Assembly: GCA_025358455.1 (NCBI GenBank)
Contig: JANYJP010000133.1
Location: forward strand, 10,852-74,851
Source: Bacteroidales bacterium
GTDB lineage: Bacteria > Bacteroidota > Bacteroidia > Bacteroidales > VadinHA17
Length of the DNA: 64,000 bases
Direction of reading: 5' to 3'
Shown: in pieces, positions 1 through 64,000 of the stretch
How positions within the stretch are numbered: position 1 is the stretch's first letter
Layout of the letters: each line of letters opens with the position of its first letter
Position numbers and translations under genes: made by a program
Notes under the pieces: model-generated
The model's database searches: none
What the model was told of the DNA's origin: nothing
What the model saw: the letters and a program-made list of their open reading frames with translations, nothing else

Positions 1-212
1 GTTTGGTATAGAACACTATCTTCAAGATTGCCTTCATATATATTTATCACAGGTGCAGAAACACCCTTATATATGTCAATTTTGATTTTCAGGTTAGCAT
101 TTAGTGGTTCTCCCGATGTACAATCAGAACAATTCACAAACAGCACCTGCTTTTCACATGAGAAGCAGAAAATAAGTACAATCAAAAGCAAATATTTAAT
201 AGTAATTCTCAT
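1..212 (-). CDS. hypothetical lipoprotein, 3' end cut by window edge
   Basis: Not in the ORF track because there is no stop in the window. The reverse complement from the ATG at 212-210 reads MRITIKYLLLIVLIFCFSCEKQVLFVNCSDC..., a signal peptide with a lipobox-like Cys. The frame is open to position 1. It lies 34 nt downstream of the ankyrin gene on the same strand. Confidence 0.4.
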   Translation of the reverse strand, partial: MRITIKYLLLIVLIFCFSCEKQVLFVNCSDCTSGEPLNANLKIKIDIYKGVSAPVINIYEGNLEDSVLYQ

Positions 213-246
213 AGAAAAATTTAATATCTATTTGATATCCTTGTTT

Positions 247-1713
247 TTAATACCACCTTATTGGCCTTACTACTGTCCTTAAATTATCGAAATAATAGTT
301 ATATGATACTCCCAACCTTAGCCACAATGGTCCATTATGATAGAACTCAGTTTTCATATATTCAATCCCAAGATTTAAAGAAAGATTCATCTTTGTCATT
401 TTGAACGATATGGCAGGGATTACTTTGAATTTGTTATCTGTGCCAACCAGCGTCCCTCTCAGTTTATTTCCAAAGGAATAACCGGCCAGGAGCGAACCGG
501 AAAATGAATAATTGAATTTGCCGGGCCAATTTGTTAAAGCAAAATCTTTAAAAACTCCGGCATACGCAACAGAACCTTTGTCCATGTACTGATAGAAGAG
601 GTTTTCAGAGTGTCTGATAAGAACTTTTGTATACCATAATTTAATATCACAACCAACTATAAATCCTGCATTCAGGTATGGCTCTTTAATCGAAAGACTT
701 ATCCCTGTATAAATATCATGTATCAGAAATCTTGTCGAAAGAGAGATCGCAAGCTGGTCAAATTTATAGCTTACGTGTCCGGGGATATTATTTTTCTGAA
801 GGATTTTAATTATCTCCGGTCTGTTATACTTAGCTGCAATATTATAAGGATCGACTGCATCGTTCCCCGGATTTGCCCATTTATTACCGGTTCTTAAAAG
901 ATAATCAATTGCATAAGTCTGTCCAGTTGATATTGTCAGCGATAATGCATTATTATGAGCGTTATTAATTGCATATATATCGGCGCCTTTTTTATATAAG
1001 ATATCCATAATCAGAGTATCGGCATAAAATGAGGCAAGGAGAAAAGGAGTAAACCCATCGTTATCTTTTTCCTCCGGATCTGCCCCTTTCTGAATAAGAA
1101 GATCTGCTACATCGGTATTCCCTGCCCGGATAGCTGCAAGAAGAGGCGTAGTGCCGTCAGTTGATTTCAGATCTATAGCTGCATCATAATATAAAAGCAA
1201 ATCTGCAATATCTGTATATCCGTTTAGTGAAGCAAAGTGAAGAGGAGTCGCGTCATATCTTGAACGAAAATTTACATCTGCTCCAGCCCTGATTAATGCT
1301 TCAGCAACCTCAAAATACCTGTTTTTTACAGCTATCAGAAGAGGTGTTTCAATGTTATTGGTTGGTTTGTCAATAGTTGGTTCATATTGCAGCAGGGCTT
1401 TAACAGCTTCAATCCTGTTATTGGTGACTGCAAAAATCAATGGAGTAGCGCCTTCTTCAGTTTCTGCATTTACATCAGCTCCCTTACTTATCAAACGGTC
1501 AATTTCTGTGCTGTAACCTTTCGAGGCAGCAATCATTAGATTATAATCAAGCGCTCCTGCATAAAAAAATGGAATGTAATCAGTGGTATCTATCTGAGTA
1601 TCTTGAATTAATAAACTATCGCCTGACTTCAATTGGCAATAAGTTTTGCCGGTATTTAAAAGGAAAGCAAAAAGTATAATTGTCCGTATGGCTGTTAGTC
1701 TTATTGATGACAT
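247..1713 (-). CDS. secreted ankyrin-repeat protein with C-terminal beta-barrel-like domain
   Basis: N-terminal signal peptide (MSSIRLTAIRTIILFAFLLNTGKTYCQ). About 7 tandem ANK repeats carry the G-x-TPL-h-x-A...GADVN pattern (e.g. EGATPLIFAV, YDATPLHFAS, DGTTPLLAAI, DGFTPFLLAS). The last ~170 aa show alternating hydrophobic/polar strands and end in an aromatic residue (...PIRWY). Confidence 0.8.
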   Translation of the reverse strand: MSSIRLTAIRTIILFAFLLNTGKTYCQLKSGDSLLIQDTQIDTTDYIPFFYAGALDYNLMIAASKGYSTEIDRLISKGADVNAETEEGATPLIFAVTNNRIEAVKALLQYEPTIDKPTNNIETPLLIAVKNRYFEVAEALIRAGADVNFRSRYDATPLHFASLNGYTDIADLLLYYDAAIDLKSTDGTTPLLAAIRAGNTDVADLLIQKGADPEEKDNDGFTPFLLASFYADTLIMDILYKKGADIYAINNAHNNALSLTISTGQTYAIDYLLRTGNKWANPGNDAVDPYNIAAKYNRPEIIKILQKNNIPGHVSYKFDQLAISLSTRFLIHDIYTGISLSIKEPYLNAGFIVGCDIKLWYTKVLIRHSENLFYQYMDKGSVAYAGVFKDFALTNWPGKFNYSFSGSLLAGYSFGNKLRGTLVGTDNKFKVIPAISFKMTKMNLSLNLGIEYMKTEFYHNGPLWLRLGVSYNYYFDNLRTVVRPIRWY

Positions 1714-1968
1714 GAATGCAAAGTTAATTTTTTGATTCTTATTTTTATAGGTAAACGATCATTAGCCAAAAAAAAATATCCATTCCTGAAGCTATTACCG
1801 TGCAGGTGAACAGTTTTAGTTATATACTGTTATGGAATATCGGTTAGTTATAATCGATGACACAATTTATGGCAAAAACAAGAGTTTTAAATTATAAGGG
1901 GACTGTTATTATTTTTCAGAAACTAAAATTAGTGTACTTTATTGTAAATTTTATAATATACTTGCATT

Positions 1969-3330
1969 GTGAAAAGGAATGGTTTTTATTTTTATATTGC
2001 TAAAAATGATTTATTGTTAGCCAGAAGCAGAAAGATATTGTTGGTGAGCCTGATGCTATTCCTGGTCAGTCTCAACCCTGGTGCACAGGAAAACTGTGTG
2101 CTTGTTACTGATAAACTGGTTCCCCATAATGTGAGACTTGTTAATACCAATTCATCAGGGAATGAGTATGTGGGGCTTGAAAAGACAATTAATTCTTTTT
2201 TGCATAAATGGTCAATTGTCGGAGCATCAGTAGCAATAGCAAAAGATGGGAAACTTGTTTATGCAAAAGGATTCGGATATGCTGATACTGCTTCCAAAGT
2301 TGAAACACAACCATTCAATCAATTCAGAATAGCCAGTATTTCAAAGCTGGTAACTGCGGTCGCAATAATGAAACTCAAGGAAGAGGGTAAGCTATCTCTC
2401 GATGACAAAGTTTTTGGTCCGGATGGAATTCTGAACGATCCCTACTTCGATGAACCAAAAGACAAAAGAGTTTATGAAATTACCGTCGCACACCTTTTAG
2501 GCCATGAGGCAGGATGGTCTCAGCGATATGGTGATCAGATGTTTATGCCTACTTTGATAGCTGATAAGATGGGTGTTAAACCACCTGTTGATACAAAAAC
2601 AATTATCAGGTTCGCTCTGGATAAAAGACTACAGTACAAACCCGGGTCAGGTCGGGCATATTCAAATCTTGGATATAGTGTGCTTGGGCTCATTATTGAA
2701 AAGGTTTCAGGAATGTCATATGATAAATATTGTAAAAAAGCGATCTTTGAGCCACTCGGAATCTACGATATGACAATAGCCGGGAACTTGCCGTCCGATA
2801 AAGCGCTTTTTGAAGTAACATACTATGAACCTTCAGATGTAGTTCTGAAACCTTCAATATACGGGACAGGGGAAATGGTTACACCCAGTTATGGCGGTAA
2901 TGATATAAAATCCCTTGGTGGTGCAGGAGCCTGGCTTGCAACTGCTCCCGACCTGATGCGTCTGATGCTGGCCGTTGATGGATTCAACACGCGACCAGAT
3001 ATTCTCAGCGATGAGAGTATCAGATTTATGACTGACAACAACAATGGTTTTGCACCGGTTGGATGGAAAGCAACAATCATTGATGGTACCTGGTGGAGAA
3101 CAGGATCATTTCCAGGAAGTGCCGGTATGATGAAAAGGCAATCTGATGGTTTATCGTGGGTGGTACTTTTTAACTCGAGCGCCTGGAACGGACCTGAAAT
3201 TTATTCCTATATAAATAATATGATGTACAGGGTGTTTTCGCAGACTAAAACATGGTCAGACATTGATCTGTTCAATTACTCAATTCCTGTACCTCTGAAA
3301 ACTACCCTTGCCGGATATTCAGTAATATAA
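1969..3330 (+). CDS. serine hydrolase, class C beta-lactamase / PBP-like family
   Basis: SxxK nucleophile motif (ASISK) and a Y-x-N motif (YSNLGY). N-terminal hydrophobic signal. The start is GTG and uncertain. Confidence 0.8.
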   Translation: MKRNGFYFYIAKNDLLLARSRKILLVSLMLFLVSLNPGAQENCVLVTDKLVPHNVRLVNTNSSGNEYVGLEKTINSFLHKWSIVGASVAIAKDGKLVYAKGFGYADTASKVETQPFNQFRIASISKLVTAVAIMKLKEEGKLSLDDKVFGPDGILNDPYFDEPKDKRVYEITVAHLLGHEAGWSQRYGDQMFMPTLIADKMGVKPPVDTKTIIRFALDKRLQYKPGSGRAYSNLGYSVLGLIIEKVSGMSYDKYCKKAIFEPLGIYDMTIAGNLPSDKALFEVTYYEPSDVVLKPSIYGTGEMVTPSYGGNDIKSLGGAGAWLATAPDLMRLMLAVDGFNTRPDILSDESIRFMTDNNNGFAPVGWKATIIDGTWWRTGSFPGSAGMMKRQSDGLSWVVLFNSSAWNGPEIYSYINNMMYRVFSQTKTWSDIDLFNYSIPVPLKTTLAGYSVI

Positions 3331-3443
3331 TTATGTGTTTTTCAGTTAATGTCAACCTTGTTAAGGAAGAACTTGAGAACAGATATGGTGCAACCTTAAT
3401 TGACCCTATGGGTTTGCTGCTCGCGCTAAAGACCACATACCTA

Positions 3444-4196
3444 TTACTGGGCCACAAACATATAAGTAAGAGTGCCGGTTTGAGTTTTCGGTAAATTTAT
3501 ATTGGGGCTGAATTTCGACATCAAAGCTGTTGTTACTGCTGTTTCGATCAGGCAATCATCAGTTGTAGTACTATCTCCTACAATTATATGCGCCTTTTCT
3601 ACATCGCCTCTCTGATTGACTTCAATTGAAAGAACAACTTTACCTGACCCCTGGCACATATAAATGGGAAGTGGGAGATAACTGTGAGTCCTTCCGGCCA
3701 GGTCGTAATATATGCGGGTTGGACCTTTATAATTCGCAGCTATTTCCTGTGATTTTTTTGATTTTTCTGTTTTCCTTGAATTTGCCGTGTCTTTTGCAAT
3801 ACTAATCTTTTCATCACCCTTGCTCTCAGCCAGTCTTTTTTGTTCATCGATATAATTATCAACTCCCAGTTTTCCGCTTTGGATCAATTCCTCTTTCACT
3901 TTCTCAATATAATCATCGGGATTTATCTTTTGCTCACTCTTATTTGCAAGATTCCTTGCAATATTAAGCAACTCCTTGTCACCCTGAAGTATTTTCTCAA
4001 TAGATGTAACAGGCTGAATATCAACTGGCTTCATTTTAGCCAGGATTTCCTCGGCTGTAGCAAATTCAACTAAGAACTTATTCTTTTGTTCTTTTTGTAA
4101 TGATTTGATCTGAAATGACATGAAGATAATACCGGCAATAAGATGTATTATTACAGTACCAAGTAACCCAACCACTCTGTCTTCATGTTTTCTCAT
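3444..4196 (-). CDS. TonB/TolA-like energy-transducer family protein
   Basis: Single N-terminal TM helix, a long charged K/E-rich linker and a C-terminal TonB_C-like domain (GSGKVVLSIEVNQRGDV...). Confidence 0.5.
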   Translation of the reverse strand: MRKHEDRVVGLLGTVIIHLIAGIIFMSFQIKSLQKEQKNKFLVEFATAEEILAKMKPVDIQPVTSIEKILQGDKELLNIARNLANKSEQKINPDDYIEKVKEELIQSGKLGVDNYIDEQKRLAESKGDEKISIAKDTANSRKTEKSKKSQEIAANYKGPTRIYYDLAGRTHSYLPLPIYMCQGSGKVVLSIEVNQRGDVEKAHIIVGDSTTTDDCLIETAVTTALMSKFSPNINLPKTQTGTLTYMFVAQ

Positions 4197-4321
4197 AGAA
4201 TGCGAAATTATAAATTATTACTTTTGTAAATCAATTACATTCAATAATTAATTGCCAGCATGCATTTTTATTGAAGATTTTAACATACACGTTTTGATAA
4301 CCTAGATTCAGTTAAGAAAAG

Positions 4322-4900
4322 ATGAAAAAAGAATTAATTCTTGAAATTATTCAGGAAAGATGGAGCCCTTACGCTTTTTCTTCAAATCCAGTGGAGGATT
4401 ATAAATTAAAAGCGATGTTTGAGGCCGCAGGCTATGCTCCGTCATGTAATAATGAACAGCCATGGATGTTCGTTTATACCACCCAACATGATGAAAAGAT
4501 ATTCAGTGATTATCTGGGATTTATGGTTGATTCAAACAAAGTGTGGGCAAAATATGCATATGCTATCGGAATAAGTATGGCCAGAACAAAATTCTTGTAT
4601 AATGGAAAACCAAACCGACATGCCTTCCATGATACGGGAATGGCAGTTTCAAATCTTCTACTTCAGGCTCTTACAATGGATGTGTATGTTCACCAGATGG
4701 CAGGTTTCTCGGTTGAAAAGGTTAGGGAGTATTTTAATCTGACCGATGAAATTGAACCTGTGGCAATGATGGCAATAGGTTATCTTGGCGATGGTAATTC
4801 ACTTTCTCCCGAGCTTTTAAAGAGAGATGAAAAAAGAAGACCAAGAAAATCGGTTAATGAGTTTGTTTTTAAAAATTTACTGAGTAAACCAGCATTTTAA
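4322..4900 (+). CDS. nitroreductase family protein
   Basis: Nitroreductase-fold signatures (RWSPYAFS, PSCNNEQPWMF) and typical length (192 aa). Confidence 0.75.
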   Translation: MKKELILEIIQERWSPYAFSSNPVEDYKLKAMFEAAGYAPSCNNEQPWMFVYTTQHDEKIFSDYLGFMVDSNKVWAKYAYAIGISMARTKFLYNGKPNRHAFHDTGMAVSNLLLQALTMDVYVHQMAGFSVEKVREYFNLTDEIEPVAMMAIGYLGDGNSLSPELLKRDEKRRPRKSVNEFVFKNLLSKPAF

Positions 4901-4903
4901 TTT

Positions 4904-4931
4904 GTAGGGACGTTGCATGCAACGTCCCTAC
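4904..4931. terminator. perfect 28-bp palindrome, probable bidirectional terminator hairpin
   Basis: gtagggacgttgcatgcaacgtccctac equals its own reverse complement. It sits in the 44-bp gap between convergent genes (4322-4900 + and 4945-5625 -). Confidence 0.55.
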
Positions 4932-4944
4932 GCATGCAACGGCC

Positions 4945-5625
4945 CTACTTTTTTATTTTTTTTCTGACCTTGGCATTCACAGGTTTATTAAACTTTTGAT
5001 TTTTAAATAGCCCGTTTTTTATACCTTTAATGAATTTCGACCAGGCAAACGGGTTTAACAGGTTATTGACAGGATATTGGTTTCTTGTGGCCATAGCATT
5101 GAAATTCTGCTCCATAAAATATCTGTAACCTGCTTCAGGTGAGATTTTATAATTCGATTGGTTTGAAATTGAAACATAAATTGAGGCAATGTTATCATTC
5201 ATATTTTCAATTATCGGATCAACCGGATGCTCCCTGGTCATATCTTTAATAAAATCATTGTAACTCTTCCAGGGGAGGATCGTTATCGCATCAATCTGAA
5301 TAGTATCAATATCCAGCACTATATCAACATTACAGTGTCTGTCAGGATATGATTCAGGAATTATTGTATAGTATCTCTTGAATCCCAGAGCTCTGAAAAA
5401 TATTGAGTCTCCCTGTGTACTTGTAATAGAATAGATTCCGGTTGGTTCACTAATGGTTGCCCTGTGAAGTTTCTTTGATATTATAGATACCCCACCAACA
5501 GGTCTGTCTGAAATGTCTGTAATGATTCCACTTACCTGAATATAAATCTTTGTTTCAATCGTCTGGCCAGATATGGCAGATTCATACAAAATAAAGAGTA
5601 ATAGAATATAAGAAAATCTGTTCAA
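4945..5625 (-). CDS. carboxypeptidase-regulatory-like (CarboxypepD_reg) domain protein
   Basis: Signal peptide followed by the typical GIITD..D.PVGGVSI......T.S...G.Y.I beta-sandwich pattern. Confidence 0.6.
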   Translation of the reverse strand: MNRFSYILLLFILYESAISGQTIETKIYIQVSGIITDISDRPVGGVSIISKKLHRATISEPTGIYSITSTQGDSIFFRALGFKRYYTIIPESYPDRHCNVDIVLDIDTIQIDAITILPWKSYNDFIKDMTREHPVDPIIENMNDNIASIYVSISNQSNYKISPEAGYRYFMEQNFNAMATRNQYPVNNLLNPFAWSKFIKGIKNGLFKNQKFNKPVNAKVRKKIKK

Positions 5626-6016
5626 TTAGAACCGGTGTTTTACTTAAATAATTGAATTACGCCTGCAAATTAAGCAATATAGAATGTAATGGTAAAACTT
5701 TTAACTATATTTTAACTTCAGAAAGAAAAGATACCTTTTTAAAACATCTGAAGAACTTAATATTAAAAAATTTAATATCGAAAAACATTTATATGCATTA
5801 TATAATTTTCCGGGAAATTACCTTCGGCTTTCGACCGGTATAGCCGGCTGCATCCGACGAAGTCGGTGCGCTCATACTCAAGTGGATTCAGAGCCGCGAT
5901 ATAATGCTATTATCGATACCTGTTACTCCTAATTTATTTATTTAATCATTCATCATTTTTAAATAGAGAAAATATTCTAATATTTGTTCCCTGGCACTTA
6001 ATACTATATCCACGAT

Positions 6017-7612
6017 ATGAACAGATTACTACTACTTGGAGATGAAGCAATAGCCCAGGCTGCTTTAGATGCCGGTTTAAGCGGAATGTATGCCTACCCG
6101 GGTACTCCTTCAACTGAGATCATGGAGTATATCCAATCGTCAAAAGATGCAGCAGAACGTAAAGTGAGAAGAGACTGGTCATGTAATGAAAAGACTGCCA
6201 TGGAGGCTGCATTAGGAATGTCATATGCAGGTAAAAGGTCAATGGTTGCTATGAAGCATGTCGGTTTGAATGTAGCAGCAGATGGGTTTATTAATTCAGC
6301 CATGACCGGGGTAAATGGTGGTCTTATTGTAGTATCAGCCGATGACCCCTCAATGCATTCTTCTCAGAATGAACAGGATTCAAGGTTTTACGGAAAGTTC
6401 GCTTCGGTGCCTTGTTTCGAACCTTCAAATCAGCAGGAAGCTTACGATATGATTTTTGACGCTTTTGAGGCTTCAGAAAAATATAAAGTACCCATTCTGT
6501 TCAGAATTACCACAAGGCTTGCACATTCAAGGGCAAATGTTGAGCTGCGTGATGCTCTTCCTGAAAGAAAGTTATCCCTGCCCCCTGATCCTTTGCAGTT
6601 TGTTCTTCTGCCCGCGATTGCCAGGAAAAAGTATAAAGGCTTGCTCTCTTCGTACGAATCATTGAAATATGATATAAGACTTTCAAAATACAATTCTTTT
6701 AAGGATGGAAGTAAAAGAGAGCTTGGAATAATCGCCTGTGGAATAGCGTATAACTATCTGATGGAGAATATAAGTGAGGAAACAAACCAAATACCGGTAC
6801 TGAAGATTTCGGCCTATCCTTTTCCCCCGGACCTTATCAGGGAAATTACCTCAAGGTGTAATGAAGTGTTGGTTCTTGAAGAGGGGGCGCCCATTGTTGA
6901 AGAAGCATTACGGGGAATTCTGGATAATGGTATTAAAATATTTGGCAGACTTGACGGAACTGTTCCGCGCGATGGAGAACTAAATCCATCGATTGTTGCC
7001 AAAGCATTGGGTTTGCCTGTTACTTATGGCGAAGCTGTCCCCTCTATTGTTAAAATGAGACCTCCTTCATTTTGTAAGGGTTGTGGCCATGCCGATATGT
7101 TCGATTCATTAATTGAAGCAATTAATTCCTATGGTCCGGGCCGGGTATTTTCCGACATTGGGTGTTATACTCTTGGGGCGTTGCCTCCGTATAGTGCAAT
7201 AAACTCATGTGTTGATATGGGCGCTTCTGTGACGATGGCCATAGGAGCTGATGATGCCGGCTTATTTCCGTCAGTGGCTGTAATAGGCGATTCGACTTTT
7301 ACTCACTCAGGGATGACCGGATTGCTTGATGCCGTAGTAAAAAACTCAAAAATAACAGTTATAATTTCAGATAATTCAACCACGGGAATGACTGGTGGTC
7401 AGCAATCACAGGCTACAGGCAGACTTGTTCAAATTTGCGAAGGTATCGGAGTTATCATGGAACATATCAGGGTAATGGTGCCTTTACGCAGGAATCATGA
7501 GGAAAATGTACGAATAATGAAGGAAGAATTTGACTACAAAGGAGTCTCTGTAATAATTGCTATGCGCGAATGCATTCAAACTGCGTCAAAAAGAAAAAAA
7601 TCTGAAGATTAA
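6017..7612 (+). CDS. iorA: indolepyruvate:ferredoxin oxidoreductase, alpha subunit (TPP-binding)
   Basis: Full-length family resemblance, a CKGCGH cysteine motif and TPP-binding GDSTFTHSGMTGL. The beta subunit follows directly. Confidence 0.85.
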   Translation: MNRLLLLGDEAIAQAALDAGLSGMYAYPGTPSTEIMEYIQSSKDAAERKVRRDWSCNEKTAMEAALGMSYAGKRSMVAMKHVGLNVAADGFINSAMTGVNGGLIVVSADDPSMHSSQNEQDSRFYGKFASVPCFEPSNQQEAYDMIFDAFEASEKYKVPILFRITTRLAHSRANVELRDALPERKLSLPPDPLQFVLLPAIARKKYKGLLSSYESLKYDIRLSKYNSFKDGSKRELGIIACGIAYNYLMENISEETNQIPVLKISAYPFPPDLIREITSRCNEVLVLEEGAPIVEEALRGILDNGIKIFGRLDGTVPRDGELNPSIVAKALGLPVTYGEAVPSIVKMRPPSFCKGCGHADMFDSLIEAINSYGPGRVFSDIGCYTLGALPPYSAINSCVDMGASVTMAIGADDAGLFPSVAVIGDSTFTHSGMTGLLDAVVKNSKITVIISDNSTTGMTGGQQSQATGRLVQICEGIGVIMEHIRVMVPLRRNHEENVRIMKEEFDYKGVSVIIAMRECIQTASKRKKSED

Positions 7613-7638
7613 TCTGTTTAACATCAATCTGAAGTGTA

Positions 7639-8223
7639 ATGAAGAGTGATATAATATTATCAGGAGTAGGCGGACAGGGAATATTATCTATTGCAGCTAC
7701 GATCGGACTTGCTGCTGTTGATAACAATCTTTTTCTAAAACAGGCTGAAGTACATGGAATGAGCCAGAGAGGCGGGGATGTACAATCGCATCTCAGGCTT
7801 TCTGATAAGCCTGTTGCATCTGATCTGATCCCTTATGGGAAAGCCGATCTTATACTATCTGTAGAACCCATGGAATCGCTCCGGTATCTTCCGTGGCTGT
7901 CAAAATCAGGATGGCTTGTTACCAATTCAAATCCTTTTATCAATATTACTGATTATCCGCCTCTCGATGAGATACTTAGCGAGATAAAGAAGATAAAGAA
8001 CCATATTATTATTGATGCTGATGCAATTGCTAAGGAATGCGGATCGGTACGATCGGGTAATCTGGTAATTTTAGGTGCGGCGTCACCATTTATCGATATG
8101 CCATATGAAAGTCTTGAAAATGCAATAAGAAAACTGTTTGGACGCAAAGGGGAGGAGATAGTTGAAATAAACCTGAAGGCTCTCAGAGCAGGAAGAAATT
8201 ATTCAAACGATCTTAAAATTTGA
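7639..8223 (+). CDS. iorB: indolepyruvate oxidoreductase, beta subunit
   Basis: GVGGQGILS gamma-domain motif of 2-oxoacid:ferredoxin oxidoreductases. 26 nt downstream of iorA. Confidence 0.8.
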   Translation: MKSDIILSGVGGQGILSIAATIGLAAVDNNLFLKQAEVHGMSQRGGDVQSHLRLSDKPVASDLIPYGKADLILSVEPMESLRYLPWLSKSGWLVTNSNPFINITDYPPLDEILSEIKKIKNHIIIDADAIAKECGSVRSGNLVILGAASPFIDMPYESLENAIRKLFGRKGEEIVEINLKALRAGRNYSNDLKI

Positions 8224-9202
8224 AAAATCCATTAACATAAATAGCATTTGAATTTTTTGTGCCCGAATCATAAGCATTAGAGCCCTGATAACTTAAAGCC
8301 AATTTTACATTCTGACTGAACGTATACTGTAGGCCATAAACTGCAAAGCTTCCGTCAATCTTATGATGCCATTTGAGTATATCACCAGGTAATATAACTG
8401 AAGTGGAATAATCATAGCGTGCAAAAATTTCTGCCTTTTTAAATATTGTGATCCCGCCGGTTGCGGAGATTCCCCACGCGTCATGTCCTTCGTTCATATC
8501 AAGATTTGTTTTGTAGCTTGCTTCACCGCCGAGAGTTATTAATTCATTCTTAAAACCGACAAATCCAATAAGTGTATATTGCAGAATCCCATTAGGCTTG
8601 TTTACGTCTCCATATAATCTTATTGCAATTTGTTTTATTGGTTTTATGATTAAGCCCATTGAGGTTTTTAGAAAATTATCAAGTTGAAGTTCCGAATAAC
8701 CTTCTCCGTTCATCAGTGTAAAATCAGCAGTAACAAAATCATTAAATTTATAGTCAACTACCAAACCAAGATCCGCAACATACCCATACCCGTTAATTGA
8801 CTGATAAGTATTTGCGATATATCTTTTTCCCCAGAACTTCTGCTGAAAATCAAAAAGGCGGGTAGTTGTTATTCCAAATGACACATTGAGGTTATCTTTT
8901 GAATATGACATTGAAGCCTCTCTGAAATAAGCGTATCTTCGATGAGTTGCATCAGCGCTCAGATCATCCGGACTGCCGATATTAAGAATTAAAGTACCAT
9001 AAAAGTTACCTTCAGGTTGATACCTGTATCCAAGATATGCCCTGTTTAGTCCGAATCCTGTCGTCTTTGATGTATCATTAAGATTATAATGAAAATCAGT
9101 AAAGATTTCAGCAATTGCTTTTCCCTGGGTAACTGTAGTTTGTGCTTTAATTGTTCCAGCATATATGGTACAGAAAAGCAAGACGGAGAGGATTCTTTTC
9201 AT
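8213..9202 (-). CDS. outer-membrane porin (beta-barrel)
   Basis: Signal peptide, alternating beta-strand pattern throughout, FGLNRAYLGYRY motif and a C-terminal Phe. The 3' end overlaps the iorB 3' end by 11 nt (convergent). Confidence 0.6.
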   Translation of the reverse strand: MKRILSVLLFCTIYAGTIKAQTTVTQGKAIAEIFTDFHYNLNDTSKTTGFGLNRAYLGYRYQPEGNFYGTLILNIGSPDDLSADATHRRYAYFREASMSYSKDNLNVSFGITTTRLFDFQQKFWGKRYIANTYQSINGYGYVADLGLVVDYKFNDFVTADFTLMNGEGYSELQLDNFLKTSMGLIIKPIKQIAIRLYGDVNKPNGILQYTLIGFVGFKNELITLGGEASYKTNLDMNEGHDAWGISATGGITIFKKAEIFARYDYSTSVILPGDILKWHHKIDGSFAVYGLQYTFSQNVKLALSYQGSNAYDSGTKNSNAIYVNGFFKF

Positions 9203-9371
9203 TATGGGAAATTCAATAATAGCTTAAGTTAGAATACGCAAATGTAAAATTTTAATATTTATACATAGAGGTATCGTAATATTTTTTAATCTTTTATAGA
9301 AACAACATCTGAAAACAGCATAATTCAAAAGATTTATTGTTTTATTTGATAAAGATTTTAAATCAATTGAA

Positions 9372-11705
9372 ATGCATATGAAACGCTTATTGATTTTTCT
9401 TATTCCATTAAGTTTTTCTCTTTTTTCAATAGCCCAGAAAGCTGATTTTAAAGCTGCTGAAAAATTCAGGGAAGATAACATTACAACAAAATATGGTGAT
9501 CTTGAAGTTGATGCAAACTGGATTGAAGGAAGCGATGTTTTCTGGTACTCATTTAAAACTTCAGGGGGAAGGAATTTTTATTATGTTAATGCTGCAACCA
9601 GATCAAAACAACAATTGTTCGATAGAAGATACATGGCTGCCGAATTGAATAAGATAACCCACCATCCCTACAATGAACTGGATTTACCTGTTAAGGATAT
9701 TAAGTTCGAAAAGAAAAGTACTACCAGGTTTACTTTTGTTGTAGAATCCGTCAGGTTTAATTTCGATATATCAAATCAGAAGCTGGTAATTACAGATACT
9801 GTTAAAAAGCCGAAGAGAAGGCAGGTATGGGCGAACTATTCTCCTGACAGCACCTGGATTGCTTTTTCCAAGAACTATAATCTGTTCCTGATGAAAGCAA
9901 AAGATAAAGACAGCACTGAGTATCAGCTCACTAACGATGGGGAGCGATATTATAGTTTCGGCGGTTATTATAATTCTAATGACACTGCCCTGAATAAAAG
10001 GGTCAGGGCAAACATCCACTGGTTCAAAAATTCGAAAAAAATCTATATAGTACGACAGGATATGAGGAAGGTTAAAGACCTGTATCTGGTGAATATTCTT
10101 GTGCAACCCAGGCCTAAACTAGAAACTTACAAATACGCCATGCCGGGAGAGGAGTTTGTGCCTCAGTCTGAACTTATAGTTTTTGATGTTGCTTCAAAAA
10201 AGAGGTTAAATATTGAACTTAAAAAATGGAAAGATCAAACAATAAATGTAGAATGGGCGTCACAGAAAAGTGCAGACAAGCTGATCCTCGTAAGAACTGA
10301 TCGTCCTTTGAAAAATCTGGATGTATGCAGGGTGAATACCGAAACAGGTGAGGTTACTGTATTATTCAGCGAACAGACATGGCCATATTTCAATAATGAT
10401 TATTCTAATATTTCTATCTTAAATGAGGGTAATGACATAATCTGGTGGTCAGAAAGAACAGGTTGGGGGCAGCTTTATCTTTACGATGGGAAAGGAACAC
10501 TGAAAAACCAGATTACAGACGGGTATTATGTTACAGGTAAGGTCGAACGGATTGATACAGCCGGAAGAGTGGTTTATTTTGAAGCTTTTGGGAAGGAACA
10601 GGGCGTACATCCCTACTACAGCATGAAATATAAAGCTTCAATTGATAAAGGAGGAGTGACCCTTCTAACTAAGGAGGCTGCGAACCATTCATTTTCAATG
10701 TCAAAGTCGAACAAATATTTTATTGATACTTATTCAACAGTTAATATGGCTCCTCTGGCCGTTCTCAGGGATAATAACGGGAACATAATTATGAATCTCG
10801 AGAAAGCTGATCTGTCACAATTGTTCAAGTCAGGCTGGAAAATGCCTGAGACGTTTGTAGGAAAAGCTATGGATGGAGTTACTGATCTGTTTGGAGTAAT
10901 GTACAAACCATTTGATTTTGATTCCACAAAGAGTTATCCTGTTATATCATGTGTTTATCCCGGGCCCCAGTATGAAAGAGTTCCTTATCAGTTTTCCGTT
11001 AGTAATGAAAAAAACGTGGCCCTTGCTCAAGTTGGATTTATAGTAGTCTGTTTCGGCCACCGGGGTGGTAGTCCGATGAGAAGCAGTTATTACCATACCT
11101 TTGGTTACAATAATCTTCGCGATTACGCACTGGCCGACGATAAATATGGAATTGAACAACTGGCTGACAAGTACAAATTCATCGATATAAATCGCGTTGG
11201 TATTTATGGCCGTTCAGGTGGAGGGTTCATGTCAACTGCTGCAATTTTTTCTTATCCCGGTTTCTATAAGGTTTCTGTATCTTCAGCCGGCAATCATGAT
11301 AATAATATCTATAACCAATGGTGGGGCGAGACCCATAATGGCGTGACGCAGATTGAAAAGAAAGTATCCGGTAAAAGCGAGTCAACGGACAGTCTTAATA
11401 TAAAGCAAGAAGTCGTTGTGTCTTTCAAAAGTGAGATTGCGAAAAACCAGGACATTGCGAAAAACCTTAAAGGGCATCTTCTTCTTATCCATGGCGATAT
11501 GGATAATAATGTACACCCCGGAAATACTCTCAGAGTGGTTGACGAACTCATTAAAGCAAACAAACGTTTTGACTTAATGATTGTACCCGGACAGGGCCAT
11601 ACCTATGGAGAGGATACGCCATATCTTGACAGGATGATGTGGTATTATTTTGCTGAACATCTGCTTGGTGATTACAGAACTAATGTTGATCAGCTTGATT
11701 TTTAA
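9372..11705 (+). CDS. S9-family serine peptidase, dipeptidyl-peptidase IV-like
   Basis: N-terminal beta-propeller-like region and a C-terminal alpha/beta hydrolase. The hydrolase has the nucleophile elbow GRSGGGF, Asp in HGDMDNNVH and His in GQGH. A signal peptide is present. Confidence 0.85.
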   Translation: MHMKRLLIFLIPLSFSLFSIAQKADFKAAEKFREDNITTKYGDLEVDANWIEGSDVFWYSFKTSGGRNFYYVNAATRSKQQLFDRRYMAAELNKITHHPYNELDLPVKDIKFEKKSTTRFTFVVESVRFNFDISNQKLVITDTVKKPKRRQVWANYSPDSTWIAFSKNYNLFLMKAKDKDSTEYQLTNDGERYYSFGGYYNSNDTALNKRVRANIHWFKNSKKIYIVRQDMRKVKDLYLVNILVQPRPKLETYKYAMPGEEFVPQSELIVFDVASKKRLNIELKKWKDQTINVEWASQKSADKLILVRTDRPLKNLDVCRVNTETGEVTVLFSEQTWPYFNNDYSNISILNEGNDIIWWSERTGWGQLYLYDGKGTLKNQITDGYYVTGKVERIDTAGRVVYFEAFGKEQGVHPYYSMKYKASIDKGGVTLLTKEAANHSFSMSKSNKYFIDTYSTVNMAPLAVLRDNNGNIIMNLEKADLSQLFKSGWKMPETFVGKAMDGVTDLFGVMYKPFDFDSTKSYPVISCVYPGPQYERVPYQFSVSNEKNVALAQVGFIVVCFGHRGGSPMRSSYYHTFGYNNLRDYALADDKYGIEQLADKYKFIDINRVGIYGRSGGGFMSTAAIFSYPGFYKVSVSSAGNHDNNIYNQWWGETHNGVTQIEKKVSGKSESTDSLNIKQEVVVSFKSEIAKNQDIAKNLKGHLLLIHGDMDNNVHPGNTLRVVDELIKANKRFDLMIVPGQGHTYGEDTPYLDRMMWYYFAEHLLGDYRTNVDQLDF

Positions 11706-11742
11706 TAAAATAATCTATCTAACTAATATTAAATTCCAAAAA

Positions 11743-12261
11743 ATGAAAACAATTAATATTCCTAAAGCATTCATAATGTTTATTCTGATTATCTCATTCA
11801 CAATCGTTAATGCACAGGAAACAAAGAAACTTTATGACCCTTCTCTGGACGGCATGAAACAGATTAAAGATGCAGTTTCTCTTGCTGCAAAAGAAGGAAA
11901 ACATGTGTTGATTCAGTATGGTGGCAATTGGTGCAGCTGGTGCATAAAGTTTGATGCGTTCTGTAAATCAGACACTTCAATCACCAGGATTATTGCAGCA
12001 AACTATATTCCAGTTAAACTAAACTATGATCCGGCTAATAAAAACGATGCAGCAAATTCATACCTGGGCAATCCTTCAAGATTCGGATTTCCTGTTTTCA
12101 TCATTGTGGATGGCAAAGGAAATGTAATGCACATTCAGGATAGTAGTTTGCTGGAAGAAAACGCCGGTTACAGTAAACAAAAAGTTACTGGATTCTTCAG
12201 CCAGTGGACACCAGCCGCAATAAAACCTAAAGTCTCAAAACCTCTTCCTGCTAAAATATAG
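11743..12261 (+). CDS. secreted thioredoxin-fold protein
   Basis: The internal ATG at 11743 gives a signal peptide (MKTINIPKAFIMFILIISFTIVNAQ). There is a CxxC redox motif (WCSWC). The track start at 11650 would overlap the peptidase gene. Confidence 0.7.
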   Translation: MKTINIPKAFIMFILIISFTIVNAQETKKLYDPSLDGMKQIKDAVSLAAKEGKHVLIQYGGNWCSWCIKFDAFCKSDTSITRIIAANYIPVKLNYDPANKNDAANSYLGNPSRFGFPVFIIVDGKGNVMHIQDSSLLEENAGYSKQKVTGFFSQWTPAAIKPKVSKPLPAKI

Positions 12262-12467
12262 AAGACGGCAAAAAACAACCTTCATGAGGCCATCTCAATT
12301 CTTAAGGAACTTGATATTCACACTATCAGCGTATTATCAGAAAACGAAACATTATGGCGCCAGGCACACAAATTCCTGTTCGAAATGATTGAAAAGACAC
12401 CTTATGATCAGTCTATTGTCGTAGCTACGGCTAATGCGATTGAGAATCGTTATAAATAGATAACACA

Positions 12468-12500
12468 AAGAGGCTGCACCTATAAATGGCACAGCCTCTT
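12468..12500. terminator. hairpin between convergent genes
   Basis: A 9-bp stem, aagaggctg / cagcctctt, with a 15-nt loop, located upstream of the ssb stop codon region. Confidence 0.45.
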
Positions 12501-12538
12501 GTGATTGAAAATTTAGAGAATGATTTCCAACCGGCTTG

Positions 12539-12910
12539 TTACTCCTCTTTTTCCGGATCTTCTTTAACCTGATCCTTTGCTGATCTGAGAAGGATCAGAT
12601 CATTCAATACAATCTCGGTAATGTATTTAGTTACCCCGGCTTTATCTTCATAAGTCCGGTAAACGATCCTTCCTTCAACAGCTACTTCCTTGCCTTTTTT
12701 CAGATATTTTCCGGCAATCTCAGCAATACCGTTCCATGCTACAATATTGTGCCATGTGGTTTCGCTTACCTTTTGTCCATCGGCATTTTTGTAACCGTCT
12801 TTGGTAGCAAGTGTGAAATGGGTAAATTTTTTACCAGTTTCAGTTGTTTTCGTTTCTGGATCCTGACCAAGATTTCCGATCAGAGTGACTCTGTTTTTTA
12901 ATGAGTTCAT
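12539..12910 (-). CDS. ssb: single-stranded DNA-binding protein
   Basis: OB-fold N-terminus NRVTLIGNLGQDPE, the W..I..W pattern (TTWHNIVAWN) and an acidic tail. Confidence 0.85.
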   Translation of the reverse strand: MNSLKNRVTLIGNLGQDPETKTTETGKKFTHFTLATKDGYKNADGQKVSETTWHNIVAWNGIAEIAGKYLKKGKEVAVEGRIVYRTYEDKAGVTKYITEIVLNDLILLRSAKDQVKEDPEKEE

Positions 12911-13023
12911 GATTTCTAAATTTTAGTTTGACAAAAAATAATTTCTTAGCAAACTTAAGTTAGCCTCACGTACTGTTCCGGTTATTAATCATTTATACAC
13001 GTTTTGGAATCATTTATAATCGT

Positions 13024-13440
13024 TTGTATCCGTTTGAAAACGTTTTTTTATATCTTTATCAAAACATTAGTGCTGTGGAAAAGAAATGTCTCGATTGCGG
13101 CGACACCATACGTGGCCGAACCGATAAGAAATTCTGTTCTGATCAGTGCCGGAATAATTTCAACAACAAGATAAACCGTGATTCAAACAATTTTGTAAGA
13201 AATGTTCATGGATTGTTGAGAAAGAACAGAAGAATTCTTGCGGATCTTTATTCTGATGGTAAAGTAAAAGTACATAAAGATGCTCTTTTTGCCCTGGGCT
13301 ATAACTTTAGCTTCTTTACTCATATTATTGAAACATCAAAGGGTCATACCTATCATTATTGCTTTGAATATGGTTACTGCGAAACAGGTGATGATTTCCT
13401 GGAATTAAAGGAAAATAGCCAGTATATAGAATATCAATAA
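13024..13440 (+). CDS. zinc-ribbon-containing hypothetical protein
   Basis: CLDCG...CSDQC four-Cys motif. The true start is probably the internal GTG near 13075; the first ~17 codons look non-coding. Confidence 0.45.
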   Translation: MYPFENVFLYLYQNISAVEKKCLDCGDTIRGRTDKKFCSDQCRNNFNNKINRDSNNFVRNVHGLLRKNRRILADLYSDGKVKVHKDALFALGYNFSFFTHIIETSKGHTYHYCFEYGYCETGDDFLELKENSQYIEYQ

Positions 13441-13481
13441 TGTATCAGATAGGGAAGGTATGGCTTTTGTTTTTCTGACTT

Positions 13482-14024
13482 TCAGATAGCATCACCATTC
13501 TGAAGATATTCGCCTGGTTTATCACTGATTGGAACTACATATCCTCGGTATCTTACATTACTGATTTTAAGGCTATTAACAGATGCATTGCAGTTTCCGT
13601 CTTTCCCGATCGTAAGATATACATCAAATGATGCAGTTTTATTTGAGACCTTCATTTTTATCTCGTATTTCCCCTTTGACAGGTTTGAAGTCACTGCATA
13701 ATTCTCGGCTACTCCATGAATATTTATTCCTGCTATTGGTTTGAAATCGTATTGTCTTCCAAAATAGGCCGCTGCGATTATGGCCTTTTGTCCGTCAACA
13801 ATAATATAATTAGCTCTTGGAATCAGATCGATCATACCACGTGTCAGATAAATTCTGTCAAGTTTTATAATGAATCTTCTAGACTCAACAGCCTGCTTAA
13901 TCACTACCTGTTCAGCAAGTTTATTTTCTTTATTGAGTTCAGCTTTTGCTGTGCGTGCTTCTTTTGTAGAGGAACATGATGATAACAGGAGAACGCAAAA
14001 TCCAATTAATACTAACTTTTTCAT
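13482..14024 (-). CDS. lipoprotein of unknown function (possibly DUF4251-like)
   Basis: Lipoprotein signal peptide with lipobox (LLLSSCSS). The family assignment is from memory only. Confidence 0.5.
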   Translation of the reverse strand: MKKLVLIGFCVLLLSSCSSTKEARTAKAELNKENKLAEQVVIKQAVESRRFIIKLDRIYLTRGMIDLIPRANYIIVDGQKAIIAAAYFGRQYDFKPIAGINIHGVAENYAVTSNLSKGKYEIKMKVSNKTASFDVYLTIGKDGNCNASVNSLKISNVRYRGYVVPISDKPGEYLQNGDAI

Positions 14025-14197
14025 GGCAGTATATTTTACCTGTTATATTCAAATATCATGCCATACTTCTCCACTATGAATGATGCTTCCGGCCCTTTAT
14101 TTCTATATTTAAAGGCCGTGCATTATTCACGTTCAAATCATCTTAGTTTCATACTATGGATTTCGAACCCCTGATATTAAATTTCAGATTTTGCTTA

Positions 14198-15085
14198 CTA
14201 TTTCAGGAACGGAAAGTAGTAACTCATATTCTCTTTCGTTAGAGCTGCGCCATACCCGGAATCCTCAAATGCTTCACAATATTTTATTTTTGATCCTCTT
14301 ACTTCTCCGTAAAGCTCTATCAGTTTACCGCGATAGGGATCAGCATTAGAATCATCTTTTCTTGTTTTCCCAAGCCAGGCTCTGCGATCAGAATCAGCTG
14401 CCGGAACCTGATCAAGAATCCCCTGGTTAAAGGGAAGCCACTCATACATCTGAGATTTATGCTGATGATACATATCCATCTTCTTTTCAATTGCATCATC
14501 AATATCGATGCATACATCTGCCTTAAAAGCTTCCGGATGAATAAACTCATCGCTCATAAACAGAAACATAGGATTCTTTTTCAGAAAAGGAACCTCGGGT
14601 AGTATTGTCGGTACAGTAACCATGTAGGCTGCATCGAGGACCAAAACACCCGTATACCTGTGATCGGGATGATAATCGTAGGGCCGGGGAAATATAACAA
14701 TATCAGCTTTTTGCTCCCTTATAAGTTTTATAACCTGCAACCGGTTCTCATATGTTGGCATCAGCTGTCCGTCATGATTATCCAAAGTAATATATCTGAC
14801 TCCAATTACTTCCCCGGCATTCCTGGCTTCTTCACGACGTATTTTTGCCAGCTCTGCAGCTTTAATACTCTGATGGCCGGCATCGCCATTAGTAAGAGAA
14901 ACCATTAACACGTCGTAGCCCAGCTGGGCCCATTTATATGCAGTTCCTCCTACTTTATCAGGATCATCAGGATGAGCGCCGATAATAATAATGTGCAGTT
15001 TCTGTGCCTGCTTGTTCTGGGCCTGTAAAACAGGGAAAATAGCCAGCATTAAAACGATCTGAAACAGAGAAATTAGTGATTTCAT
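14198..15085 (-). CDS. PIG-L / LmbE family deacetylase
   Basis: GAHPDDPD and HPDH zinc-binding motifs, plus a signal peptide. Confidence 0.75.
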   Translation of the reverse strand: MKSLISLFQIVLMLAIFPVLQAQNKQAQKLHIIIIGAHPDDPDKVGGTAYKWAQLGYDVLMVSLTNGDAGHQSIKAAELAKIRREEARNAGEVIGVRYITLDNHDGQLMPTYENRLQVIKLIREQKADIVIFPRPYDYHPDHRYTGVLVLDAAYMVTVPTILPEVPFLKKNPMFLFMSDEFIHPEAFKADVCIDIDDAIEKKMDMYHQHKSQMYEWLPFNQGILDQVPAADSDRRAWLGKTRKDDSNADPYRGKLIELYGEVRGSKIKYCEAFEDSGYGAALTKENMSYYFPFLK

Positions 15086-15416
15086 ATTATAGATTTTATA
15101 TATATTCCAAAGTTAGGAAAATGGAACTCAGAAAATAAACTGTACTTGATTTATTTTATTTCCCCATTTGCAGTACAGGGAAGATCATTTTTCCTGCCGG
15201 CCTTTATGACCCCGTTAGAATTTGACAAAATGAAGAGGATGAGTTTTGCTGAGCTGAATATAAAATAAATGAACTTTTCTTGCGTTCAATAAATAAAGGA
15301 TGATAAAAAAAAGATGCAGAACCGAAACCTTTTCTCAATTTAAAACGTTATATATTTTTTGTGGTCATTTTAACAATTGATTTCAACATGTTCAAGAAAA
15401 CTTAATACCGAAGATT

Positions 15417-16061
15417 ATGAAAAAACTATTAGCAATTTTAGTGGTAGTACTTATTACTGTTCCTGCCATGTCGCAACTTAAATTTGGAATTAAGGGAGGT
15501 GTAAGTACAACCTCGCTGACGATGAATGATGTTAAAACGGTTACTTCAGGGTCCACAACATACACAGTTGATGCAATTTCAACGGCAAAATATGGTTTCC
15601 ATGGAGGTGCATTTGTCAGACTCAGCCTATTTGGTGTTTATATTCAACCTGAACTATTATTCACAACGCGAACCAATGAATATACTGTTACTGATATAAC
15701 AAATCAGGCCAAACCTGTACCATATGTTGCTAAACAGAATTTTAATAAACTCGATATCCCGGTTATGGTTGGATTGAAACTTGGTCCGCTTCGTCTGAAT
15801 GCCGGTCCTGTTGCGTCTATGCTTATCAATTCTCCCAAGTCTATTATAATAAATCCGGATTATAAAAATAATTATAAGAAAATGACAATTGGCTACCAGG
15901 CAGGTATTGGTATTGACCTTTTAAATACTCTTACTTTTGATCTTAGATACGAAGGTAGCCTTAAAAAGTACCAGAACCAGATCCAGAATACAACAGGAAA
16001 GAAATTTAACCTTGATGACCGTCCAAATGCCTTCCTTTTAAGCATTGGTCTTATGTTCTAA
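15417..16061 (+). CDS. small outer-membrane beta-barrel protein
   Basis: Signal peptide, alternating strands and a terminal ...LSIGLMF aromatic residue. Confidence 0.65.
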   Translation: MKKLLAILVVVLITVPAMSQLKFGIKGGVSTTSLTMNDVKTVTSGSTTYTVDAISTAKYGFHGGAFVRLSLFGVYIQPELLFTTRTNEYTVTDITNQAKPVPYVAKQNFNKLDIPVMVGLKLGPLRLNAGPVASMLINSPKSIIINPDYKNNYKKMTIGYQAGIGIDLLNTLTFDLRYEGSLKKYQNQIQNTTGKKFNLDDRPNAFLLSIGLMF

Positions 16062-16111
16062 AATTAATTATTAAAAATATTTTTCCGGGGCATGCTTTGG
16101 CATGTCCCTTT

Positions 16112-16486
16112 TTATTTTGAAAACAGCATTTTTGCAGCTACCAGAAGCAACAGTACTCCGAAAATTTTCTTAAGAAGAGCTTGAGGAATAGTCAATGACA
16201 ATTTTGATCCAAAATATGACCCAATAAGGAAACATATTGCAAGGATTATCGCAAATCTGATGTTTACCTCTCCGGCTTTATAATAGTTGTATGCGGCAAT
16301 GATGCCTATCGGAGGAAGCATTACTGCAAGACTGGTACCCTGTGCTGTCAGCTGACTAACTCCAAGAAGATACACAAGAGCCGGAATCATTATTATAGCT
16401 CCTCCAATTCCAAGCATACCTGCCATTACCCCGGTTATGATCCCTATTACTATAAGAATCAGTATCATTGATGTTGCCATTTTCAT
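16112..16486 (-). CDS. TauE/SafE (TSUP) family membrane protein, half-size
   Basis: Four predicted TM helices with G-rich motifs (GMLGIGGAIIMIPALVYL). Confidence 0.65.
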   Translation of the reverse strand: MKMATSMILILIVIGIITGVMAGMLGIGGAIIMIPALVYLLGVSQLTAQGTSLAVMLPPIGIIAAYNYYKAGEVNIRFAIILAICFLIGSYFGSKLSLTIPQALLKKIFGVLLLLVAAKMLFSK

Positions 16487-16638
16487 AAGGAATTAATTTA
16501 AAATCAACAGGAACAAATTTATGATTAAATTGGAAATAATTGAAAAAGATTAATAATTATTGGCAGCAATAAATGATGCCTGAACTAATTGTTTTGCGCT
16601 ATCAACAAGATTAGTAAATTTGCAGACATTGAAAGACA

Positions 16639-17670
16639 ATGAAGAAAAAGCTCATTATATATAGTTTGTCGGGTATCGGGGTTGTGATACTGATCATTGT
16701 GGTACTGATCTATAGAAGTTTATTTGCTTTAAATATCAGGGTGCAGAAAAATAGTAAGGTTATTTTAATTCCAACAGGTTCATCCTATGATCAGGTACTC
16801 GTGACACTTAATTCAACCCTTAATATCAAGGATCCCGGAGTTCTTGACTGGGTGGCAAGGGAAAAGAATTATCCTGCCTTAATAAAGCCCGGAAGGTATG
16901 TGATCAGTTCTGACATGAGTTATGTTAATCTGATTAATCTTTTGAGATCAGGCAGTCAAAAACCGGTGAAAATTACTTTTAATAATGTCCGCACAATTAA
17001 CCAACTGGCCGGAAAGATCGGAGATCAGATTGAAGCTGATTCTGTCAGTCTTCTGAATTTTTTGTCCGATGAATCCAATTTTAAGCCTGACGGATTTAAA
17101 AAAGAGGATATTATCTCCATATTTATTCCAAATACCTATGAATTGTACTGGAACACTAATGCAAAAGGTCTTTTTACAAGAATGTTAAAGGAATACAACA
17201 TGTTCTGGAATAAACAGCGCATTGAAAAAGCTAAAGAGAAGGGACTCAATCCGAAAGAGGTTGCTATACTGGCATCTATTATTGATGACGAAGTTGCAAA
17301 GCCTGACGAAAAGCCTCGGATTGCCGGGGTCTACCTTAACAGGTTAAAGAGAGGAATCCCACTTCAGTCTTGTCCGACTATAAAATTTGCTTTAAATGAT
17401 TTTACAATTACCAGGGTGTTAAAAAAATACCTTCTTGTAGATTCTCCTTACAACACTTATAAACATAATGGTTTTCCTCCGGGACCAATAGGCTGCCCGT
17501 CTGTTGACGGCCTTGAAGCAGTTTTAAATGCTGAAAAGCATGATTACCTTTTTTTTGCTGCCAAAGCTGATTTTTCAGGATATCATAACTTTTCAAGAAC
17601 TCTGGCCGAGCATAACAGGTATGCTTTATTATATCAGAAAGAACTTGATAAGAGGAAGATATTCAGATAG
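16639..17670 (+). CDS. mltG: endolytic murein transglycosylase MltG (YceG-like)
   Basis: N-terminal TM helix and the YceG signature ...SPYNTYKHNGFPPGPIGCP... Confidence 0.85.
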   Translation: MKKKLIIYSLSGIGVVILIIVVLIYRSLFALNIRVQKNSKVILIPTGSSYDQVLVTLNSTLNIKDPGVLDWVAREKNYPALIKPGRYVISSDMSYVNLINLLRSGSQKPVKITFNNVRTINQLAGKIGDQIEADSVSLLNFLSDESNFKPDGFKKEDIISIFIPNTYELYWNTNAKGLFTRMLKEYNMFWNKQRIEKAKEKGLNPKEVAILASIIDDEVAKPDEKPRIAGVYLNRLKRGIPLQSCPTIKFALNDFTITRVLKKYLLVDSPYNTYKHNGFPPGPIGCPSVDGLEAVLNAEKHDYLFFAAKADFSGYHNFSRTLAEHNRYALLYQKELDKRKIFR

Positions 17671-18688
17671 TACCAATTACTTCTACCTCACGTTCAAGTT
17701 CCACCCCGAACTTCTCATTAACTGATTTTTGTATCGCCTGCGAAAGTTCGTAAATCTCTTTTCCGGTAGCTTTTCCATAATTAATGAGGACTAATGCCTG
17801 TTTATCGTGGACTCCGGCATCTCCTATTCTTTTCCCTTTCCAGCCACACTGATCTATAAGCCACCCTGCTGCCAGCTTCGTTAATCCGGACTGATCTTCA
17901 AACAATGGCATTAAAATATACTCTTTTTTAAGAGTGTCGGCCATGGAACGGGATACAACAGGGTTCTTAAAAAAGCTTCCTGCATTACCAATTATTTGGG
18001 GATCTGGTAATTTATTTCTTCTGATATTAATAACTGCCTGTCTGACATTCTTCAAACTTTCACTTCCCAGTCTGCTGACTTCTTCTTTCAAAGATCCATA
18101 GGCTAGATTGAGCAAAGGCTTTTTGATGAGCTTGTAGTAAACCCTTGTAACCAGATAATGACCCTTTTCTTCTTTTTTGAAGATACTGTTACGATAACCA
18201 AATTTACATTCTGAATTTTGGAATATTCGTACCGTTCCATCGCTGATACGGATAGTTTTAACTTTTTCTATGAAATCTTTTACCTCCGTCCCATAAGCGC
18301 CAATATTCTGAACAGGACTGGCGCCGACTGTACCTGGTATCAGCGAGAGGTTTTCTAACCCGGAATAACCATTCTCAACTGTCCATTCGACCAGTTTGTC
18401 CCATATCACTCCGGCCCCGGCTGAAATTATTACGCTTTCTTTGTTCTGTTTCTGCTCTTCAATTTTAATTCCTTCCAGTTCATGATAGAGTATTGTCCCT
18501 TTGAAATCGTCGATAAAAAGAATATTACTTCCACTCCCTAAAATCAGAAGAGGTTTTTTCCAATCAGCAGATCCATTGAAAAGAGAAGAAGCTTCCTTTT
18601 CAGTCTTAATATGAATCAGACATTCAGCCGTGTAATTAAGACCGAAAGTATTATACTTCTTCAACGGGATATTTTTATAAATCTTCAT
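17663..18688 (-). CDS. murB: UDP-N-acetylenolpyruvoylglucosamine reductase
   Basis: FAD-binding GSGSNILF motif and the C-terminal NAGSFFKNP motif. Full length (341 aa). Confidence 0.9.
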   Translation of the reverse strand: MKIYKNIPLKKYNTFGLNYTAECLIHIKTEKEASSLFNGSADWKKPLLILGSGSNILFIDDFKGTILYHELEGIKIEEQKQNKESVIISAGAGVIWDKLVEWTVENGYSGLENLSLIPGTVGASPVQNIGAYGTEVKDFIEKVKTIRISDGTVRIFQNSECKFGYRNSIFKKEEKGHYLVTRVYYKLIKKPLLNLAYGSLKEEVSRLGSESLKNVRQAVINIRRNKLPDPQIIGNAGSFFKNPVVSRSMADTLKKEYILMPLFEDQSGLTKLAAGWLIDQCGWKGKRIGDAGVHDKQALVLINYGKATGKEIYELSQAIQKSVNEKFGVELEREVEVIGTI

Positions 18689-18786
18689 CCTGGTATTTTA
18701 TGTAAAAATAATTTAATTTACCTTTCAATGAAAATCAGATGGAGATGTACCTTAAATCCCGTGAAGAATGGCATGAATGGCTTGAA

Positions 18787-18830
18787 GATATTCCTCGCTG
18801 GCGATCGGAATGACAATGCCCTTGAGGAGC
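18787..18830. repeat. solo copy of dispersed GC-rich repeat unit
   Basis: gatattcctcgctggcgatcggaatgacaatgcccttgaggagc closely matches 35411-35459 (gggagatccttcgctgacgctcaggatgacaatgcccttgatgatcaca). Confidence 0.7.
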
Positions 18831-18949
18831 CTTTAATAATTTTATCAACTCCTGGTTCATAATTATTATTGTTTACCAATACTCAATTGAATAAAATACT
18901 AATTTGCGGATAAATAAATTTATTGAAATAACCTGAAAATATTTTTATC

Positions 18950-20440
18950 ATGACAACTAACCGTCGTAATTTCCTAAAGACAGCAACATTTGCCGGAGCC
19001 GGGGCTATGGCCGGCGGTTTAATTTCCAGCTGTGCACCGAAACAAACTGAATCAAATCTTGCCACTATTCTTGAATCAGTGAAAAGACCTCATACACAGA
19101 AGTTTAATATGTCTGGATATGCTGCTCCTGCAATCCCGGTTGTCAGAATTGGAATTATCGGACTTGGCGACAGGGGAAGTGGAGCCGTTGAAAGGTTATC
19201 TTATATCGAAGGAGTAGAAATTAAAGCTCTGTGTGATAAGAGAGAGGTTGCAGTAAAAGAATCACAGAAATATCTTAATAAAATAGGCAGGCCTGCCGCA
19301 CAGGAATTTTATGGTTCTGAGGATGGATGGAAGAAACTTGTTGAACTTCCTGATCTGGATCTGATCTACACCTGTACTCCATGGGTTTTACACACACCTA
19401 TATCAGTCTATTCGATGGAACATGGAAAACATATTGCCTGTGAAGTTCCTATAGCAAGAACGATTGATGAATCGTGGCAGTTGGTAGAGACCTCAGAAAG
19501 AACAAAAAAGCACTGTATGATGCTTGAGAACTGCTGCTATGATTTCTTTGAACTTCTTACTCTGAATATGGCGCGACAGGGAATGTTTGGTGATATAATT
19601 CATGGGGAGGGTGCATATATTCACAACCTTATGGGCTACAATTTCAAGAAGCCTCTCAACGACCAGCAATCTGACGGCGCATATACCGATATGTGGAGAC
19701 TGAAAGAAAATGCTACCCGTAATGGTAATCTTTATCCTACTCATGGACTGGGTCCGATCTGTCAGGTACAGAATATAAACAGGGGTGATAAGATGGAATA
19801 TCTATCATCAATGTCAACAATTGATTATACTATGGGGCCAAGGGAAAAGGATCTTGTTGCTAACGATTCATTTTATGCTGAATGGAAAGATTCAAAGTTC
19901 CGTGGAAATATGAATACAACGATGGTAAAAACTTCACTTGGAAAGACAATAATGGTACAGCACGATGTTTCGTCCACTCAACCATACTCAAGAATACACC
20001 TGGTAAAAGGCACTCAGGGTATGGCCCGTAAATACCCTGAAGAACTCATTGCATTAGGTGAAAGCTGGGCCACCGGTGATGAAATGAAAACAATTCTTGA
20101 AAAATTCACACCTGAAATTGTTAAAAGAGTAGGGGAGCAGGCTAAAAAAGTTGGCGGCCACGGAGGAATGGACTTTATTATGGACTGGCGATTAATGGAT
20201 TGCCTGCGGAACGGGTTGCCTCTTGATCAGGATGTATACGATGGGGCCCTCTGGAGTTCAATTGCCCCATTGAGTGAATGGTCGGTTGCAAACAGGTCAC
20301 AGTCAATTGATGTTCCGGACTTTACCGGAGGCTCATGGAAAACTAATGTTCCTCATGGTATTAATCTTGAAACAGGAGGAACTACAAAAGTTCTTGAGAT
20401 TCCCGAGGCTAAGGAAGAGATGCAATTAAATGTTAAATAA
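18950..20440 (+). CDS. TAT-exported Gfo/Idh/MocA oxidoreductase, GH109-like
   Basis: Twin-arginine signal (NRRNFLKTATFAGAGA) and a Rossmann motif (IGIIGLGDRGSG). Length and C-terminal region are typical of NAD-dependent glycosidase-like family members. Confidence 0.75.
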   Translation: MTTNRRNFLKTATFAGAGAMAGGLISSCAPKQTESNLATILESVKRPHTQKFNMSGYAAPAIPVVRIGIIGLGDRGSGAVERLSYIEGVEIKALCDKREVAVKESQKYLNKIGRPAAQEFYGSEDGWKKLVELPDLDLIYTCTPWVLHTPISVYSMEHGKHIACEVPIARTIDESWQLVETSERTKKHCMMLENCCYDFFELLTLNMARQGMFGDIIHGEGAYIHNLMGYNFKKPLNDQQSDGAYTDMWRLKENATRNGNLYPTHGLGPICQVQNINRGDKMEYLSSMSTIDYTMGPREKDLVANDSFYAEWKDSKFRGNMNTTMVKTSLGKTIMVQHDVSSTQPYSRIHLVKGTQGMARKYPEELIALGESWATGDEMKTILEKFTPEIVKRVGEQAKKVGGHGGMDFIMDWRLMDCLRNGLPLDQDVYDGALWSSIAPLSEWSVANRSQSIDVPDFTGGSWKTNVPHGINLETGGTTKVLEIPEAKEEMQLNVK

Positions 20441-20640
20441 TCATATTTTCAATCCGATAACCAATACATCATCGACCTGGGAGAAATCACCCTTCCATTT
20501 TATGAGTTCGCTTTCAAGTTTTTCTTTTTGTTCCATTTAATTCATTTTTCCTGATAAGATAAAGATTATTGTGCGCACCTGAATACTGAATGGAATTCCC
20601 CTTCTTATTTATTACGCAAATGGGAATATCCATACCATCC
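20441..20640 (-). pseudogene. relic of a PP2C/SpoIIE-type phosphatase domain gene
   Basis: Minus-strand fragments DGMDIPICVINKKGNSIQYSGAHNNLYLIRKNEL and ...WKGDFSQVDDVLVIGLKI* lie in two different frames only ~10 codons apart. In intact homologues these motifs are >100 aa apart. There is no N-terminal part. Confidence 0.45.
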
Positions 20641-20767
20641 TTTGCTTCATCTGATCAGCTAAATAAAGATGTTTTGAAAAAAATTGTTAGTTTATAAAAT
20701 ATACGAACTAGTAAATATATTAAAAATGATATGCTACATTTAAGTCTTCATATCAAAAACTTCAACT

Positions 20768-22189
20768 TTAAAGAAGGTTTTTTACAGCTTCCTGAATAAG
20801 ATTAATCATCCCTGATGGAGGATTTATTCCTAAATAAAATACCAGCGCTAAAAGAAAATACTGAGTCAATGTTTCTGAAGGATTTGGTTTTTCCTGAGCA
20901 GGAAGCAGATCTTTCGTCTGGTTAAACAAGATATATAAAAAGTTTTTTGCCAGGCTGTACATTGCAATTGAAAGAAAGAACAATACCAGTATAAAAATGA
21001 AGATGTGTTCAGATGTAAACAAAGCTTTAAATATCCAGAATTCAGTTACAAATAAACCAGATGGAGGCATAGCCGTTATTGAAATTAGTATCAATAGAAA
21101 GACCAGAGCCCCGGGCAGATTTCTGTTAAAGTAATTTCCGGTTTCATTGATCATATACGTTTTGAAATTGCGGTGAAACTGGTCAATCTGATAGAAAACG
21201 CTCGCTTTCACAAATGAGTGAAGTATCATATGAAAAATAGCTGCAAAGTAGCCTATGCCTCCTGAAGCGATCCCTATTGCTGCCAGGCCCATGTGTTCAA
21301 TGCTTGAATAGGCGCTCATCCGTTTCAGATGAGTCACTTTTAACAGATAAGCTGCTGAAACAATTATGGAAATCAGGCCGCATAAAAATAATATAGTGTT
21401 CATCCATGGCAGGATAGATGTATGAGCAAAAATTGAATAAGTGCGAAAGATGGAAACGAATCCTACATTCATCAGTGTGGTTGAAATAAATGCGCTTATA
21501 GGAGGAGGAGCCACAGTATGTGCGTCAATTGCGGCGGTGTGCATCGGGAAAAGACCCATCTTTGTACAAAAGCCGACTATCATAAAAAGAAAAATCATTT
21601 TCAGCCATGATGTATTTACACGAAGCAACTGAGCCGGAATTGCATTAAATGAGAAATTGGTTATTTCTGTTTCACCAATGGCAATACTTAACAGGATGAT
21701 ACCGATAAAAGTTATTGTTATTCCAATGGAACATATAAATACATATTTCCATGTTGCTTCAAGAGAAAGTGGAGTCCGTTCATGATATATTAACACTGCG
21801 ACACTCAGTGTAGTCAATTCAATAAAAACCCACATTACCCCAAGGTGTGAAGCCAGATAGGCACAAGTCATTACAATTATCAGCATAATCAACGCTGCAA
21901 AGTAAAAGCTTTGAGAACGGCTGCTGTCTTTCCTGTGCTTAAGATAGATGAAGCTATGATAAAAAGTTGTAAAACTTAATATTGTAAGCACACACAAAAA
22001 TATAACCCCAAGAGCATCGGATTTAAAATATCCGGAACTTATTTCATTCAGATGAAAGTATGCGTAAACGGTAATGGCTGTTTGTACGGCCAAAAACGTG
22101 CTAAGTAGAATAATGCGAACCATACAGTTTCGGTTGAGCATTGAAACTATTCCTATCAGAAAACCTATAATAAGATAATAACCAAACAT
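20768..22189 (-). CDS. HyfF / NuoN-like antiporter-type membrane subunit (Ehr-like, copy 1)
   Basis: Proton_antipo_M-type polytopic protein. About 14 TM helices. Conserved FIELTTLS, TKMGLFPMH and HSFVKA motifs. Confidence 0.8.
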   Translation of the reverse strand: MFGYYLIIGFLIGIVSMLNRNCMVRIILLSTFLAVQTAITVYAYFHLNEISSGYFKSDALGVIFLCVLTILSFTTFYHSFIYLKHRKDSSRSQSFYFAALIMLIIVMTCAYLASHLGVMWVFIELTTLSVAVLIYHERTPLSLEATWKYVFICSIGITITFIGIILLSIAIGETEITNFSFNAIPAQLLRVNTSWLKMIFLFMIVGFCTKMGLFPMHTAAIDAHTVAPPPISAFISTTLMNVGFVSIFRTYSIFAHTSILPWMNTILFLCGLISIIVSAAYLLKVTHLKRMSAYSSIEHMGLAAIGIASGGIGYFAAIFHMILHSFVKASVFYQIDQFHRNFKTYMINETGNYFNRNLPGALVFLLILISITAMPPSGLFVTEFWIFKALFTSEHIFIFILVLFFLSIAMYSLAKNFLYILFNQTKDLLPAQEKPNPSETLTQYFLLALVFYLGINPPSGMINLIQEAVKNLL

Positions 22190-22194
22190 TTATA

Positions 22195-22824
22195 CTAATC
22201 CTTTAAATTGGTTAAGTTATCAACATTCATCTCCTCAAAGGTGTTCCCTATCCGGTTTACAAAAACACCCAGGACAAGCACACTTACAAATATGTCAAGC
22301 GTTATTCCTGAATTCACAAGCATTGGCATTTTGTTACCTGCCGAAAGGGATAAAATGAATACTCCGTTTTCTATTACCAGGTAACCCATTATATGGGTAA
22401 TAATCTTTTTTCGGGTGATGATAATAAACAACCCTGATAACAATGCAGAAATTGCTACTAAAAAGAACATTTTACGGATATGTACACCGGTTATAATATT
22501 TGACAAAATGAAGGACCCGAGCAGGAAGCAGGTTATAATAACAACAGAAAGAAAATCAGGCAGATAAGGTTGTGCTTCCCTGACGATATTATTCTTTTTA
22601 ATAACATAATTCAGAAATAACGGAATAGCAAGAGTTTTAAAAACAATTGTCTCAAATAAAATAAAAATCAGGTTGATAGTATTGATCTGGATAAGTTCAA
22701 TGAATGATACTCCAAAAAGAATGATTCCCTGCACTGCAAGTATGTTAATATAGGTAGAAAGTCTGTTTGCAATTCCCATGTAAATAAGGCTGATGGCAAA
22801 TGTTATAAGCAGAATATTGACCAT
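22195..22824 (-). CDS. HyfE-like small membrane subunit (copy 1)
   Basis: 209-aa polytopic protein, paralogous to 30883-31515. It occupies the HyfE position between the HyfC-like and HyfF-like genes. Confidence 0.7.
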   Translation of the reverse strand: MVNILLITFAISLIYMGIANRLSTYINILAVQGIILFGVSFIELIQINTINLIFILFETIVFKTLAIPLFLNYVIKKNNIVREAQPYLPDFLSVVIITCFLLGSFILSNIITGVHIRKMFFLVAISALLSGLFIIITRKKIITHIMGYLVIENGVFILSLSAGNKMPMLVNSGITLDIFVSVLVLGVFVNRIGNTFEEMNVDNLTNLKD

Positions 22825-22838
22825 TTATGATTCTCTTG

Positions 22839-23753
22839 TTAAAAATATTTACCCAATATCAGGAGCACAGCAAAAAATATTAATAGCGAAATAGAACTAA
22901 TAGTGAAAATGAACTGAGGATTATGATTCATCCTGAACCTGGCAATGAAGGATTCTAAAGTTCCAACGACAACAGCAAAAAGAGCCTGTACTCCAATAAA
23001 AATTGGAATGGAATAGTACCATTCTCTTCCCGGTGTAAGAAAAAAGTTAGCTATTAAAGCCCCGTACATGGCAAATTTCAGATTGGTGGCATGAAGGATG
23101 AGTCCAAGATCAAATCCACTGTTGTCAAGGACCATAACCTCATGAATCATAGTCAGCTCAAGATGTGTCTTCGGGTCATCAACAGGCATCCGGCTGTTTT
23201 CGATCATAGCAATTAAAACCAGGACGAATGAAGCCAAGATCCCTATAGCGTAGGAAATATACGAACCAAACTGGATGCCACTAAAAATATCTGCGAAGGA
23301 ACTATATCCGGTAAGAAGAGCCAGTGAACCCATAAGAATGAAGAATGCGGGTTCGGCAAGAAAAGAATACAATGCTTCACGACTGGCTCCCATACCTTCA
23401 AAACTGCTACCGGTATCTAAAGCGCCGATAATACTGAAAAATTTGCCTACAGCCAGTATATAGGCAAAAAACACAAAATCACCATCAAACGAGAATATTC
23501 CTTTCTGATTTCCAAAAGGAATTAGCATGATAGCAATCAATACTGAAGCAAAATAAATATCAGGGGCAATTTTAAAAATAAAACTTGTAGTCTGGCTGTA
23601 CACATTTTCTTTCCGTAATAATCGCCAGATATCTTTCATGGGCTGAAAGATGCCGGGACCCTTTCTGCCTGAGAAAATGCTTTTTGTCCGGATGACTATT
23701 CCTAGGAAGAAGAAGCTTGTTATAATGATAAGAATAAAAACTAACCCGGCCAT
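22839..23753 (-). CDS. HyfC / HycD / NuoH-like membrane subunit (copy 1)
   Basis: NADHdh-family pattern including ENSRMPVDDPKTHLELTMIHEVMVLDNSG. 304 aa. Confidence 0.8.
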   Translation of the reverse strand: MAGLVFILIIITSFFFLGIVIRTKSIFSGRKGPGIFQPMKDIWRLLRKENVYSQTTSFIFKIAPDIYFASVLIAIMLIPFGNQKGIFSFDGDFVFFAYILAVGKFFSIIGALDTGSSFEGMGASREALYSFLAEPAFFILMGSLALLTGYSSFADIFSGIQFGSYISYAIGILASFVLVLIAMIENSRMPVDDPKTHLELTMIHEVMVLDNSGFDLGLILHATNLKFAMYGALIANFFLTPGREWYYSIPIFIGVQALFAVVVGTLESFIARFRMNHNPQFIFTISSISLLIFFAVLLILGKYF

Positions 23754-23754
23754 A

Positions 23755-25797
23755 TTACATCTGTTTTATAAGGTTAAACAAATAAGCCGCTATACCACTT
23801 AAAAGCGAAATAATCATGATGATAAATATGAAAATCACCCCGTATAATATATAATAACGCATATTCCCGTTTTGAATAAACCGGACACGCGCCATTATTT
23901 TATTCATGATTTTCAATGGAAAATCAACAAAGGCAGCTTCAATCTTATCATAAGGATGTGTCTCGGAATGAATCGGACTTGAAAATACTCCTTTTATATC
24001 TCCCTCCTTTTTATTCATTAACAGAAACGGTCTAATCAGCTTTCTGTATGAGCGTACATATGAGCTGGCGGTGTATTGCATTTTACTGTTAGGTGCAACA
24101 TAACCGCAAGCCCAGGTTGGTGTTATAACCTCTTTTTTATTACGAAGAACAAATCGTTTTATTGTCGCTATCAATGCAATTGCTAGTATAAATGCCCAGG
24201 TTACCAGGCTTATCGACCGAAGATTATTGCCGATCATTACTGCCGGGAACCCATCCTTTAAACCGGATGTAAATAAACTTACCGGGTTGGTCAGGAGCTT
24301 TAAGATAAGCTGAGGAAACAGTCCGATAAAAATAATAAATATGACTATAAGATAACCAGGAAATAGTTTTGATTTTTCTGCTTCCTTAATATCATTATCG
24401 AACTGGCTTCTTGCCTCTCCAAGAAATATAATGCCAAAAGCCTTTGTAAAACACAGAAGCGCCAGACCTCCTATCAGAGCAAGTCCGGCAATACATAAAA
24501 TACAAAATGTAGTAATTGATAAAGATCCCGAATGGACACCTTCAAAAAGGCCAAGGTAGATCAAAAACTCTGAAACAAATCCATTGAATGGCGGCAGGCC
24601 GCAGATAGCCATAGCGGAAACAAGGAACAGGAAAGCTGTATGTGGCATTTTTTTGATCAAACCTCCCATACTGTCGATATTTAATGTATGAATTGCCTGA
24701 TAAACTGTTCCGGCCCCGTAAAACAATAATGATTTAAACAACGAATGGTTAAGCACATGCAATAATGCCCCTGCAAAACCGGCAAAAGCCAGGTACGGGT
24801 TTTTTATTCCAATGCCAATCGCCCCGATTCCGATTCCGATTCCGATAATGCCAATATTTTCAATACTATGATATGCAAGCAATTTCTTTAGATTATGCTG
24901 AATAATAGCCAATACCACACCATACACCCCGGATATTATTGAAATAGTTAAAATAATATATCCGATAGTCAGGTAATTCTGGTTCACTAATAGAAGCATT
25001 CTTAAAATACCGAAAATACCCAGCTTGATCATGACCCCCGACATTACTCCTGAAACATGAGCTGGTGCCACAGGATGGGCATATGGAAGCCATGTATGGA
25101 AAGGTACAAAACCAGCTTTAATTGCAAAACCGATAAAAAAACACAGGTACAGGGTAAGGCTAATCAAAGGTGATACTGACGCGCTGTATGCGGTAATTGT
25201 GTTAAAGTCATATGACCCCGTATGCGAACTGATCCATATAAGCCCAATGGTAAGTAATAAAATGCATATATGCGATTGTATCAGGAAGTTGACCGCTGCT
25301 CTTAAAGTTTCCGGTTTTTTGTATTCAAAAATAACCATTATAAACGTCGACAGAGCCATAATTTCCCAGTCATAAAGAAATGCAAGACTGTTCTGTATGG
25401 CAAAAATTCCAATCATACTTGCATGATTGATAATAAAACATACAAAATGCAATGGGATCATTCCGGACTTATTTTCATATTGCTTCATGTAACGCCTGCC
25501 ATAAAGTATGCCGGTAAGAACAGTGAAGTTCATCATTAAAATAAACCAGCCTGAAAGAGCATCTATCCTTATTGGAATTTCGCCAAAAACAGGACCCCCA
25601 TGTATAATTTCAATGTAAGAGTGTCCTAAAACGGCATTGACAGCAACCCATGAACTAATTCCTGCATTAATTATTACGGCGCCAAGAGCAATGTTACCTG
25701 ACCATGCCTCTTTGGAAAAGCTGATAAACAGTATAAATAATGCAGTTACTAAAAGTATGCAGATACTCAAACTCATTTGTGAATGGTAAAATTTCAA
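23755..25797 (-). CDS. HyfB / NuoL-like antiporter-type membrane subunit (copy 1)
   Basis: 680 aa. Motifs WEIMALS, IKAGFVPFHTWLPYAHP and NHSLFKSLLF. The true start may be the internal MSLSICILL. Confidence 0.85.
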   Translation of the reverse strand: MKFYHSQMSLSICILLVTALFILFISFSKEAWSGNIALGAVIINAGISSWVAVNAVLGHSYIEIIHGGPVFGEIPIRIDALSGWFILMMNFTVLTGILYGRRYMKQYENKSGMIPLHFVCFIINHASMIGIFAIQNSLAFLYDWEIMALSTFIMVIFEYKKPETLRAAVNFLIQSHICILLLTIGLIWISSHTGSYDFNTITAYSASVSPLISLTLYLCFFIGFAIKAGFVPFHTWLPYAHPVAPAHVSGVMSGVMIKLGIFGILRMLLLVNQNYLTIGYIILTISIISGVYGVVLAIIQHNLKKLLAYHSIENIGIIGIGIGIGAIGIGIKNPYLAFAGFAGALLHVLNHSLFKSLLFYGAGTVYQAIHTLNIDSMGGLIKKMPHTAFLFLVSAMAICGLPPFNGFVSEFLIYLGLFEGVHSGSLSITTFCILCIAGLALIGGLALLCFTKAFGIIFLGEARSQFDNDIKEAEKSKLFPGYLIVIFIIFIGLFPQLILKLLTNPVSLFTSGLKDGFPAVMIGNNLRSISLVTWAFILAIALIATIKRFVLRNKKEVITPTWACGYVAPNSKMQYTASSYVRSYRKLIRPFLLMNKKEGDIKGVFSSPIHSETHPYDKIEAAFVDFPLKIMNKIMARVRFIQNGNMRYYILYGVIFIFIIMIISLLSGIAAYLFNLIKQM

Positions 25798-25921
25798 TAA
25801 GATAAAAGTCGCAAATGCAACTTTTGTAAACTTTCTTAAAAGTATGTAAAGTGGTTGAATAACACAAATTATTTATTAAATTCGCACCCTGTTTAAAACA
25901 GCCGGTTGAACTAATCAAAGC
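25798..25921. promoter_or_regulatory. 124-bp divergent control region shared by the two Hyf/Ehr-like operons
   Basis: This is the only non-coding DNA between the two divergently oriented first genes. It is AT-rich. Specific promoter elements were not confidently identified. Confidence 0.4.
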
Positions 25922-27946
25922 ATGATGTTTTATGAGGGTAAAGAATTAATTGGTCTTTTATTCAGATTATATGTAATAGTCTTGTTTTCAGGGATAATTG
26001 TGCTCCCGTTTATTCCTCTAAGATTTAAGTCAATCATTAGTATCATTTCTGTTTTCCTAATCGCATTAATTACCAGTTTTATTGCCTTAAATGGATTTTC
26101 AGGCGACGGAATTGAATTTTTGGTCAACGGTGGATCATTTTTCGGTGAAATTCCTTTAAGAATTGATGCCCTGGCGGCATGGTTTATTCTGATAATCAAT
26201 TTTACATCTGTTACAGGGGTATTATATGGTGCGGGATATCTTAAATCATCAACTGTTCACCCTTCTGTAATTAGTTTCCATTGGATCTTATATATTGTAT
26301 TTCAATCATCGATGCTGATAGTGTGCATGGTGCAGCACAGTATAGCATTCATACTGGCGTGGGAGGTTATGTCGTTGTCGTCATTATTCCTTGTGTTATT
26401 TGATTATACGAATCCTAAAGTGCTTAAAGCAGGAATAAACTATCTTGTTCAGATGCATCTGAGTGTAGTTCTCTTAACAGTTGCATTTATCTGGGTTTAT
26501 TTCAAAACCGGCACTTTCGACTTTAAAGGTATAAGTGTATTTTTTGGGTCGAACCCGAACATCTGGCTATTCTTGTTATTCTTCACCGGATTCGGTTTGA
26601 AGGCTGGATTTATTGGATTACATACCTGGTTGCCGCAAGCCCATCCTGCTGCTCCATCACACATTTCAGGAGTTATGTCAGGGGTTATTGTTAAAATGGG
26701 GATTTTTGGTATTTTCAGGATAATAGCCTGTCTGAAAGCCGATTATATTATCCTTGGAGAGATTATTATAACGATATCATTATTAACCGGCCTGTTCGGG
26801 ATAATGAATGCTGCTGTTCACAGGGATTTCAAAAAAATGCTGGCCTATTGTACGATAGAAAATATAGGTATAATAGGTATTGGTATCGGCCTTGGACTGA
26901 TAGGTATGGGCACAGGACAGGGTTTATTGAGTTTTCTTGGATTTGGTGGTGCATTACTGCATGTGCTTAACCATTCGTTATTTAAGTCACTTCTCTTCTA
27001 TTCCGCAGGCTCAGTTTACCGGCAGACTCATACCCGCGATATGGATAAACTAGGTGGATTAATAAAGAAGATGCCAAAGAGCGCTTTATTATTTCTTACC
27101 GGTGCCATAGCTATCGGAGGTATCCCTCCACTCAACGGATTTATTTCTGAGTTTTTGATCTATTGCGGGATTCTTAATGGCATAAATTCTGCTGGTATTT
27201 CGCAGATAACTTTAATGGTAATATTATTTGCAGGTCTCAGTATGATAGGTGGCATATCGTTACTTACTTTTACAAAGGCTTTCAGTACTGTCTTTTTGGG
27301 AACACCTCGTCAGGAATTGAAACACGAACCGGTTGAAGTTTCATTGTTAATGCTTTTACCGCAATATTTTATAGTTGCTGCAATGATTATTATCGCTTTT
27401 TTCCCCGGCTATTTTATTGGGATTATTGGAACTGTGCTTAATAATAATACATTCAATAGTGTCAATTTCAATATTCCTGATTTGCAAAGATATATTGGAA
27501 TACTTAAGAATATTAGTCTGGCTTCATTTCTGTTGATTGCAGTTATTGGTTTTGTATTTCTACTCAGATGGTTTTTTACCAGAGGGAGTGAAGTAAAATA
27601 TTCTTCTACATGGGGTTGTGCATATCCTGCAGCCGGAGACCGGATGCAATATACAGGCAAGTCCTTTTCAAAATCATTCGGGAAACTCTTTAATTTTTTA
27701 ATGATTGAGAAGAAGGGGTATGATGAAATCAGACAAGATGAAACTTTTCCTGAGTCACGAAAGTACCGGTCGTTTTATATCGATATTTTTGAAGCTAAAA
27801 TAATAGGTCCGGTGATGCATCAGATTACACGATTTATCAATCTTTTCCAGTTTATTCAGAATGGGAAGATCCAGGCATATGTTATCTATGGTATCGTATT
27901 TATTCTTGCTATCTTTATTGGAACAATTTTAAACCTTTGGCATTGA
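25922..27946 (+). CDS. HyfB / NuoL-like antiporter-type membrane subunit (plus-strand copy B1, most divergent)
   Basis: 674 aa. Motifs WEVMSLS, LKAGFIGLHTWLPQAHP and NHSLFKSLLF. Confidence 0.85.
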   Translation: MMFYEGKELIGLLFRLYVIVLFSGIIVLPFIPLRFKSIISIISVFLIALITSFIALNGFSGDGIEFLVNGGSFFGEIPLRIDALAAWFILIINFTSVTGVLYGAGYLKSSTVHPSVISFHWILYIVFQSSMLIVCMVQHSIAFILAWEVMSLSSLFLVLFDYTNPKVLKAGINYLVQMHLSVVLLTVAFIWVYFKTGTFDFKGISVFFGSNPNIWLFLLFFTGFGLKAGFIGLHTWLPQAHPAAPSHISGVMSGVIVKMGIFGIFRIIACLKADYIILGEIIITISLLTGLFGIMNAAVHRDFKKMLAYCTIENIGIIGIGIGLGLIGMGTGQGLLSFLGFGGALLHVLNHSLFKSLLFYSAGSVYRQTHTRDMDKLGGLIKKMPKSALLFLTGAIAIGGIPPLNGFISEFLIYCGILNGINSAGISQITLMVILFAGLSMIGGISLLTFTKAFSTVFLGTPRQELKHEPVEVSLLMLLPQYFIVAAMIIIAFFPGYFIGIIGTVLNNNTFNSVNFNIPDLQRYIGILKNISLASFLLIAVIGFVFLLRWFFTRGSEVKYSSTWGCAYPAAGDRMQYTGKSFSKSFGKLFNFLMIEKKGYDEIRQDETFPESRKYRSFYIDIFEAKIIGPVMHQITRFINLFQFIQNGKIQAYVIYGIVFILAIFIGTILNLWH

Positions 27947-29964
27947 TTAATATTCTAATTATCATATTATTATCATCCATCATCTCTGTGCTGTTTGTCA
28001 GTACAAAAAGTAAAGGTATTATTACAGTTGCAACAGTAATTGTCATTGCGTCCCTCAGCAGCTTTTTTTCAATAAAAGCGCTCTTTGGTGAAAGTTATCA
28101 GGTTGTTTTATCAGGAACAATAATGTTTGGAAAAGTGCCGGTAATTATTGATTCTTTATCCGCATGGTTTATACTTACAATTAATTTCACAATTGTGACC
28201 GGCGCTATGTATGGTTTTAATTATATGAAAAAGTACAGGGAAAAGAAGAATGAGATCACACTACACTGCATCGCTTTCCTGCTGGTTTATTTCGCATTAT
28301 TGGGAATAAGTTCTGTTCAAAACGGATTTATCTTTCTTTTACTATGGGAATTAATGGCGCTTTCAGCTTTTACTCTTGTAATATTTGAACACGAAAAACC
28401 TGAAACAATTAAAGCCGGGCTTAATTATCTTATTCAATCACATTTCAGTATCGTTTTCATAATGCTGGGGTTTATATACGTTGCTTTCAAAACAGGAAGT
28501 TACGGGTTTGATGCAATTGTTAGTTTTTCGGGTAATCAATCAGTGCTGGCAGGAACAGTGCTTTTTCTCTGCTTCTTTATAGGTTTTGCTATAAAATCAG
28601 GTTTCGTTCCCTTCCATACCTGGCTTCCTTATGCTCACCCGGCTGCACCTACACATGTTTCCGGAATAATGTCCGGTGTTCTTATTAAGATTGGTATTTA
28701 TGGTATCCTCAGGATGTTACTGTTAATCAGAACCGACTACACTACAATTGGTTATATAATATTGTTTATATCATTATTTACAGGGATTTATGGCGTAATG
28801 CTGGCTACTATCCAACACAACCTTAAGAAGTTACTTGCATACCATAGTGTCGAAAACATTGGTATAATAGGAATAGGAATAGGATTAGGTTGCATAGGAT
28901 TAGGGTCATCAAATAAATGGATGGCAATATTAGGATTCTCCGGTGCATTACTTCATACATTGAATCATTCATTATTTAAATCTCTTCTGTTTTACAGTGC
29001 CGGTAATATTTATCAGGCGGCTCATACACTAAATGTGGAGCGCTTAGGTGGATTAATTAAAAAGATGCCACAAACTGCTGTTCTGTTCCTGGTTGCTTCG
29101 ATTGCCATTTGTGGACTGCCACCTTTGAACGGTTTTATCTCGGAATTTCTTATTTATGGGGGGTTGTACAATTGGCTTTACAGCGCAAATCTGATTTCAC
29201 TCATAGCAATAGTGTTTTCAATAGGTGGATTAGTATTGATAGGAGGTCTGGCACTACTCTGTTTTACAAAAGCATTCAGTATCGTGTTCCTTGGAAATTC
29301 ACGAGAGAAACATGATGATGAAATTTACGAAACAGGTTTCTGGCAGTTATTCCCGATGTATCTTACGGTTTCGTTAATGATATTAATTGGCCTGTTCCCG
29401 TCTTTTTTCATAAATGCATTAAAACGACCTGTTGCCCTTTATTTGCAGAGTGCAGTTTTTGACCAGAATATTATTAAGGTTGGTGTAGTTGATTCGCTTC
29501 AGACTATTAGTTGGTTATTCTTCGGACTTATATTATTTGTATTAGTTATTGTTGGACTAAGAAAACTTATTACCAGGAAAAAAAATATTGAAATTGGATC
29601 AACCTGGGGTTGTGCTTATAACAATCCAACGAGTAAACTACAATATACAGCCAGTTCTTACGTCCGCAGTTACTCAAAACTTGCTAAACCTCTTCTGGAT
29701 ATAGAGAAAAATGAGGTCGGGATTGACGAGGTTTTTCCGGCAGAGAAACATTATGAAACAGATCCTTATGATAAAATTGAGCGCATTTTTATTGACAAAC
29801 CATTAAAACTGATAAACAGGATTACCGATCCGTTTCTATTTCTTCAGAATGGACGTTTACAGACATACATTCTGTATGGAATTATCTTTATTGCCTCTGT
29901 AATTGGCCTTCCTCTTATTATTGAAAAGATAATATCAATTTTTCATTTTTTAAATAATTTGTAA
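27937..29964 (+). CDS. HyfB / NuoL-like antiporter-type membrane subunit (plus-strand copy B2)
   Basis: 675 aa. The TTG start overlaps the upstream stop by 10 nt. Motifs WELMALS, IKSGFVPFHTWLPYAHP and NHSLFKSLLF. This is the closest paralogue of 23755-25797. Confidence 0.85.
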   Translation: MALINILIIILLSSIISVLFVSTKSKGIITVATVIVIASLSSFFSIKALFGESYQVVLSGTIMFGKVPVIIDSLSAWFILTINFTIVTGAMYGFNYMKKYREKKNEITLHCIAFLLVYFALLGISSVQNGFIFLLLWELMALSAFTLVIFEHEKPETIKAGLNYLIQSHFSIVFIMLGFIYVAFKTGSYGFDAIVSFSGNQSVLAGTVLFLCFFIGFAIKSGFVPFHTWLPYAHPAAPTHVSGIMSGVLIKIGIYGILRMLLLIRTDYTTIGYIILFISLFTGIYGVMLATIQHNLKKLLAYHSVENIGIIGIGIGLGCIGLGSSNKWMAILGFSGALLHTLNHSLFKSLLFYSAGNIYQAAHTLNVERLGGLIKKMPQTAVLFLVASIAICGLPPLNGFISEFLIYGGLYNWLYSANLISLIAIVFSIGGLVLIGGLALLCFTKAFSIVFLGNSREKHDDEIYETGFWQLFPMYLTVSLMILIGLFPSFFINALKRPVALYLQSAVFDQNIIKVGVVDSLQTISWLFFGLILFVLVIVGLRKLITRKKNIEIGSTWGCAYNNPTSKLQYTASSYVRSYSKLAKPLLDIEKNEVGIDEVFPAEKHYETDPYDKIERIFIDKPLKLINRITDPFLFLQNGRLQTYILYGIIFIASVIGLPLIIEKIISIFHFLNNL

Positions 29965-29965
29965 A

Positions 29966-30871
29966 ATGTTAAGTATAATACTAATACTATTCACCAGCAT
30001 TTTCTTTACAGGGATAATCATCAGAACCAAAAGCATCGTTTCAGGTAGAAAAGGCCCCGTTATTTTGCAGCCAGTTAAAGATGTGGTCAGGTTATTTAAA
30101 AAAGGTGCTATTTACAGTGAAACAACAAGTATTATTTTCAGAATAGCCCCGGTAATCTACTTTTCCACAGTATTTATGGCTTGCCTTGTTGTTCCGTTTG
30201 GATCATATAAGGGCATTGTAAGTTTCGACGGAGATTTTATTTTCTTCGCATACATTCTTGCTTTAGGTAAATTCTTTAGCATTATTTCAGCTATGGATAC
30301 GGGAAGTAGTTTTGAAGGGATGGGGGCAAGCCGTGAAGCATTATTCTCAATGTTTGCCGAACCTGCCTTCTTCATTCTTATAGGTTCTTTTGCTCTGTTT
30401 ACCGGCAATACATCATTCCATAATATCTTTTCAACATTACATCTTGGCTCGTCAATAACGTATATGTTGGGAGGACTGGCCGCTTTTGTATTGCTGATGA
30501 TTTCAATGATCGAAAATAGCAGAATGCCTGTGGATGACCCCAAAACCCATCTTGAACTAACTATGATCCACGAGGTTATGATACTTGATAACAGTGGTTT
30601 TGATCTTGGTTTAATACTTTCAACCGGATACCTTAAATTTGCAATGTATGGAGCAATTATTGCTGATTTCTTTATAGGCGGATTATTCCTGATTTGGGCT
30701 ATTCCTTTATTTTTAATGATACAGGTACTATATGCAATAATGATAGGGTTAATTGAATCCTTTATGGCTCGCTTCAGAATGAACCATAACCCTCAGTTTA
30801 TATTGACCCTTTCGTCGGTCAGCTTTCTAATCTTCCTGGGCGTGCTACTTGTTTTGGACAAATTTGTTTAA
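29966..30871 (+). CDS. HyfC / HycD / NuoH-like membrane subunit (copy 2)
   Basis: 301 aa. About 70% identical to 22839-23753 over a hand-counted 146-residue stretch. It carries the same ENSRMPVDDPKTHLELTMIHEVM motif. Confidence 0.8.
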   Translation: MLSIILILFTSIFFTGIIIRTKSIVSGRKGPVILQPVKDVVRLFKKGAIYSETTSIIFRIAPVIYFSTVFMACLVVPFGSYKGIVSFDGDFIFFAYILALGKFFSIISAMDTGSSFEGMGASREALFSMFAEPAFFILIGSFALFTGNTSFHNIFSTLHLGSSITYMLGGLAAFVLLMISMIENSRMPVDDPKTHLELTMIHEVMILDNSGFDLGLILSTGYLKFAMYGAIIADFFIGGLFLIWAIPLFLMIQVLYAIMIGLIESFMARFRMNHNPQFILTLSSVSFLIFLGVLLVLDKFV

Positions 30872-30882
30872 TATTTTATATA

Positions 30883-31515
30883 ATGACAAACGTCTTATTA
30901 ATTATATTCATTATCAGCCTTTTATATGTTGCAATTGCTAACAGGATCATTACCTATGTGAGAGTTCTTGCGTTGCAGGGATGTCTGCTCTTTGGCGTTA
31001 CATTCCTTCAGTTGCGTGAAATACAGACATGGAACCTGGTCCTTATCCTGCTCGAGACTATTGTTTTTAAAGCCGTGGCTGTTCCGGTATTTTTGGGTTA
31101 TCTGATTAAGAGAAACAAGATTACCAGGGAAACTGAACCTTATTTGCCGCACTTCATCTCACTGATAATAATTACAATGATTGTAGTTATAACGGTCCTG
31201 CTCGCGAATTCAATACAGGATACCCATCTTGATAAAATATTCTTCATAGTATCTCTCTCAACTCTATTTACCGGGTTGTACTTCATAGCCACAAGGAAAA
31301 AGATTATTACACATGTTATGGGATATCTGATGATTGAGAATGGAGTTTTTGTTCTCTCCCTGGCAGTCGGTAACGAAATGCCAAACCTTGTCAACCTGGG
31401 TATAATGCTTGATGTATTTGCCAGTGTATTGATACTGGGGATTTTCCTCAACAAAATAGGTGATGTTTTTAAAGATGTTGATGTTGACAAGCTTACCAAT
31501 TTGAAAGATTATTAA
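30883..31515 (+). CDS. HyfE-like small membrane subunit (copy 2)
   Basis: 210 aa, a paralogue of 22195-22824. The shared C-terminus is ...KKIITH.MGYL.IENGVF.LSL...LTNLKD. Confidence 0.7.
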   Translation: MTNVLLIIFIISLLYVAIANRIITYVRVLALQGCLLFGVTFLQLREIQTWNLVLILLETIVFKAVAVPVFLGYLIKRNKITRETEPYLPHFISLIIITMIVVITVLLANSIQDTHLDKIFFIVSLSTLFTGLYFIATRKKIITHVMGYLMIENGVFVLSLAVGNEMPNLVNLGIMLDVFASVLILGIFLNKIGDVFKDVDVDKLTNLKDY

Positions 31516-31526
31516 TCACTGAAATA

Positions 31527-32954
31527 ATGACTTTGATATATCTGATATGTGCTTTTGTAATTGCCGGATTACTTTTGATAAACAGGAATACTGTTTTAAA
31601 TTATATAATGGTTATTCTCTTTGGTATTATTCAAACCGGATTTACTATCTACGCAGGGTTTCATTATAAAAATACAGTTTTAGAATATTTTTCTTTCGAT
31701 TCTTTAGGATTGCTTCTTCTGGTTGCTTTGAGCATTGTGACTATTCCAGCCCTTATTCACAGCTATTTGTATATTAAAAGGCACAATGAGACACCCCAGT
31801 CCAGGGCTATATATTTTTCAGCAATTGTCATCCTTTTAACGTCAATCAGCGCTGCTTATCTTGCCAACCATATTGCTGTTATATGGATTTTTACAGAGAT
31901 GACAACATTATCGGCTTCTATGCTGATTTATCATCACAGGAATAAACTTGCATTGGAGGGAACCTGGAAGTATGTGTTTATATGTGCAATAAGTATCACT
32001 TTTGTTTTTATCGGGATTCTTTTTCTAAGCCTTTCGCTTCAGCATGCCGGATCAACTGATCTCTCTTTTTCCAACCTGATGGCTCATAAAGATCAGCTGA
32101 ACACATTCTGGCTTAAACTGGCATTTCTTTTTATTTTTACAGGTTTTACAGCAAAGCTCGGATTGGTCCCGATGTATACAGCTGGTATAGATGCAAAGGA
32201 TAAAGCGCCAGCCCCTGCAGGTGCTTTACTTGCAAGCGTACTGATGAATCTTGGGTTTGTCGGAATATTCAGGTTCTATGCAGTTATTGCTCATACATCT
32301 ATTTTTCACTGGGCTAATCTGATCATCTTTTTTGCGGCTTTTATTTCAATATTTGTTGCAACTGTATACATGACTAAGGTTATGAATATTAAAAGAATGT
32401 TAGCCTATTCCGGAATTGAACATATGGGTATTGTAATGCTTGGAATAGCAGCAGGGGGAATTGGCTATTATGCAGCTATTCTGCATATTATATTGCACAC
32501 TTTTGTGAAATCGGGTATATTTTTTCAATACAATCAGTTATACAGAACGTTTCAGAGCAAAAGTATTCAGCACGTGGGCAACTATTTTAAGTATAATCCC
32601 ACAGGAGCAATTGTGTTGCTTATAGGGTTTATAAGTGCAACTGCTATGCCCCCTTCCGGATTGTTTGTAAGTGAGTTCCTGATCTTCAAATCACTCTTTG
32701 ATGGCAACTATATAGTGTTACTGGTTCTTGTATTACTTTTATTGACGATTGTTATATGGGCCTTTGGAAAGAATATCTTGAAAATTCTGTTCCTTCCCGT
32801 GCCTGATATAGATGAGAGTAAAATACCAAAAATAAGCCCTTGGGAATCATTAACTCAGTATGTATTGATGTTTACAGCAATCTGGCTGGGACTAAATCCA
32901 CCGGCAATATTTGTTCAGTTAATTCAGGATGCAGTTAAAATCTTACCTAATTAA
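31527..32954 (+). CDS. HyfF / NuoN-like antiporter-type membrane subunit (copy 2)
   Basis: 475 aa. Motifs FTEMTTLS, AKLGLVPMY and HTFVKS. Confidence 0.8.
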   Translation: MTLIYLICAFVIAGLLLINRNTVLNYIMVILFGIIQTGFTIYAGFHYKNTVLEYFSFDSLGLLLLVALSIVTIPALIHSYLYIKRHNETPQSRAIYFSAIVILLTSISAAYLANHIAVIWIFTEMTTLSASMLIYHHRNKLALEGTWKYVFICAISITFVFIGILFLSLSLQHAGSTDLSFSNLMAHKDQLNTFWLKLAFLFIFTGFTAKLGLVPMYTAGIDAKDKAPAPAGALLASVLMNLGFVGIFRFYAVIAHTSIFHWANLIIFFAAFISIFVATVYMTKVMNIKRMLAYSGIEHMGIVMLGIAAGGIGYYAAILHIILHTFVKSGIFFQYNQLYRTFQSKSIQHVGNYFKYNPTGAIVLLIGFISATAMPPSGLFVSEFLIFKSLFDGNYIVLLVLVLLLLTIVIWAFGKNILKILFLPVPDIDESKIPKISPWESLTQYVLMFTAIWLGLNPPAIFVQLIQDAVKILPN

Positions 32955-32955
32955 A

Positions 32956-34455
32956 ATGAGCTTCATAACAATAAAAAACCATCAACCAGTTCCGGTTAAC
33001 ACAATACCGGAACTAGAGTATGATATATTTTATAATCTAAATATATCCTTGCTCGCGGAACATCCTGAAAGACATTGCGTTTTGTATTTTGGTTACAGGG
33101 TGCTTGATGTAATACGACTAATGTGTTGTGTTGCAGATGATATTCAGCATAATATCCTGATTTCTTCTTCGATTGTCAGAAGCGATTCCAAACTCAATTC
33201 TTTTTCTGCAAAAAACCTTTCTTTCGAAAGATTTGAACGCGAAATTCATGAAAACTTCGGTATTGATTATATCGATCATCCATGGCTAAAACCGGTTCGT
33301 TATTCTGAATATAGGATTGATAAATCCAAGACGATTCATAACTATCCGTTTTTCAGCATTGAAAGTGAAGAACTTCATGAGGTGGGAGTAGGGCCGGTGC
33401 ATGCAGGTATAATAGAACCCGGACATTTCAGGTTTATATGTAATGGCGAACAGATATTGCATCTTGAAATTCAGTTAGGTTATCAACACAGGGGCTTGGA
33501 ACAATTACTCCTTGATAAAACAAAACTAATTCAGCGAACTACCTTGGCTGAATCCATAGCAGGCGATAGTGTTATTGGCCATACAACAGCATTTGCATAT
33601 TTATTAGAAAGCCTCAGCGGAACAGTACCTGAGAGTGAAGTCATCTATTCACGAACACTTGCACAGGAACTGGAACGAATTGCGGTTCATACCGGCGACT
33701 TAAGCGGAATTTGCACCGATGTTGCCTATCAACTGGGTAGTTCTGTATTCGGAAGACTCAGAACCCCAATAATCAATTTTTTCCAGGAATGGTGCGGGAA
33801 CCGTCTGGCTAAAGGATTAATCCGTACCGGTTACAACCCATTTCCATTTAGCAAAGCTCTGTCTGAAAGGTTAACTACAATATTAGATGCATTTGAACCA
33901 GATTTTGTTGAAATGAATGGCGAGCTTTCAAAACTACCAAGCTCTTTATCGAGATTTGAGAGAACCGGCACCTTGAAATATGATCAGTTATTGTCAATCG
34001 GCACAGTTGGAATGTCAGCCAGGATGAATGCCCTGAACAGGGATATAAGAATGTCGCACCCTTATGGCAGATATCCTGAGTTAAATCACGAACCAATTCT
34101 AAAGCATCATGGTGATGTATATTCAAAAGTACAGATCAGAAAACAGGAGGTATTGCAGTCAATAGAATATATAAGGAAATGGTTGAATCAGATTCCTGAA
34201 TCAACAAAGACTCAACCTCAACCAGTTACTCTGAAGCCTGATTTATTTGCAATCTCTCTGACAGAAGGGTGGAGGGGTGAAATATGCCATGCTGCCGTGA
34301 CAAACAATAAAGGTGAACTGGTGATTTATAAGATTAAGGATCCTTCGTTCCACAACTGGCTTGCGTTGGCATTATCGGTAAGAAACAATGAAATTTCTGA
34401 TTTCCCGGTAATTAATAAAAGTTTTGATTTGTCGTATTGCGGACATGATCTTTAA
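32956..34455 (+). CDS. NuoC-NuoD / HycE-like 'large subunit' homologue lacking [NiFe] ligands (EhrL-like)
   Basis: The ATG at 32956 lies 1 nt after the upstream stop. There is a NuoC-like FERFEREIHENFGI...HPW segment and then GPVHAGIIEPGHFRF...YQHRGLE, as in HycE. The metal-ligand motifs are mutated: SIAGDSVIGH instead of RVCGICGFAH, and DLSYCGHDL* instead of DPCYSCTDR. Confidence 0.8.
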   Translation: MSFITIKNHQPVPVNTIPELEYDIFYNLNISLLAEHPERHCVLYFGYRVLDVIRLMCCVADDIQHNILISSSIVRSDSKLNSFSAKNLSFERFEREIHENFGIDYIDHPWLKPVRYSEYRIDKSKTIHNYPFFSIESEELHEVGVGPVHAGIIEPGHFRFICNGEQILHLEIQLGYQHRGLEQLLLDKTKLIQRTTLAESIAGDSVIGHTTAFAYLLESLSGTVPESEVIYSRTLAQELERIAVHTGDLSGICTDVAYQLGSSVFGRLRTPIINFFQEWCGNRLAKGLIRTGYNPFPFSKALSERLTTILDAFEPDFVEMNGELSKLPSSLSRFERTGTLKYDQLLSIGTVGMSARMNALNRDIRMSHPYGRYPELNHEPILKHHGDVYSKVQIRKQEVLQSIEYIRKWLNQIPESTKTQPQPVTLKPDLFAISLTEGWRGEICHAAVTNNKGELVIYKIKDPSFHNWLALALSVRNNEISDFPVINKSFDLSYCGHDL

Positions 34456-34473
34456 ACCTAAAAGACAAAAACG

Positions 34474-35226
34474 ATGTTAAAGACATTACAAATTCTGTAT
34501 CATCAGGGCAAACAATACATTCCGGATCTAAGAAAAGCAAAAGTTCCCGGAATATTCAGGGGTCGCCCTGAAATCAGCTCTGAAAAAGTTGACGAAAAGA
34601 CTTTAGCGGATATTTGTCCGACAAATGCAATTTTGGGAAATCCTGTAAGGATTGATCTGGGTAAGTGTACTTTTTGTGCAGAATGTTCAAGGCTTTATCC
34701 TGGTAAAATTCATTTTACTACAGATTACAGGATGGCTGTAAATGAAAGAGAAAGGTTGATAATTTCTGAAGGTGTTTTAACCCCGATTACACTGAACCCC
34801 GGTCTGATAAGAAATGAAATTCATAGATTATTTCATGGATCTCTTAAGCTCAGGCAGGTTTCAGCAGCAGGTGACAATAGTTGTGAACTGGAGCTTAATG
34901 CTGCAGGAAATGTAAATTTTGATATAGGTCGGTATGGAATAGAGTTTGTTGCATCACCCCGTCATGCTGATGGGATTGTGATTACCGGACCTGTATCCAA
35001 AAACATGGCTGAACCATTACAGATTACTTATGATGCCATACCGTCACCTAAAATAATTATTCTCGTGGGGACTGATGCAATAAGCGGCGGTATTTTTGAT
35101 AGCAGCCCGGCACTTGACAGAAGATTTATTGAGGAAAACCATATTGATTTGTATGTACCAGGGAATCCGGCTCACCCGCTAACTTTCATAAATGGGATAA
35201 TGGATTTATTAGGAATAAACACCTAA
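34474..35226 (+). CDS. fused HycF(NuoI)-like half-ferredoxin + HycG(NuoB)-like 'small subunit' with degenerate cluster ligands (EhrS-like)
   Basis: The N-terminal part reads FRGRPE...ADICPTNAI...CTFCAECSRLYP. The C-terminal part has the Oxidored_q6-type SPRHADGIVITG motif. Its cluster motifs are altered to GDNSCELE, GTDAISGGIF and PGNPAHP. Confidence 0.75.
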   Translation: MLKTLQILYHQGKQYIPDLRKAKVPGIFRGRPEISSEKVDEKTLADICPTNAILGNPVRIDLGKCTFCAECSRLYPGKIHFTTDYRMAVNERERLIISEGVLTPITLNPGLIRNEIHRLFHGSLKLRQVSAAGDNSCELELNAAGNVNFDIGRYGIEFVASPRHADGIVITGPVSKNMAEPLQITYDAIPSPKIIILVGTDAISGGIFDSSPALDRRFIEENHIDLYVPGNPAHPLTFINGIMDLLGINT

Positions 35227-35353
35227 ATTCCCCTTAGTTTTACCTCCCAACCACCTAACGGGCATAGCCGGTAAAGCTAAGGTTTTAAATATAGTAAAAT
35301 AGTGCCCTTTATACACATCTTAGTAAACTGGTTTTCTCACTCTTTGCAGAGCA

Positions 35354-35640
35354 GGAGATCCTTCGCTGGCGCTACTAACAAACCCCTTTCAGGAGTACCA
35401 TAATGGGATCGGGAGATCCTTCGCTGACGCTCAGGATGACAATGCCCTTGATGATCACAGGGGGCAGAAGTGGCGATTCGCAGGCGAATTGCTTAATTAA
35501 AAAGGTAACTCGAATCGCCACTTCTGCCCCCCATAACCACCTAATTGCCATGTCATTCCGAGCCCCGGCGAGGAATCTCCACTAGCCGTTACAGATCTTT
35601 GTAAATAATGTCATATTGTTTGGTGTGCAAATTTGTATAG
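35354..35640. repeat. composite GC-rich palindromic repeat cluster (MITE/REP-like)
   Basis: Direct-orientation units lie at 35354-35380 and 35411-35459. An inverted unit at 35551-35580 (tgtcattccgagccccggcgaggaatctcc) is followed by a ~60-nt tail. The same module recurs at 61549-61637. Confidence 0.7.
35460..35531. other. perfect 21-bp-stem hairpin nested inside the repeat cluster
   Basis: gggggcagaagtggcgattcg (35460-35480) is the exact reverse complement of cgaatcgccacttctgccccc (35511-35531). The loop is 30 nt. Confidence 0.8.
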
Positions 35641-35671
35641 TAACTTATACAAACTATAGTTTATATAACCC

Positions 35672-35725
35672 CACCCTGTCTGCCGGCAGGCAGGGTGCAT
35701 TTTGCATTTTTACTTTTTACTTTTG
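35672..35725 (+). terminator. putative rho-independent terminator
   Basis: The near-palindrome caccctgtctgcc/ggcaggcagggtg has one mismatch. It is followed by a T-rich tract, cattttgcatttttactttttacttttg. Confidence 0.4.
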
Positions 35726-35742
35726 TCTTTTGTCTTTTAATA

Positions 35743-35786
35743 CCCTTGGCCCTGCGCTCTGTGCCCTTGGCCCTGCGCCCTGCGCC
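35743..35786. repeat. short GC-rich tandem repeat
   Basis: cccttggccctgcgc occurs at 35743-35757 and 35764-35778, followed by a further cctgcgcc. It abuts the ggt stop codon. Confidence 0.7.
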
Positions 35787-35788
35787 TC

Positions 35789-37477
35789 TCAATACCCTGC
35801 CGCCTGTCCGTCTTTTCTTGACTCAGATGCACCGAACCACACTTTGTTTTTATCATCCCACATAATGGCCTGGTAACCACCATAATCACCAAGATTCCAC
35901 TGAACAGTATGTCCCATTTTGATCAGTTTTTGAATTACCTCCCAACGGAACCCGTTCTCAAGCTGAAGGATCCCGCCATCTGTCATCTGTTGTCCTGTTG
36001 GCTCTGATGATCCTACATGATGTATCCTTGGAGCGTCACCTGCCTCCTGCAGGTTCATTCTAAAATCAATAAGGTTAACTACAATCTGAACATGTCCCTG
36101 AGGCTGCATATCTCCGCCCATGACCCCAAAACTGATCCATGGCTTGCCATTTTTAGTTATGAAGGAAGGGATTATTGTATGAAACGGCCTTTTTCCCGGT
36201 GCGTATACATTATTATGACCTTCTTCAAGTGTAAACATCTCACCTCTGTCCTGCAGAACGAAACCAAGTCCGGTAGGACACATACCTGAACCCATTCCGC
36301 GATAGTTGCTCTGTATCAGAGAAACCATATTGCCAAATTTATCAGCTACGGTGAGATATATTGTATTTCCTGCTTCAATTCTCCCGGGATCATAGATTCT
36401 TGCAGCCTTATTTAGATCAATTAGCTTCCGTCTTTCAGCAGCGTATTTTTTTGAGATAAGTTGTGCTACAGGTATTTTACTGAAAACCGGGTCAGCGTAA
36501 TATTTTGCACGATCTTCGAATGCCAGCTTCTTTGCTTCGGTGAAAACGTGAATATATTCTGAAGAACCAAATCCCATTGAAGTAATATCAAATCCCTCAA
36601 GAATATTAAGCATTTGCAGGGCAGCAATTCCCTGTCCGTTTGGTGGAAGTTCCCAAACTTCATAACCACGATAAGTTGTGCTTATCGGCTCCACCCATTC
36701 AGAATGATGACGTGATAAATCATCATAAGACAGGAATCCACCCTGTTTTTTCATGAATGCATCAATATCTCTTGCTATGCTTCCCCTGTAAAACTCATTT
36801 CTTCCTCCTCTGGCAATTTTATCCAGCGTATTGGCGAGCATTGGGTTTCTGAATACCTGGCCTTTTGCAGGGGCCTTACCCCCAGGCATATATACCTCTT
36901 TAATATTAGGATATTCTTTCAGAAGTTCGGTATTTTTGCTGAGTGCATAAGCAATGACTTCAGTCACTGGAAATCCTTCCCTTGCATAATTGATAGCTGG
37001 CTGAAGAAGCTCTTTCATTGGAAGCTTGCCAAACATATCATGCATTTCATACCAGCCATCTACACATCCCGGAACCGAAACAGGCAGTGGACCAAATGAA
37101 GGAATAAACTGGTACCCTTTTTCCCTGAAATATTCAAGTTTAAGTGATCTTGGCGATCTACCGCTTCCATTAAGACCATACAGTTTGCCTTTTTCCACGC
37201 TCCATATAATGGCAAACAGATCACCTCCCACGCCTGAGCCGGTTGGTTCTACTACCCCCAGAACTGCATTGGCAGCAATTGCGGCATCGATTGCATTCCC
37301 TCCTTTTTTCAGGATATCCAGCGCCACCTGAGTAGCAAGGGGTTGACTTGTTGCTGCCATTCCGCCCCGTGCAATTACCTCGGATCTTGTCGCAAAGTCA
37401 TGACCCGTTACTCTATCCTGGGAAATGGCAAAGCCCGGTATTAACAAAGCAATTAATAATAAAAAAAATCTTATCAT
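35789..37477 (-). CDS. ggt: gamma-glutamyltransferase
   Basis: Full-length GGT family resemblance, with signal peptide MIRFFLLLIALLIPGFAISQ from the ATG at 37477. The Ntn-hydrolase processing region is GNTIYLTVAD, and a MGGDMQPQGH motif is present. Confidence 0.9.
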   Translation of the reverse strand: MIRFFLLLIALLIPGFAISQDRVTGHDFATRSEVIARGGMAATSQPLATQVALDILKKGGNAIDAAIAANAVLGVVEPTGSGVGGDLFAIIWSVEKGKLYGLNGSGRSPRSLKLEYFREKGYQFIPSFGPLPVSVPGCVDGWYEMHDMFGKLPMKELLQPAINYAREGFPVTEVIAYALSKNTELLKEYPNIKEVYMPGGKAPAKGQVFRNPMLANTLDKIARGGRNEFYRGSIARDIDAFMKKQGGFLSYDDLSRHHSEWVEPISTTYRGYEVWELPPNGQGIAALQMLNILEGFDITSMGFGSSEYIHVFTEAKKLAFEDRAKYYADPVFSKIPVAQLISKKYAAERRKLIDLNKAARIYDPGRIEAGNTIYLTVADKFGNMVSLIQSNYRGMGSGMCPTGLGFVLQDRGEMFTLEEGHNNVYAPGKRPFHTIIPSFITKNGKPWISFGVMGGDMQPQGHVQIVVNLIDFRMNLQEAGDAPRIHHVGSSEPTGQQMTDGGILQLENGFRWEVIQKLIKMGHTVQWNLGDYGGYQAIMWDDKNKVWFGASESRKDGQAAGY

Positions 37478-37538
37478 TCTTAAGTTAATTATATTCTGAA
37501 GATGAAAATAACCATGTAAAGGTAAGAAAGGGAACAAA

Positions 37539-38246
37539 TTATTTTGCCATTGCCATGGCTTTTAATTCGAAAGGCATTTTCTCTATTGCGTATCTTAAAG
37601 AGGTTCTGGGCATTGATGATTTTTTACTGATAACATAATCGAATACTTCCTTTTGGTGAGCCTGACTGGCTGCTTTAAGCATCCATCCATAACCTTTTTG
37701 AACCATATCATCTTTGTCATACAAAAGGATATCAGCTATTTCAAAAATGTCCTTCAGAAATTTGCCTCCGCGGGCTGGAATTATCAACGACACTGAAGAT
37801 GCTCGTTTAACCCAGCGGTTTTTGGATTTTGCCCAATGTTTTAATTCTGAAACAAGTTCAGGATACATTTCAACAATCGTGCCTGCTGTGTGGTTACAGA
37901 GTGTGTCGCATGTTGCCCAGTTACTTATATAGTTGTTCACCCATCCTTCAAAAACATAAAAATCATCATGCACATATTGTTTGTTTACATTGTATGACCA
38001 ATTACATGCTACAAAAGCTTCCTCCATAATACCGGATTGCCATAATTCATTGCATAAAGTGAAGATATTTAATTTGTCCTTATCATTTATCTCTTTATAA
38101 TGTGTTTTACCGATTCTGATCACTGTGGCAGATTTGATACCATACATTCTGACTTTTTCCTTAAAGAAATGTTCACCGGATTGTTTAGTCTTTTCATCTG
38201 CATTCCGGATCAATTCGGATCTTAAGTCTTCAATAATTTTGTTCAT
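37539..38246 (-). CDS. DNA alkylation repair protein (AlkD-like HEAT-repeat family)
   Basis: Length and pattern are typical of the family (...W..S.N.W..R........KGYGWMLK...). Confidence 0.7.
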   Translation of the reverse strand: MNKIIEDLRSELIRNADEKTKQSGEHFFKEKVRMYGIKSATVIRIGKTHYKEINDKDKLNIFTLCNELWQSGIMEEAFVACNWSYNVNKQYVHDDFYVFEGWVNNYISNWATCDTLCNHTAGTIVEMYPELVSELKHWAKSKNRWVKRASSVSLIIPARGGKFLKDIFEIADILLYDKDDMVQKGYGWMLKAASQAHQKEVFDYVISKKSSMPRTSLRYAIEKMPFELKAMAMAK

Positions 38247-38299
38247 GTTTATTTTTTTGTATTAAGTATCCCAAAGTTAGAAAGAAGTATCTCAAATCT

Positions 38300-40351
38300 T
38301 TGCGATCTTTGCGTAAAAACTTTTATATATTCTTTTACATTATGGTAATACTGAGTCAAAATGCCGGCAGCGATACTAAAAAGTCAGCAGGTGTTGTAAC
38401 TGATGATTTTAACTACTTTGTAGAACAGTTCGATGATATCAGGGTTCTGAAATATAATCTCCCTGGTTTTGAAAACTTATCCCTTAAGCAAAAAGAGTAC
38501 ATTTATTACCTGAGTCAGGCAGCTCTTGCTGGCAGGGATATCTTATGGGATCAAAACTTCAGGCACAATCTGCTTATAAGAAAAACTCTTGAAGCCATAA
38601 TAGAAAGTTATTCCGGCAATAGAGAAACACTTGAATACAAAGCATTCCTGATATATGCAAAGAAGGTGTTTTTTGCTAATGGAATTCATCATCATTATTC
38701 AAGTGATAAGTTTAACCCTGGCTTTTCTGCTGCATCTTTTGCAAACCTGATAAATTCCTCTGAAAAAGAAAAGTTGCCTCTGGCAAAAGGCGAAAGTTCT
38801 GATCAGCTTATTAACCTTCTGACACCAGTTATATTTGACGAAAAGTTGTTTCCGAGGAAAGTGGAGCAGAAGGCAGGTACCGATATGGTTTCCGGATCTT
38901 CATCGAACTTTTATGAAGGAGTAACACAGAAAGAAGTTGAAGAGTTTTATGCCGCGAAGACAAGCTTAAATGATCCTCACCCGATTTCACTGGGTTTAAA
39001 TTCAAGGGTTGTAAAAGTTAAAGGAAAACTAACCGAAGAGATCTATAAGTCCGGAGGGAAATATGGTAAAGCCATTGATAATATAATTCAATGGATTGAG
39101 AAGGCAATCAATTCAGCTGAAACAGCGAAACAGAAGGATGAGCTTAAAATTCTGATAGAATACTATCGGACTGGTGATCTTAAAAAGTGGGATGAATATA
39201 ATATTGCATGGGCAAAAAACACCGATCCGATGGTTGATTACATCAATGGCTTTATTGAAAATTATGAAGATCCACTGGGCATGAAAGCTACCTGGGAGGC
39301 AATCGTTGATTATACTGACATTGAGGCGACAAAACGTTCGAAAATAATAACAGCTAATGCACAGTGGTTTGAAGATAACTCACCAATCCATCCGAAGTAC
39401 AGGAAGGAAAAAGTTAAAGGTGTAGCTGCAAGGGTAATAAATATTGCTATGCTTGGAGGTGATTGCTATCCGGCTTCTCCTCTGGGAATAAACCTTCCAA
39501 ATGCCAACTGGATAAGGAAAGAGATTGGCTCTAAATCAGTTACTCTTGCAAATATTACAATCGCCTATGATGTGGCATCGCGGGGCAACGGCTTTCTTGA
39601 GGAATTTGCATTTGATCAGTCAGAAGTTGACCGGATTAAAAAGTATGGATCAGTTTCAGATGCTTTGCATACTGATCTTCATGAGTGTGTAGGTCATGCA
39701 AGCGGAAAGCTTGCTCATGGTACTGATCCTAATGCACTTAAAAATTACGCATCTCCACTTGAAGAAGCACGGGCAGATCTATTCGCCCTTTATTATATCA
39801 TGGACCTGAAGATTATAGAACTTCGCTTGCTTCCTGGTGAAGACGCTGCAAAAGCATCATACGATGCATATTTACGCAATGGATTGCTGACACAGATTGT
39901 CAGAATAAAACCCGGAAAAGATATCGAAGAAGCACATATGAGAAACAGATCGGCTATATGTCATTGGGTTTTTGAGAAGGGCAAAGCTGGCAAAGTAGTT
40001 GAGTTTGTTCATCGGGAGAACAAAACTTTTGTCAAAATAAATGATTATAAAAAACTACAAATACTGTTTGGAGAGTTGTTAAAAGAGATTCAGCGGGTTA
40101 AGTCTGAAGGTGATTTTGAGGCCGGAAAGAAGTTGATTGAAGATTATGGTGTCAAAATTGATGCGCGGCTTCATAGTGAAATTCTGGAACGGTACGCAAA
40201 ACTGAACCTTGCTCCGTATACAGGCTTTGTAAACCCTTACCTGACTTTGAAATTTGATGCAAATGGCTCTATTAAAGATGTTTGCGTTGAGTATACAAGC
40301 GATTTCCTTAGTCAGATGATCTATTACGGAAAGAAATATTCGTTTCTTTGA
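38300..40351 (+). CDS. dipeptidyl-peptidase III (M49 metallopeptidase)
   Basis: The M49 zinc motifs HECVGH and EEARAD are present. The start is uncertain. The TTG at 38300 lies inside a tandem 9-mer repeat but would give a signal-peptide-like N-terminus. The first ATG is at 38342. Confidence 0.85.
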   Translation: MRSLRKNFYIFFYIMVILSQNAGSDTKKSAGVVTDDFNYFVEQFDDIRVLKYNLPGFENLSLKQKEYIYYLSQAALAGRDILWDQNFRHNLLIRKTLEAIIESYSGNRETLEYKAFLIYAKKVFFANGIHHHYSSDKFNPGFSAASFANLINSSEKEKLPLAKGESSDQLINLLTPVIFDEKLFPRKVEQKAGTDMVSGSSSNFYEGVTQKEVEEFYAAKTSLNDPHPISLGLNSRVVKVKGKLTEEIYKSGGKYGKAIDNIIQWIEKAINSAETAKQKDELKILIEYYRTGDLKKWDEYNIAWAKNTDPMVDYINGFIENYEDPLGMKATWEAIVDYTDIEATKRSKIITANAQWFEDNSPIHPKYRKEKVKGVAARVINIAMLGGDCYPASPLGINLPNANWIRKEIGSKSVTLANITIAYDVASRGNGFLEEFAFDQSEVDRIKKYGSVSDALHTDLHECVGHASGKLAHGTDPNALKNYASPLEEARADLFALYYIMDLKIIELRLLPGEDAAKASYDAYLRNGLLTQIVRIKPGKDIEEAHMRNRSAICHWVFEKGKAGKVVEFVHRENKTFVKINDYKKLQILFGELLKEIQRVKSEGDFEAGKKLIEDYGVKIDARLHSEILERYAKLNLAPYTGFVNPYLTLKFDANGSIKDVCVEYTSDFLSQMIYYGKKYSFL

Positions 40352-40493
40352 TATGTCCCTCCTGACACTTCGCGACATCTCCCCAAAGGATGAGAAAACT
40401 CTGCAATTTTTATGTCACTTAAACTAAAACGGTAAGATTTTTATACATCACAGGGGGATCATAAATGGGTTCATATCTTCTTCAAAGTAATAT

Positions 40494-41738
40494 TTATTTC
40501 ATATTCATCCAGAATTTTTCCTCAGATTTCTGAAGACCCATTTTTTTCTTTCTTGTCAGTAGAAGATAATATGCTATCCCGATTGTCCCAAATATAAAAA
40601 TACCCAGGAGGAAATACTTTATTATTGATGACGCATAGGCCTGACTGTAATTCATAGTATTGGTGATCTGTTCAGCTGCAGCGATTTGTTCACCGGTATT
40701 TGATCCTACATTAATATTGAAGATATTCTTCATGAAGAAGAGTAGAAAAAATGTCAATAAACCCGATGCAACAGGTGAAATTAACCATGCCAGACCTATT
40801 TCCCCAAGCACTTTAAAATTAATATTTCTCACCCCTTTATATAAACCAATTCCCAGAATGCAGCCAACAATAACCTGCGAACTTGAAACCGGGACCATTG
40901 GAATACGTGGAAGGCCTATTGATACGATAAAATCGGACAAACCTGTCGATGAAAAAATGAATAGCACCAACGACTGGGCTAGAACGACCACCAATGCTGC
41001 TTCCGAAGAAAGTTCTAAAATGTTACTCCCTATTGTGTCCATTACTTTCCAGGAATAGGTAATAATGCCTGTCGAGATTGCAAGTCCTCCCAGAAGAAAA
41101 AGTTGCTGGTTTGAATTAAGGGTTATGATCCACAGGTTAAGATCTTGTAGATTGAAAGCCGGAATAAATACACCCATAACATTGGCAATGTTGTTTGCAC
41201 CAAGACTATAAGCCCCGAAAGCCCCTACAACTACCAATCCCGTTTTAATATATGACTCAAATCTGATAAGATGTATCCTGACTGATCTTTTAAATTTTTT
41301 AAAAAGTATATATAGTGCAATTGAGAAAACAGCCCCTATAACCGGTCCTGCAATCCAGGCTGCTACAATAGTTGACAAGGTTTTGCTGTCCGTCCTGTTT
41401 CCGGTGAAAAAGTTCCATCCGATTATTGCACCTACGATCGCCTGCGTTGTGGAAATAGGGAGTGCAAATTTTGTCATCATATAGATTGTAATAGCAGCAG
41501 CGAGCGCTACTGTGAACGATCCTCCGATCGCATTAACAGCTCCAAGTTTTCCCAATGTTTGCGAGGTTCCTGATCCCTGAATAACAGCACCAAGGATAAA
41601 AAAAACAGACGCTATAATAGCTGCTTTTCTGAAAGTTACCATCTTCGAGCCAACCGCTGACCCGAAAATATGGGAAGCGTCATTAGCTCCGAGTGACCAA
41701 CCCAGAAATAGACCGCTGGTAAGGAAGAAGAGGATCAT
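40494..41738 (-). CDS. inorganic phosphate transporter, PiT family
   Basis: Duplicated PHO4 signature (GANDASHIFGSAVG and GANNIANVMG). Polytopic. Confidence 0.85.
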   Translation of the reverse strand: MILFFLTSGLFLGWSLGANDASHIFGSAVGSKMVTFRKAAIIASVFFILGAVIQGSGTSQTLGKLGAVNAIGGSFTVALAAAITIYMMTKFALPISTTQAIVGAIIGWNFFTGNRTDSKTLSTIVAAWIAGPVIGAVFSIALYILFKKFKRSVRIHLIRFESYIKTGLVVVGAFGAYSLGANNIANVMGVFIPAFNLQDLNLWIITLNSNQQLFLLGGLAISTGIITYSWKVMDTIGSNILELSSEAALVVVLAQSLVLFIFSSTGLSDFIVSIGLPRIPMVPVSSSQVIVGCILGIGLYKGVRNINFKVLGEIGLAWLISPVASGLLTFFLLFFMKNIFNINVGSNTGEQIAAAEQITNTMNYSQAYASSIIKYFLLGIFIFGTIGIAYYLLLTRKKKMGLQKSEEKFWMNMK

Positions 41739-41796
41739 TTTATTTAAGATAAATGAGCTTGTTTTATTTAATTTTGCTTGTTCTCACTCCTTGCGC

Positions 41797-42447
41797 CTAC
41801 ATAACTATCTTAATCGCCATCCCCGAAAGCAGATCTGCCGCTTTCTGTGCCAGATCTGAAATGTTTTCTACATGATGGATTATATACCTCAGATGTGCCT
41901 TATGTGCAAGATCAAGTTCTTTCATTTCCTGAAAGATGATCCTTTTCATGTTAAAGGATATCTTATCTGTCTCGCTTTCAAAATAATAGACTTTTAGTAA
42001 TTTTTCCCTTACAGTATATGGTGCCTTGAAGTAAGCCCTTGCGGCGGGAATAAGTTCTTCTGCAGCGCTTACTGATGTTTCGGAGAGACTGATGAAGTTC
42101 TTATTTAGCGATGACGGGATATCCGGCATCTCAATACATATCTCGTTTAAAGAGCTTTTAAGAGCATCTATTATCTCATCCAGTTCGTCAATGAGAGTAC
42201 TGACCTCTGCTCTGTGTTGCGGCAGGATAGAATGTGTTATCATTTCATTTTCAATCGAACGCTGAAGCCTGTCGGCATTATTTTCAAGCGAATCAACCTT
42301 CTGAAGATGCCTGTTAAAGGCTTCCATATCTTTATCCAGAAATGCTTTTATAGCCTCCTTGAAAACCAGCAGACCCAGATCGATATTATCAAAGAACTCA
42401 TCGATCTTTAGTATCAGGTTTTTAGTTGTTCTTGTAAAAACAGGCAT
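41797..42447 (-). CDS. DUF47 / PhoU-like phosphate-transport regulator partner of PiT
   Basis: All-helical 216-aa protein from the ATG at 42447 (MPVFTRTTK...). It sits in the canonical position upstream of a PiT gene. Confidence 0.7.
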   Translation of the reverse strand: MPVFTRTTKNLILKIDEFFDNIDLGLLVFKEAIKAFLDKDMEAFNRHLQKVDSLENNADRLQRSIENEMITHSILPQHRAEVSTLIDELDEIIDALKSSLNEICIEMPDIPSSLNKNFISLSETSVSAAEELIPAARAYFKAPYTVREKLLKVYYFESETDKISFNMKRIIFQEMKELDLAHKAHLRYIIHHVENISDLAQKAADLLSGMAIKIVM

Positions 42448-42758
42448 TTTACTAAGTTTTAGGTTAGATAAACAAATATAAAACAAAAGCCCTTAACCGC
42501 AAAACGACACCATGGCTCATCGGCTCTAAGGCTCAATAGTTACATATCTCAACTTAATACCCATTAAGCCGTTACGCCAATATGCCTTTGCCCTGTTTTG
42601 CCGTATCATCTTTATGAAATCTTTATATGTTATTAAGTAATCCTTATATATTCCTTATGGGCATTGCATTATTTTCGCACGATATACATGCATCAGAAGT
42701 TGATTTATGAAAACCTTTAACTGAAAAAATTGTTATTGGGATTACTGACAGGAAGAAT

Positions 42759-44765
42759 ATGGTGACTTCAACTGAAGGATTTACATTTCCAGAAAAACTA
42801 AAAAACACTTTTATCGGAAGGGCCAAGGCTATTCATGATAAAGGAATTTTCCATAAACTAACCCTGGTTGCCTTTTTTGCATGGATAGGCCTTGGTTCTG
42901 ATGGCATTTCATCATCGTGCTATGGCCCGGAGGAGGCGTACCGGAATTTACTGGGGCATACGAGTTTAGCGATATTTGTTGCCCTTGGCACAGTATTTAC
43001 AATCATAATCATTAGTTCAAGTTATAACCAGATTGTGCGCCTTTTCCCGCATGGCGGAGGAGGATATCTGGTTGGCAGTAAACTTTTGTCACCAATGGTA
43101 GGGATGATTTCCGGTTCAGCCCTAATAATAGACTACGTACTTACAATTACTATATCTGTCTCCAGTGGCGCTGACGCCCTGTTTAGTTTTTTCCCGGTCG
43201 CATGGTTGCCTTACAAACTGACTTTTGCGCTTGCAGGGGTGTGTTTTCTTATTTTATTGAACTTAAGAGGAGTTAAGGAATCTGTACTCTCGCTCACTCC
43301 GATATTTATAATTTTTATTACTACACACGTAATTGCCATCTTATATGGCATATTTATTCATTCCTCAAATTTTGCAGCAGTTGCCAGCCATACAACCCAG
43401 GAAATTCATTCAACTGTCTCGCAATTTGGTTTTTTTGCCACATTCTTTATAATTCTTCGTGCTTACAGCATGGGGGCAGGGACTTATACTGGAATTGAAG
43501 CTGTAAGTAATGGTATGCCGATACTACGTGAGCCAAAAGTTGCTACTGCACGAAAAACTATGTTTTTAATGATGATTTCACTTTCCTTCATGGTGTTAGG
43601 TTTGATGATTTGTTATATGCTTTTTAATGTACAACTGGATTCTCACAAAACGTTAAATGCAGTATTACTTAATAATCTGACAGCAGGATGGGGCTTTTTC
43701 TGGTCAAGAAGTTTCGTTATGATAACTCTTATATCGGAAGCAGCTCTATTGTTAGTTGCTGCACAAACAGGCTTTATTGATGGCCCGAGGATTATGGCAA
43801 ATATGGCAATTGATCATTGGCTGCCTAAACGTTTTGCATCTCTCAGCGATAGGCTGGTAACAATGAACGGAGTCTTGTTAATGGGTATGGGAGCTCTTAT
43901 TATGATGGTCATATCAAAAGGCTCAGTTGCATTACTGGTTGTTCTGTATAGCATTAACGTGTTTATAACTTTTACGATTTCGCAGGTAGGAATGGTGAAA
44001 CACTGGTGGCAGATGAGAGGCAGGCACGTTCCATGGAAACGTAAATTAGCCATTAACGGTATAGGATTAATACTAACTTCTTTCATTCTGTGTTCAGTTA
44101 TTATTCTGAAATTTGGTCAGGGTGGTTGGGTAACCATAGTCATTACAGGTTTACTTATCTTGCTGGCAATTAATATTAAACGTCACTATTTTAAAACTGC
44201 CCTAAAACTGCAGAAGCTGAGATTAACTGCCTTCAAGGAAATTGAAAAATTAATCGGGCAACGTCCGTGCGAAGACAGAAATCTGAAAAAAATCAAATTT
44301 AATAAGGAAGGTAAAACTGCAATTATATTAGTCAGTGGTTTTGGAGGGACAGGATTATATACCTTTTTACGGATTCTTGAGAATTTTAAAGGTGTTTATA
44401 GCAATATCGTATTTATTCGAATCGGAATCATTAATTCTAAAATTTACAGAGGTACGGTGGAACTCGAACATTTTACAAAGCAGGTAAAAGAAGACGGAGA
44501 AAAGTATGTTACCATTGCCAATCAATTCGGTTTGTATGGAAAGAGTCTCTGGACAATTGGTACTGATCCGGTAAATGAAATATACAGGATTGTGAAAAGA
44601 TTAAGGCCCAGATTAACGGGCGCAGCTTTCTTTGGTGGTCAACTAGTGTTCTCTAAAACATTTTACCTTTCGAAGTTGCTTCATAACCATACTATTTTTT
44701 CTATTCAGAAGAGATTCTTTAAATTTGGAATACCGATTGTTATCTTCCCGATTAAGATTGAATAA
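42759..44765 (+). CDS. APC-superfamily permease with large C-terminal cytoplasmic domain, KimA-like (putative K+ importer)
   Basis: The motifs PHGGGGYLV, IDYVLTITISVSSGADA, LNLRGVKES, YTGIEAVSNGMP and AAQTGF match my recollection of B. subtilis KimA. There is a ~200-aa soluble C-terminal extension. The gene is adjacent to kdp. Confidence 0.55.
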   Translation: MVTSTEGFTFPEKLKNTFIGRAKAIHDKGIFHKLTLVAFFAWIGLGSDGISSSCYGPEEAYRNLLGHTSLAIFVALGTVFTIIIISSSYNQIVRLFPHGGGGYLVGSKLLSPMVGMISGSALIIDYVLTITISVSSGADALFSFFPVAWLPYKLTFALAGVCFLILLNLRGVKESVLSLTPIFIIFITTHVIAILYGIFIHSSNFAAVASHTTQEIHSTVSQFGFFATFFIILRAYSMGAGTYTGIEAVSNGMPILREPKVATARKTMFLMMISLSFMVLGLMICYMLFNVQLDSHKTLNAVLLNNLTAGWGFFWSRSFVMITLISEAALLLVAAQTGFIDGPRIMANMAIDHWLPKRFASLSDRLVTMNGVLLMGMGALIMMVISKGSVALLVVLYSINVFITFTISQVGMVKHWWQMRGRHVPWKRKLAINGIGLILTSFILCSVIILKFGQGGWVTIVITGLLILLAINIKRHYFKTALKLQKLRLTAFKEIEKLIGQRPCEDRNLKKIKFNKEGKTAIILVSGFGGTGLYTFLRILENFKGVYSNIVFIRIGIINSKIYRGTVELEHFTKQVKEDGEKYVTIANQFGLYGKSLWTIGTDPVNEIYRIVKRLRPRLTGAAFFGGQLVFSKTFYLSKLLHNHTIFSIQKRFFKFGIPIVIFPIKIE

Positions 44766-44905
44766 TTCTGAATATTTTCGAATATCTCCGCCATCAATAT
44801 CTTCCTGGCAGCAAATATTTATAAATTCTTTATGAATTTTATATTCTATTTTACGAAACCCTTATAAGTTTTGGTGTAATATTGTATCATACAAACCCAA
44901 TTTTT

Positions 44906-45055
44906 ATGATAGCAACAGTTTTGTTAACAATTGCACCTTCCTTCCCGGAAGCATCAGTCTCAAAAGGCCCTTCAGGTTATATTATCGGAGGTATTATAGC
45001 CCTTCTTATCATGGGTTATTTGATTTACACTTTATTAAGGCCTGATAAATTCTAA
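44906..45055 (+). CDS. kdpF: K+-transporting ATPase subunit F
   Basis: A 49-codon ORF below the track cut-off: MIATVLLTIAPSFPEASVSKGPSGYIIGGIIALLIMGYLIYTLLRPDKF. The C-terminal GYL.Y.LLRP.KF is the KdpF signature. It ends 11 nt before kdpA. Confidence 0.7.
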   Translation: MIATVLLTIAPSFPEASVSKGPSGYIIGGIIALLIMGYLIYTLLRPDKF

Positions 45056-45066
45056 AACAAATAAAT

Positions 45067-46752
45067 ATGAATGAAGCTATTCAATTGATTCTTTTCCTGG
45101 TTTTACTGGCTGTACTTTCGCCCTTGCTAGGCAAGTATATGGCTAAGGTATTCATGGGTGAAAAGCATATGATGAAGCCGGTTTTTGGCTGGCTTGAAAA
45201 ACTTGTTTACCGGTTATCCGGAATCAAAAGTGAGGAGGAAATGAACTGGAAAACATATATCTATGGAGTTCTCCTTTTCAACTTGTTTGGCTTTATCCTT
45301 TTGTTTCTTTTGCAGATGTTTCAGACATATCTGCCACTTAACACAGAAAAATTGCCAAATGTTTCATGGCATCTTGCATTTAATACGGCTATGAGTTTTA
45401 CTACCAATACCAACTGGCAATCTTACAGCGGTGAAAATACTCTGAGTTATTTGGTACAGATGCTGGGACTCACTGTACAGAATTTTGTCAGCGCGGCAAC
45501 AGGTATTGCAGTTGTACTCGCACTTATTCGCGGGTTGACCAGGAAAACAACCGATGCTCTTGGTAATTTTTGGGTTGACATGACAAGAAGTGTGCTATAT
45601 GTATTATTGCCTTTATCAATTATTTTTACAATAGCTCTGGTTGGGCAGGGTGCTGTTCAGACTTTTTCGCACTATGTAAAAGCAACCACTTTACAGGGAA
45701 CTGAGCAGGTTATTCCTCTGGGACCTGCTGCATCTCAAATTGCCATAAAACAACTTGGCACAAACGGAGGCGGTTTCTTTGGAGCTAACAGTGCACATCC
45801 CTTTGAAAATCCAACTCCTTTTTCCAACTTTTTAGAGTTGTTTTCAATGATTATCATTTCAGCTGGTTTAGTGTTTACGTTCGGATATTATATGAAGTCA
45901 AAACGGCAGGCCAGGGCCATTTTTATTACAATGTTTATCCTCTTTGCCATGGGCCTTGCAATATCACTCTGGTCTGAATATGGTCATAACAATGTATTGA
46001 ATGTAGCAGGCTCAATGGAAGGGAAGGAAACCCGTTTTGGAGTGATGAACAGTGTCCTCTGGTCTGTTACTACAACCGTTACTTCTAATGGTTCTGTGAA
46101 TGCCATGCATGATAGCTTATCACCTCTGTCAGGGCTGGTTGCCATGTTCAATCTGATGCTGGGCGAAATCATTTTTGGAGGTGTGGGCCCGGGATTATAT
46201 GGGATAATAATCTTCGTCATACTTACAGTGTTTATTGCAGGACTTATGGTTGGACGTACTCCCGAGTATCTTGGTAAAAAAATTGAAGCTTTTGAGATTA
46301 AAATGGCCATTCTTGCCGTTTTAGCTCCAAGTATCGTAATCAAGATATTTTCAGCGATTGCCTGCTCAATTCCTGCAGGGTTATCAACACTCAATAATGG
46401 AGGGCCACACGGCCTTTCAGAAATATTATACACGTTCAGTTCCGCTGCCGGGAATAATGGCAGCGCTTTTGGAGGGCTCAACACAAACACGGTTTTTTAC
46501 AACCTGATGATTGGATTTGGAATGCTTATAGGCCGTTTTGGGATAATCGTTCCGGTAATGGCTATTGCAGGGAGCATGGCTAAGAAAAAGATCACTCCTG
46601 TATCATCAGGCACTTTCAGAACCGACAACTGGTTGTTTGTTATGTTGTTGATAAGCGTTATTCTCATTGTCGGGGGGCTGACCTTTTTCCCTCCTCTGGC
46701 CTTAGGCCCAATAGTTGAACATTTGTTAATGAATTTAGGTGTAACGTTTTAA
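45067..46752 (+). CDS. kdpA: K+-transporting ATPase subunit A
   Basis: 561-aa polytopic protein. N-terminus and selectivity-filter-like NGGGF and TNGS segments are as in KdpA. Confidence 0.9.
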
Positions 46753-46760
46753 TCTCTAAG

Positions 46761-48860
46761 ATGAATAACATGGAAAAACGGGATATTAATCGCCTCATTA
46801 CTAATAAAATTGCGATACAGGCTTTAAAAGATTCTTTTCTCAAACTGAACCCGGGTGTTCTGGTGAAAAACCCGGTTATTTTCATTGTAGCCATCGGAGC
46901 CCTTATTACAACAGTTGTGGTATTTACTGATATTTTCAATAGTAATTTTTCTAACTTTAACTTTCAGATCACACTGTGGCTTTGGTTTACAGTATTGTTT
47001 GCTAATTTCGCTGAAGCAGTTGCTGAAGGCCGCGGCAAGGCTCAGGCAGATAGCTTACGTAAAAGCCGTACCCAGACTATGGCCCGAAAACTGGTTCATA
47101 GTAAAGAAGAACTTGTATCGGCAAATGATTTAAGAAAAGGAGATGTTGTGATCTGTGACGCCGGTGAGATTATCCCTGCAGACGGAGATGTAATCGGCGG
47201 AATTGCCAGTGTTGACGAATCGGCAATTACGGGAGAATCGGCACCAGTAATCCGTGAGAGTGGGGGCGACCGTTGCGCAGTGACCGGGGGTACTAAAGTT
47301 ATAAGTGACCGGATTACGATTAAAGTAACATCTGAACCGGGTTTTACATTTCTTGACCGTATGATCGCATTGGTCGAAGGAGCAAAACGACAAAAGACGC
47401 CTAACGAAATTGCCTTAATCATTCTACTTTCAGGTCTGACCATTATATTCCTCCTGGTGGTTGTTTCTTTGCCGGCATATTTTGGTTATAGTCTGAAGGC
47501 TTCAGGTCTGCCGGCAAGTCACAACCTTACTCTGCCTGTCTTGATTTCACTTCTTGTTTGTCTTATTCCAACAACAATCGGGGGATTACTGAGCGCTATC
47601 GGAATAAGTGGAATGGACAGGTTATTGCGCAAAAATGTTATTGCAACAAGTGGAAAAGCTATTGAAGCAGCTGGGGATACAGATGTTTTGCTTCTTGATA
47701 AAACCGGAACAATTACATTAGGGAACCGCATGGCCACCGAGTTTATTCCTGCAGAAGGCATTACAAAAGAACAACTGGCTGATGCAGCTCAACTAGCTTC
47801 ACTTGCTGATGAGACGCCCGAAGGCCGGTCGATTGTCATATTGGCAAAAGAACAGTTTAATATCAGGGCCAGGGAAATGCAGGATTTAGATACTGTGTTT
47901 GTCCCTTTTACTGCACTGACCAGCATGAGTGGCCTTGACTTAAAGAATCCTGATGGTCGGTTACGTAGTATCCGGAAGGGCTCCTCCACCGCCATAAGGA
48001 AATTCATCGAAAATAACAACGGATTTTTTCCTAAAAATGTGGAGGATATTGTTTCTGAACTTTCACGCCAGGGTGCCACACCTCTTGTTGTGGCAGAAAA
48101 TAACCAGGTACTCGGTGTCATCCATCTTAAAGATATAGTAAAGGGTGGTATTAAGAAGCGTTTTGCACAGCTCCGTATGATGGGAATCCGGACAATTATG
48201 ATCACAGGCGACAATCCGCAAACTGCTGCTGCTATTGCTGCTGAGGCCGGAGTAGATGATTTTCTGGCTGAAGCAAAACCCGAAGATAAGCTTTATCGCA
48301 TAAGGGAAGAACAAGCCAATGGTCATCTTGTAGGAATGATCGGAGATGGCACCAATGACGCACCAGCTCTTGCCCAGGCTGATGTAGGACTGGCAATGAA
48401 CACAGGGACCCAGGCTGCACGCGAAGCCGGAAACATGGTTGATCTCGACAGTAATCCTACAAAGCTGATAGAAGTAGTTGAAACGGGGAAACAACTGCTT
48501 ATGACACGCGGCGCCCTGACAACCTTTAGCATTGCAAATGATGTTGCTAAATATTTTGCAATAATTCCTGCTATATCCACTTCTTTGTACGTCACATCTT
48601 CAGGTGTGTCGCCGTTAGGTGTCCTTAATATAATGAAGCTTACCTCTCCTGAAAGCGCTATTTTAAGCGCAGTTATTTTCAACGCCTTGATTATTGTCGC
48701 TCTTATACCGCTTGCACTCAGAGGAGTGAAATACCGGCCAATTTCAGCCAACCGGGTACTTGCTTTGAACATAGTTATCTATGGTATTGGAGGAATTATT
48801 GTTCCATTTATTGGAATCAAGATGATTGATATGTTACTTGTTTCCATGCACATGATATAG
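46761..48860 (+). CDS. kdpB: K+-transporting ATPase subunit B (P-type ATPase)
   Basis: DKTGTIT phosphorylation site, TGDN and [10 protein letters not shown] motifs. Confidence 0.95.
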
Positions 48861-48894
48861 AAGAGCAGGAAGTGTAAAATTAACTTAGATTATT

Positions 48895-49467
48895 ATGAAA
48901 ACACAAGCTAAAATAGCATTAAAATTCTTGCTGGTCATGACAATACTGACAGGTATTATATATCCCCTTTTAATGACCGGTCTGGCGCAGTTGGGTTTTC
49001 CACACAAAGCTAATGGAAGCCTTATAATACAGGATGGTAAAATAATAGGCTCGGAGCTTATTGGACAGAAGTTCGATAGTATTATATATTTCTGTTCAAG
49101 ACCGTCAGCCATAGGATATAATCCAATTCCATCAGGAGCTTCAAACTACGGACCAACGAGTGATACCTTAAAAAAGCAGGTCGCTGCACGTCGTGTTTTA
49201 TTTGCGAAAATGAATTCAATACCGTATGAATCTGTTATCCCGAAAGAAATGATTTTTGCATCGGGAAGCGGACTCGATCCACATATATCACCTGAAGCAG
49301 CTTTAATGCAGGTTGATCGCATTTCCCAGTCCAGGCATTTCAGCATTACCAGGAAAGAAGAACTTTTGAAAATAATAAAGGATATGACTGAGGCGCCGCA
49401 GTTTTTATGTATGGGCGAGCCGCGGATTAATGTGCTTTTATTAAATTTAATGCTTGATAAAATTTAG
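48895..49467 (+). CDS. kdpC: K+-transporting ATPase subunit C
   Basis: 190 aa with a single N-terminal TM helix and the SGSGLDPHISP motif. Confidence 0.9.
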   Translation: MKTQAKIALKFLLVMTILTGIIYPLLMTGLAQLGFPHKANGSLIIQDGKIIGSELIGQKFDSIIYFCSRPSAIGYNPIPSGASNYGPTSDTLKKQVAARRVLFAKMNSIPYESVIPKEMIFASGSGLDPHISPEAALMQVDRISQSRHFSITRKEELLKIIKDMTEAPQFLCMGEPRINVLLLNLMLDKI

Positions 49468-49550
49468 CACAATTAACTGATAACGCATAACCCAATATGG
49501 AAGAACAGGCAGCAGCATTAATTTACAGATTTGAAAAAAGGTAGGACTCT

Positions 49551-52238
49551 ATGGACTTTAAAGACAACCGTCCGGATCCCGACGAACTTTTAGCCTCTTT
49601 AAAGTTGGAGGAAGAAAAAAGCAAGAGGGGCAAACTTAAGATATTCTTTGGTATGTGTGCCGGTGTGGGTAAGACTTATACCATGCTTCAAACAGCGCAT
49701 GCTGAAAAATTAAAAGGCTGCGATATTATTATAGGTTATGTTGAAACGCACAACCGGAAGGAAACAGCTGATTTGGTCGAGGGCTTTGAATTGATTCCAC
49801 GTAAAACCTATTATTACAAATCGACTGCAGTTAACGAGATGGATCTGGATGCAATAATAGCCCGGAAGCCCTGGCTTGTAATTGTCGATGAACTTGCACA
49901 TACTAATGCACCAGGCAGCAGGCATGCAAAGAGGTTCCAGGATGTCATGGAAATTCTTGATAACGGCATTAATGTTTATACCACAGTTAATGTTCAGCAT
50001 CTTGAAAGCCGTTCAGATACCGTTGCGCAGATCACAGGTATTATTGTACGTGAAACAGTGCCGGATGAAATCTTTGAAAATGCCGATGATATTGAAGTTA
50101 TTGATCTGACTCCTGATGAACTGCTGCAAAGGCTTTCAGATGGGAAAGTATATACACCAGAACGATCAAAAGAAGCTGTCGAGAGCTTTTTTCGCAAAGG
50201 AAACATAACAGCTTTACGGGAAATGGCGTTGCGAATAGTTGCCGACCGGGTGGACAAACAGCTGCATGAATACATGCAACTAAAACGCATAAAAGGTCCC
50301 TGGAAATCAGGCCTGCATCTATTGGTTGCAGTCAGTCATACCCAGCAATCCGCTAAATTACTCAGATGGGCAAAAAACCTTTCCTACACAATGGGTGCAG
50401 ATCTTCAGGCCATTTATGTGGAAACATCTCATAAACCTGATACGAAGGAAAGTGAACAACTTAATAAGAATATCAGCCTTGCCAGACAGTTAGGTATTAA
50501 ATTCCGCTTTGTTACCAATAGTGATATGGTTAAAGCAATTGTGGATTTTGCTCAGAAAGAAAATATTACACATATAATCATTGGTAAACCTCGCGTTCGC
50601 AACCTGTTAACGTTATTACGGCTTGGCAACTTTGTGAACAGGCTAATAAGATATAGCGGTAACATAGATGTGTACATATTGGGTTCTGATAATCAGAAGA
50701 AAGACAGGTTTAAGGAAAATGTCTCTTTACCTTCTTTCACTTCTAACATCCGGCAATATTTTTTAGCTTCGCTGATAGTTTTTCTTACAGCAACAATATG
50801 CTTTTTCATTAAAGAATTTATTGGTTACCAGGTCGTTTCTTTTGCATTATTGTTCGTTGTTTCGACGCTTGCATTCTTCTTTGGTACCGGGCCAATTCTT
50901 GTTGCTGCCACATTAAGTGCGCTTATCTGGGATTTCTTTTTTATACCTCCGCCCTATACTCTGCATGTCGATAAGCCGGAAGATATGCTTATGCTCATAA
51001 TGTTTTTCATTATCGCTTTACTCAGTGGGGTGCTCACATCCAGGATCAAGAGGCAGGAAATGAAGATCAGGATAAGGGAGGAGCGCACAAATGCTCTTTA
51101 CCAGCTTACCAGAGAACTATCTACTGCAACAGGTGTCGAAGAAGTAATAGTTATAGCAAAAAACGACATTAAGAAATATTTTAATCTTAAAAGCCGGATC
51201 TTACTCAAAAATGACGATAATAAGCTGGCTTATGTTAATCAGAAAGATACCGATTTTACCCTTTCAAAAAACGATTTGAGTATTGCAGAATGGACATACC
51301 ATCATTCTGCCAAGGCAGGAAAACACACTGATACTTTACCCTCAGGCAGTTTTACATTTTACCCTTTAAAAGGAAATCAAATGAACCTGGGAGTTATTGC
51401 GATTCAACAGGAAATTGTATTTACTCAGGGTGAAGAGCAATTCTGGGAGACTTTTATTTCGCAGATATCAGGAAAGTTCGAACGTGAATACTTACGCAAT
51501 ATGGCAAAGCAGGCCTTTGTATTAAACGAATCCGATAAACTTTACAAGACGCTTTTTAACTCCATATCGCATGAGTTGAGGATACCTGTTGCAACTATTA
51601 TGGGCGCATCGGACTCCCTGATCACAACCCGGCATCCGGAGGAAATAACCAAAGAACTTTCAAATGAAATATTTAAGGCATCCAAAAGATTAAACCGCCT
51701 AATTGAAAATCTTCTTAATATGTCTAGGCTGGAAAGCGGAAGGATAACTCTTCGGCTTGATTGGTGTGATATTCATGACCTGATAAATAAAGTCACCGAG
51801 AGCCTTAAGGAGGAGTTAAAATCATTTAGCCTGCATGTGGTTATTCCGGATGATATGCCTTTTGTAAAAATGGATTTCGGGTTAATGGAACAGGTTCTCT
51901 ATAACCTGATGTACAATGCAACACAATATGCTTCCTCTTCAAATAATCTCCGGGTTAAAGCATTCTATGACAATGGTATAATGACTTTACAGGTTATGGA
52001 TAGAGGTCCTGGTTTTCCTGCTAAGGAAATATCTCTTATATTTAATAAGTTTTACAGAGTTGAGGGATCAGGTGTAGGAGGCACTGGATTGGGTCTTTCA
52101 ATTGCTAAAGGCTTTACAGAAGCTCACAAGGGAACAATAACCGTTGAGAACAGACAAAATGGAGGCGCAAAGTTCACGATTAAAATACCAACAGAAATAC
52201 CTGAGATAGAATTTAAGGGAGAAATAATTAATAAATGA
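49551..52238 (+). CDS. kdpD: sensor histidine kinase KdpD
   Basis: N-terminal KdpD domain with a P-loop (GMCAGVGKT), a Usp-like domain and 4 TM helices. H-box SHELRIPV and ATP-binding GTGLGLSI. Confidence 0.9.
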   Translation: MDFKDNRPDPDELLASLKLEEEKSKRGKLKIFFGMCAGVGKTYTMLQTAHAEKLKGCDIIIGYVETHNRKETADLVEGFELIPRKTYYYKSTAVNEMDLDAIIARKPWLVIVDELAHTNAPGSRHAKRFQDVMEILDNGINVYTTVNVQHLESRSDTVAQITGIIVRETVPDEIFENADDIEVIDLTPDELLQRLSDGKVYTPERSKEAVESFFRKGNITALREMALRIVADRVDKQLHEYMQLKRIKGPWKSGLHLLVAVSHTQQSAKLLRWAKNLSYTMGADLQAIYVETSHKPDTKESEQLNKNISLARQLGIKFRFVTNSDMVKAIVDFAQKENITHIIIGKPRVRNLLTLLRLGNFVNRLIRYSGNIDVYILGSDNQKKDRFKENVSLPSFTSNIRQYFLASLIVFLTATICFFIKEFIGYQVVSFALLFVVSTLAFFFGTGPILVAATLSALIWDFFFIPPPYTLHVDKPEDMLMLIMFFIIALLSGVLTSRIKRQEMKIRIREERTNALYQLTRELSTATGVEEVIVIAKNDIKKYFNLKSRILLKNDDNKLAYVNQKDTDFTLSKNDLSIAEWTYHHSAKAGKHTDTLPSGSFTFYPLKGNQMNLGVIAIQQEIVFTQGEEQFWETFISQISGKFEREYLRNMAKQAFVLNESDKLYKTLFNSISHELRIPVATIMGASDSLITTRHPEEITKELSNEIFKASKRLNRLIENLLNMSRLESGRITLRLDWCDIHDLINKVTESLKEELKSFSLHVVIPDDMPFVKMDFGLMEQVLYNLMYNATQYASSSNNLRVKAFYDNGIMTLQVMDRGPGFPAKEISLIFNKFYRVEGSGVGGTGLGLSIAKGFTEAHKGTITVENRQNGGAKFTIKIPTEIPEIEFKGEIINK

Positions 52239-52918
52239 ATTTGCCCGAAACAATACTGGTAATTGATGATGAAGTGCAGATACGACGTTTACTTGAAATA
52301 ACACTCTCATCAAATGGCTTTAAGATATCCGAGGCTGGAACCGGAAAAGATGGTCTTATTGCAGCGGCAACACATCCACCTGCACTCGTTATTCTTGACC
52401 TTGGATTGCCTGATTCTGATGGCATTGAGATTCTGAAAAAATTCAGGGAATGGTATCAGAAACCAATCATTATTCTTTCGGTAAGGAATTCGGAGGAAGA
52501 TATTATTAATGCACTCGATAATGGAGCCAATGATTATTTGACTAAACCATTCAGAACAGGTGAGCTTCTGGCACGTATCAGAGTTGCTCTGAGAAAGAGC
52601 CAGGAATCAGATGATAACCCCAATTTGACCTTTGGTTCACTTTCCATTGACCTGGTTAATCATATCGTACGCAAAGAAGGAATTATTCTTAAGCTTACAA
52701 CAACAGAATTTTCATTATTGTCACTACTGTCGCGGAATTCCGGCAGAGTATTAACTCATCATACTATCCTAAAAGAAATATGGGGATTCGGCTATGTCGG
52801 GCAAACACAATATTTAAGAGTATTCATCGCCCAGCTTCGTAAGAAAATTGAGGACGATCCGGCTAAACCTAAATATCTGATAACCGAATCAGGAATAGGA
52901 TACCGGTTCCATGAATAG
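52235..52918 (+). CDS. kdpE: response regulator KdpE (OmpR family)
   Basis: Receiver domain (VIDDE...DLGLPDSDG...K) plus a winged helix (GIGYRF). ATGA overlap with kdpD. Confidence 0.9.
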   Translation: MNLPETILVIDDEVQIRRLLEITLSSNGFKISEAGTGKDGLIAAATHPPALVILDLGLPDSDGIEILKKFREWYQKPIIILSVRNSEEDIINALDNGANDYLTKPFRTGELLARIRVALRKSQESDDNPNLTFGSLSIDLVNHIVRKEGIILKLTTTEFSLLSLLSRNSGRVLTHHTILKEIWGFGYVGQTQYLRVFIAQLRKKIEDDPAKPKYLITESGIGYRFHE

Positions 52919-52936
52919 CAGTCCCCGCAAAATGGT

Positions 52937-54307
52937 TCAGAATTCGATAATCTTCTCCACCCTGTTGATTTTAAGATATTGTTTCAATATTCCCTGAATA
53001 TCGTGGTTGTCGATGGATTGTACTATACAATCATGCACGGCAGAAAGCCCAAACCCCATATCATTAATATTAAAGTATCCGAAACCGGAATATTTCCCGT
53101 TAACGATTTTCACTGCGCACCGTTCTTCCTTATCCCGTCCCCTGTCAATAATAAAAAAGTTGCGTCTTGAAAAAATAAACTCTTCTGTGGCCTTTATAGC
53201 CCTCTCATTATATGCCTCTGCAGATTCCTTCCCGATACAGGCGCCATGACAGATCCCTACCTGGTAATGAAAACATGCTCCATCAGTTTCATATAAACCT
53301 GATAATTTCTGACAAAGACTATATGTTTCTACCAGTGAGTTTAGCTTTGATTTGGTTTTTTCTTTTGAGGTGAACACTGATACAGGCAAATCATCATTGT
53401 TAAGTTGTCCATATCTGTAGTTTATATATCCATTAGTATCAGTGAACCTGAAAATGCCCCACTGGAATCCTGATCTTCTCTGTAACCTGTTATATACAGG
53501 CTTATTAAGTTTGATTTCGTATGACTCTTTGAGAAGTGCAATCAGTTCACTGCCTGTTCTTTCCCAGTCAATATCCGCAATCTGGTCGCGCATCTCCATC
53601 GCCCTGTTGGTAGAATTATTTGAGAGATGAGTGCTTACTCTTTGCGAAAGATTCCGGCTTTTACCTATGTATATCAAGTCGCCATTCTCATTATAAAAGT
53701 AATAGACACCGGGCTCATCCGGTATCTTATCTAACTTACTGATATCGAGTTTTGGATTCAGCTTTGACACCTTTGTATTCTTCATCAGGGCTTCTTTGCT
53801 GCCATTGACTTCCCTGTCTTTTTCCATCAATATCTCAAAAAGCTTTACTGTAGCCAGGGCATCTCCCGACGCTCTGTGTCTCCCGTTTATGGAAATCCTC
53901 AGATCATTACAGATATTGCCCAGGCTGTATGACTTATGACCAGGTAGAAGTTTCCTGCTAAGGGCAACAGTATCAAGAATGCTTCTCCTGAAATTAAAAC
54001 CAAGTGACTTAAACTCCTCACGAATAAAAGAATAGTCAAACCTTGCATTATGAGCAACAAATGTTCTTCCTTCAGTTAATTCAACTATTTGTTTGGCAAT
54101 CTCATAAAAGCGGGGAGCATCTTCAACCATTTCATTTGTTATACCTGTAAGGTTTGTGATGAAATATGGAATATTCCTTTCGGGATTGACCAATGATACA
54201 AATTCTCCGGTTATCTGGTTACCATCATGAATATAAATGGCTATCTCAGTGATTTTCTCAATCCGCGCACTTCCTCCGGTTGTTTCAATATCAATAATCG
54301 CATACAT
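52937..54307 (-). CDS. DnaQ-like 3'-5' exonuclease fused to GIY-YIG (UvrC/Cho N-terminal-like) nuclease domain
   Basis: Exo I motif AIIDIETTG, later HNARFDYSF and H..SGDA. These are followed by GIY-YIG (PGVYYFYNENGDLIYIGKSRNLSQRV) and a Cys-rich CFHYQVGICHGAC segment. Confidence 0.75.
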   Translation of the reverse strand: MYAIIDIETTGGSARIEKITEIAIYIHDGNQITGEFVSLVNPERNIPYFITNLTGITNEMVEDAPRFYEIAKQIVELTEGRTFVAHNARFDYSFIREEFKSLGFNFRRSILDTVALSRKLLPGHKSYSLGNICNDLRISINGRHRASGDALATVKLFEILMEKDREVNGSKEALMKNTKVSKLNPKLDISKLDKIPDEPGVYYFYNENGDLIYIGKSRNLSQRVSTHLSNNSTNRAMEMRDQIADIDWERTGSELIALLKESYEIKLNKPVYNRLQRRSGFQWGIFRFTDTNGYINYRYGQLNNDDLPVSVFTSKEKTKSKLNSLVETYSLCQKLSGLYETDGACFHYQVGICHGACIGKESAEAYNERAIKATEEFIFSRRNFFIIDRGRDKEERCAVKIVNGKYSGFGYFNINDMGFGLSAVHDCIVQSIDNHDIQGILKQYLKINRVEKIIEF

Positions 54308-54405
54308 GGGTTGAATTCTCCAGTGAATTATAGGGTACGAATATAATCACAAATGAGGCAGATTGACTGATAGTTTGTATTTTTGTTCTCCTAAATAGTG
54401 GTGTA

Positions 54406-55236
54406 ATGAATGAATGTTTCGGGAAGAAATTTATACTTAACGGAGAGCTTCATCCGTCAGAATTATTTGATAATTCGCTTATCTATGAAGGGGATTCAAT
54501 TTACGAGGTTATCAGGATGGTTAAGGGCGTTCCTGTCTTTTTCCCTGATCATCTGGAACGTTTATCCACAAGTGTAAAGCTTCAGCACAAGAGCATGCTG
54601 ACTGATGCAGCTGAGCTGAAAAATAATATAATTCAGCTTACGCGATCGGATAAGAAAAAGGAATCAAATATTAAAATTGTCTTTAATTATAATAAAGGAG
54701 TAATAAACTATCTCATATATTTTATTGAACCAATTTATCCTTCCGATGAACAATATAAAAAAGGTGTCAAGGGCATACTTTTTTTTGCTGAGAGGAAAGA
54801 TCCGGAATCCAAAGTAATAAATCACAAACTAAGATCTTCAATTTATCATAAACTCATTCAGGATGGTGGTTATGAAGCTCTTCTTGTAAATGCGAAAAAT
54901 TTAATAACCGAGGGAAGCAGATCAAATATCTTTTTTCTAAGGAACGAAACCCTTATAACCGCACCGGATAATCTTATTCTGAATGGAATTACAAGGAAAT
55001 ATGTTCTTGAAATCTGCAGGGAAAACAAAATTAATGTAGAATTAGCTTGCGTTAATGCTGATCATATTTTGGAATATGAAGCGGTTTTTATGACGGGTAC
55101 TTCTCCGATGGTACTACCGTTTTATTGTATCAATGATAAATTATTTAATGTCCGCCTTCCTCTAATGGAAAAGCTTAGAAAACTATATATGTTAAAGGTA
55201 AAAGAGAGTATCCTTCTTTTCAGACCTGAATTTTGA
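54406..55236 (+). CDS. class IV aminotransferase family protein (branched-chain/D-amino-acid aminotransferase or ADC lyase-like)
   Basis: Fold-type IV pattern (...EGSRSNIFF...T.....LNGITR...). Substrate cannot be determined. Confidence 0.65.
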   Translation: MNECFGKKFILNGELHPSELFDNSLIYEGDSIYEVIRMVKGVPVFFPDHLERLSTSVKLQHKSMLTDAAELKNNIIQLTRSDKKKESNIKIVFNYNKGVINYLIYFIEPIYPSDEQYKKGVKGILFFAERKDPESKVINHKLRSSIYHKLIQDGGYEALLVNAKNLITEGSRSNIFFLRNETLITAPDNLILNGITRKYVLEICRENKINVELACVNADHILEYEAVFMTGTSPMVLPFYCINDKLFNVRLPLMEKLRKLYMLKVKESILLFRPEF

Positions 55237-55302
55237 TGACCTTTGAAAAGACTGTAGGATAATTTATTATATTTGTGCTTTATTAATCCAATCCTCTGTA
55301 GT

Positions 55303-55596
55303 ATGGCAAGTGTAAGAAGTCTGAAAAAAGATATTGATTACCTGATTTTTGAAGTTATTTCTGATTGTTTTGCTTATTCAGGTATTCATCCTGATAATAA
55401 ATCAGATGAGTTATCCGCAATTATTTCGGATGCTGTTAATTTCAGAAATGATCTTATTGCCCGTGTAAATAATCCTGACGGCAAGGATAATCCTAAAATT
55501 GTAAAAGCTTTTTATAAGTCAGTTGAAAAAGACCTTATTACCGGTGTCGATAAACTTTTTGACAGACTAAGCGCTTTGTCAGCTAAGAAAAAGTAA
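55303..55596 (+). CDS. hypothetical protein (97 aa)
   Basis: ORF from the ATG at 55303 (MASVRSLKKDIDYLIFEVISDC...). No recognisable motif. Its 3' end overlaps the convergent radical SAM gene by 14 nt. Confidence 0.4.
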   Translation: MASVRSLKKDIDYLIFEVISDCFAYSGIHPDNKSDELSAIISDAVNFRNDLIARVNNPDGKDNPKIVKAFYKSVEKDLITGVDKLFDRLSALSAKKK

Positions 55597-56605
55597 CGTG
55601 GCTGAAGATAAGTGTTCCGCATTCAGAACATTTTCCTTGCTTATCCAGGTTTAGTAATTTTGTTTTATATCCCGATCTGATAGTAACCGTGGTACCACAT
55701 TTCGGACAATTTGTATTTTGTCCGGCATCTGAGTGTGTATTACCCATGTATACATAATCGAGTCTCCCCGAAGCTATTTCAAATAGTCTCTCAAGAGTCT
55801 CCTGCTTAGTTGCCGGATCGTCCCTTCGGTACATCGGAAAATACCTGCTTAAATGCAATGGTACGCCTTTTCCCAGTTCGCCGGCTATCCACTCTGCCTG
55901 CTTATCCATTTCCTCCTCACTATCATTTTGTCCTGGTATAATCAGCGAGGTGATTTCCAGATGCTTACCTGATTCTGCAATCTGCTTTAATCCATTCCTG
56001 ACCGGATCCATACTTACTCCGGTTAATTTTCTGTAAGTATCATTATTAAATGCTTTCAGATCAATGTTAAACGCGTCAATGAACTGAATGATTTCATTTA
56101 AAGGTTCATGGTTTACATATCCATTACTGACCATTACATTAAACAATCCTTCATTTTTCGACATTATAGCAGCATCTCTCATAAACTCAAACCATATAAT
56201 TGGTTCGTTGTATGTGAATGCCAGTCCTATATTCCTTTCGGTTTTTAGTGCTGAAGCGACTAATTTTTCAGGTGTCATTTCGTTTTCAATGATTTCAGGA
56301 ACTTTTTGGGATATATTGAAGTTCTGACAAAAATCACACTTCATATTACAGCCATATGATCCCACTGATAAGATATTATGCCCAGGGAAAAAGTGGTAAA
56401 GAGGCTTCTTTTCAACCGGATCCAACGAGTAGCCTGAAATAACTCCATACGTGATTAACTCTATTTTTCCACCCGTATTCTTACGAACGCCGCAAATACC
56501 TGTTTTTCCTTCTGATAATTTGCAGAAGTGGGGGCAGAGCAGACACTCAGTTTTCCCCCCATTAATTCTATATAATGGTGTCATAATTTTATTTTTGATG
56601 TACAA
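55583..56605 (-). CDS. AmmeMemoRadiSam-system-type radical SAM enzyme
   Basis: CNMKCDFCQN radical-SAM cluster motif, an N-terminal CLLCPHFC motif and a C-terminal zinc ribbon (CPKCG...CSECG), as in this subfamily. Confidence 0.7.
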   Translation of the reverse strand: MYIKNKIMTPLYRINGGKTECLLCPHFCKLSEGKTGICGVRKNTGGKIELITYGVISGYSLDPVEKKPLYHFFPGHNILSVGSYGCNMKCDFCQNFNISQKVPEIIENEMTPEKLVASALKTERNIGLAFTYNEPIIWFEFMRDAAIMSKNEGLFNVMVSNGYVNHEPLNEIIQFIDAFNIDLKAFNNDTYRKLTGVSMDPVRNGLKQIAESGKHLEITSLIIPGQNDSEEEMDKQAEWIAGELGKGVPLHLSRYFPMYRRDDPATKQETLERLFEIASGRLDYVYMGNTHSDAGQNTNCPKCGTTVTIRSGYKTKLLNLDKQGKCSECGTLIFSHVTFS

Positions 56606-56824
56606 AATTACAATAAATAATACTTTAAAACAGATATTACAGAGGAACTGGTGTCAGCATTTAACACCTTTATTTTCAGTCTTAATTTGTCAGGTAAATT
56701 CTGGATGATCAGATAATGAACCCTGTCTACACATTTATTATTTCCCGCGGATCTCGCTGATCTTCGCAGATTAATGTATTAACATATGAGCCAATTAAAG
56801 TGAAAATATTAAAATTCTTTCTCA

Positions 56825-57316
56825 CTAAATTTTTTCTTCAATAATTTCGAAAGGAATGTTATTTAATTCTGCAAAACTAATCAGCTCATCCACTATCTTT
56901 TCATTTGTCTCATAATAGAGAGTTCCAAAACGGAGAAGAGTCCTCTTTTTAGATCTAAAATGAAAAATCACACTTAGCGGGAAGAAATCAATCTTTTCAA
57001 TATCTCCCGTCATCAGCTTAACAGGAGGAAGAATAACATTTTTCTTTAAGGCTATGCTCTCACCGGAAATTTCAATAAACCTTGTTGCCTGGCCAGCCCC
57101 TGACCAGATCATATAAATTCCGAATCCGGTAAGGAAAATAACTGTTATCCATGGCGTTTTATCGGATTTTAGTGAATTGGGATTGAAAAATAGCCAGAAA
57201 ATGGCAACTGCTATACAAACAATTCCAAAACATACCTGCAATATTTTTACAGTTCTGTTGTTTTCAACCGCACCAAGTGTAAAATATTTCTTTTCCATTT
57301 CAATTATTTCCGGCAA
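56825..57316 (-). CDS. hypothetical two-TM membrane protein
   Basis: Two hydrophobic helices followed by a ~90-aa soluble domain. No motif recognised. Confidence 0.45.
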   Translation of the reverse strand: MPEIIEMEKKYFTLGAVENNRTVKILQVCFGIVCIAVAIFWLFFNPNSLKSDKTPWITVIFLTGFGIYMIWSGAGQATRFIEISGESIALKKNVILPPVKLMTGDIEKIDFFPLSVIFHFRSKKRTLLRFGTLYYETNEKIVDELISFAELNNIPFEIIEEKI

Positions 57317-57443
57317 TTTATCTCATTTTCATTAGAATCCAAAAACCATTTCTTTATTAAGTTAAAATATAATTGTTTCATTATATTTCAGATAAATATT
57401 ATTTAACTTTAATGCGAAATAATACCAAACTATAGTTTATAAA

Positions 57444-57680
57444 ATGAGTTCCTGTGTTAACAAGAACATCGAAGTAGCCTGCCTTGCAAAGCTCAATATT
57501 AAGAATTTCAGGAAAGTAGCCCTGATTGATTCATCAAAATTCCGTACTATGGGTATTACAACAATTACTGTACTTAGGGAAACTGATACTTTAATTACTG
57601 ACCGTGGAATTTTTCACGGGATTATTAATGAGACCAGAAGTCCGGGAGCCGATGTTCCTGTTGTGAATTGGACTTATTAA
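57444..57680 (+). pseudogene. 5'-truncated DeoR-family regulator (C-terminal effector-domain fragment only)
   Basis: VALIDSSKFRTMGITTITVLRETDTLITDRG matches the C-terminal end of DeoR/GlpR sugar-binding domains. There is no HTH and no remainder upstream. Confidence 0.5.
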
Positions 57681-57697
57681 TTCATTATAAATAATTT

Positions 57698-58960
57698 ATG
57701 AAACGAAACTACTATATCGTTATACTCATTTTTCTGATATTCTTTGCCATTTCTTTTTTAACGAATATTCTGGGCTCAATCAATCCAAATGTCAGTGATA
57801 GTTTTGCTTTGAACGGAACCATGACCGGTCTGCTTCCATTTTCATTTTTTATTGCATATGCCTTAATGTCAATTCCTTCCGGAATGATTGTTCAGAAATA
57901 TGATGAGAAAAAAAGCTTGGTTTTTGCCTGGATACTTGCTTTTTCCGGAGCGCTCTTGTTTTCACTCTTTCCTTCCTTCCCAATATTCCTGTGTTCTCTG
58001 TTTCTGATTGGTTGCGGAATGGCTCTCTTACAGGTTGCATTGTTCCCATTGCTCAGAGTAACAGGAGGTGAGGAACACTTTGCGTTTAACAATCTCATTA
58101 TTCAGCTTGTTTTCGGAATTGCTTCATTCCTGAGCCCTTTTGTGTATTCCTATCTTGTTTCTAATCTCAGTAATCAACAGATCAATAGTGGACCATTTAT
58201 CAATATCATGTCATTTCTGACGCCTGATAAATTGCCATGGGTTTCAATATACTGGATTTTTGCTTTCATAAGTTTTCTGATGGTGTTAGTAATTTTGTCA
58301 GTGCGTTTTCCGAAGGTTATTAGAAAAGAAGATGAAATTGTAGGAGCATGGGAAACTCATGTTGAACTGTTCAGACAAAAGACTGTTATACTTTATTTTC
58401 TGGGGATATTTGCATATGTAGGCATGGAACAGGGAATTGCAAATTGGATTTCAGAGTTCTTGCGTACATACCATGGTTTTAAACCGGAAGCAGAAGGAGC
58501 TGCAACAGTCGGCTTATTCTGGGGTATGATGACGATCGGTTGTATTCTCGGGTTGGTATTACTAAAAATTATTGATAGTAAAATTGTGTTACGCATTTTT
58601 GCTGCAGCCTCATTTATTGTCCTGACATTCACACTTTTCGGAAGTGCAAAAATCGCATTGATTGGTTTTCCGGCTCTCGGTTTTTGCCTGTCGGTAATGT
58701 ATGGCATCATATTTTCACTTGCTCTTAACAGCATTTCACGATTCCATGGATCGTTTGCGGGAATCCTGTGCACTGCGATTGCCGGTGGAGCAATCTTCTC
58801 CTTACTTATAGGAAAGATGAAAGATCTCATCGGATTACAGGCGGGGATGATGATTTTGTATTTACCTTTGATCTATATTCTGAGTTTAAGTTTCTGGGCA
58901 AAACCAATTGTCAGAAACGCTGTTATAAAAAGAAAAAATCAATTAAACATCAAAAATTAA
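57698..58960 (+). CDS. sugar MFS transporter (FucP / glucose-galactose-type)
   Basis: 12-TM MFS, with N-terminal region typical of the FucP-like subfamily. Confidence 0.75.
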   Translation: MKRNYYIVILIFLIFFAISFLTNILGSINPNVSDSFALNGTMTGLLPFSFFIAYALMSIPSGMIVQKYDEKKSLVFAWILAFSGALLFSLFPSFPIFLCSLFLIGCGMALLQVALFPLLRVTGGEEHFAFNNLIIQLVFGIASFLSPFVYSYLVSNLSNQQINSGPFINIMSFLTPDKLPWVSIYWIFAFISFLMVLVILSVRFPKVIRKEDEIVGAWETHVELFRQKTVILYFLGIFAYVGMEQGIANWISEFLRTYHGFKPEAEGAATVGLFWGMMTIGCILGLVLLKIIDSKIVLRIFAAASFIVLTFTLFGSAKIALIGFPALGFCLSVMYGIIFSLALNSISRFHGSFAGILCTAIAGGAIFSLLIGKMKDLIGLQAGMMILYLPLIYILSLSFWAKPIVRNAVIKRKNQLNIKN

Positions 58961-58965
58961 ATGCT

Positions 58966-59700
58966 ATGAAACAAAAATCAAATCGTTGGCTGGAAATTTA
59001 CAAAAAGATATTTTCAGCAAAAACTGTAATGTCAGTAATAACTGCTTGTATACTGCTGATACTGAGCTCAGGTATCTCCTCGAACGGACAGGATAAGAGC
59101 GAATGGAGGCAACTTTTCAATGGGAAGGACCTTACGGGATGGAAACAGGTAGGACCCGGAAGTCATTATGTTGAAAATGGTTTAGTAAAATCAAAAGGCG
59201 GAATGGGACTTTTGGTATGGCAGGGAGAAAAATTCCAGAATTGTATAATCAGGGTCGTATTTGCAATGCGTGACTCAAATAGTAATTCAGGTGTTTTCAT
59301 ACGTATCCCGACCATGCCGACAGAAGAATGGATGCCAGTAAATAAAGGCTATGAAGTTCAGATTGATAATGCTCCTGAAAAATCGGGTGAAGATGATTAT
59401 CATTATACCGGCATGTTGTACTCACTTACAAAACCTCTGGCAAAAACAGGTAAACCCGGCCCCCAATGGAACACAATGGAAATTACTCTTGATGGACCAC
59501 GGACAATTGTTTTCCTCAATGGAGTTAAAGTAACAGATTTTAAGGAGGGTGATCCGGTACCTGCAAAGAAGTTTGACTTCGAACCTGAACGCGGACCTCG
59601 TCCCGAATCAGGCTTTATGGGTATTCAGAACCATAGCGATACAGATGTAGTCTTTTTTAAAGAAGTTTCTGTTAAACCTTTGATGAAGTCAACGAAATAA
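58966..59700 (+). CDS. DUF1080 (3-keto-disaccharide hydrolase-like) domain protein
   Basis: From the ATG at 58966: signal anchor, then WRQLFNGKDLTGWK...GVFIR...YEVQIDN...GIQNH..., the characteristic DUF1080 pattern. Confidence 0.75.
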   Translation: MKQKSNRWLEIYKKIFSAKTVMSVITACILLILSSGISSNGQDKSEWRQLFNGKDLTGWKQVGPGSHYVENGLVKSKGGMGLLVWQGEKFQNCIIRVVFAMRDSNSNSGVFIRIPTMPTEEWMPVNKGYEVQIDNAPEKSGEDDYHYTGMLYSLTKPLAKTGKPGPQWNTMEITLDGPRTIVFLNGVKVTDFKEGDPVPAKKFDFEPERGPRPESGFMGIQNHSDTDVVFFKEVSVKPLMKSTK

Positions 59701-59747
59701 TTTTCAGAATACGTTAGCTGATTTTTTAACTTATTAAAATTATAGCA

Positions 59748-61268
59748 ATGAATTATAAATCCAGGATATCCAAAGGGATTTCCAGACGGAATTTTGTTAA
59801 GACGGCTGCCACAGGGGCAGTCGGTTTAACAATTCTTCCTAATTTCACGGTAAGCGGACTGGGTCATGTTGCTCCAAGCGATAAATTGCTTATTGCTGCT
59901 GTAGGATGTGGAGGCGAAGCGGCTGATGACATTCGTCATTATGCAATTGCTCCGAAGAAAAATGCGGAAATAGCCTTTTTGTGCGATGTTGACGACAGAC
60001 CGGCAGCATCTAAAAGAAAAGAATTTCCAAAAGCAAAATTCTATTATGACTGGCGTGAGATGTTTGATAAGGAAAGCAAAAACTTTGATGCTGTGTCAGT
60101 TGCAATTCCCGATCACAATCATGCACTGGTTGGCCTTAGTGCAATGCAGCTTCATAAACACCTGTATCTGCAAAAACCTTTGACACATGATATCTACGAA
60201 GCCCGTATTCTTACTCAGGCATCTGAAAAATATAAAGTAGTCACTCAGATGGGTGATCAGGGTGCTTCATGCGATGGAATGCGTACTTTGAGGGAATGGA
60301 TTGAAGCCGATATCCTGGGTGACATTCAGAAAGTCTTTTGCTGGACTGACCGGCCTGTGTGGCCACAGGGAATCGCGTGGCCAAAGGTACATCCTCCGGT
60401 ACCAAAGGAACTTAAGTGGGATCTCTGGCTGGGAACAGCTGAAGAAACAGAATATATCGATAATATGGTTCCTTTCAACTGGAGGGGCTGGTGGCGTTTT
60501 GGTACTGGTGCATTGGGTGACATGGGTTGCCACATTATGGGCCCGCCATTCAAATTGCTGAATCTTGGATACCCCACAGATGTGTCGTGTAGTGCAAGTA
60601 CTGTTTATAGCGGTATTTTTATCGAAGGACTTTACCCTGAAAGCGGACCTGTATCTAGTTCAGTACGGTTCAAATACAAGCTTAAAAATGGCAAAGATCT
60701 TGACCTTTACTGGATGGATGGGGGAATAACTCCTGAACGCCCATATGAGATTGATCCTGATGTGAATATGAATGAAATAATGTGCGATTACCCGTTGGGA
60801 CTGAATGATTACGAGGGAGGAACATTATTCATTGGAACTAAAGGAAAAGCAGCGTGTGGATGGGGTGGACGTAATCCAGTTCTTTTACCGCTATCCAGAA
60901 ACAAAGATGTTTCTGTTCCAAAAAAATATCCGCGTGTTGTAGGCGATATGGATGGCCATTGGTGGCAATGGATAGATGCCTGTATTGCTGGTTATGGAAA
61001 TGCAGAAGTTGATTCACCCTTCGTAGGATATGCAGGACCTCTGACAGAGACTGTACTGATGGGTAATTTGCTGTTAAGGAGCTTCAATATCCGTGAAAAA
61101 ATAAGCAGAACTGACCCTGTTTACGGGAAGATGGAAGGATTTAATTTTCCCGGTAGGTATATCAATTACAAATGGGATGGACCTAACATGAGAATAACAA
61201 ATTTCGAACAGGCCAATCAGTTTGTAAAAAGAGAGTACAGAAAAGGCTGGGGAGAGCTGAAACTTTGA
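59748..61268 (+). CDS. TAT-exported Gfo/Idh/MocA family oxidoreductase
   Basis: Twin-arginine signal (SRRNFVKTAATGAVG) and a Rossmann-type N-terminus (LLIAAVGCGGEAADD). Confidence 0.8.
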   Translation: MNYKSRISKGISRRNFVKTAATGAVGLTILPNFTVSGLGHVAPSDKLLIAAVGCGGEAADDIRHYAIAPKKNAEIAFLCDVDDRPAASKRKEFPKAKFYYDWREMFDKESKNFDAVSVAIPDHNHALVGLSAMQLHKHLYLQKPLTHDIYEARILTQASEKYKVVTQMGDQGASCDGMRTLREWIEADILGDIQKVFCWTDRPVWPQGIAWPKVHPPVPKELKWDLWLGTAEETEYIDNMVPFNWRGWWRFGTGALGDMGCHIMGPPFKLLNLGYPTDVSCSASTVYSGIFIEGLYPESGPVSSSVRFKYKLKNGKDLDLYWMDGGITPERPYEIDPDVNMNEIMCDYPLGLNDYEGGTLFIGTKGKAACGWGGRNPVLLPLSRNKDVSVPKKYPRVVGDMDGHWWQWIDACIAGYGNAEVDSPFVGYAGPLTETVLMGNLLLRSFNIREKISRTDPVYGKMEGFNFPGRYINYKWDGPNMRITNFEQANQFVKREYRKGWGELKL

Positions 61269-61337
61269 TTTACAACACCGGATTATAGACAAAAGTGAAA
61301 ACCAAAATATTAATTAAATTGCAGGTAAAAGAGTGGG

Positions 61338-61637
61338 GGATTCCTCGCTGGCGCCGCTAATGACAATATTTCATAAATCAAACATTATATGATACTTGCA
61401 TAATTAACATAATACTTGGTATTCAAATTTGTCTATGGACTCGGGATGACAACATTTTATAAATCACTGATTATATAAAACATGAATGTTCTTTGAATGT
61501 CTGTTTTGGATAGTACTGTAATAAGATAATGAGATCCCTCGCTGGCGCTGTCATCCCGAGCTCCCGCGAGGGATCTCCACTAGTCGTTACAGGTCTTTGC
61601 AAATAATGTCATTTTGTTTGGGGTACATATTTTTATA
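61338..61637. repeat. second cluster of the GC-rich palindromic repeat family
   Basis: Repeat units lie at 61338-61366 and 61440-61452. A compact hairpin gagatccctcgc...gcgagggatctc spans 61531-61578. Its tail to 61637 is about 85-90% identical by eye to 35551-35640. Confidence 0.7.
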
Positions 61638-61725
61638 TCGAGGAATCTCCCTCTAATAACAAGAAGAATAAATGATTTCATTTAACTTAGATCTGCTAAT
61701 AGATAAACCGGATAAAGATTCAGTT

Positions 61726-61917
61726 ATGAGAATAAAATTGTACTATGTCTATATTTTGACGAACGCCAATAATAGAGTCCTATACACAGGTGTAACAAAT
61801 GATTTAGATAGAAGGTGTTATGAGCATAAACACTTATCGTATCGAGGAATCTCCTCTTCTATATCTGATTATGTAATATATTTTAAGCCATCAAAAAATG
61901 AAACAAATAATCTATAA
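61726..61917 (+). pseudogene. truncated GIY-YIG nuclease (URI-type) gene
   Basis: MRIKLYYVYILTNANNRVLYTGVTNDLDRRCYEHKH is the N-terminal half of the small GIY-YIG family. Similarity stops at ~61833. The remainder reads through repeat-like sequence and overlaps the next gene. Confidence 0.6.
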
Positions 61918-62620
61918 TGACTATACCGAATTATCGGTTAAAACTGCAGAACAGATTGCCGCGATAGTTTCGGAAAAACCAGATGCTCTACTCTGTTTTC
62001 CTGCAGGAGAAACATCAGTCGGAACTTTTAAACAACTTATTGAACTTAATAAAAAAGGGAAAATCAGTTTTAAGAAGTGTAAAATTGTCGGATTGGATGA
62101 ATGGGCAAACATTGGAGAGATGAAAAAGGAAAACTGTTTCTCTTTTCTGAAGAAACATCTGTTTGATCATATTGATTATACTGAAAAGAATCTCTGCTTC
62201 TTCAATGGTGAATCATCTGATCTGGCAGAAGAATGTAAAAAGACTGACAATTTTATTAAAAAACATGGTCCGATTGATATGATCCTGCTTGGCGCAGGTA
62301 TGAATGGTCACCTTGGATTAAATGAACCTGGTACATCCTTCGATTTGTATTCACATGTTGTAAATCTTGATGAAACTACTAAAACTGTAGGCCAGAAATA
62401 CTTCTCATCTAAAGTAATCCTGACCAAAGGAATTTCTTTGGGAGTGAAATATTTTATGGAGGCTAAAACAGCTATTTTACAACTGAATGGTACCAGAAAA
62501 GCAGAGCTTGTCAAACGATTGATAGATAGTAAGATATCTCCTGCCTTTCCAGCCTCTGCTTTAAAAGCTCACATAAATTCTTTTCTGCTTCTTGATAAGG
62601 AAGCTGCTAAGTATCTCTAA
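61898..62620 (+). CDS. glucosamine-6-phosphate deaminase / 6-phosphogluconolactonase family protein (NagB-like)
   Basis: GLDEW and LLGAGMNGHLGLNEP motifs. Confidence 0.75.
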   Translation: MKQIIYNDYTELSVKTAEQIAAIVSEKPDALLCFPAGETSVGTFKQLIELNKKGKISFKKCKIVGLDEWANIGEMKKENCFSFLKKHLFDHIDYTEKNLCFFNGESSDLAEECKKTDNFIKKHGPIDMILLGAGMNGHLGLNEPGTSFDLYSHVVNLDETTKTVGQKYFSSKVILTKGISLGVKYFMEAKTAILQLNGTRKAELVKRLIDSKISPAFPASALKAHINSFLLLDKEAAKYL

Positions 62621-62624
62621 AAGC

Positions 62625-63755
62625 GTGATTGTGGATAAAAAAATATCAGATGCTATTCCTGCGATTGTATCTAAACTTAGCCGCACTAATGTTACCGCCG
62701 GAACAGCTTTCCTGGGTTTTGATGCCTGTATCGACAACATAGTTCGTATTGTACGGGATAAGAAAGATATTGATGAAACAGAATATTTTTCTGATAGCAG
62801 CCAGTTGGGCGATTTTCTTCTAAATCTTAATAATAAAAGTTGCGGAATTGAACTGCAGACTAAATTATCTAAGATAGGTGGTAATATGGTGATTATGGGG
62901 AATGCGCTTGGCAATCTGGGCATTCAGGTTGAATGCATGGGCACTTTTGGCTTTCCTGAAATACTGCCGGTTTTCCATACAATGTCATCAAATTGTTCAC
63001 TTCATACAATAGCGGATACAATAACAGCCACTGCTCTTGAATTTTCCAACTCAAAAGTTATAATGTTTGATCCCGGGCCCTATAATAATCTGACCTGGGA
63101 AGGGATTAAAGATCTAATTGGTAAAGACCAGATCAGGGAGATGCTTTCAGGTAAACAATTGATCTCATTTGTTAACTGGAGTGAGATTGAGAATTCTTCG
63201 CAAATCTGGAAAGGATTTCTGGATGATATTTTACCTGATATTAAAAATACTGAACCAAAACCCTTTTTCTTCACTGATTTTTCCGATTGTTCCCGGAAGT
63301 CAGAGGAAGAAATAAAAAATGCAATATATCTCCTGGGAAGATTCAGAAATTATTTCAAAGTATCTCTGAGTCTGAACCAGAATGAAGCGGCTCTTATTGC
63401 CAGAGCTCTGGAACTTAATGAGAATGTGTCAGATGAAGAGTTTGTAAAATCATTATTCGCGAAATGCAATACTGATACATTGGTTATTCACCGGGTAAAT
63501 GATGCTCTTGCATACAATGGAGAAACTTTTGAAAAATGTGACACTTTTTTCTGCAGGGAACCAAAAATACTTACCGGGGGAGGCGATAACTTCAATGCAG
63601 GATATTGTTATACACTATTTGAGGATTTTAACCTATTTGAATCATTGGTAGTTGCAAATGCTGTTTCAGGAGCTTATGTTAAAACAGGAATAAGCCCGGA
63701 TGTCAGTACCCTTATTGAATTTTTGCAACATTTTCAGGTTAAAAGACAACATTAG
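62625..63755 (+). CDS. PfkB-like carbohydrate kinase
   Basis: NxxE motif (LNQNEAALIA) and a C-terminal anion-hole motif (TGGGDNFNAGY). The start was chosen at the GTG 62625 just after the upstream stop; the track TTG at 62592 would overlap. Confidence 0.6.
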   Translation: MIVDKKISDAIPAIVSKLSRTNVTAGTAFLGFDACIDNIVRIVRDKKDIDETEYFSDSSQLGDFLLNLNNKSCGIELQTKLSKIGGNMVIMGNALGNLGIQVECMGTFGFPEILPVFHTMSSNCSLHTIADTITATALEFSNSKVIMFDPGPYNNLTWEGIKDLIGKDQIREMLSGKQLISFVNWSEIENSSQIWKGFLDDILPDIKNTEPKPFFFTDFSDCSRKSEEEIKNAIYLLGRFRNYFKVSLSLNQNEAALIARALELNENVSDEEFVKSLFAKCNTDTLVIHRVNDALAYNGETFEKCDTFFCREPKILTGGGDNFNAGYCYTLFEDFNLFESLVVANAVSGAYVKTGISPDVSTLIEFLQHFQVKRQH

Positions 63756-63767
63756 CACCAAAAAAAA

Positions 63768-64000
63768 GTGAGCAAAGCTGGTATGGTTACGGTTATCGAT
63801 TATTGTGGTGAGATTGAATTTTATAATAATTCAATAAAGTATCTACATACAGAAGAGGTAACCGAACAGTTGGAGCATAAACCCGGAGAGATCTATGTAA
63901 GACGGATCATCCGCCCGAAATACGCTCCTGAAGAAGGGTCTCTAAGAATGCATCTTTATCAGTTAAATTATCCACAGTTTTACCAGCGTTTTTGTCTGTG
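63768..64000 (+). mobile_element. degenerate IS66-family transposase fragment, runs off window
   Basis: The open frame reads ...DYCGEIEFYNNSIKYLHTEEVTEQLEHKPGEIYVRRIIRPKYAPEEGS... It resembles the IS66 Zn-finger/TE.L...P....V....RPKYAC region. It lacks the first Cys pair and diverges afterwards. Confidence 0.4.

Follow-up and report, generated by a model that had tools for sequence, protein, structure and literature searches.

The Ehr complex of Geobacter sulfurreducens is encoded by GSU0739-45 and comprises the subunits EhrA-1, A-2, B, C, D, L and S (PMC7894505). Its large subunit is devoid of the NiFe CxxC motifs (PMC7894505; PMC6349859; PMC10284858) and its function is termed unknown in the literature (PMC10284858). 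Literature searches on Ehr in connection with Alistipes or Bacteroidetes found nothing specific. The nearest solved homologues of the two halves of the small subunit EhrS are HycF (HyfH) and HycG (HyfI) of the E. coli FHL/hydrogenase-4 as well as MbhN and MbhJ of P. furiosus. In both pairs the halves are two proteins, and three [4Fe-4S] clusters wire ferredoxin or formate dehydrogenase to the NiFe site. The same folds occur in complex I/NDH-1, where NuoI carries N6a and N6b and NuoB carries N2. In NdhI, the ligands of N6b are Cys4 of the first and Cys1-3 of the second Cys motif (PMC6358722), and electrons pass from Fd to N6a, N6b and finally N2 (PMC6358722; PMC6616624).

An Ehr-Type Operon in a Bacteroidales Bacterium

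The window analyzed here, a stretch of 64,000 nucleotides from the Bacteroidales bacterium contig JANYJP010000133.1, contains seven co-directional and partly overlapping Ehr-type genes (25922-35226, + strand), the last of which, 34474-35226, is the main subject of this study (Table 1). They show the same layout as Geobacter Ehr, with two NuoL-like, one NuoH-like, one HyfE-like and one NuoN-like membrane subunit in addition to L and S, and it is on this architecture, together with the loss of the NiFe motifs from the large subunit, that the putative assignment to Ehr rests. Best matches of the membrane subunits were Hyf B, E and F. For EhrA1 the best NCBIfam match was hydrogenase 4 subunit B (2e-137) and EhrC matched the hydrogenase 4 membrane subunit (5e-21), both under the cut-off of the respective model; no NCBIfam model cut-off was passed by any of the Ehr subunits. 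The Glu/Lys proton-transfer motifs are intact in all three antiporter-like subunits, and EhrD, when aligned with MbhH and NdhB, contains the TM5 Glu, the TM7 Lys and the TM12 Glu. The gene order A(1-2)-B-C-D-L-S was kept at every related locus with sufficient flanking sequence, and no redox partner gene beside the operon was conserved across these loci.

A paralogous and divergently oriented operon encodes membrane subunits only. Its products share 43-68% identity with the subunits of the main operon, and it was found only in the closest relatives (loci L001 and L004). Searches against Rfam yielded no match in the window.

Table 1. Features of the Ehr-type locus, numbered from the first nucleotide of the window.
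Feature	Position	Strand	Match or basis
Paralogous membrane-only operon (HyfB-, NuoH-, HyfE-, HyfF-like), divergent, no L or S	20768..25797	-	ORFs
EhrA1, HyfB/NuoL-like antiporter-like, 674 aa	25922..27946	+	Proton_antipo_M 1e-52
EhrA2, HyfB/NuoL-like antiporter-like, 675 aa	27937..29964	+	Proton_antipo_M 3e-55
EhrB, NuoH/HycD-like, 301 aa	29966..30871	+	NADHdh 5e-33
EhrC, HyfE-like membrane subunit, 210 aa	30883..31515	+	Oxidored_q2 1e-5
EhrD, HyfF/NuoM/N-like antiporter-like, 475 aa	31527..32954	+	Proton_antipo_M 2e-43
EhrL, NuoC-NuoD/HycE-like, without NiFe cysteines, 508 aa	32929..34455	+	HycE E=4e-31, MbhL 2e-28
EhrS-type small subunit, HycF/NuoI-like + HycG/NuoB-like fusion, 250 aa	34474..35226	+	ORF, Pfam, PDB matches, AlphaFold2, Foldseek
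HycF/NuoI-like ferredoxin domain, N-terminal, aa 1-100	34474..34773	+	Profile of four-Cys members
Kept ligands C48 (34615-34617), C65 (34666-34668), C68 (34675-34677), C71 (34684-34686)	34615..34686	+	Codons checked
NuoB/HycG/MbhJ-like domain without cluster ligands, aa 125-250	34846..35223	+	HycG, MbhJ, Nqo6 alignments
Former N2 ligand positions D134, C137, D201, N231	34873-34875, 34882-34884, 35074-35076, 35164-35166	+	HycG, MbhJ, Nqo6 alignments

A Fused Small Subunit

The first-pass annotation of this DNA had read the last gene of the operon as a HycF/NuoI-HycG/NuoB fusion, which was borne out by Pfam and PDB matches and by a profile of the family members that contain the four cysteines discussed below. 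Residues 136-245 correspond to Pfam Oxidored_q6 (E=2e-19), and PDB matches of the C-terminal half included MbhJ (5e-21) and HycG (2e-17). As a single sequence, EhrS scored under the Pfam Fer4 cut-off and its N-terminal half matched HycF weakly (E=0.025), whereas the four-Cys-member profile retrieved HycF residues 1-108 with E=7e-15, E. coli NuoI with 1.5e-11 and MbhN with 8.5e-10. Homology to HycF/NuoI also reaches past the Cys motifs, covering the N-terminal helix, a FRGRP motif and the region following motif 2. The AlphaFold2 model was confident (pLDDT 94.2, pTM 0.90), with the predicted C-terminal domain superimposing on MbhJ at a TM of 0.84 and an rmsd of 1.7 Å in Foldseek. Chains of HycG, MbhJ and NuoB were the best Foldseek matches of the model; since NuoB chains filled the list, it bears on the C-terminal domain and is silent on the N-terminal one. 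Taken as predicted from sequence, these matches identify the product as the EhrS-type small subunit of an Ehr complex from a Bacteroidales-like bacterium. Fusion of HycF- and HycG-type halves is the usual architecture of the EhrS family and not special to this gene. Compared to HycF/HycG, both halves are joined in a single polypeptide, just one ligand set is left and the NiFe site is missing, as are the C-terminal extensions of both HycF and HycG. In comparison to complex I, EhrS is fused and devoid of N6a and N2, and the NuoD homologue has no quinone-binding Tyr. The motifs quoted in the first-pass annotation were all located in the 250-aa ORF, namely KVDEKTLADICP (aa 38-49), CTFCAECSRLYP (aa 65-76), AAGDNSCELE (aa 131-140), SPRHADGIVITG, GTDAISGGIF and PGNPAHP.

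Retention of the Probable Middle-Cluster Ligands

Of the eight CxxCxxCxxxCP cysteines expected in the ferredoxin domain, only four are left, the last one of motif 1 and the first three of motif 2, and these are spaced as C-x16-CxxCxxC and not, as had been given before, as C-x15-CxxCxxC. That they make up one complete ligand set agrees with the published NdhI assignment, by which they are the N6b ligands (PMC6358722). Judged from this assignment, the cluster kept by EhrS is probably of the N6b type, the middle one of three and adjoining N2, and both of its neighbors, distal N6a and proximal N2, appear to have been lost. As the ligands of N6a and N2 are both missing, the usual electron wire would be broken on either side of N6b.

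In 81 species-level orthologues from Bacteroidota, C48, P49, C65, C68, C71 and P76 were all invariant, with only 24% of the columns being fully invariant across these sequences. The four cysteines were likewise kept in Alistipes-type proteins (119/119), in a sister clade (16/16) and in intermediate proteins (26/26), and of 39 distant representatives (30-50% identity) picked by objective criteria, 38 contained them. Conservation of at least 97% was reached by 11 of 250 columns in the latter set, the four cysteines included (hypergeometric P=2e-6, phylogeny ignored). They do not vary freely, and their conservation far above background supports the earlier argument for function over random decay.

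Among the 39 distant representatives, three clusters were found in 15, N6b plus N2 in eight and N6b only in 15, whereas none had kept the distal cluster while lacking N2. This distribution suggests that cluster loss is nested, with the distal cluster lost first, the proximal one next and the middle one almost never, and such a pattern may represent an evolutionary series from a wired to an unwired enzyme. Of the 39, one (P0151) lacks the core cysteines and retains the N2 set. Two further representatives of the DCDN type (P0121 and P0140) have unrelated N-termini and could be frameshifts or genuine variants.

The Former N2 Site and the Large Subunit

The proposed loss of the proximal/N2 ligand set was confirmed, as no four-Cys set is present in the NuoB-like domain: in the HycG alignment, the cysteines of CNGC are aligned with D134 and C137, the GACGNSGG Cys with D201 and the PGCPP Cys with N231. 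Canonical NuoB ligands in a shifted register were rejected, since the alignments with HycG, MbhJ and Nqo6 run ungapped through all three motifs and revealed no alternative ligands. D134, D201 and N231 were invariant in the 81 orthologues, with position 137 varying between C, T, A, N, S and G and being non-Cys (T/A/N/S/G) in 19 of them. Alistipes proteins contain D, V, E/D and A/T/V at positions 134, 137, 201 and 231, members of the intermediate clade almost always have an Asp at 134 or 137, and the loop of the site is deleted in a clade linked to DAB pumps. In Ehr contexts, conservation amounts to 80% for the NuoB-like domain versus 63% for the ferredoxin domain, which implies that strong constraint persists on the former without its cluster.

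The first-pass annotation had also assumed a dead active site, and the sequence of EhrL itself and 70 orthologues agree with this. All four NiFe cysteines of EhrL are lost, their positions being occupied by A211, S214, S502 and G505, with AGDS in place of CGIC and SYCG where CYSC belongs; across the orthologues the same positions hold A/S/T/V, S/T/A/N, S and G. The equivalent of Tyr87 of Nqo4, the quinone Tyr of complex I, is a Gly, and Alistipes EhrL proteins lack the NiFe cysteines and the quinone Tyr as well. Thus both the NiFe ligands and the continuous Fe-S wire of a functional [NiFe]-hydrogenase are missing, and no Hyp maturation genes were present among the subset of window ORFs examined for them. 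The pocket of EhrL contains the invariant polar residues E163, E208, D213, H218, S502, Y503, H506 and D507. The Ehr papers covered here (PMC7894505; PMC6349859; PMC10284858) define the complex solely by its large subunit. In the operon of the window, the small subunit is reduced as well, with the proximal and distal clusters lost and the middle one left. No description of an EhrS with the middle cluster only was found in the literature covered.

Possible Roles of the Complex and Its Single Cluster

On balance, we somewhat favor the view that the Ehr complex is a non-hydrogenase, complex-I-like ion-translocating machine, in which the lone predicted cluster would be structural and/or redox-sensing and not part of a relay, a reasonable reading that the first-pass annotation had already proposed. 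EhrS would bind one [4Fe-4S] cluster that is unable to pass electrons to the EhrL pocket, and if such a relay is impossible, the complex should not function as a hydrogenase or as a quinone reductase. It might instead work as a proton/cation-translocating machine, with the L-S cap retained for structure and conformational coupling. The cluster would stabilize the ferredoxin domain and might inform the pump about the state of redox or oxygen, and the old place of N2 would be filled or put to new use by the D134/D201/N231 triad, forming a polar site that perhaps binds an ion. The functional analogy that appears most fitting is that to the Mrp cation/proton antiporters, whose antiporter-like subunits carry Glu/Lys motifs and which perform no redox chemistry; unlike the Ehr operon, Mrp systems comprise no homologues of NuoB, NuoD, NuoI or NuoH and no Fe-S cluster. 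In bacterial complex I, the [4Fe-4S] cluster N7 of NuoG is too distant for electron transfer and is kept as a protein stabilizer. N7 belongs to another subunit and fold and lies beside a working chain, whereas the EhrS cluster has no chain left.

The loss of 7 of the 12 ancestral Fe-S ligands of EhrS and of all four NiFe ligands of EhrL could be taken to indicate that the operon once encoded a hydrogenase and is now in decay, its Cys pattern being accidental. This explanation is effectively refuted by the conservation data: the ORFs are intact and the gene order is conserved in no fewer than 116 Bacteroidota genomes at the species level, EhrS orthologues are 64-83% identical as proteins and have many invariant residues in common, among them the replacement residues, about 8000 distinct protein clusters (90% identity) occur in metagenomes, and cultured gut Alistipes carry the single-cluster variant. 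Rather unlikely, in our estimation, is a working relay in which electrons would run from ferredoxin or flavodoxin via the single cluster to an unidentified nearby substrate or metal, for example at the D134/D201/N231 site or in the EhrL pocket, which would make the complex a redox-driven pump with new chemistry. The same four cysteines are invariant in members with an intact wire, which points to electron transfer as their ancestral role, the eight representative clusters devoid of the distal cluster already feed electrons directly into N6b, and the replacement residues and the EhrL pocket residues are invariant, as those of a functional site would be. In addition, Geobacter had higher levels of its Ehr subunits when grown on formate than under hydrogen-containing conditions (PMC7894505). 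However, no known type of cofactor ligand is left at the N2 and NiFe positions, the triad differs between clades, as seen from the D, V, E/D and A/T/V of Alistipes, and no conserved redox partner gene adjoins the operon. Physiological electron tunneling has a rough limit of about 14 Å, which the distance from N6b to the pocket would probably exceed if estimated by homology to complex I.

An unbroken wire would also result if the former N2 site still held a metal via Asp, Asp, Asn and C137, either as an unusual Fe-S cluster or as a mononuclear site. The invariance of D134, D201 and N231 in the 81 orthologues and the nearly constant Asp at 134 or 137 in the intermediate clade are in line with this, and [4Fe-4S] clusters with a single Asp ligand are known. 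A [4Fe-4S] site in which three of the ligands are other than Cys is, however, not known to us, and the sole Cys of the site is replaced in about a quarter of the orthologues and by V in Alistipes, where position 231 is A/T/V; with the loop being deleted altogether in the DAB-linked clade, a metal at this site seems very unlikely. The ion-translocating machine with a structural or sensing cluster has to face some contrary observations of its own. N6b is invariant also in three- and two-cluster members, which are clear relay users, and its retention in EhrS could mean ongoing electron transfer to an unseen acceptor. The EhrL pocket and the D134/D201/N231 triad suggest specific chemistry or an ion site, which is more than a purely structural cap would need. 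P0151, with its core cysteines lost and N2 kept, and the N-termini of P0121 and P0140 do not fit easily either.

The Ehr variant may be regarded as nature's own dissection of a complex I-type machine, in which both the pumping arm and the peripheral cap have been conserved and all canonical redox sites are gone except one isolated cluster. It makes directly testable the long-standing question of whether a machine of the complex I superfamily can move ions without electron transfer and which share the peripheral arm has in coupling. As cultured Alistipes carry the variant, it may be amenable to biochemistry.

A Sister Clade in DAB Operons

The 16-member sister clade of EhrS is mostly encoded in DabA-DabB-SulP operons, i.e., together with inorganic-carbon pumps. 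DAB pumps share with the Ehr complex a NuoL-like subunit, DabB; DabA, which is also part of the system, is absent from the window. DAB couples proton flow with a non-redox reaction (10.64898/2026.03.13.711513), and the DAB2 structure preprint describes a complex of the two subunits DabA2 and DabB2; a term search of this preprint gave no mention of iron-sulfur or NuoB. DabA/DabB operons with an EhrS-like gene contain no large subunit. A 435-aa protein encoded in DAB operons was considered as a degenerate large subunit and rejected, since BLASTP and PDB searches came back empty and a weak porin match was all that was found.

It is conceivable, albeit improbable, that the single-cluster module constitutes a new Fe-S redox/oxygen gate for NuoL-type proton channels. 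In such a gated system, the EhrL pocket, rebuilt with Asp, Glu and His, would bind an ion or run a non-redox, proton-coupled reaction such as the interconversion of CO2 and bicarbonate, and in other Bacteroidota, DabAB/SulP pumps would have acquired the module, but not the large subunit, as a means of regulation or energization. The link to DAB hints at a wider regulatory use of the single-cluster module.

Domain architecture and remaining cluster ligands of the small subunit

The EhrS-type small subunit is encoded by an ORF that contains all motifs quoted in the first-pass annotation. Its C-terminal half forms a domain of the NuoB/HycG/MbhJ type (Pfam Oxidored_q6, aa 136-245, E = 2e-19), matching MbhJ (5e-21), HycG (2e-17) and many NuoB/PSST chains. 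D134 and C137 align under the CxxC of HycG/MbhJ and under the CC of Nqo6, D201 with the Cys of GACGNSGG, and N231 with the Cys of PGCPP. Since these alignments are free of gaps over all three motifs, three of the four ligands of the proximal cluster (N2) are replaced and C137 stays, as had been proposed, and the shifted register that the first-pass annotation had named as contrary evidence is absent.

The N-terminal half by itself matched HycF weakly (E = 0.025), with Fer4 below its cut-off, and therefore a profile (A2) was built from 21 N-terminal domains, each with only four Cys. This profile matched HycF residues 1-108 (7e-15), Escherichia coli NuoI (1.5e-11) and MbhN (8.5e-10), and the likeness to HycF/NuoI reaches beyond the Cys motifs, e.g., to FRGRP and the stretch past motif 2. 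Both halves of the HycF/NuoI-HycG/NuoB fusion first read from the sequence are thereby recovered. An AlphaFold2 model of the whole protein was confident (pLDDT 94.2, pTM 0.90), and its C-terminal domain superposes on MbhJ (TM 0.84, rmsd 1.7 Å) as well as on HycG and NuoB chains. The fusion of two Fe-S subunits is the usual architecture of the family rather than special to this protein, and is already recognized by annotation pipelines (JGI names).

In NdhI, the distal cluster N6a is ligated by Cys1-3 of the first motif and Cys4 of the second, and the middle cluster N6b by Cys4 of the first and Cys1-3 of the second (PMC6358722), with electrons passing from Fd via N6a and N6b to N2 (PMC6358722; PMC6616624). 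The remaining Cys of the small subunit are exactly the N6b set, with C48-P49 ending motif 1 and C65, C68 and C71 starting motif 2. Therefore, of the three clusters of the ancestral wire, the middle one was kept and both of its neighbors were lost. Judged from its sequence, the protein is thus a NuoI/NuoB-type fusion in which one ligand set is complete, as claimed earlier, and we infer that it binds one [4Fe-4S] cluster at the N6b position. Only the spacing had to be corrected, from C-x15-CxxCxxC to C48-x16-C65-x2-C68-x2-C71.

Features of the window and of related loci
Feature	Position	Strand	Size or content
Main operon	25922-35226		seven genes
HyfB/NuoL-like subunits (two)	main operon		674 and 675 aa
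NuoH/HycD-like subunit	main operon		301 aa
HyfE-like subunit	main operon		210 aa
HyfF/NuoM/N-like subunit	main operon		475 aa
NuoC-NuoD/HycE-like large subunit	32929-34455		508 aa
Small subunit (last gene)	34474-35226	+	250 aa
D134 codon	34873-34875
D201 codon	35074-35076
N231 codon	35164-35166
Second operon, divergent from main operon	20768-25797	-	membrane subunits only
DAB-linked loci	L081 235-9364; L082 9498-18772; L083 2441-11688		small ORF, EhrS-like protein, SulP transporter, putative porin, DabA, DabB

The operon and its large subunit

Alignments of the large subunit to HycE (4e-31) and MbhL (2e-28) place AGDS at the CGIC of HycE and DLSYCGHDL at its DPCYSCTDR. Across the 70 orthologues compared, A/S/T/V, S/T/A/N, S and G stand in place of the four NiFe ligands, in agreement with the dead active site noted at first reading; the nearby C504 is variable, and the position equivalent to Tyr87, the quinone ligand of complex I, holds an invariant Gly. 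The pocket itself is strongly conserved in these orthologues, with E163, H166, R168, E208, G212, D213, S502, Y503, G505 and D507 invariant and H218 and H506 almost so. The TM5 Glu, TM7 Lys and TM12 Glu motifs are still present in the antiporter-like subunits. The large subunit thus lacks NiFe and quinone ligands, and the pumping subunits look intact. Gene order is the same in relatives wherever the flank allows, and no extra gene consistently adjoins the operon within the 10-kb flanks compared, a range outside of which the kdp genes fall.

The same seven-gene layout has been described in Geobacter sulfurreducens for GSU0739-45, an Ehr cluster comprising EhrA-1, A-2, B, C, D, L and S (PMC7894505). 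In the literature, Ehr denotes a group-4-like cluster whose large subunit is devoid of the NiFe cysteines, and its function is termed unknown (PMC6349859; PMC7304191; PMC10284858). By these criteria, the complex is assigned to Ehr through architecture and NiFe motif loss, with two of three defining features found. A description of graded cluster loss in the small subunit with strict N6b retention was not found in the accessible literature, although an earlier one may exist; the complex would moderately surprise a specialist.

Conservation among relatives

With one genome scanned per species, a relative turned up in 116 genomes, and 80 loci were kept (81 sequences including the query). These stem almost entirely from Bacteroidota MAGs (Bacteroidales, Prolixibacteraceae, Lentimicrobiaceae, Lutibacter, Paludibacter, Saprospiraceae, and Ignavibacteriaceae) at 64-83% identity. 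C48, P49, C65, C68, C71 and P76 are invariant, as are D134, D201 and N231, with invariant columns amounting to 24% overall; position 137 varies (C 62, T 11, A 3, N 2, S 1, G 1). The invariance of the triad D134/D201/N231 and of the large-subunit polar residues around the dead NiFe site points to a rebuilt polar or ion site and not to a cavity left empty.

A profile of N6b-only representatives also recovered a large gut Alistipes clade (46-56% identical to the query), in which 119 of 119 proteins have the four Cys, so that the check proposed in the first-pass annotation came out positive in both groups. The old N2 positions of this clade read D/E, V, E/D and A/T/V. Cultured gut Alistipes share the cluster-poor Ehr operon: in the isolate Alistipes sp. 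An54 (GCA_002159375.1; L085 1847-10765), it has a single NuoL-like gene and a large subunit likewise devoid of NiFe Cys. A pectinesterase gene is inserted between its large- and small-subunit genes, and chromate-transporter genes lie downstream of the latter.

Two further loci are of note. One in a MAG labeled Chloroflexota (L022, JBLNAO010000017.1; 76% identity) has the flanking genes of Bacteroidales relatives, and the label is therefore probably a binning error. In one Ignavibacteriaceae MAG the locus lies on two contigs (L060 and L061) with identical match statistics, suggesting a duplicate contig or a recent duplication.

In a wider search, exhaustive HMMER comparison with 50%-identity representatives gave 3924 hits, and every representative with a single matched stretch over both domains was retained (38 proteins, 30-52% identity; 39 with the query). 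All three ligand sets occur in 15 of these 39, N6b and N2 only in eight, N6b only (the class of the query) in 15, and N2 only in one (P0151, which lost the core Cys); none lost N2 while keeping the distal set (hypergeometric probability 5e-5, relatedness ignored). This absence suggests that loss of the distal cluster preceded that of the proximal one. Conservation reaches at least 97% in only 11 of 250 columns, which include the four Cys (chance 2e-6, relatedness ignored). Two representatives, P0121 and P0140, show the DCDN NuoB pattern of the query after an unrelated N-terminus of ~75 residues without the four Cys, similarity in P0121 setting in sharply at residue 77; either frameshifts in the gene calls or genuine cluster-free variants could account for them. 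Many further irregular representatives resemble frameshifted or truncated gene calls.

A sister clade linked to DAB

A more degenerate sister clade (~230 aa) keeps the four Cys and has the NuoB-domain ligand loop deleted; it is 54% identical to the query in the N-terminal domain and only 32% in the C-terminal one. It lies outside Ehr operons, in a gene cluster conserved in five contigs from four samples. The putative porin therein (weak Porin_O_P match) was considered as a large subunit and rejected. By gene content, this is an inorganic-carbon pump operon with a predicted Fe-S protein. DAB is a CO2-hydrating, proton-coupled, electron-transfer-independent pump on a NuoL-like subunit; a preprint on the DAB2 structure describes DabA2 and DabB2 only, and a term search of it gave no mention of iron-sulfur or NuoB (10.64898/2026.03.13.711513). 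The gene arrangement shows that the single-cluster module can operate without a NuoD-like partner, beside a NuoL-type channel, and a regulatory or coupling role would for this reason fit better than a relay.

Possible functions of the complex

Judged by the geometry of the homologous complex I and MBH, an N6b-type cluster without N2 would lie too far from the pocket of the large subunit to transfer electrons to it directly, so that the complex would be neither a hydrogenase nor a quinone reductase. With somewhat better than even probability, it is a proton- or cation-translocating machine whose L-S cap (large and small subunits) has been retained for its part in structure and in conformational coupling. 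The single cluster would then stabilize the ferredoxin domain and could possibly sense redox state or oxygen; the NuoG cluster N7 is a precedent for a stabilizing off-pathway cluster. In such a complex, the work of a complex-I-like pump that lacks a redox chain can be studied in a tractable natural setting.

The main alternative, rated as unlikely, is that the cluster still takes up electrons, as it has to in the eight N6b and N2 lineages, and hands them to an acceptor not recognizable from sequence. The invariant polar pocket and triad do point to some specific site, but the triad is variable in Alistipes and deleted in the DAB-linked clade, which counts against a universal metal center; a non-Cys-ligated center at the old N2 site is accordingly rated as improbable. 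In the Ehr-linked clades, the NuoB-like domain is better conserved than the ferredoxin domain (80 vs 63%, and 59 vs 43% in Alistipes), so this cluster-less domain is still strongly constrained. Simple decay of the operon has hardly any probability.

Other elements of the window

The second operon encodes HyfB-like (680 aa), NuoH-like (304 aa), HyfE-like (209 aa) and HyfF-like (473 aa) subunits, 43-68% identical to those of the main operon, and contains no large- or small-subunit gene. It was found only in the closest relatives (L001 and L004), and looks like an insertion, since a GH109/GFO-type gene immediately precedes the main operon in other relatives. The main-operon membrane genes of another relative, L069, are most similar to the second-operon paralogues (71-79%). 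The second operon may have the single L/S pair in common with the main one or function independently.

Past the main operon, an intergenic region of ~560 nt (35330-35800) with many G+C-rich palindromes, over which spurious ORFs were called, looks like REP or miniature-element sequence. A long perfect hairpin in it (~35462-35530) is flanked by a 'gggagatccttcgct...' / '...ggcgaggaatctcc' element in inverted copies, and another stem, of 11 bp, lies at 35672-35697. Ordinary ion-homeostasis genes follow downstream (40494-52918), namely a PHO4 phosphate transporter with a PhoU-like protein, an amino-acid-permease-family protein, and kdpABC with kdpD/kdpE.
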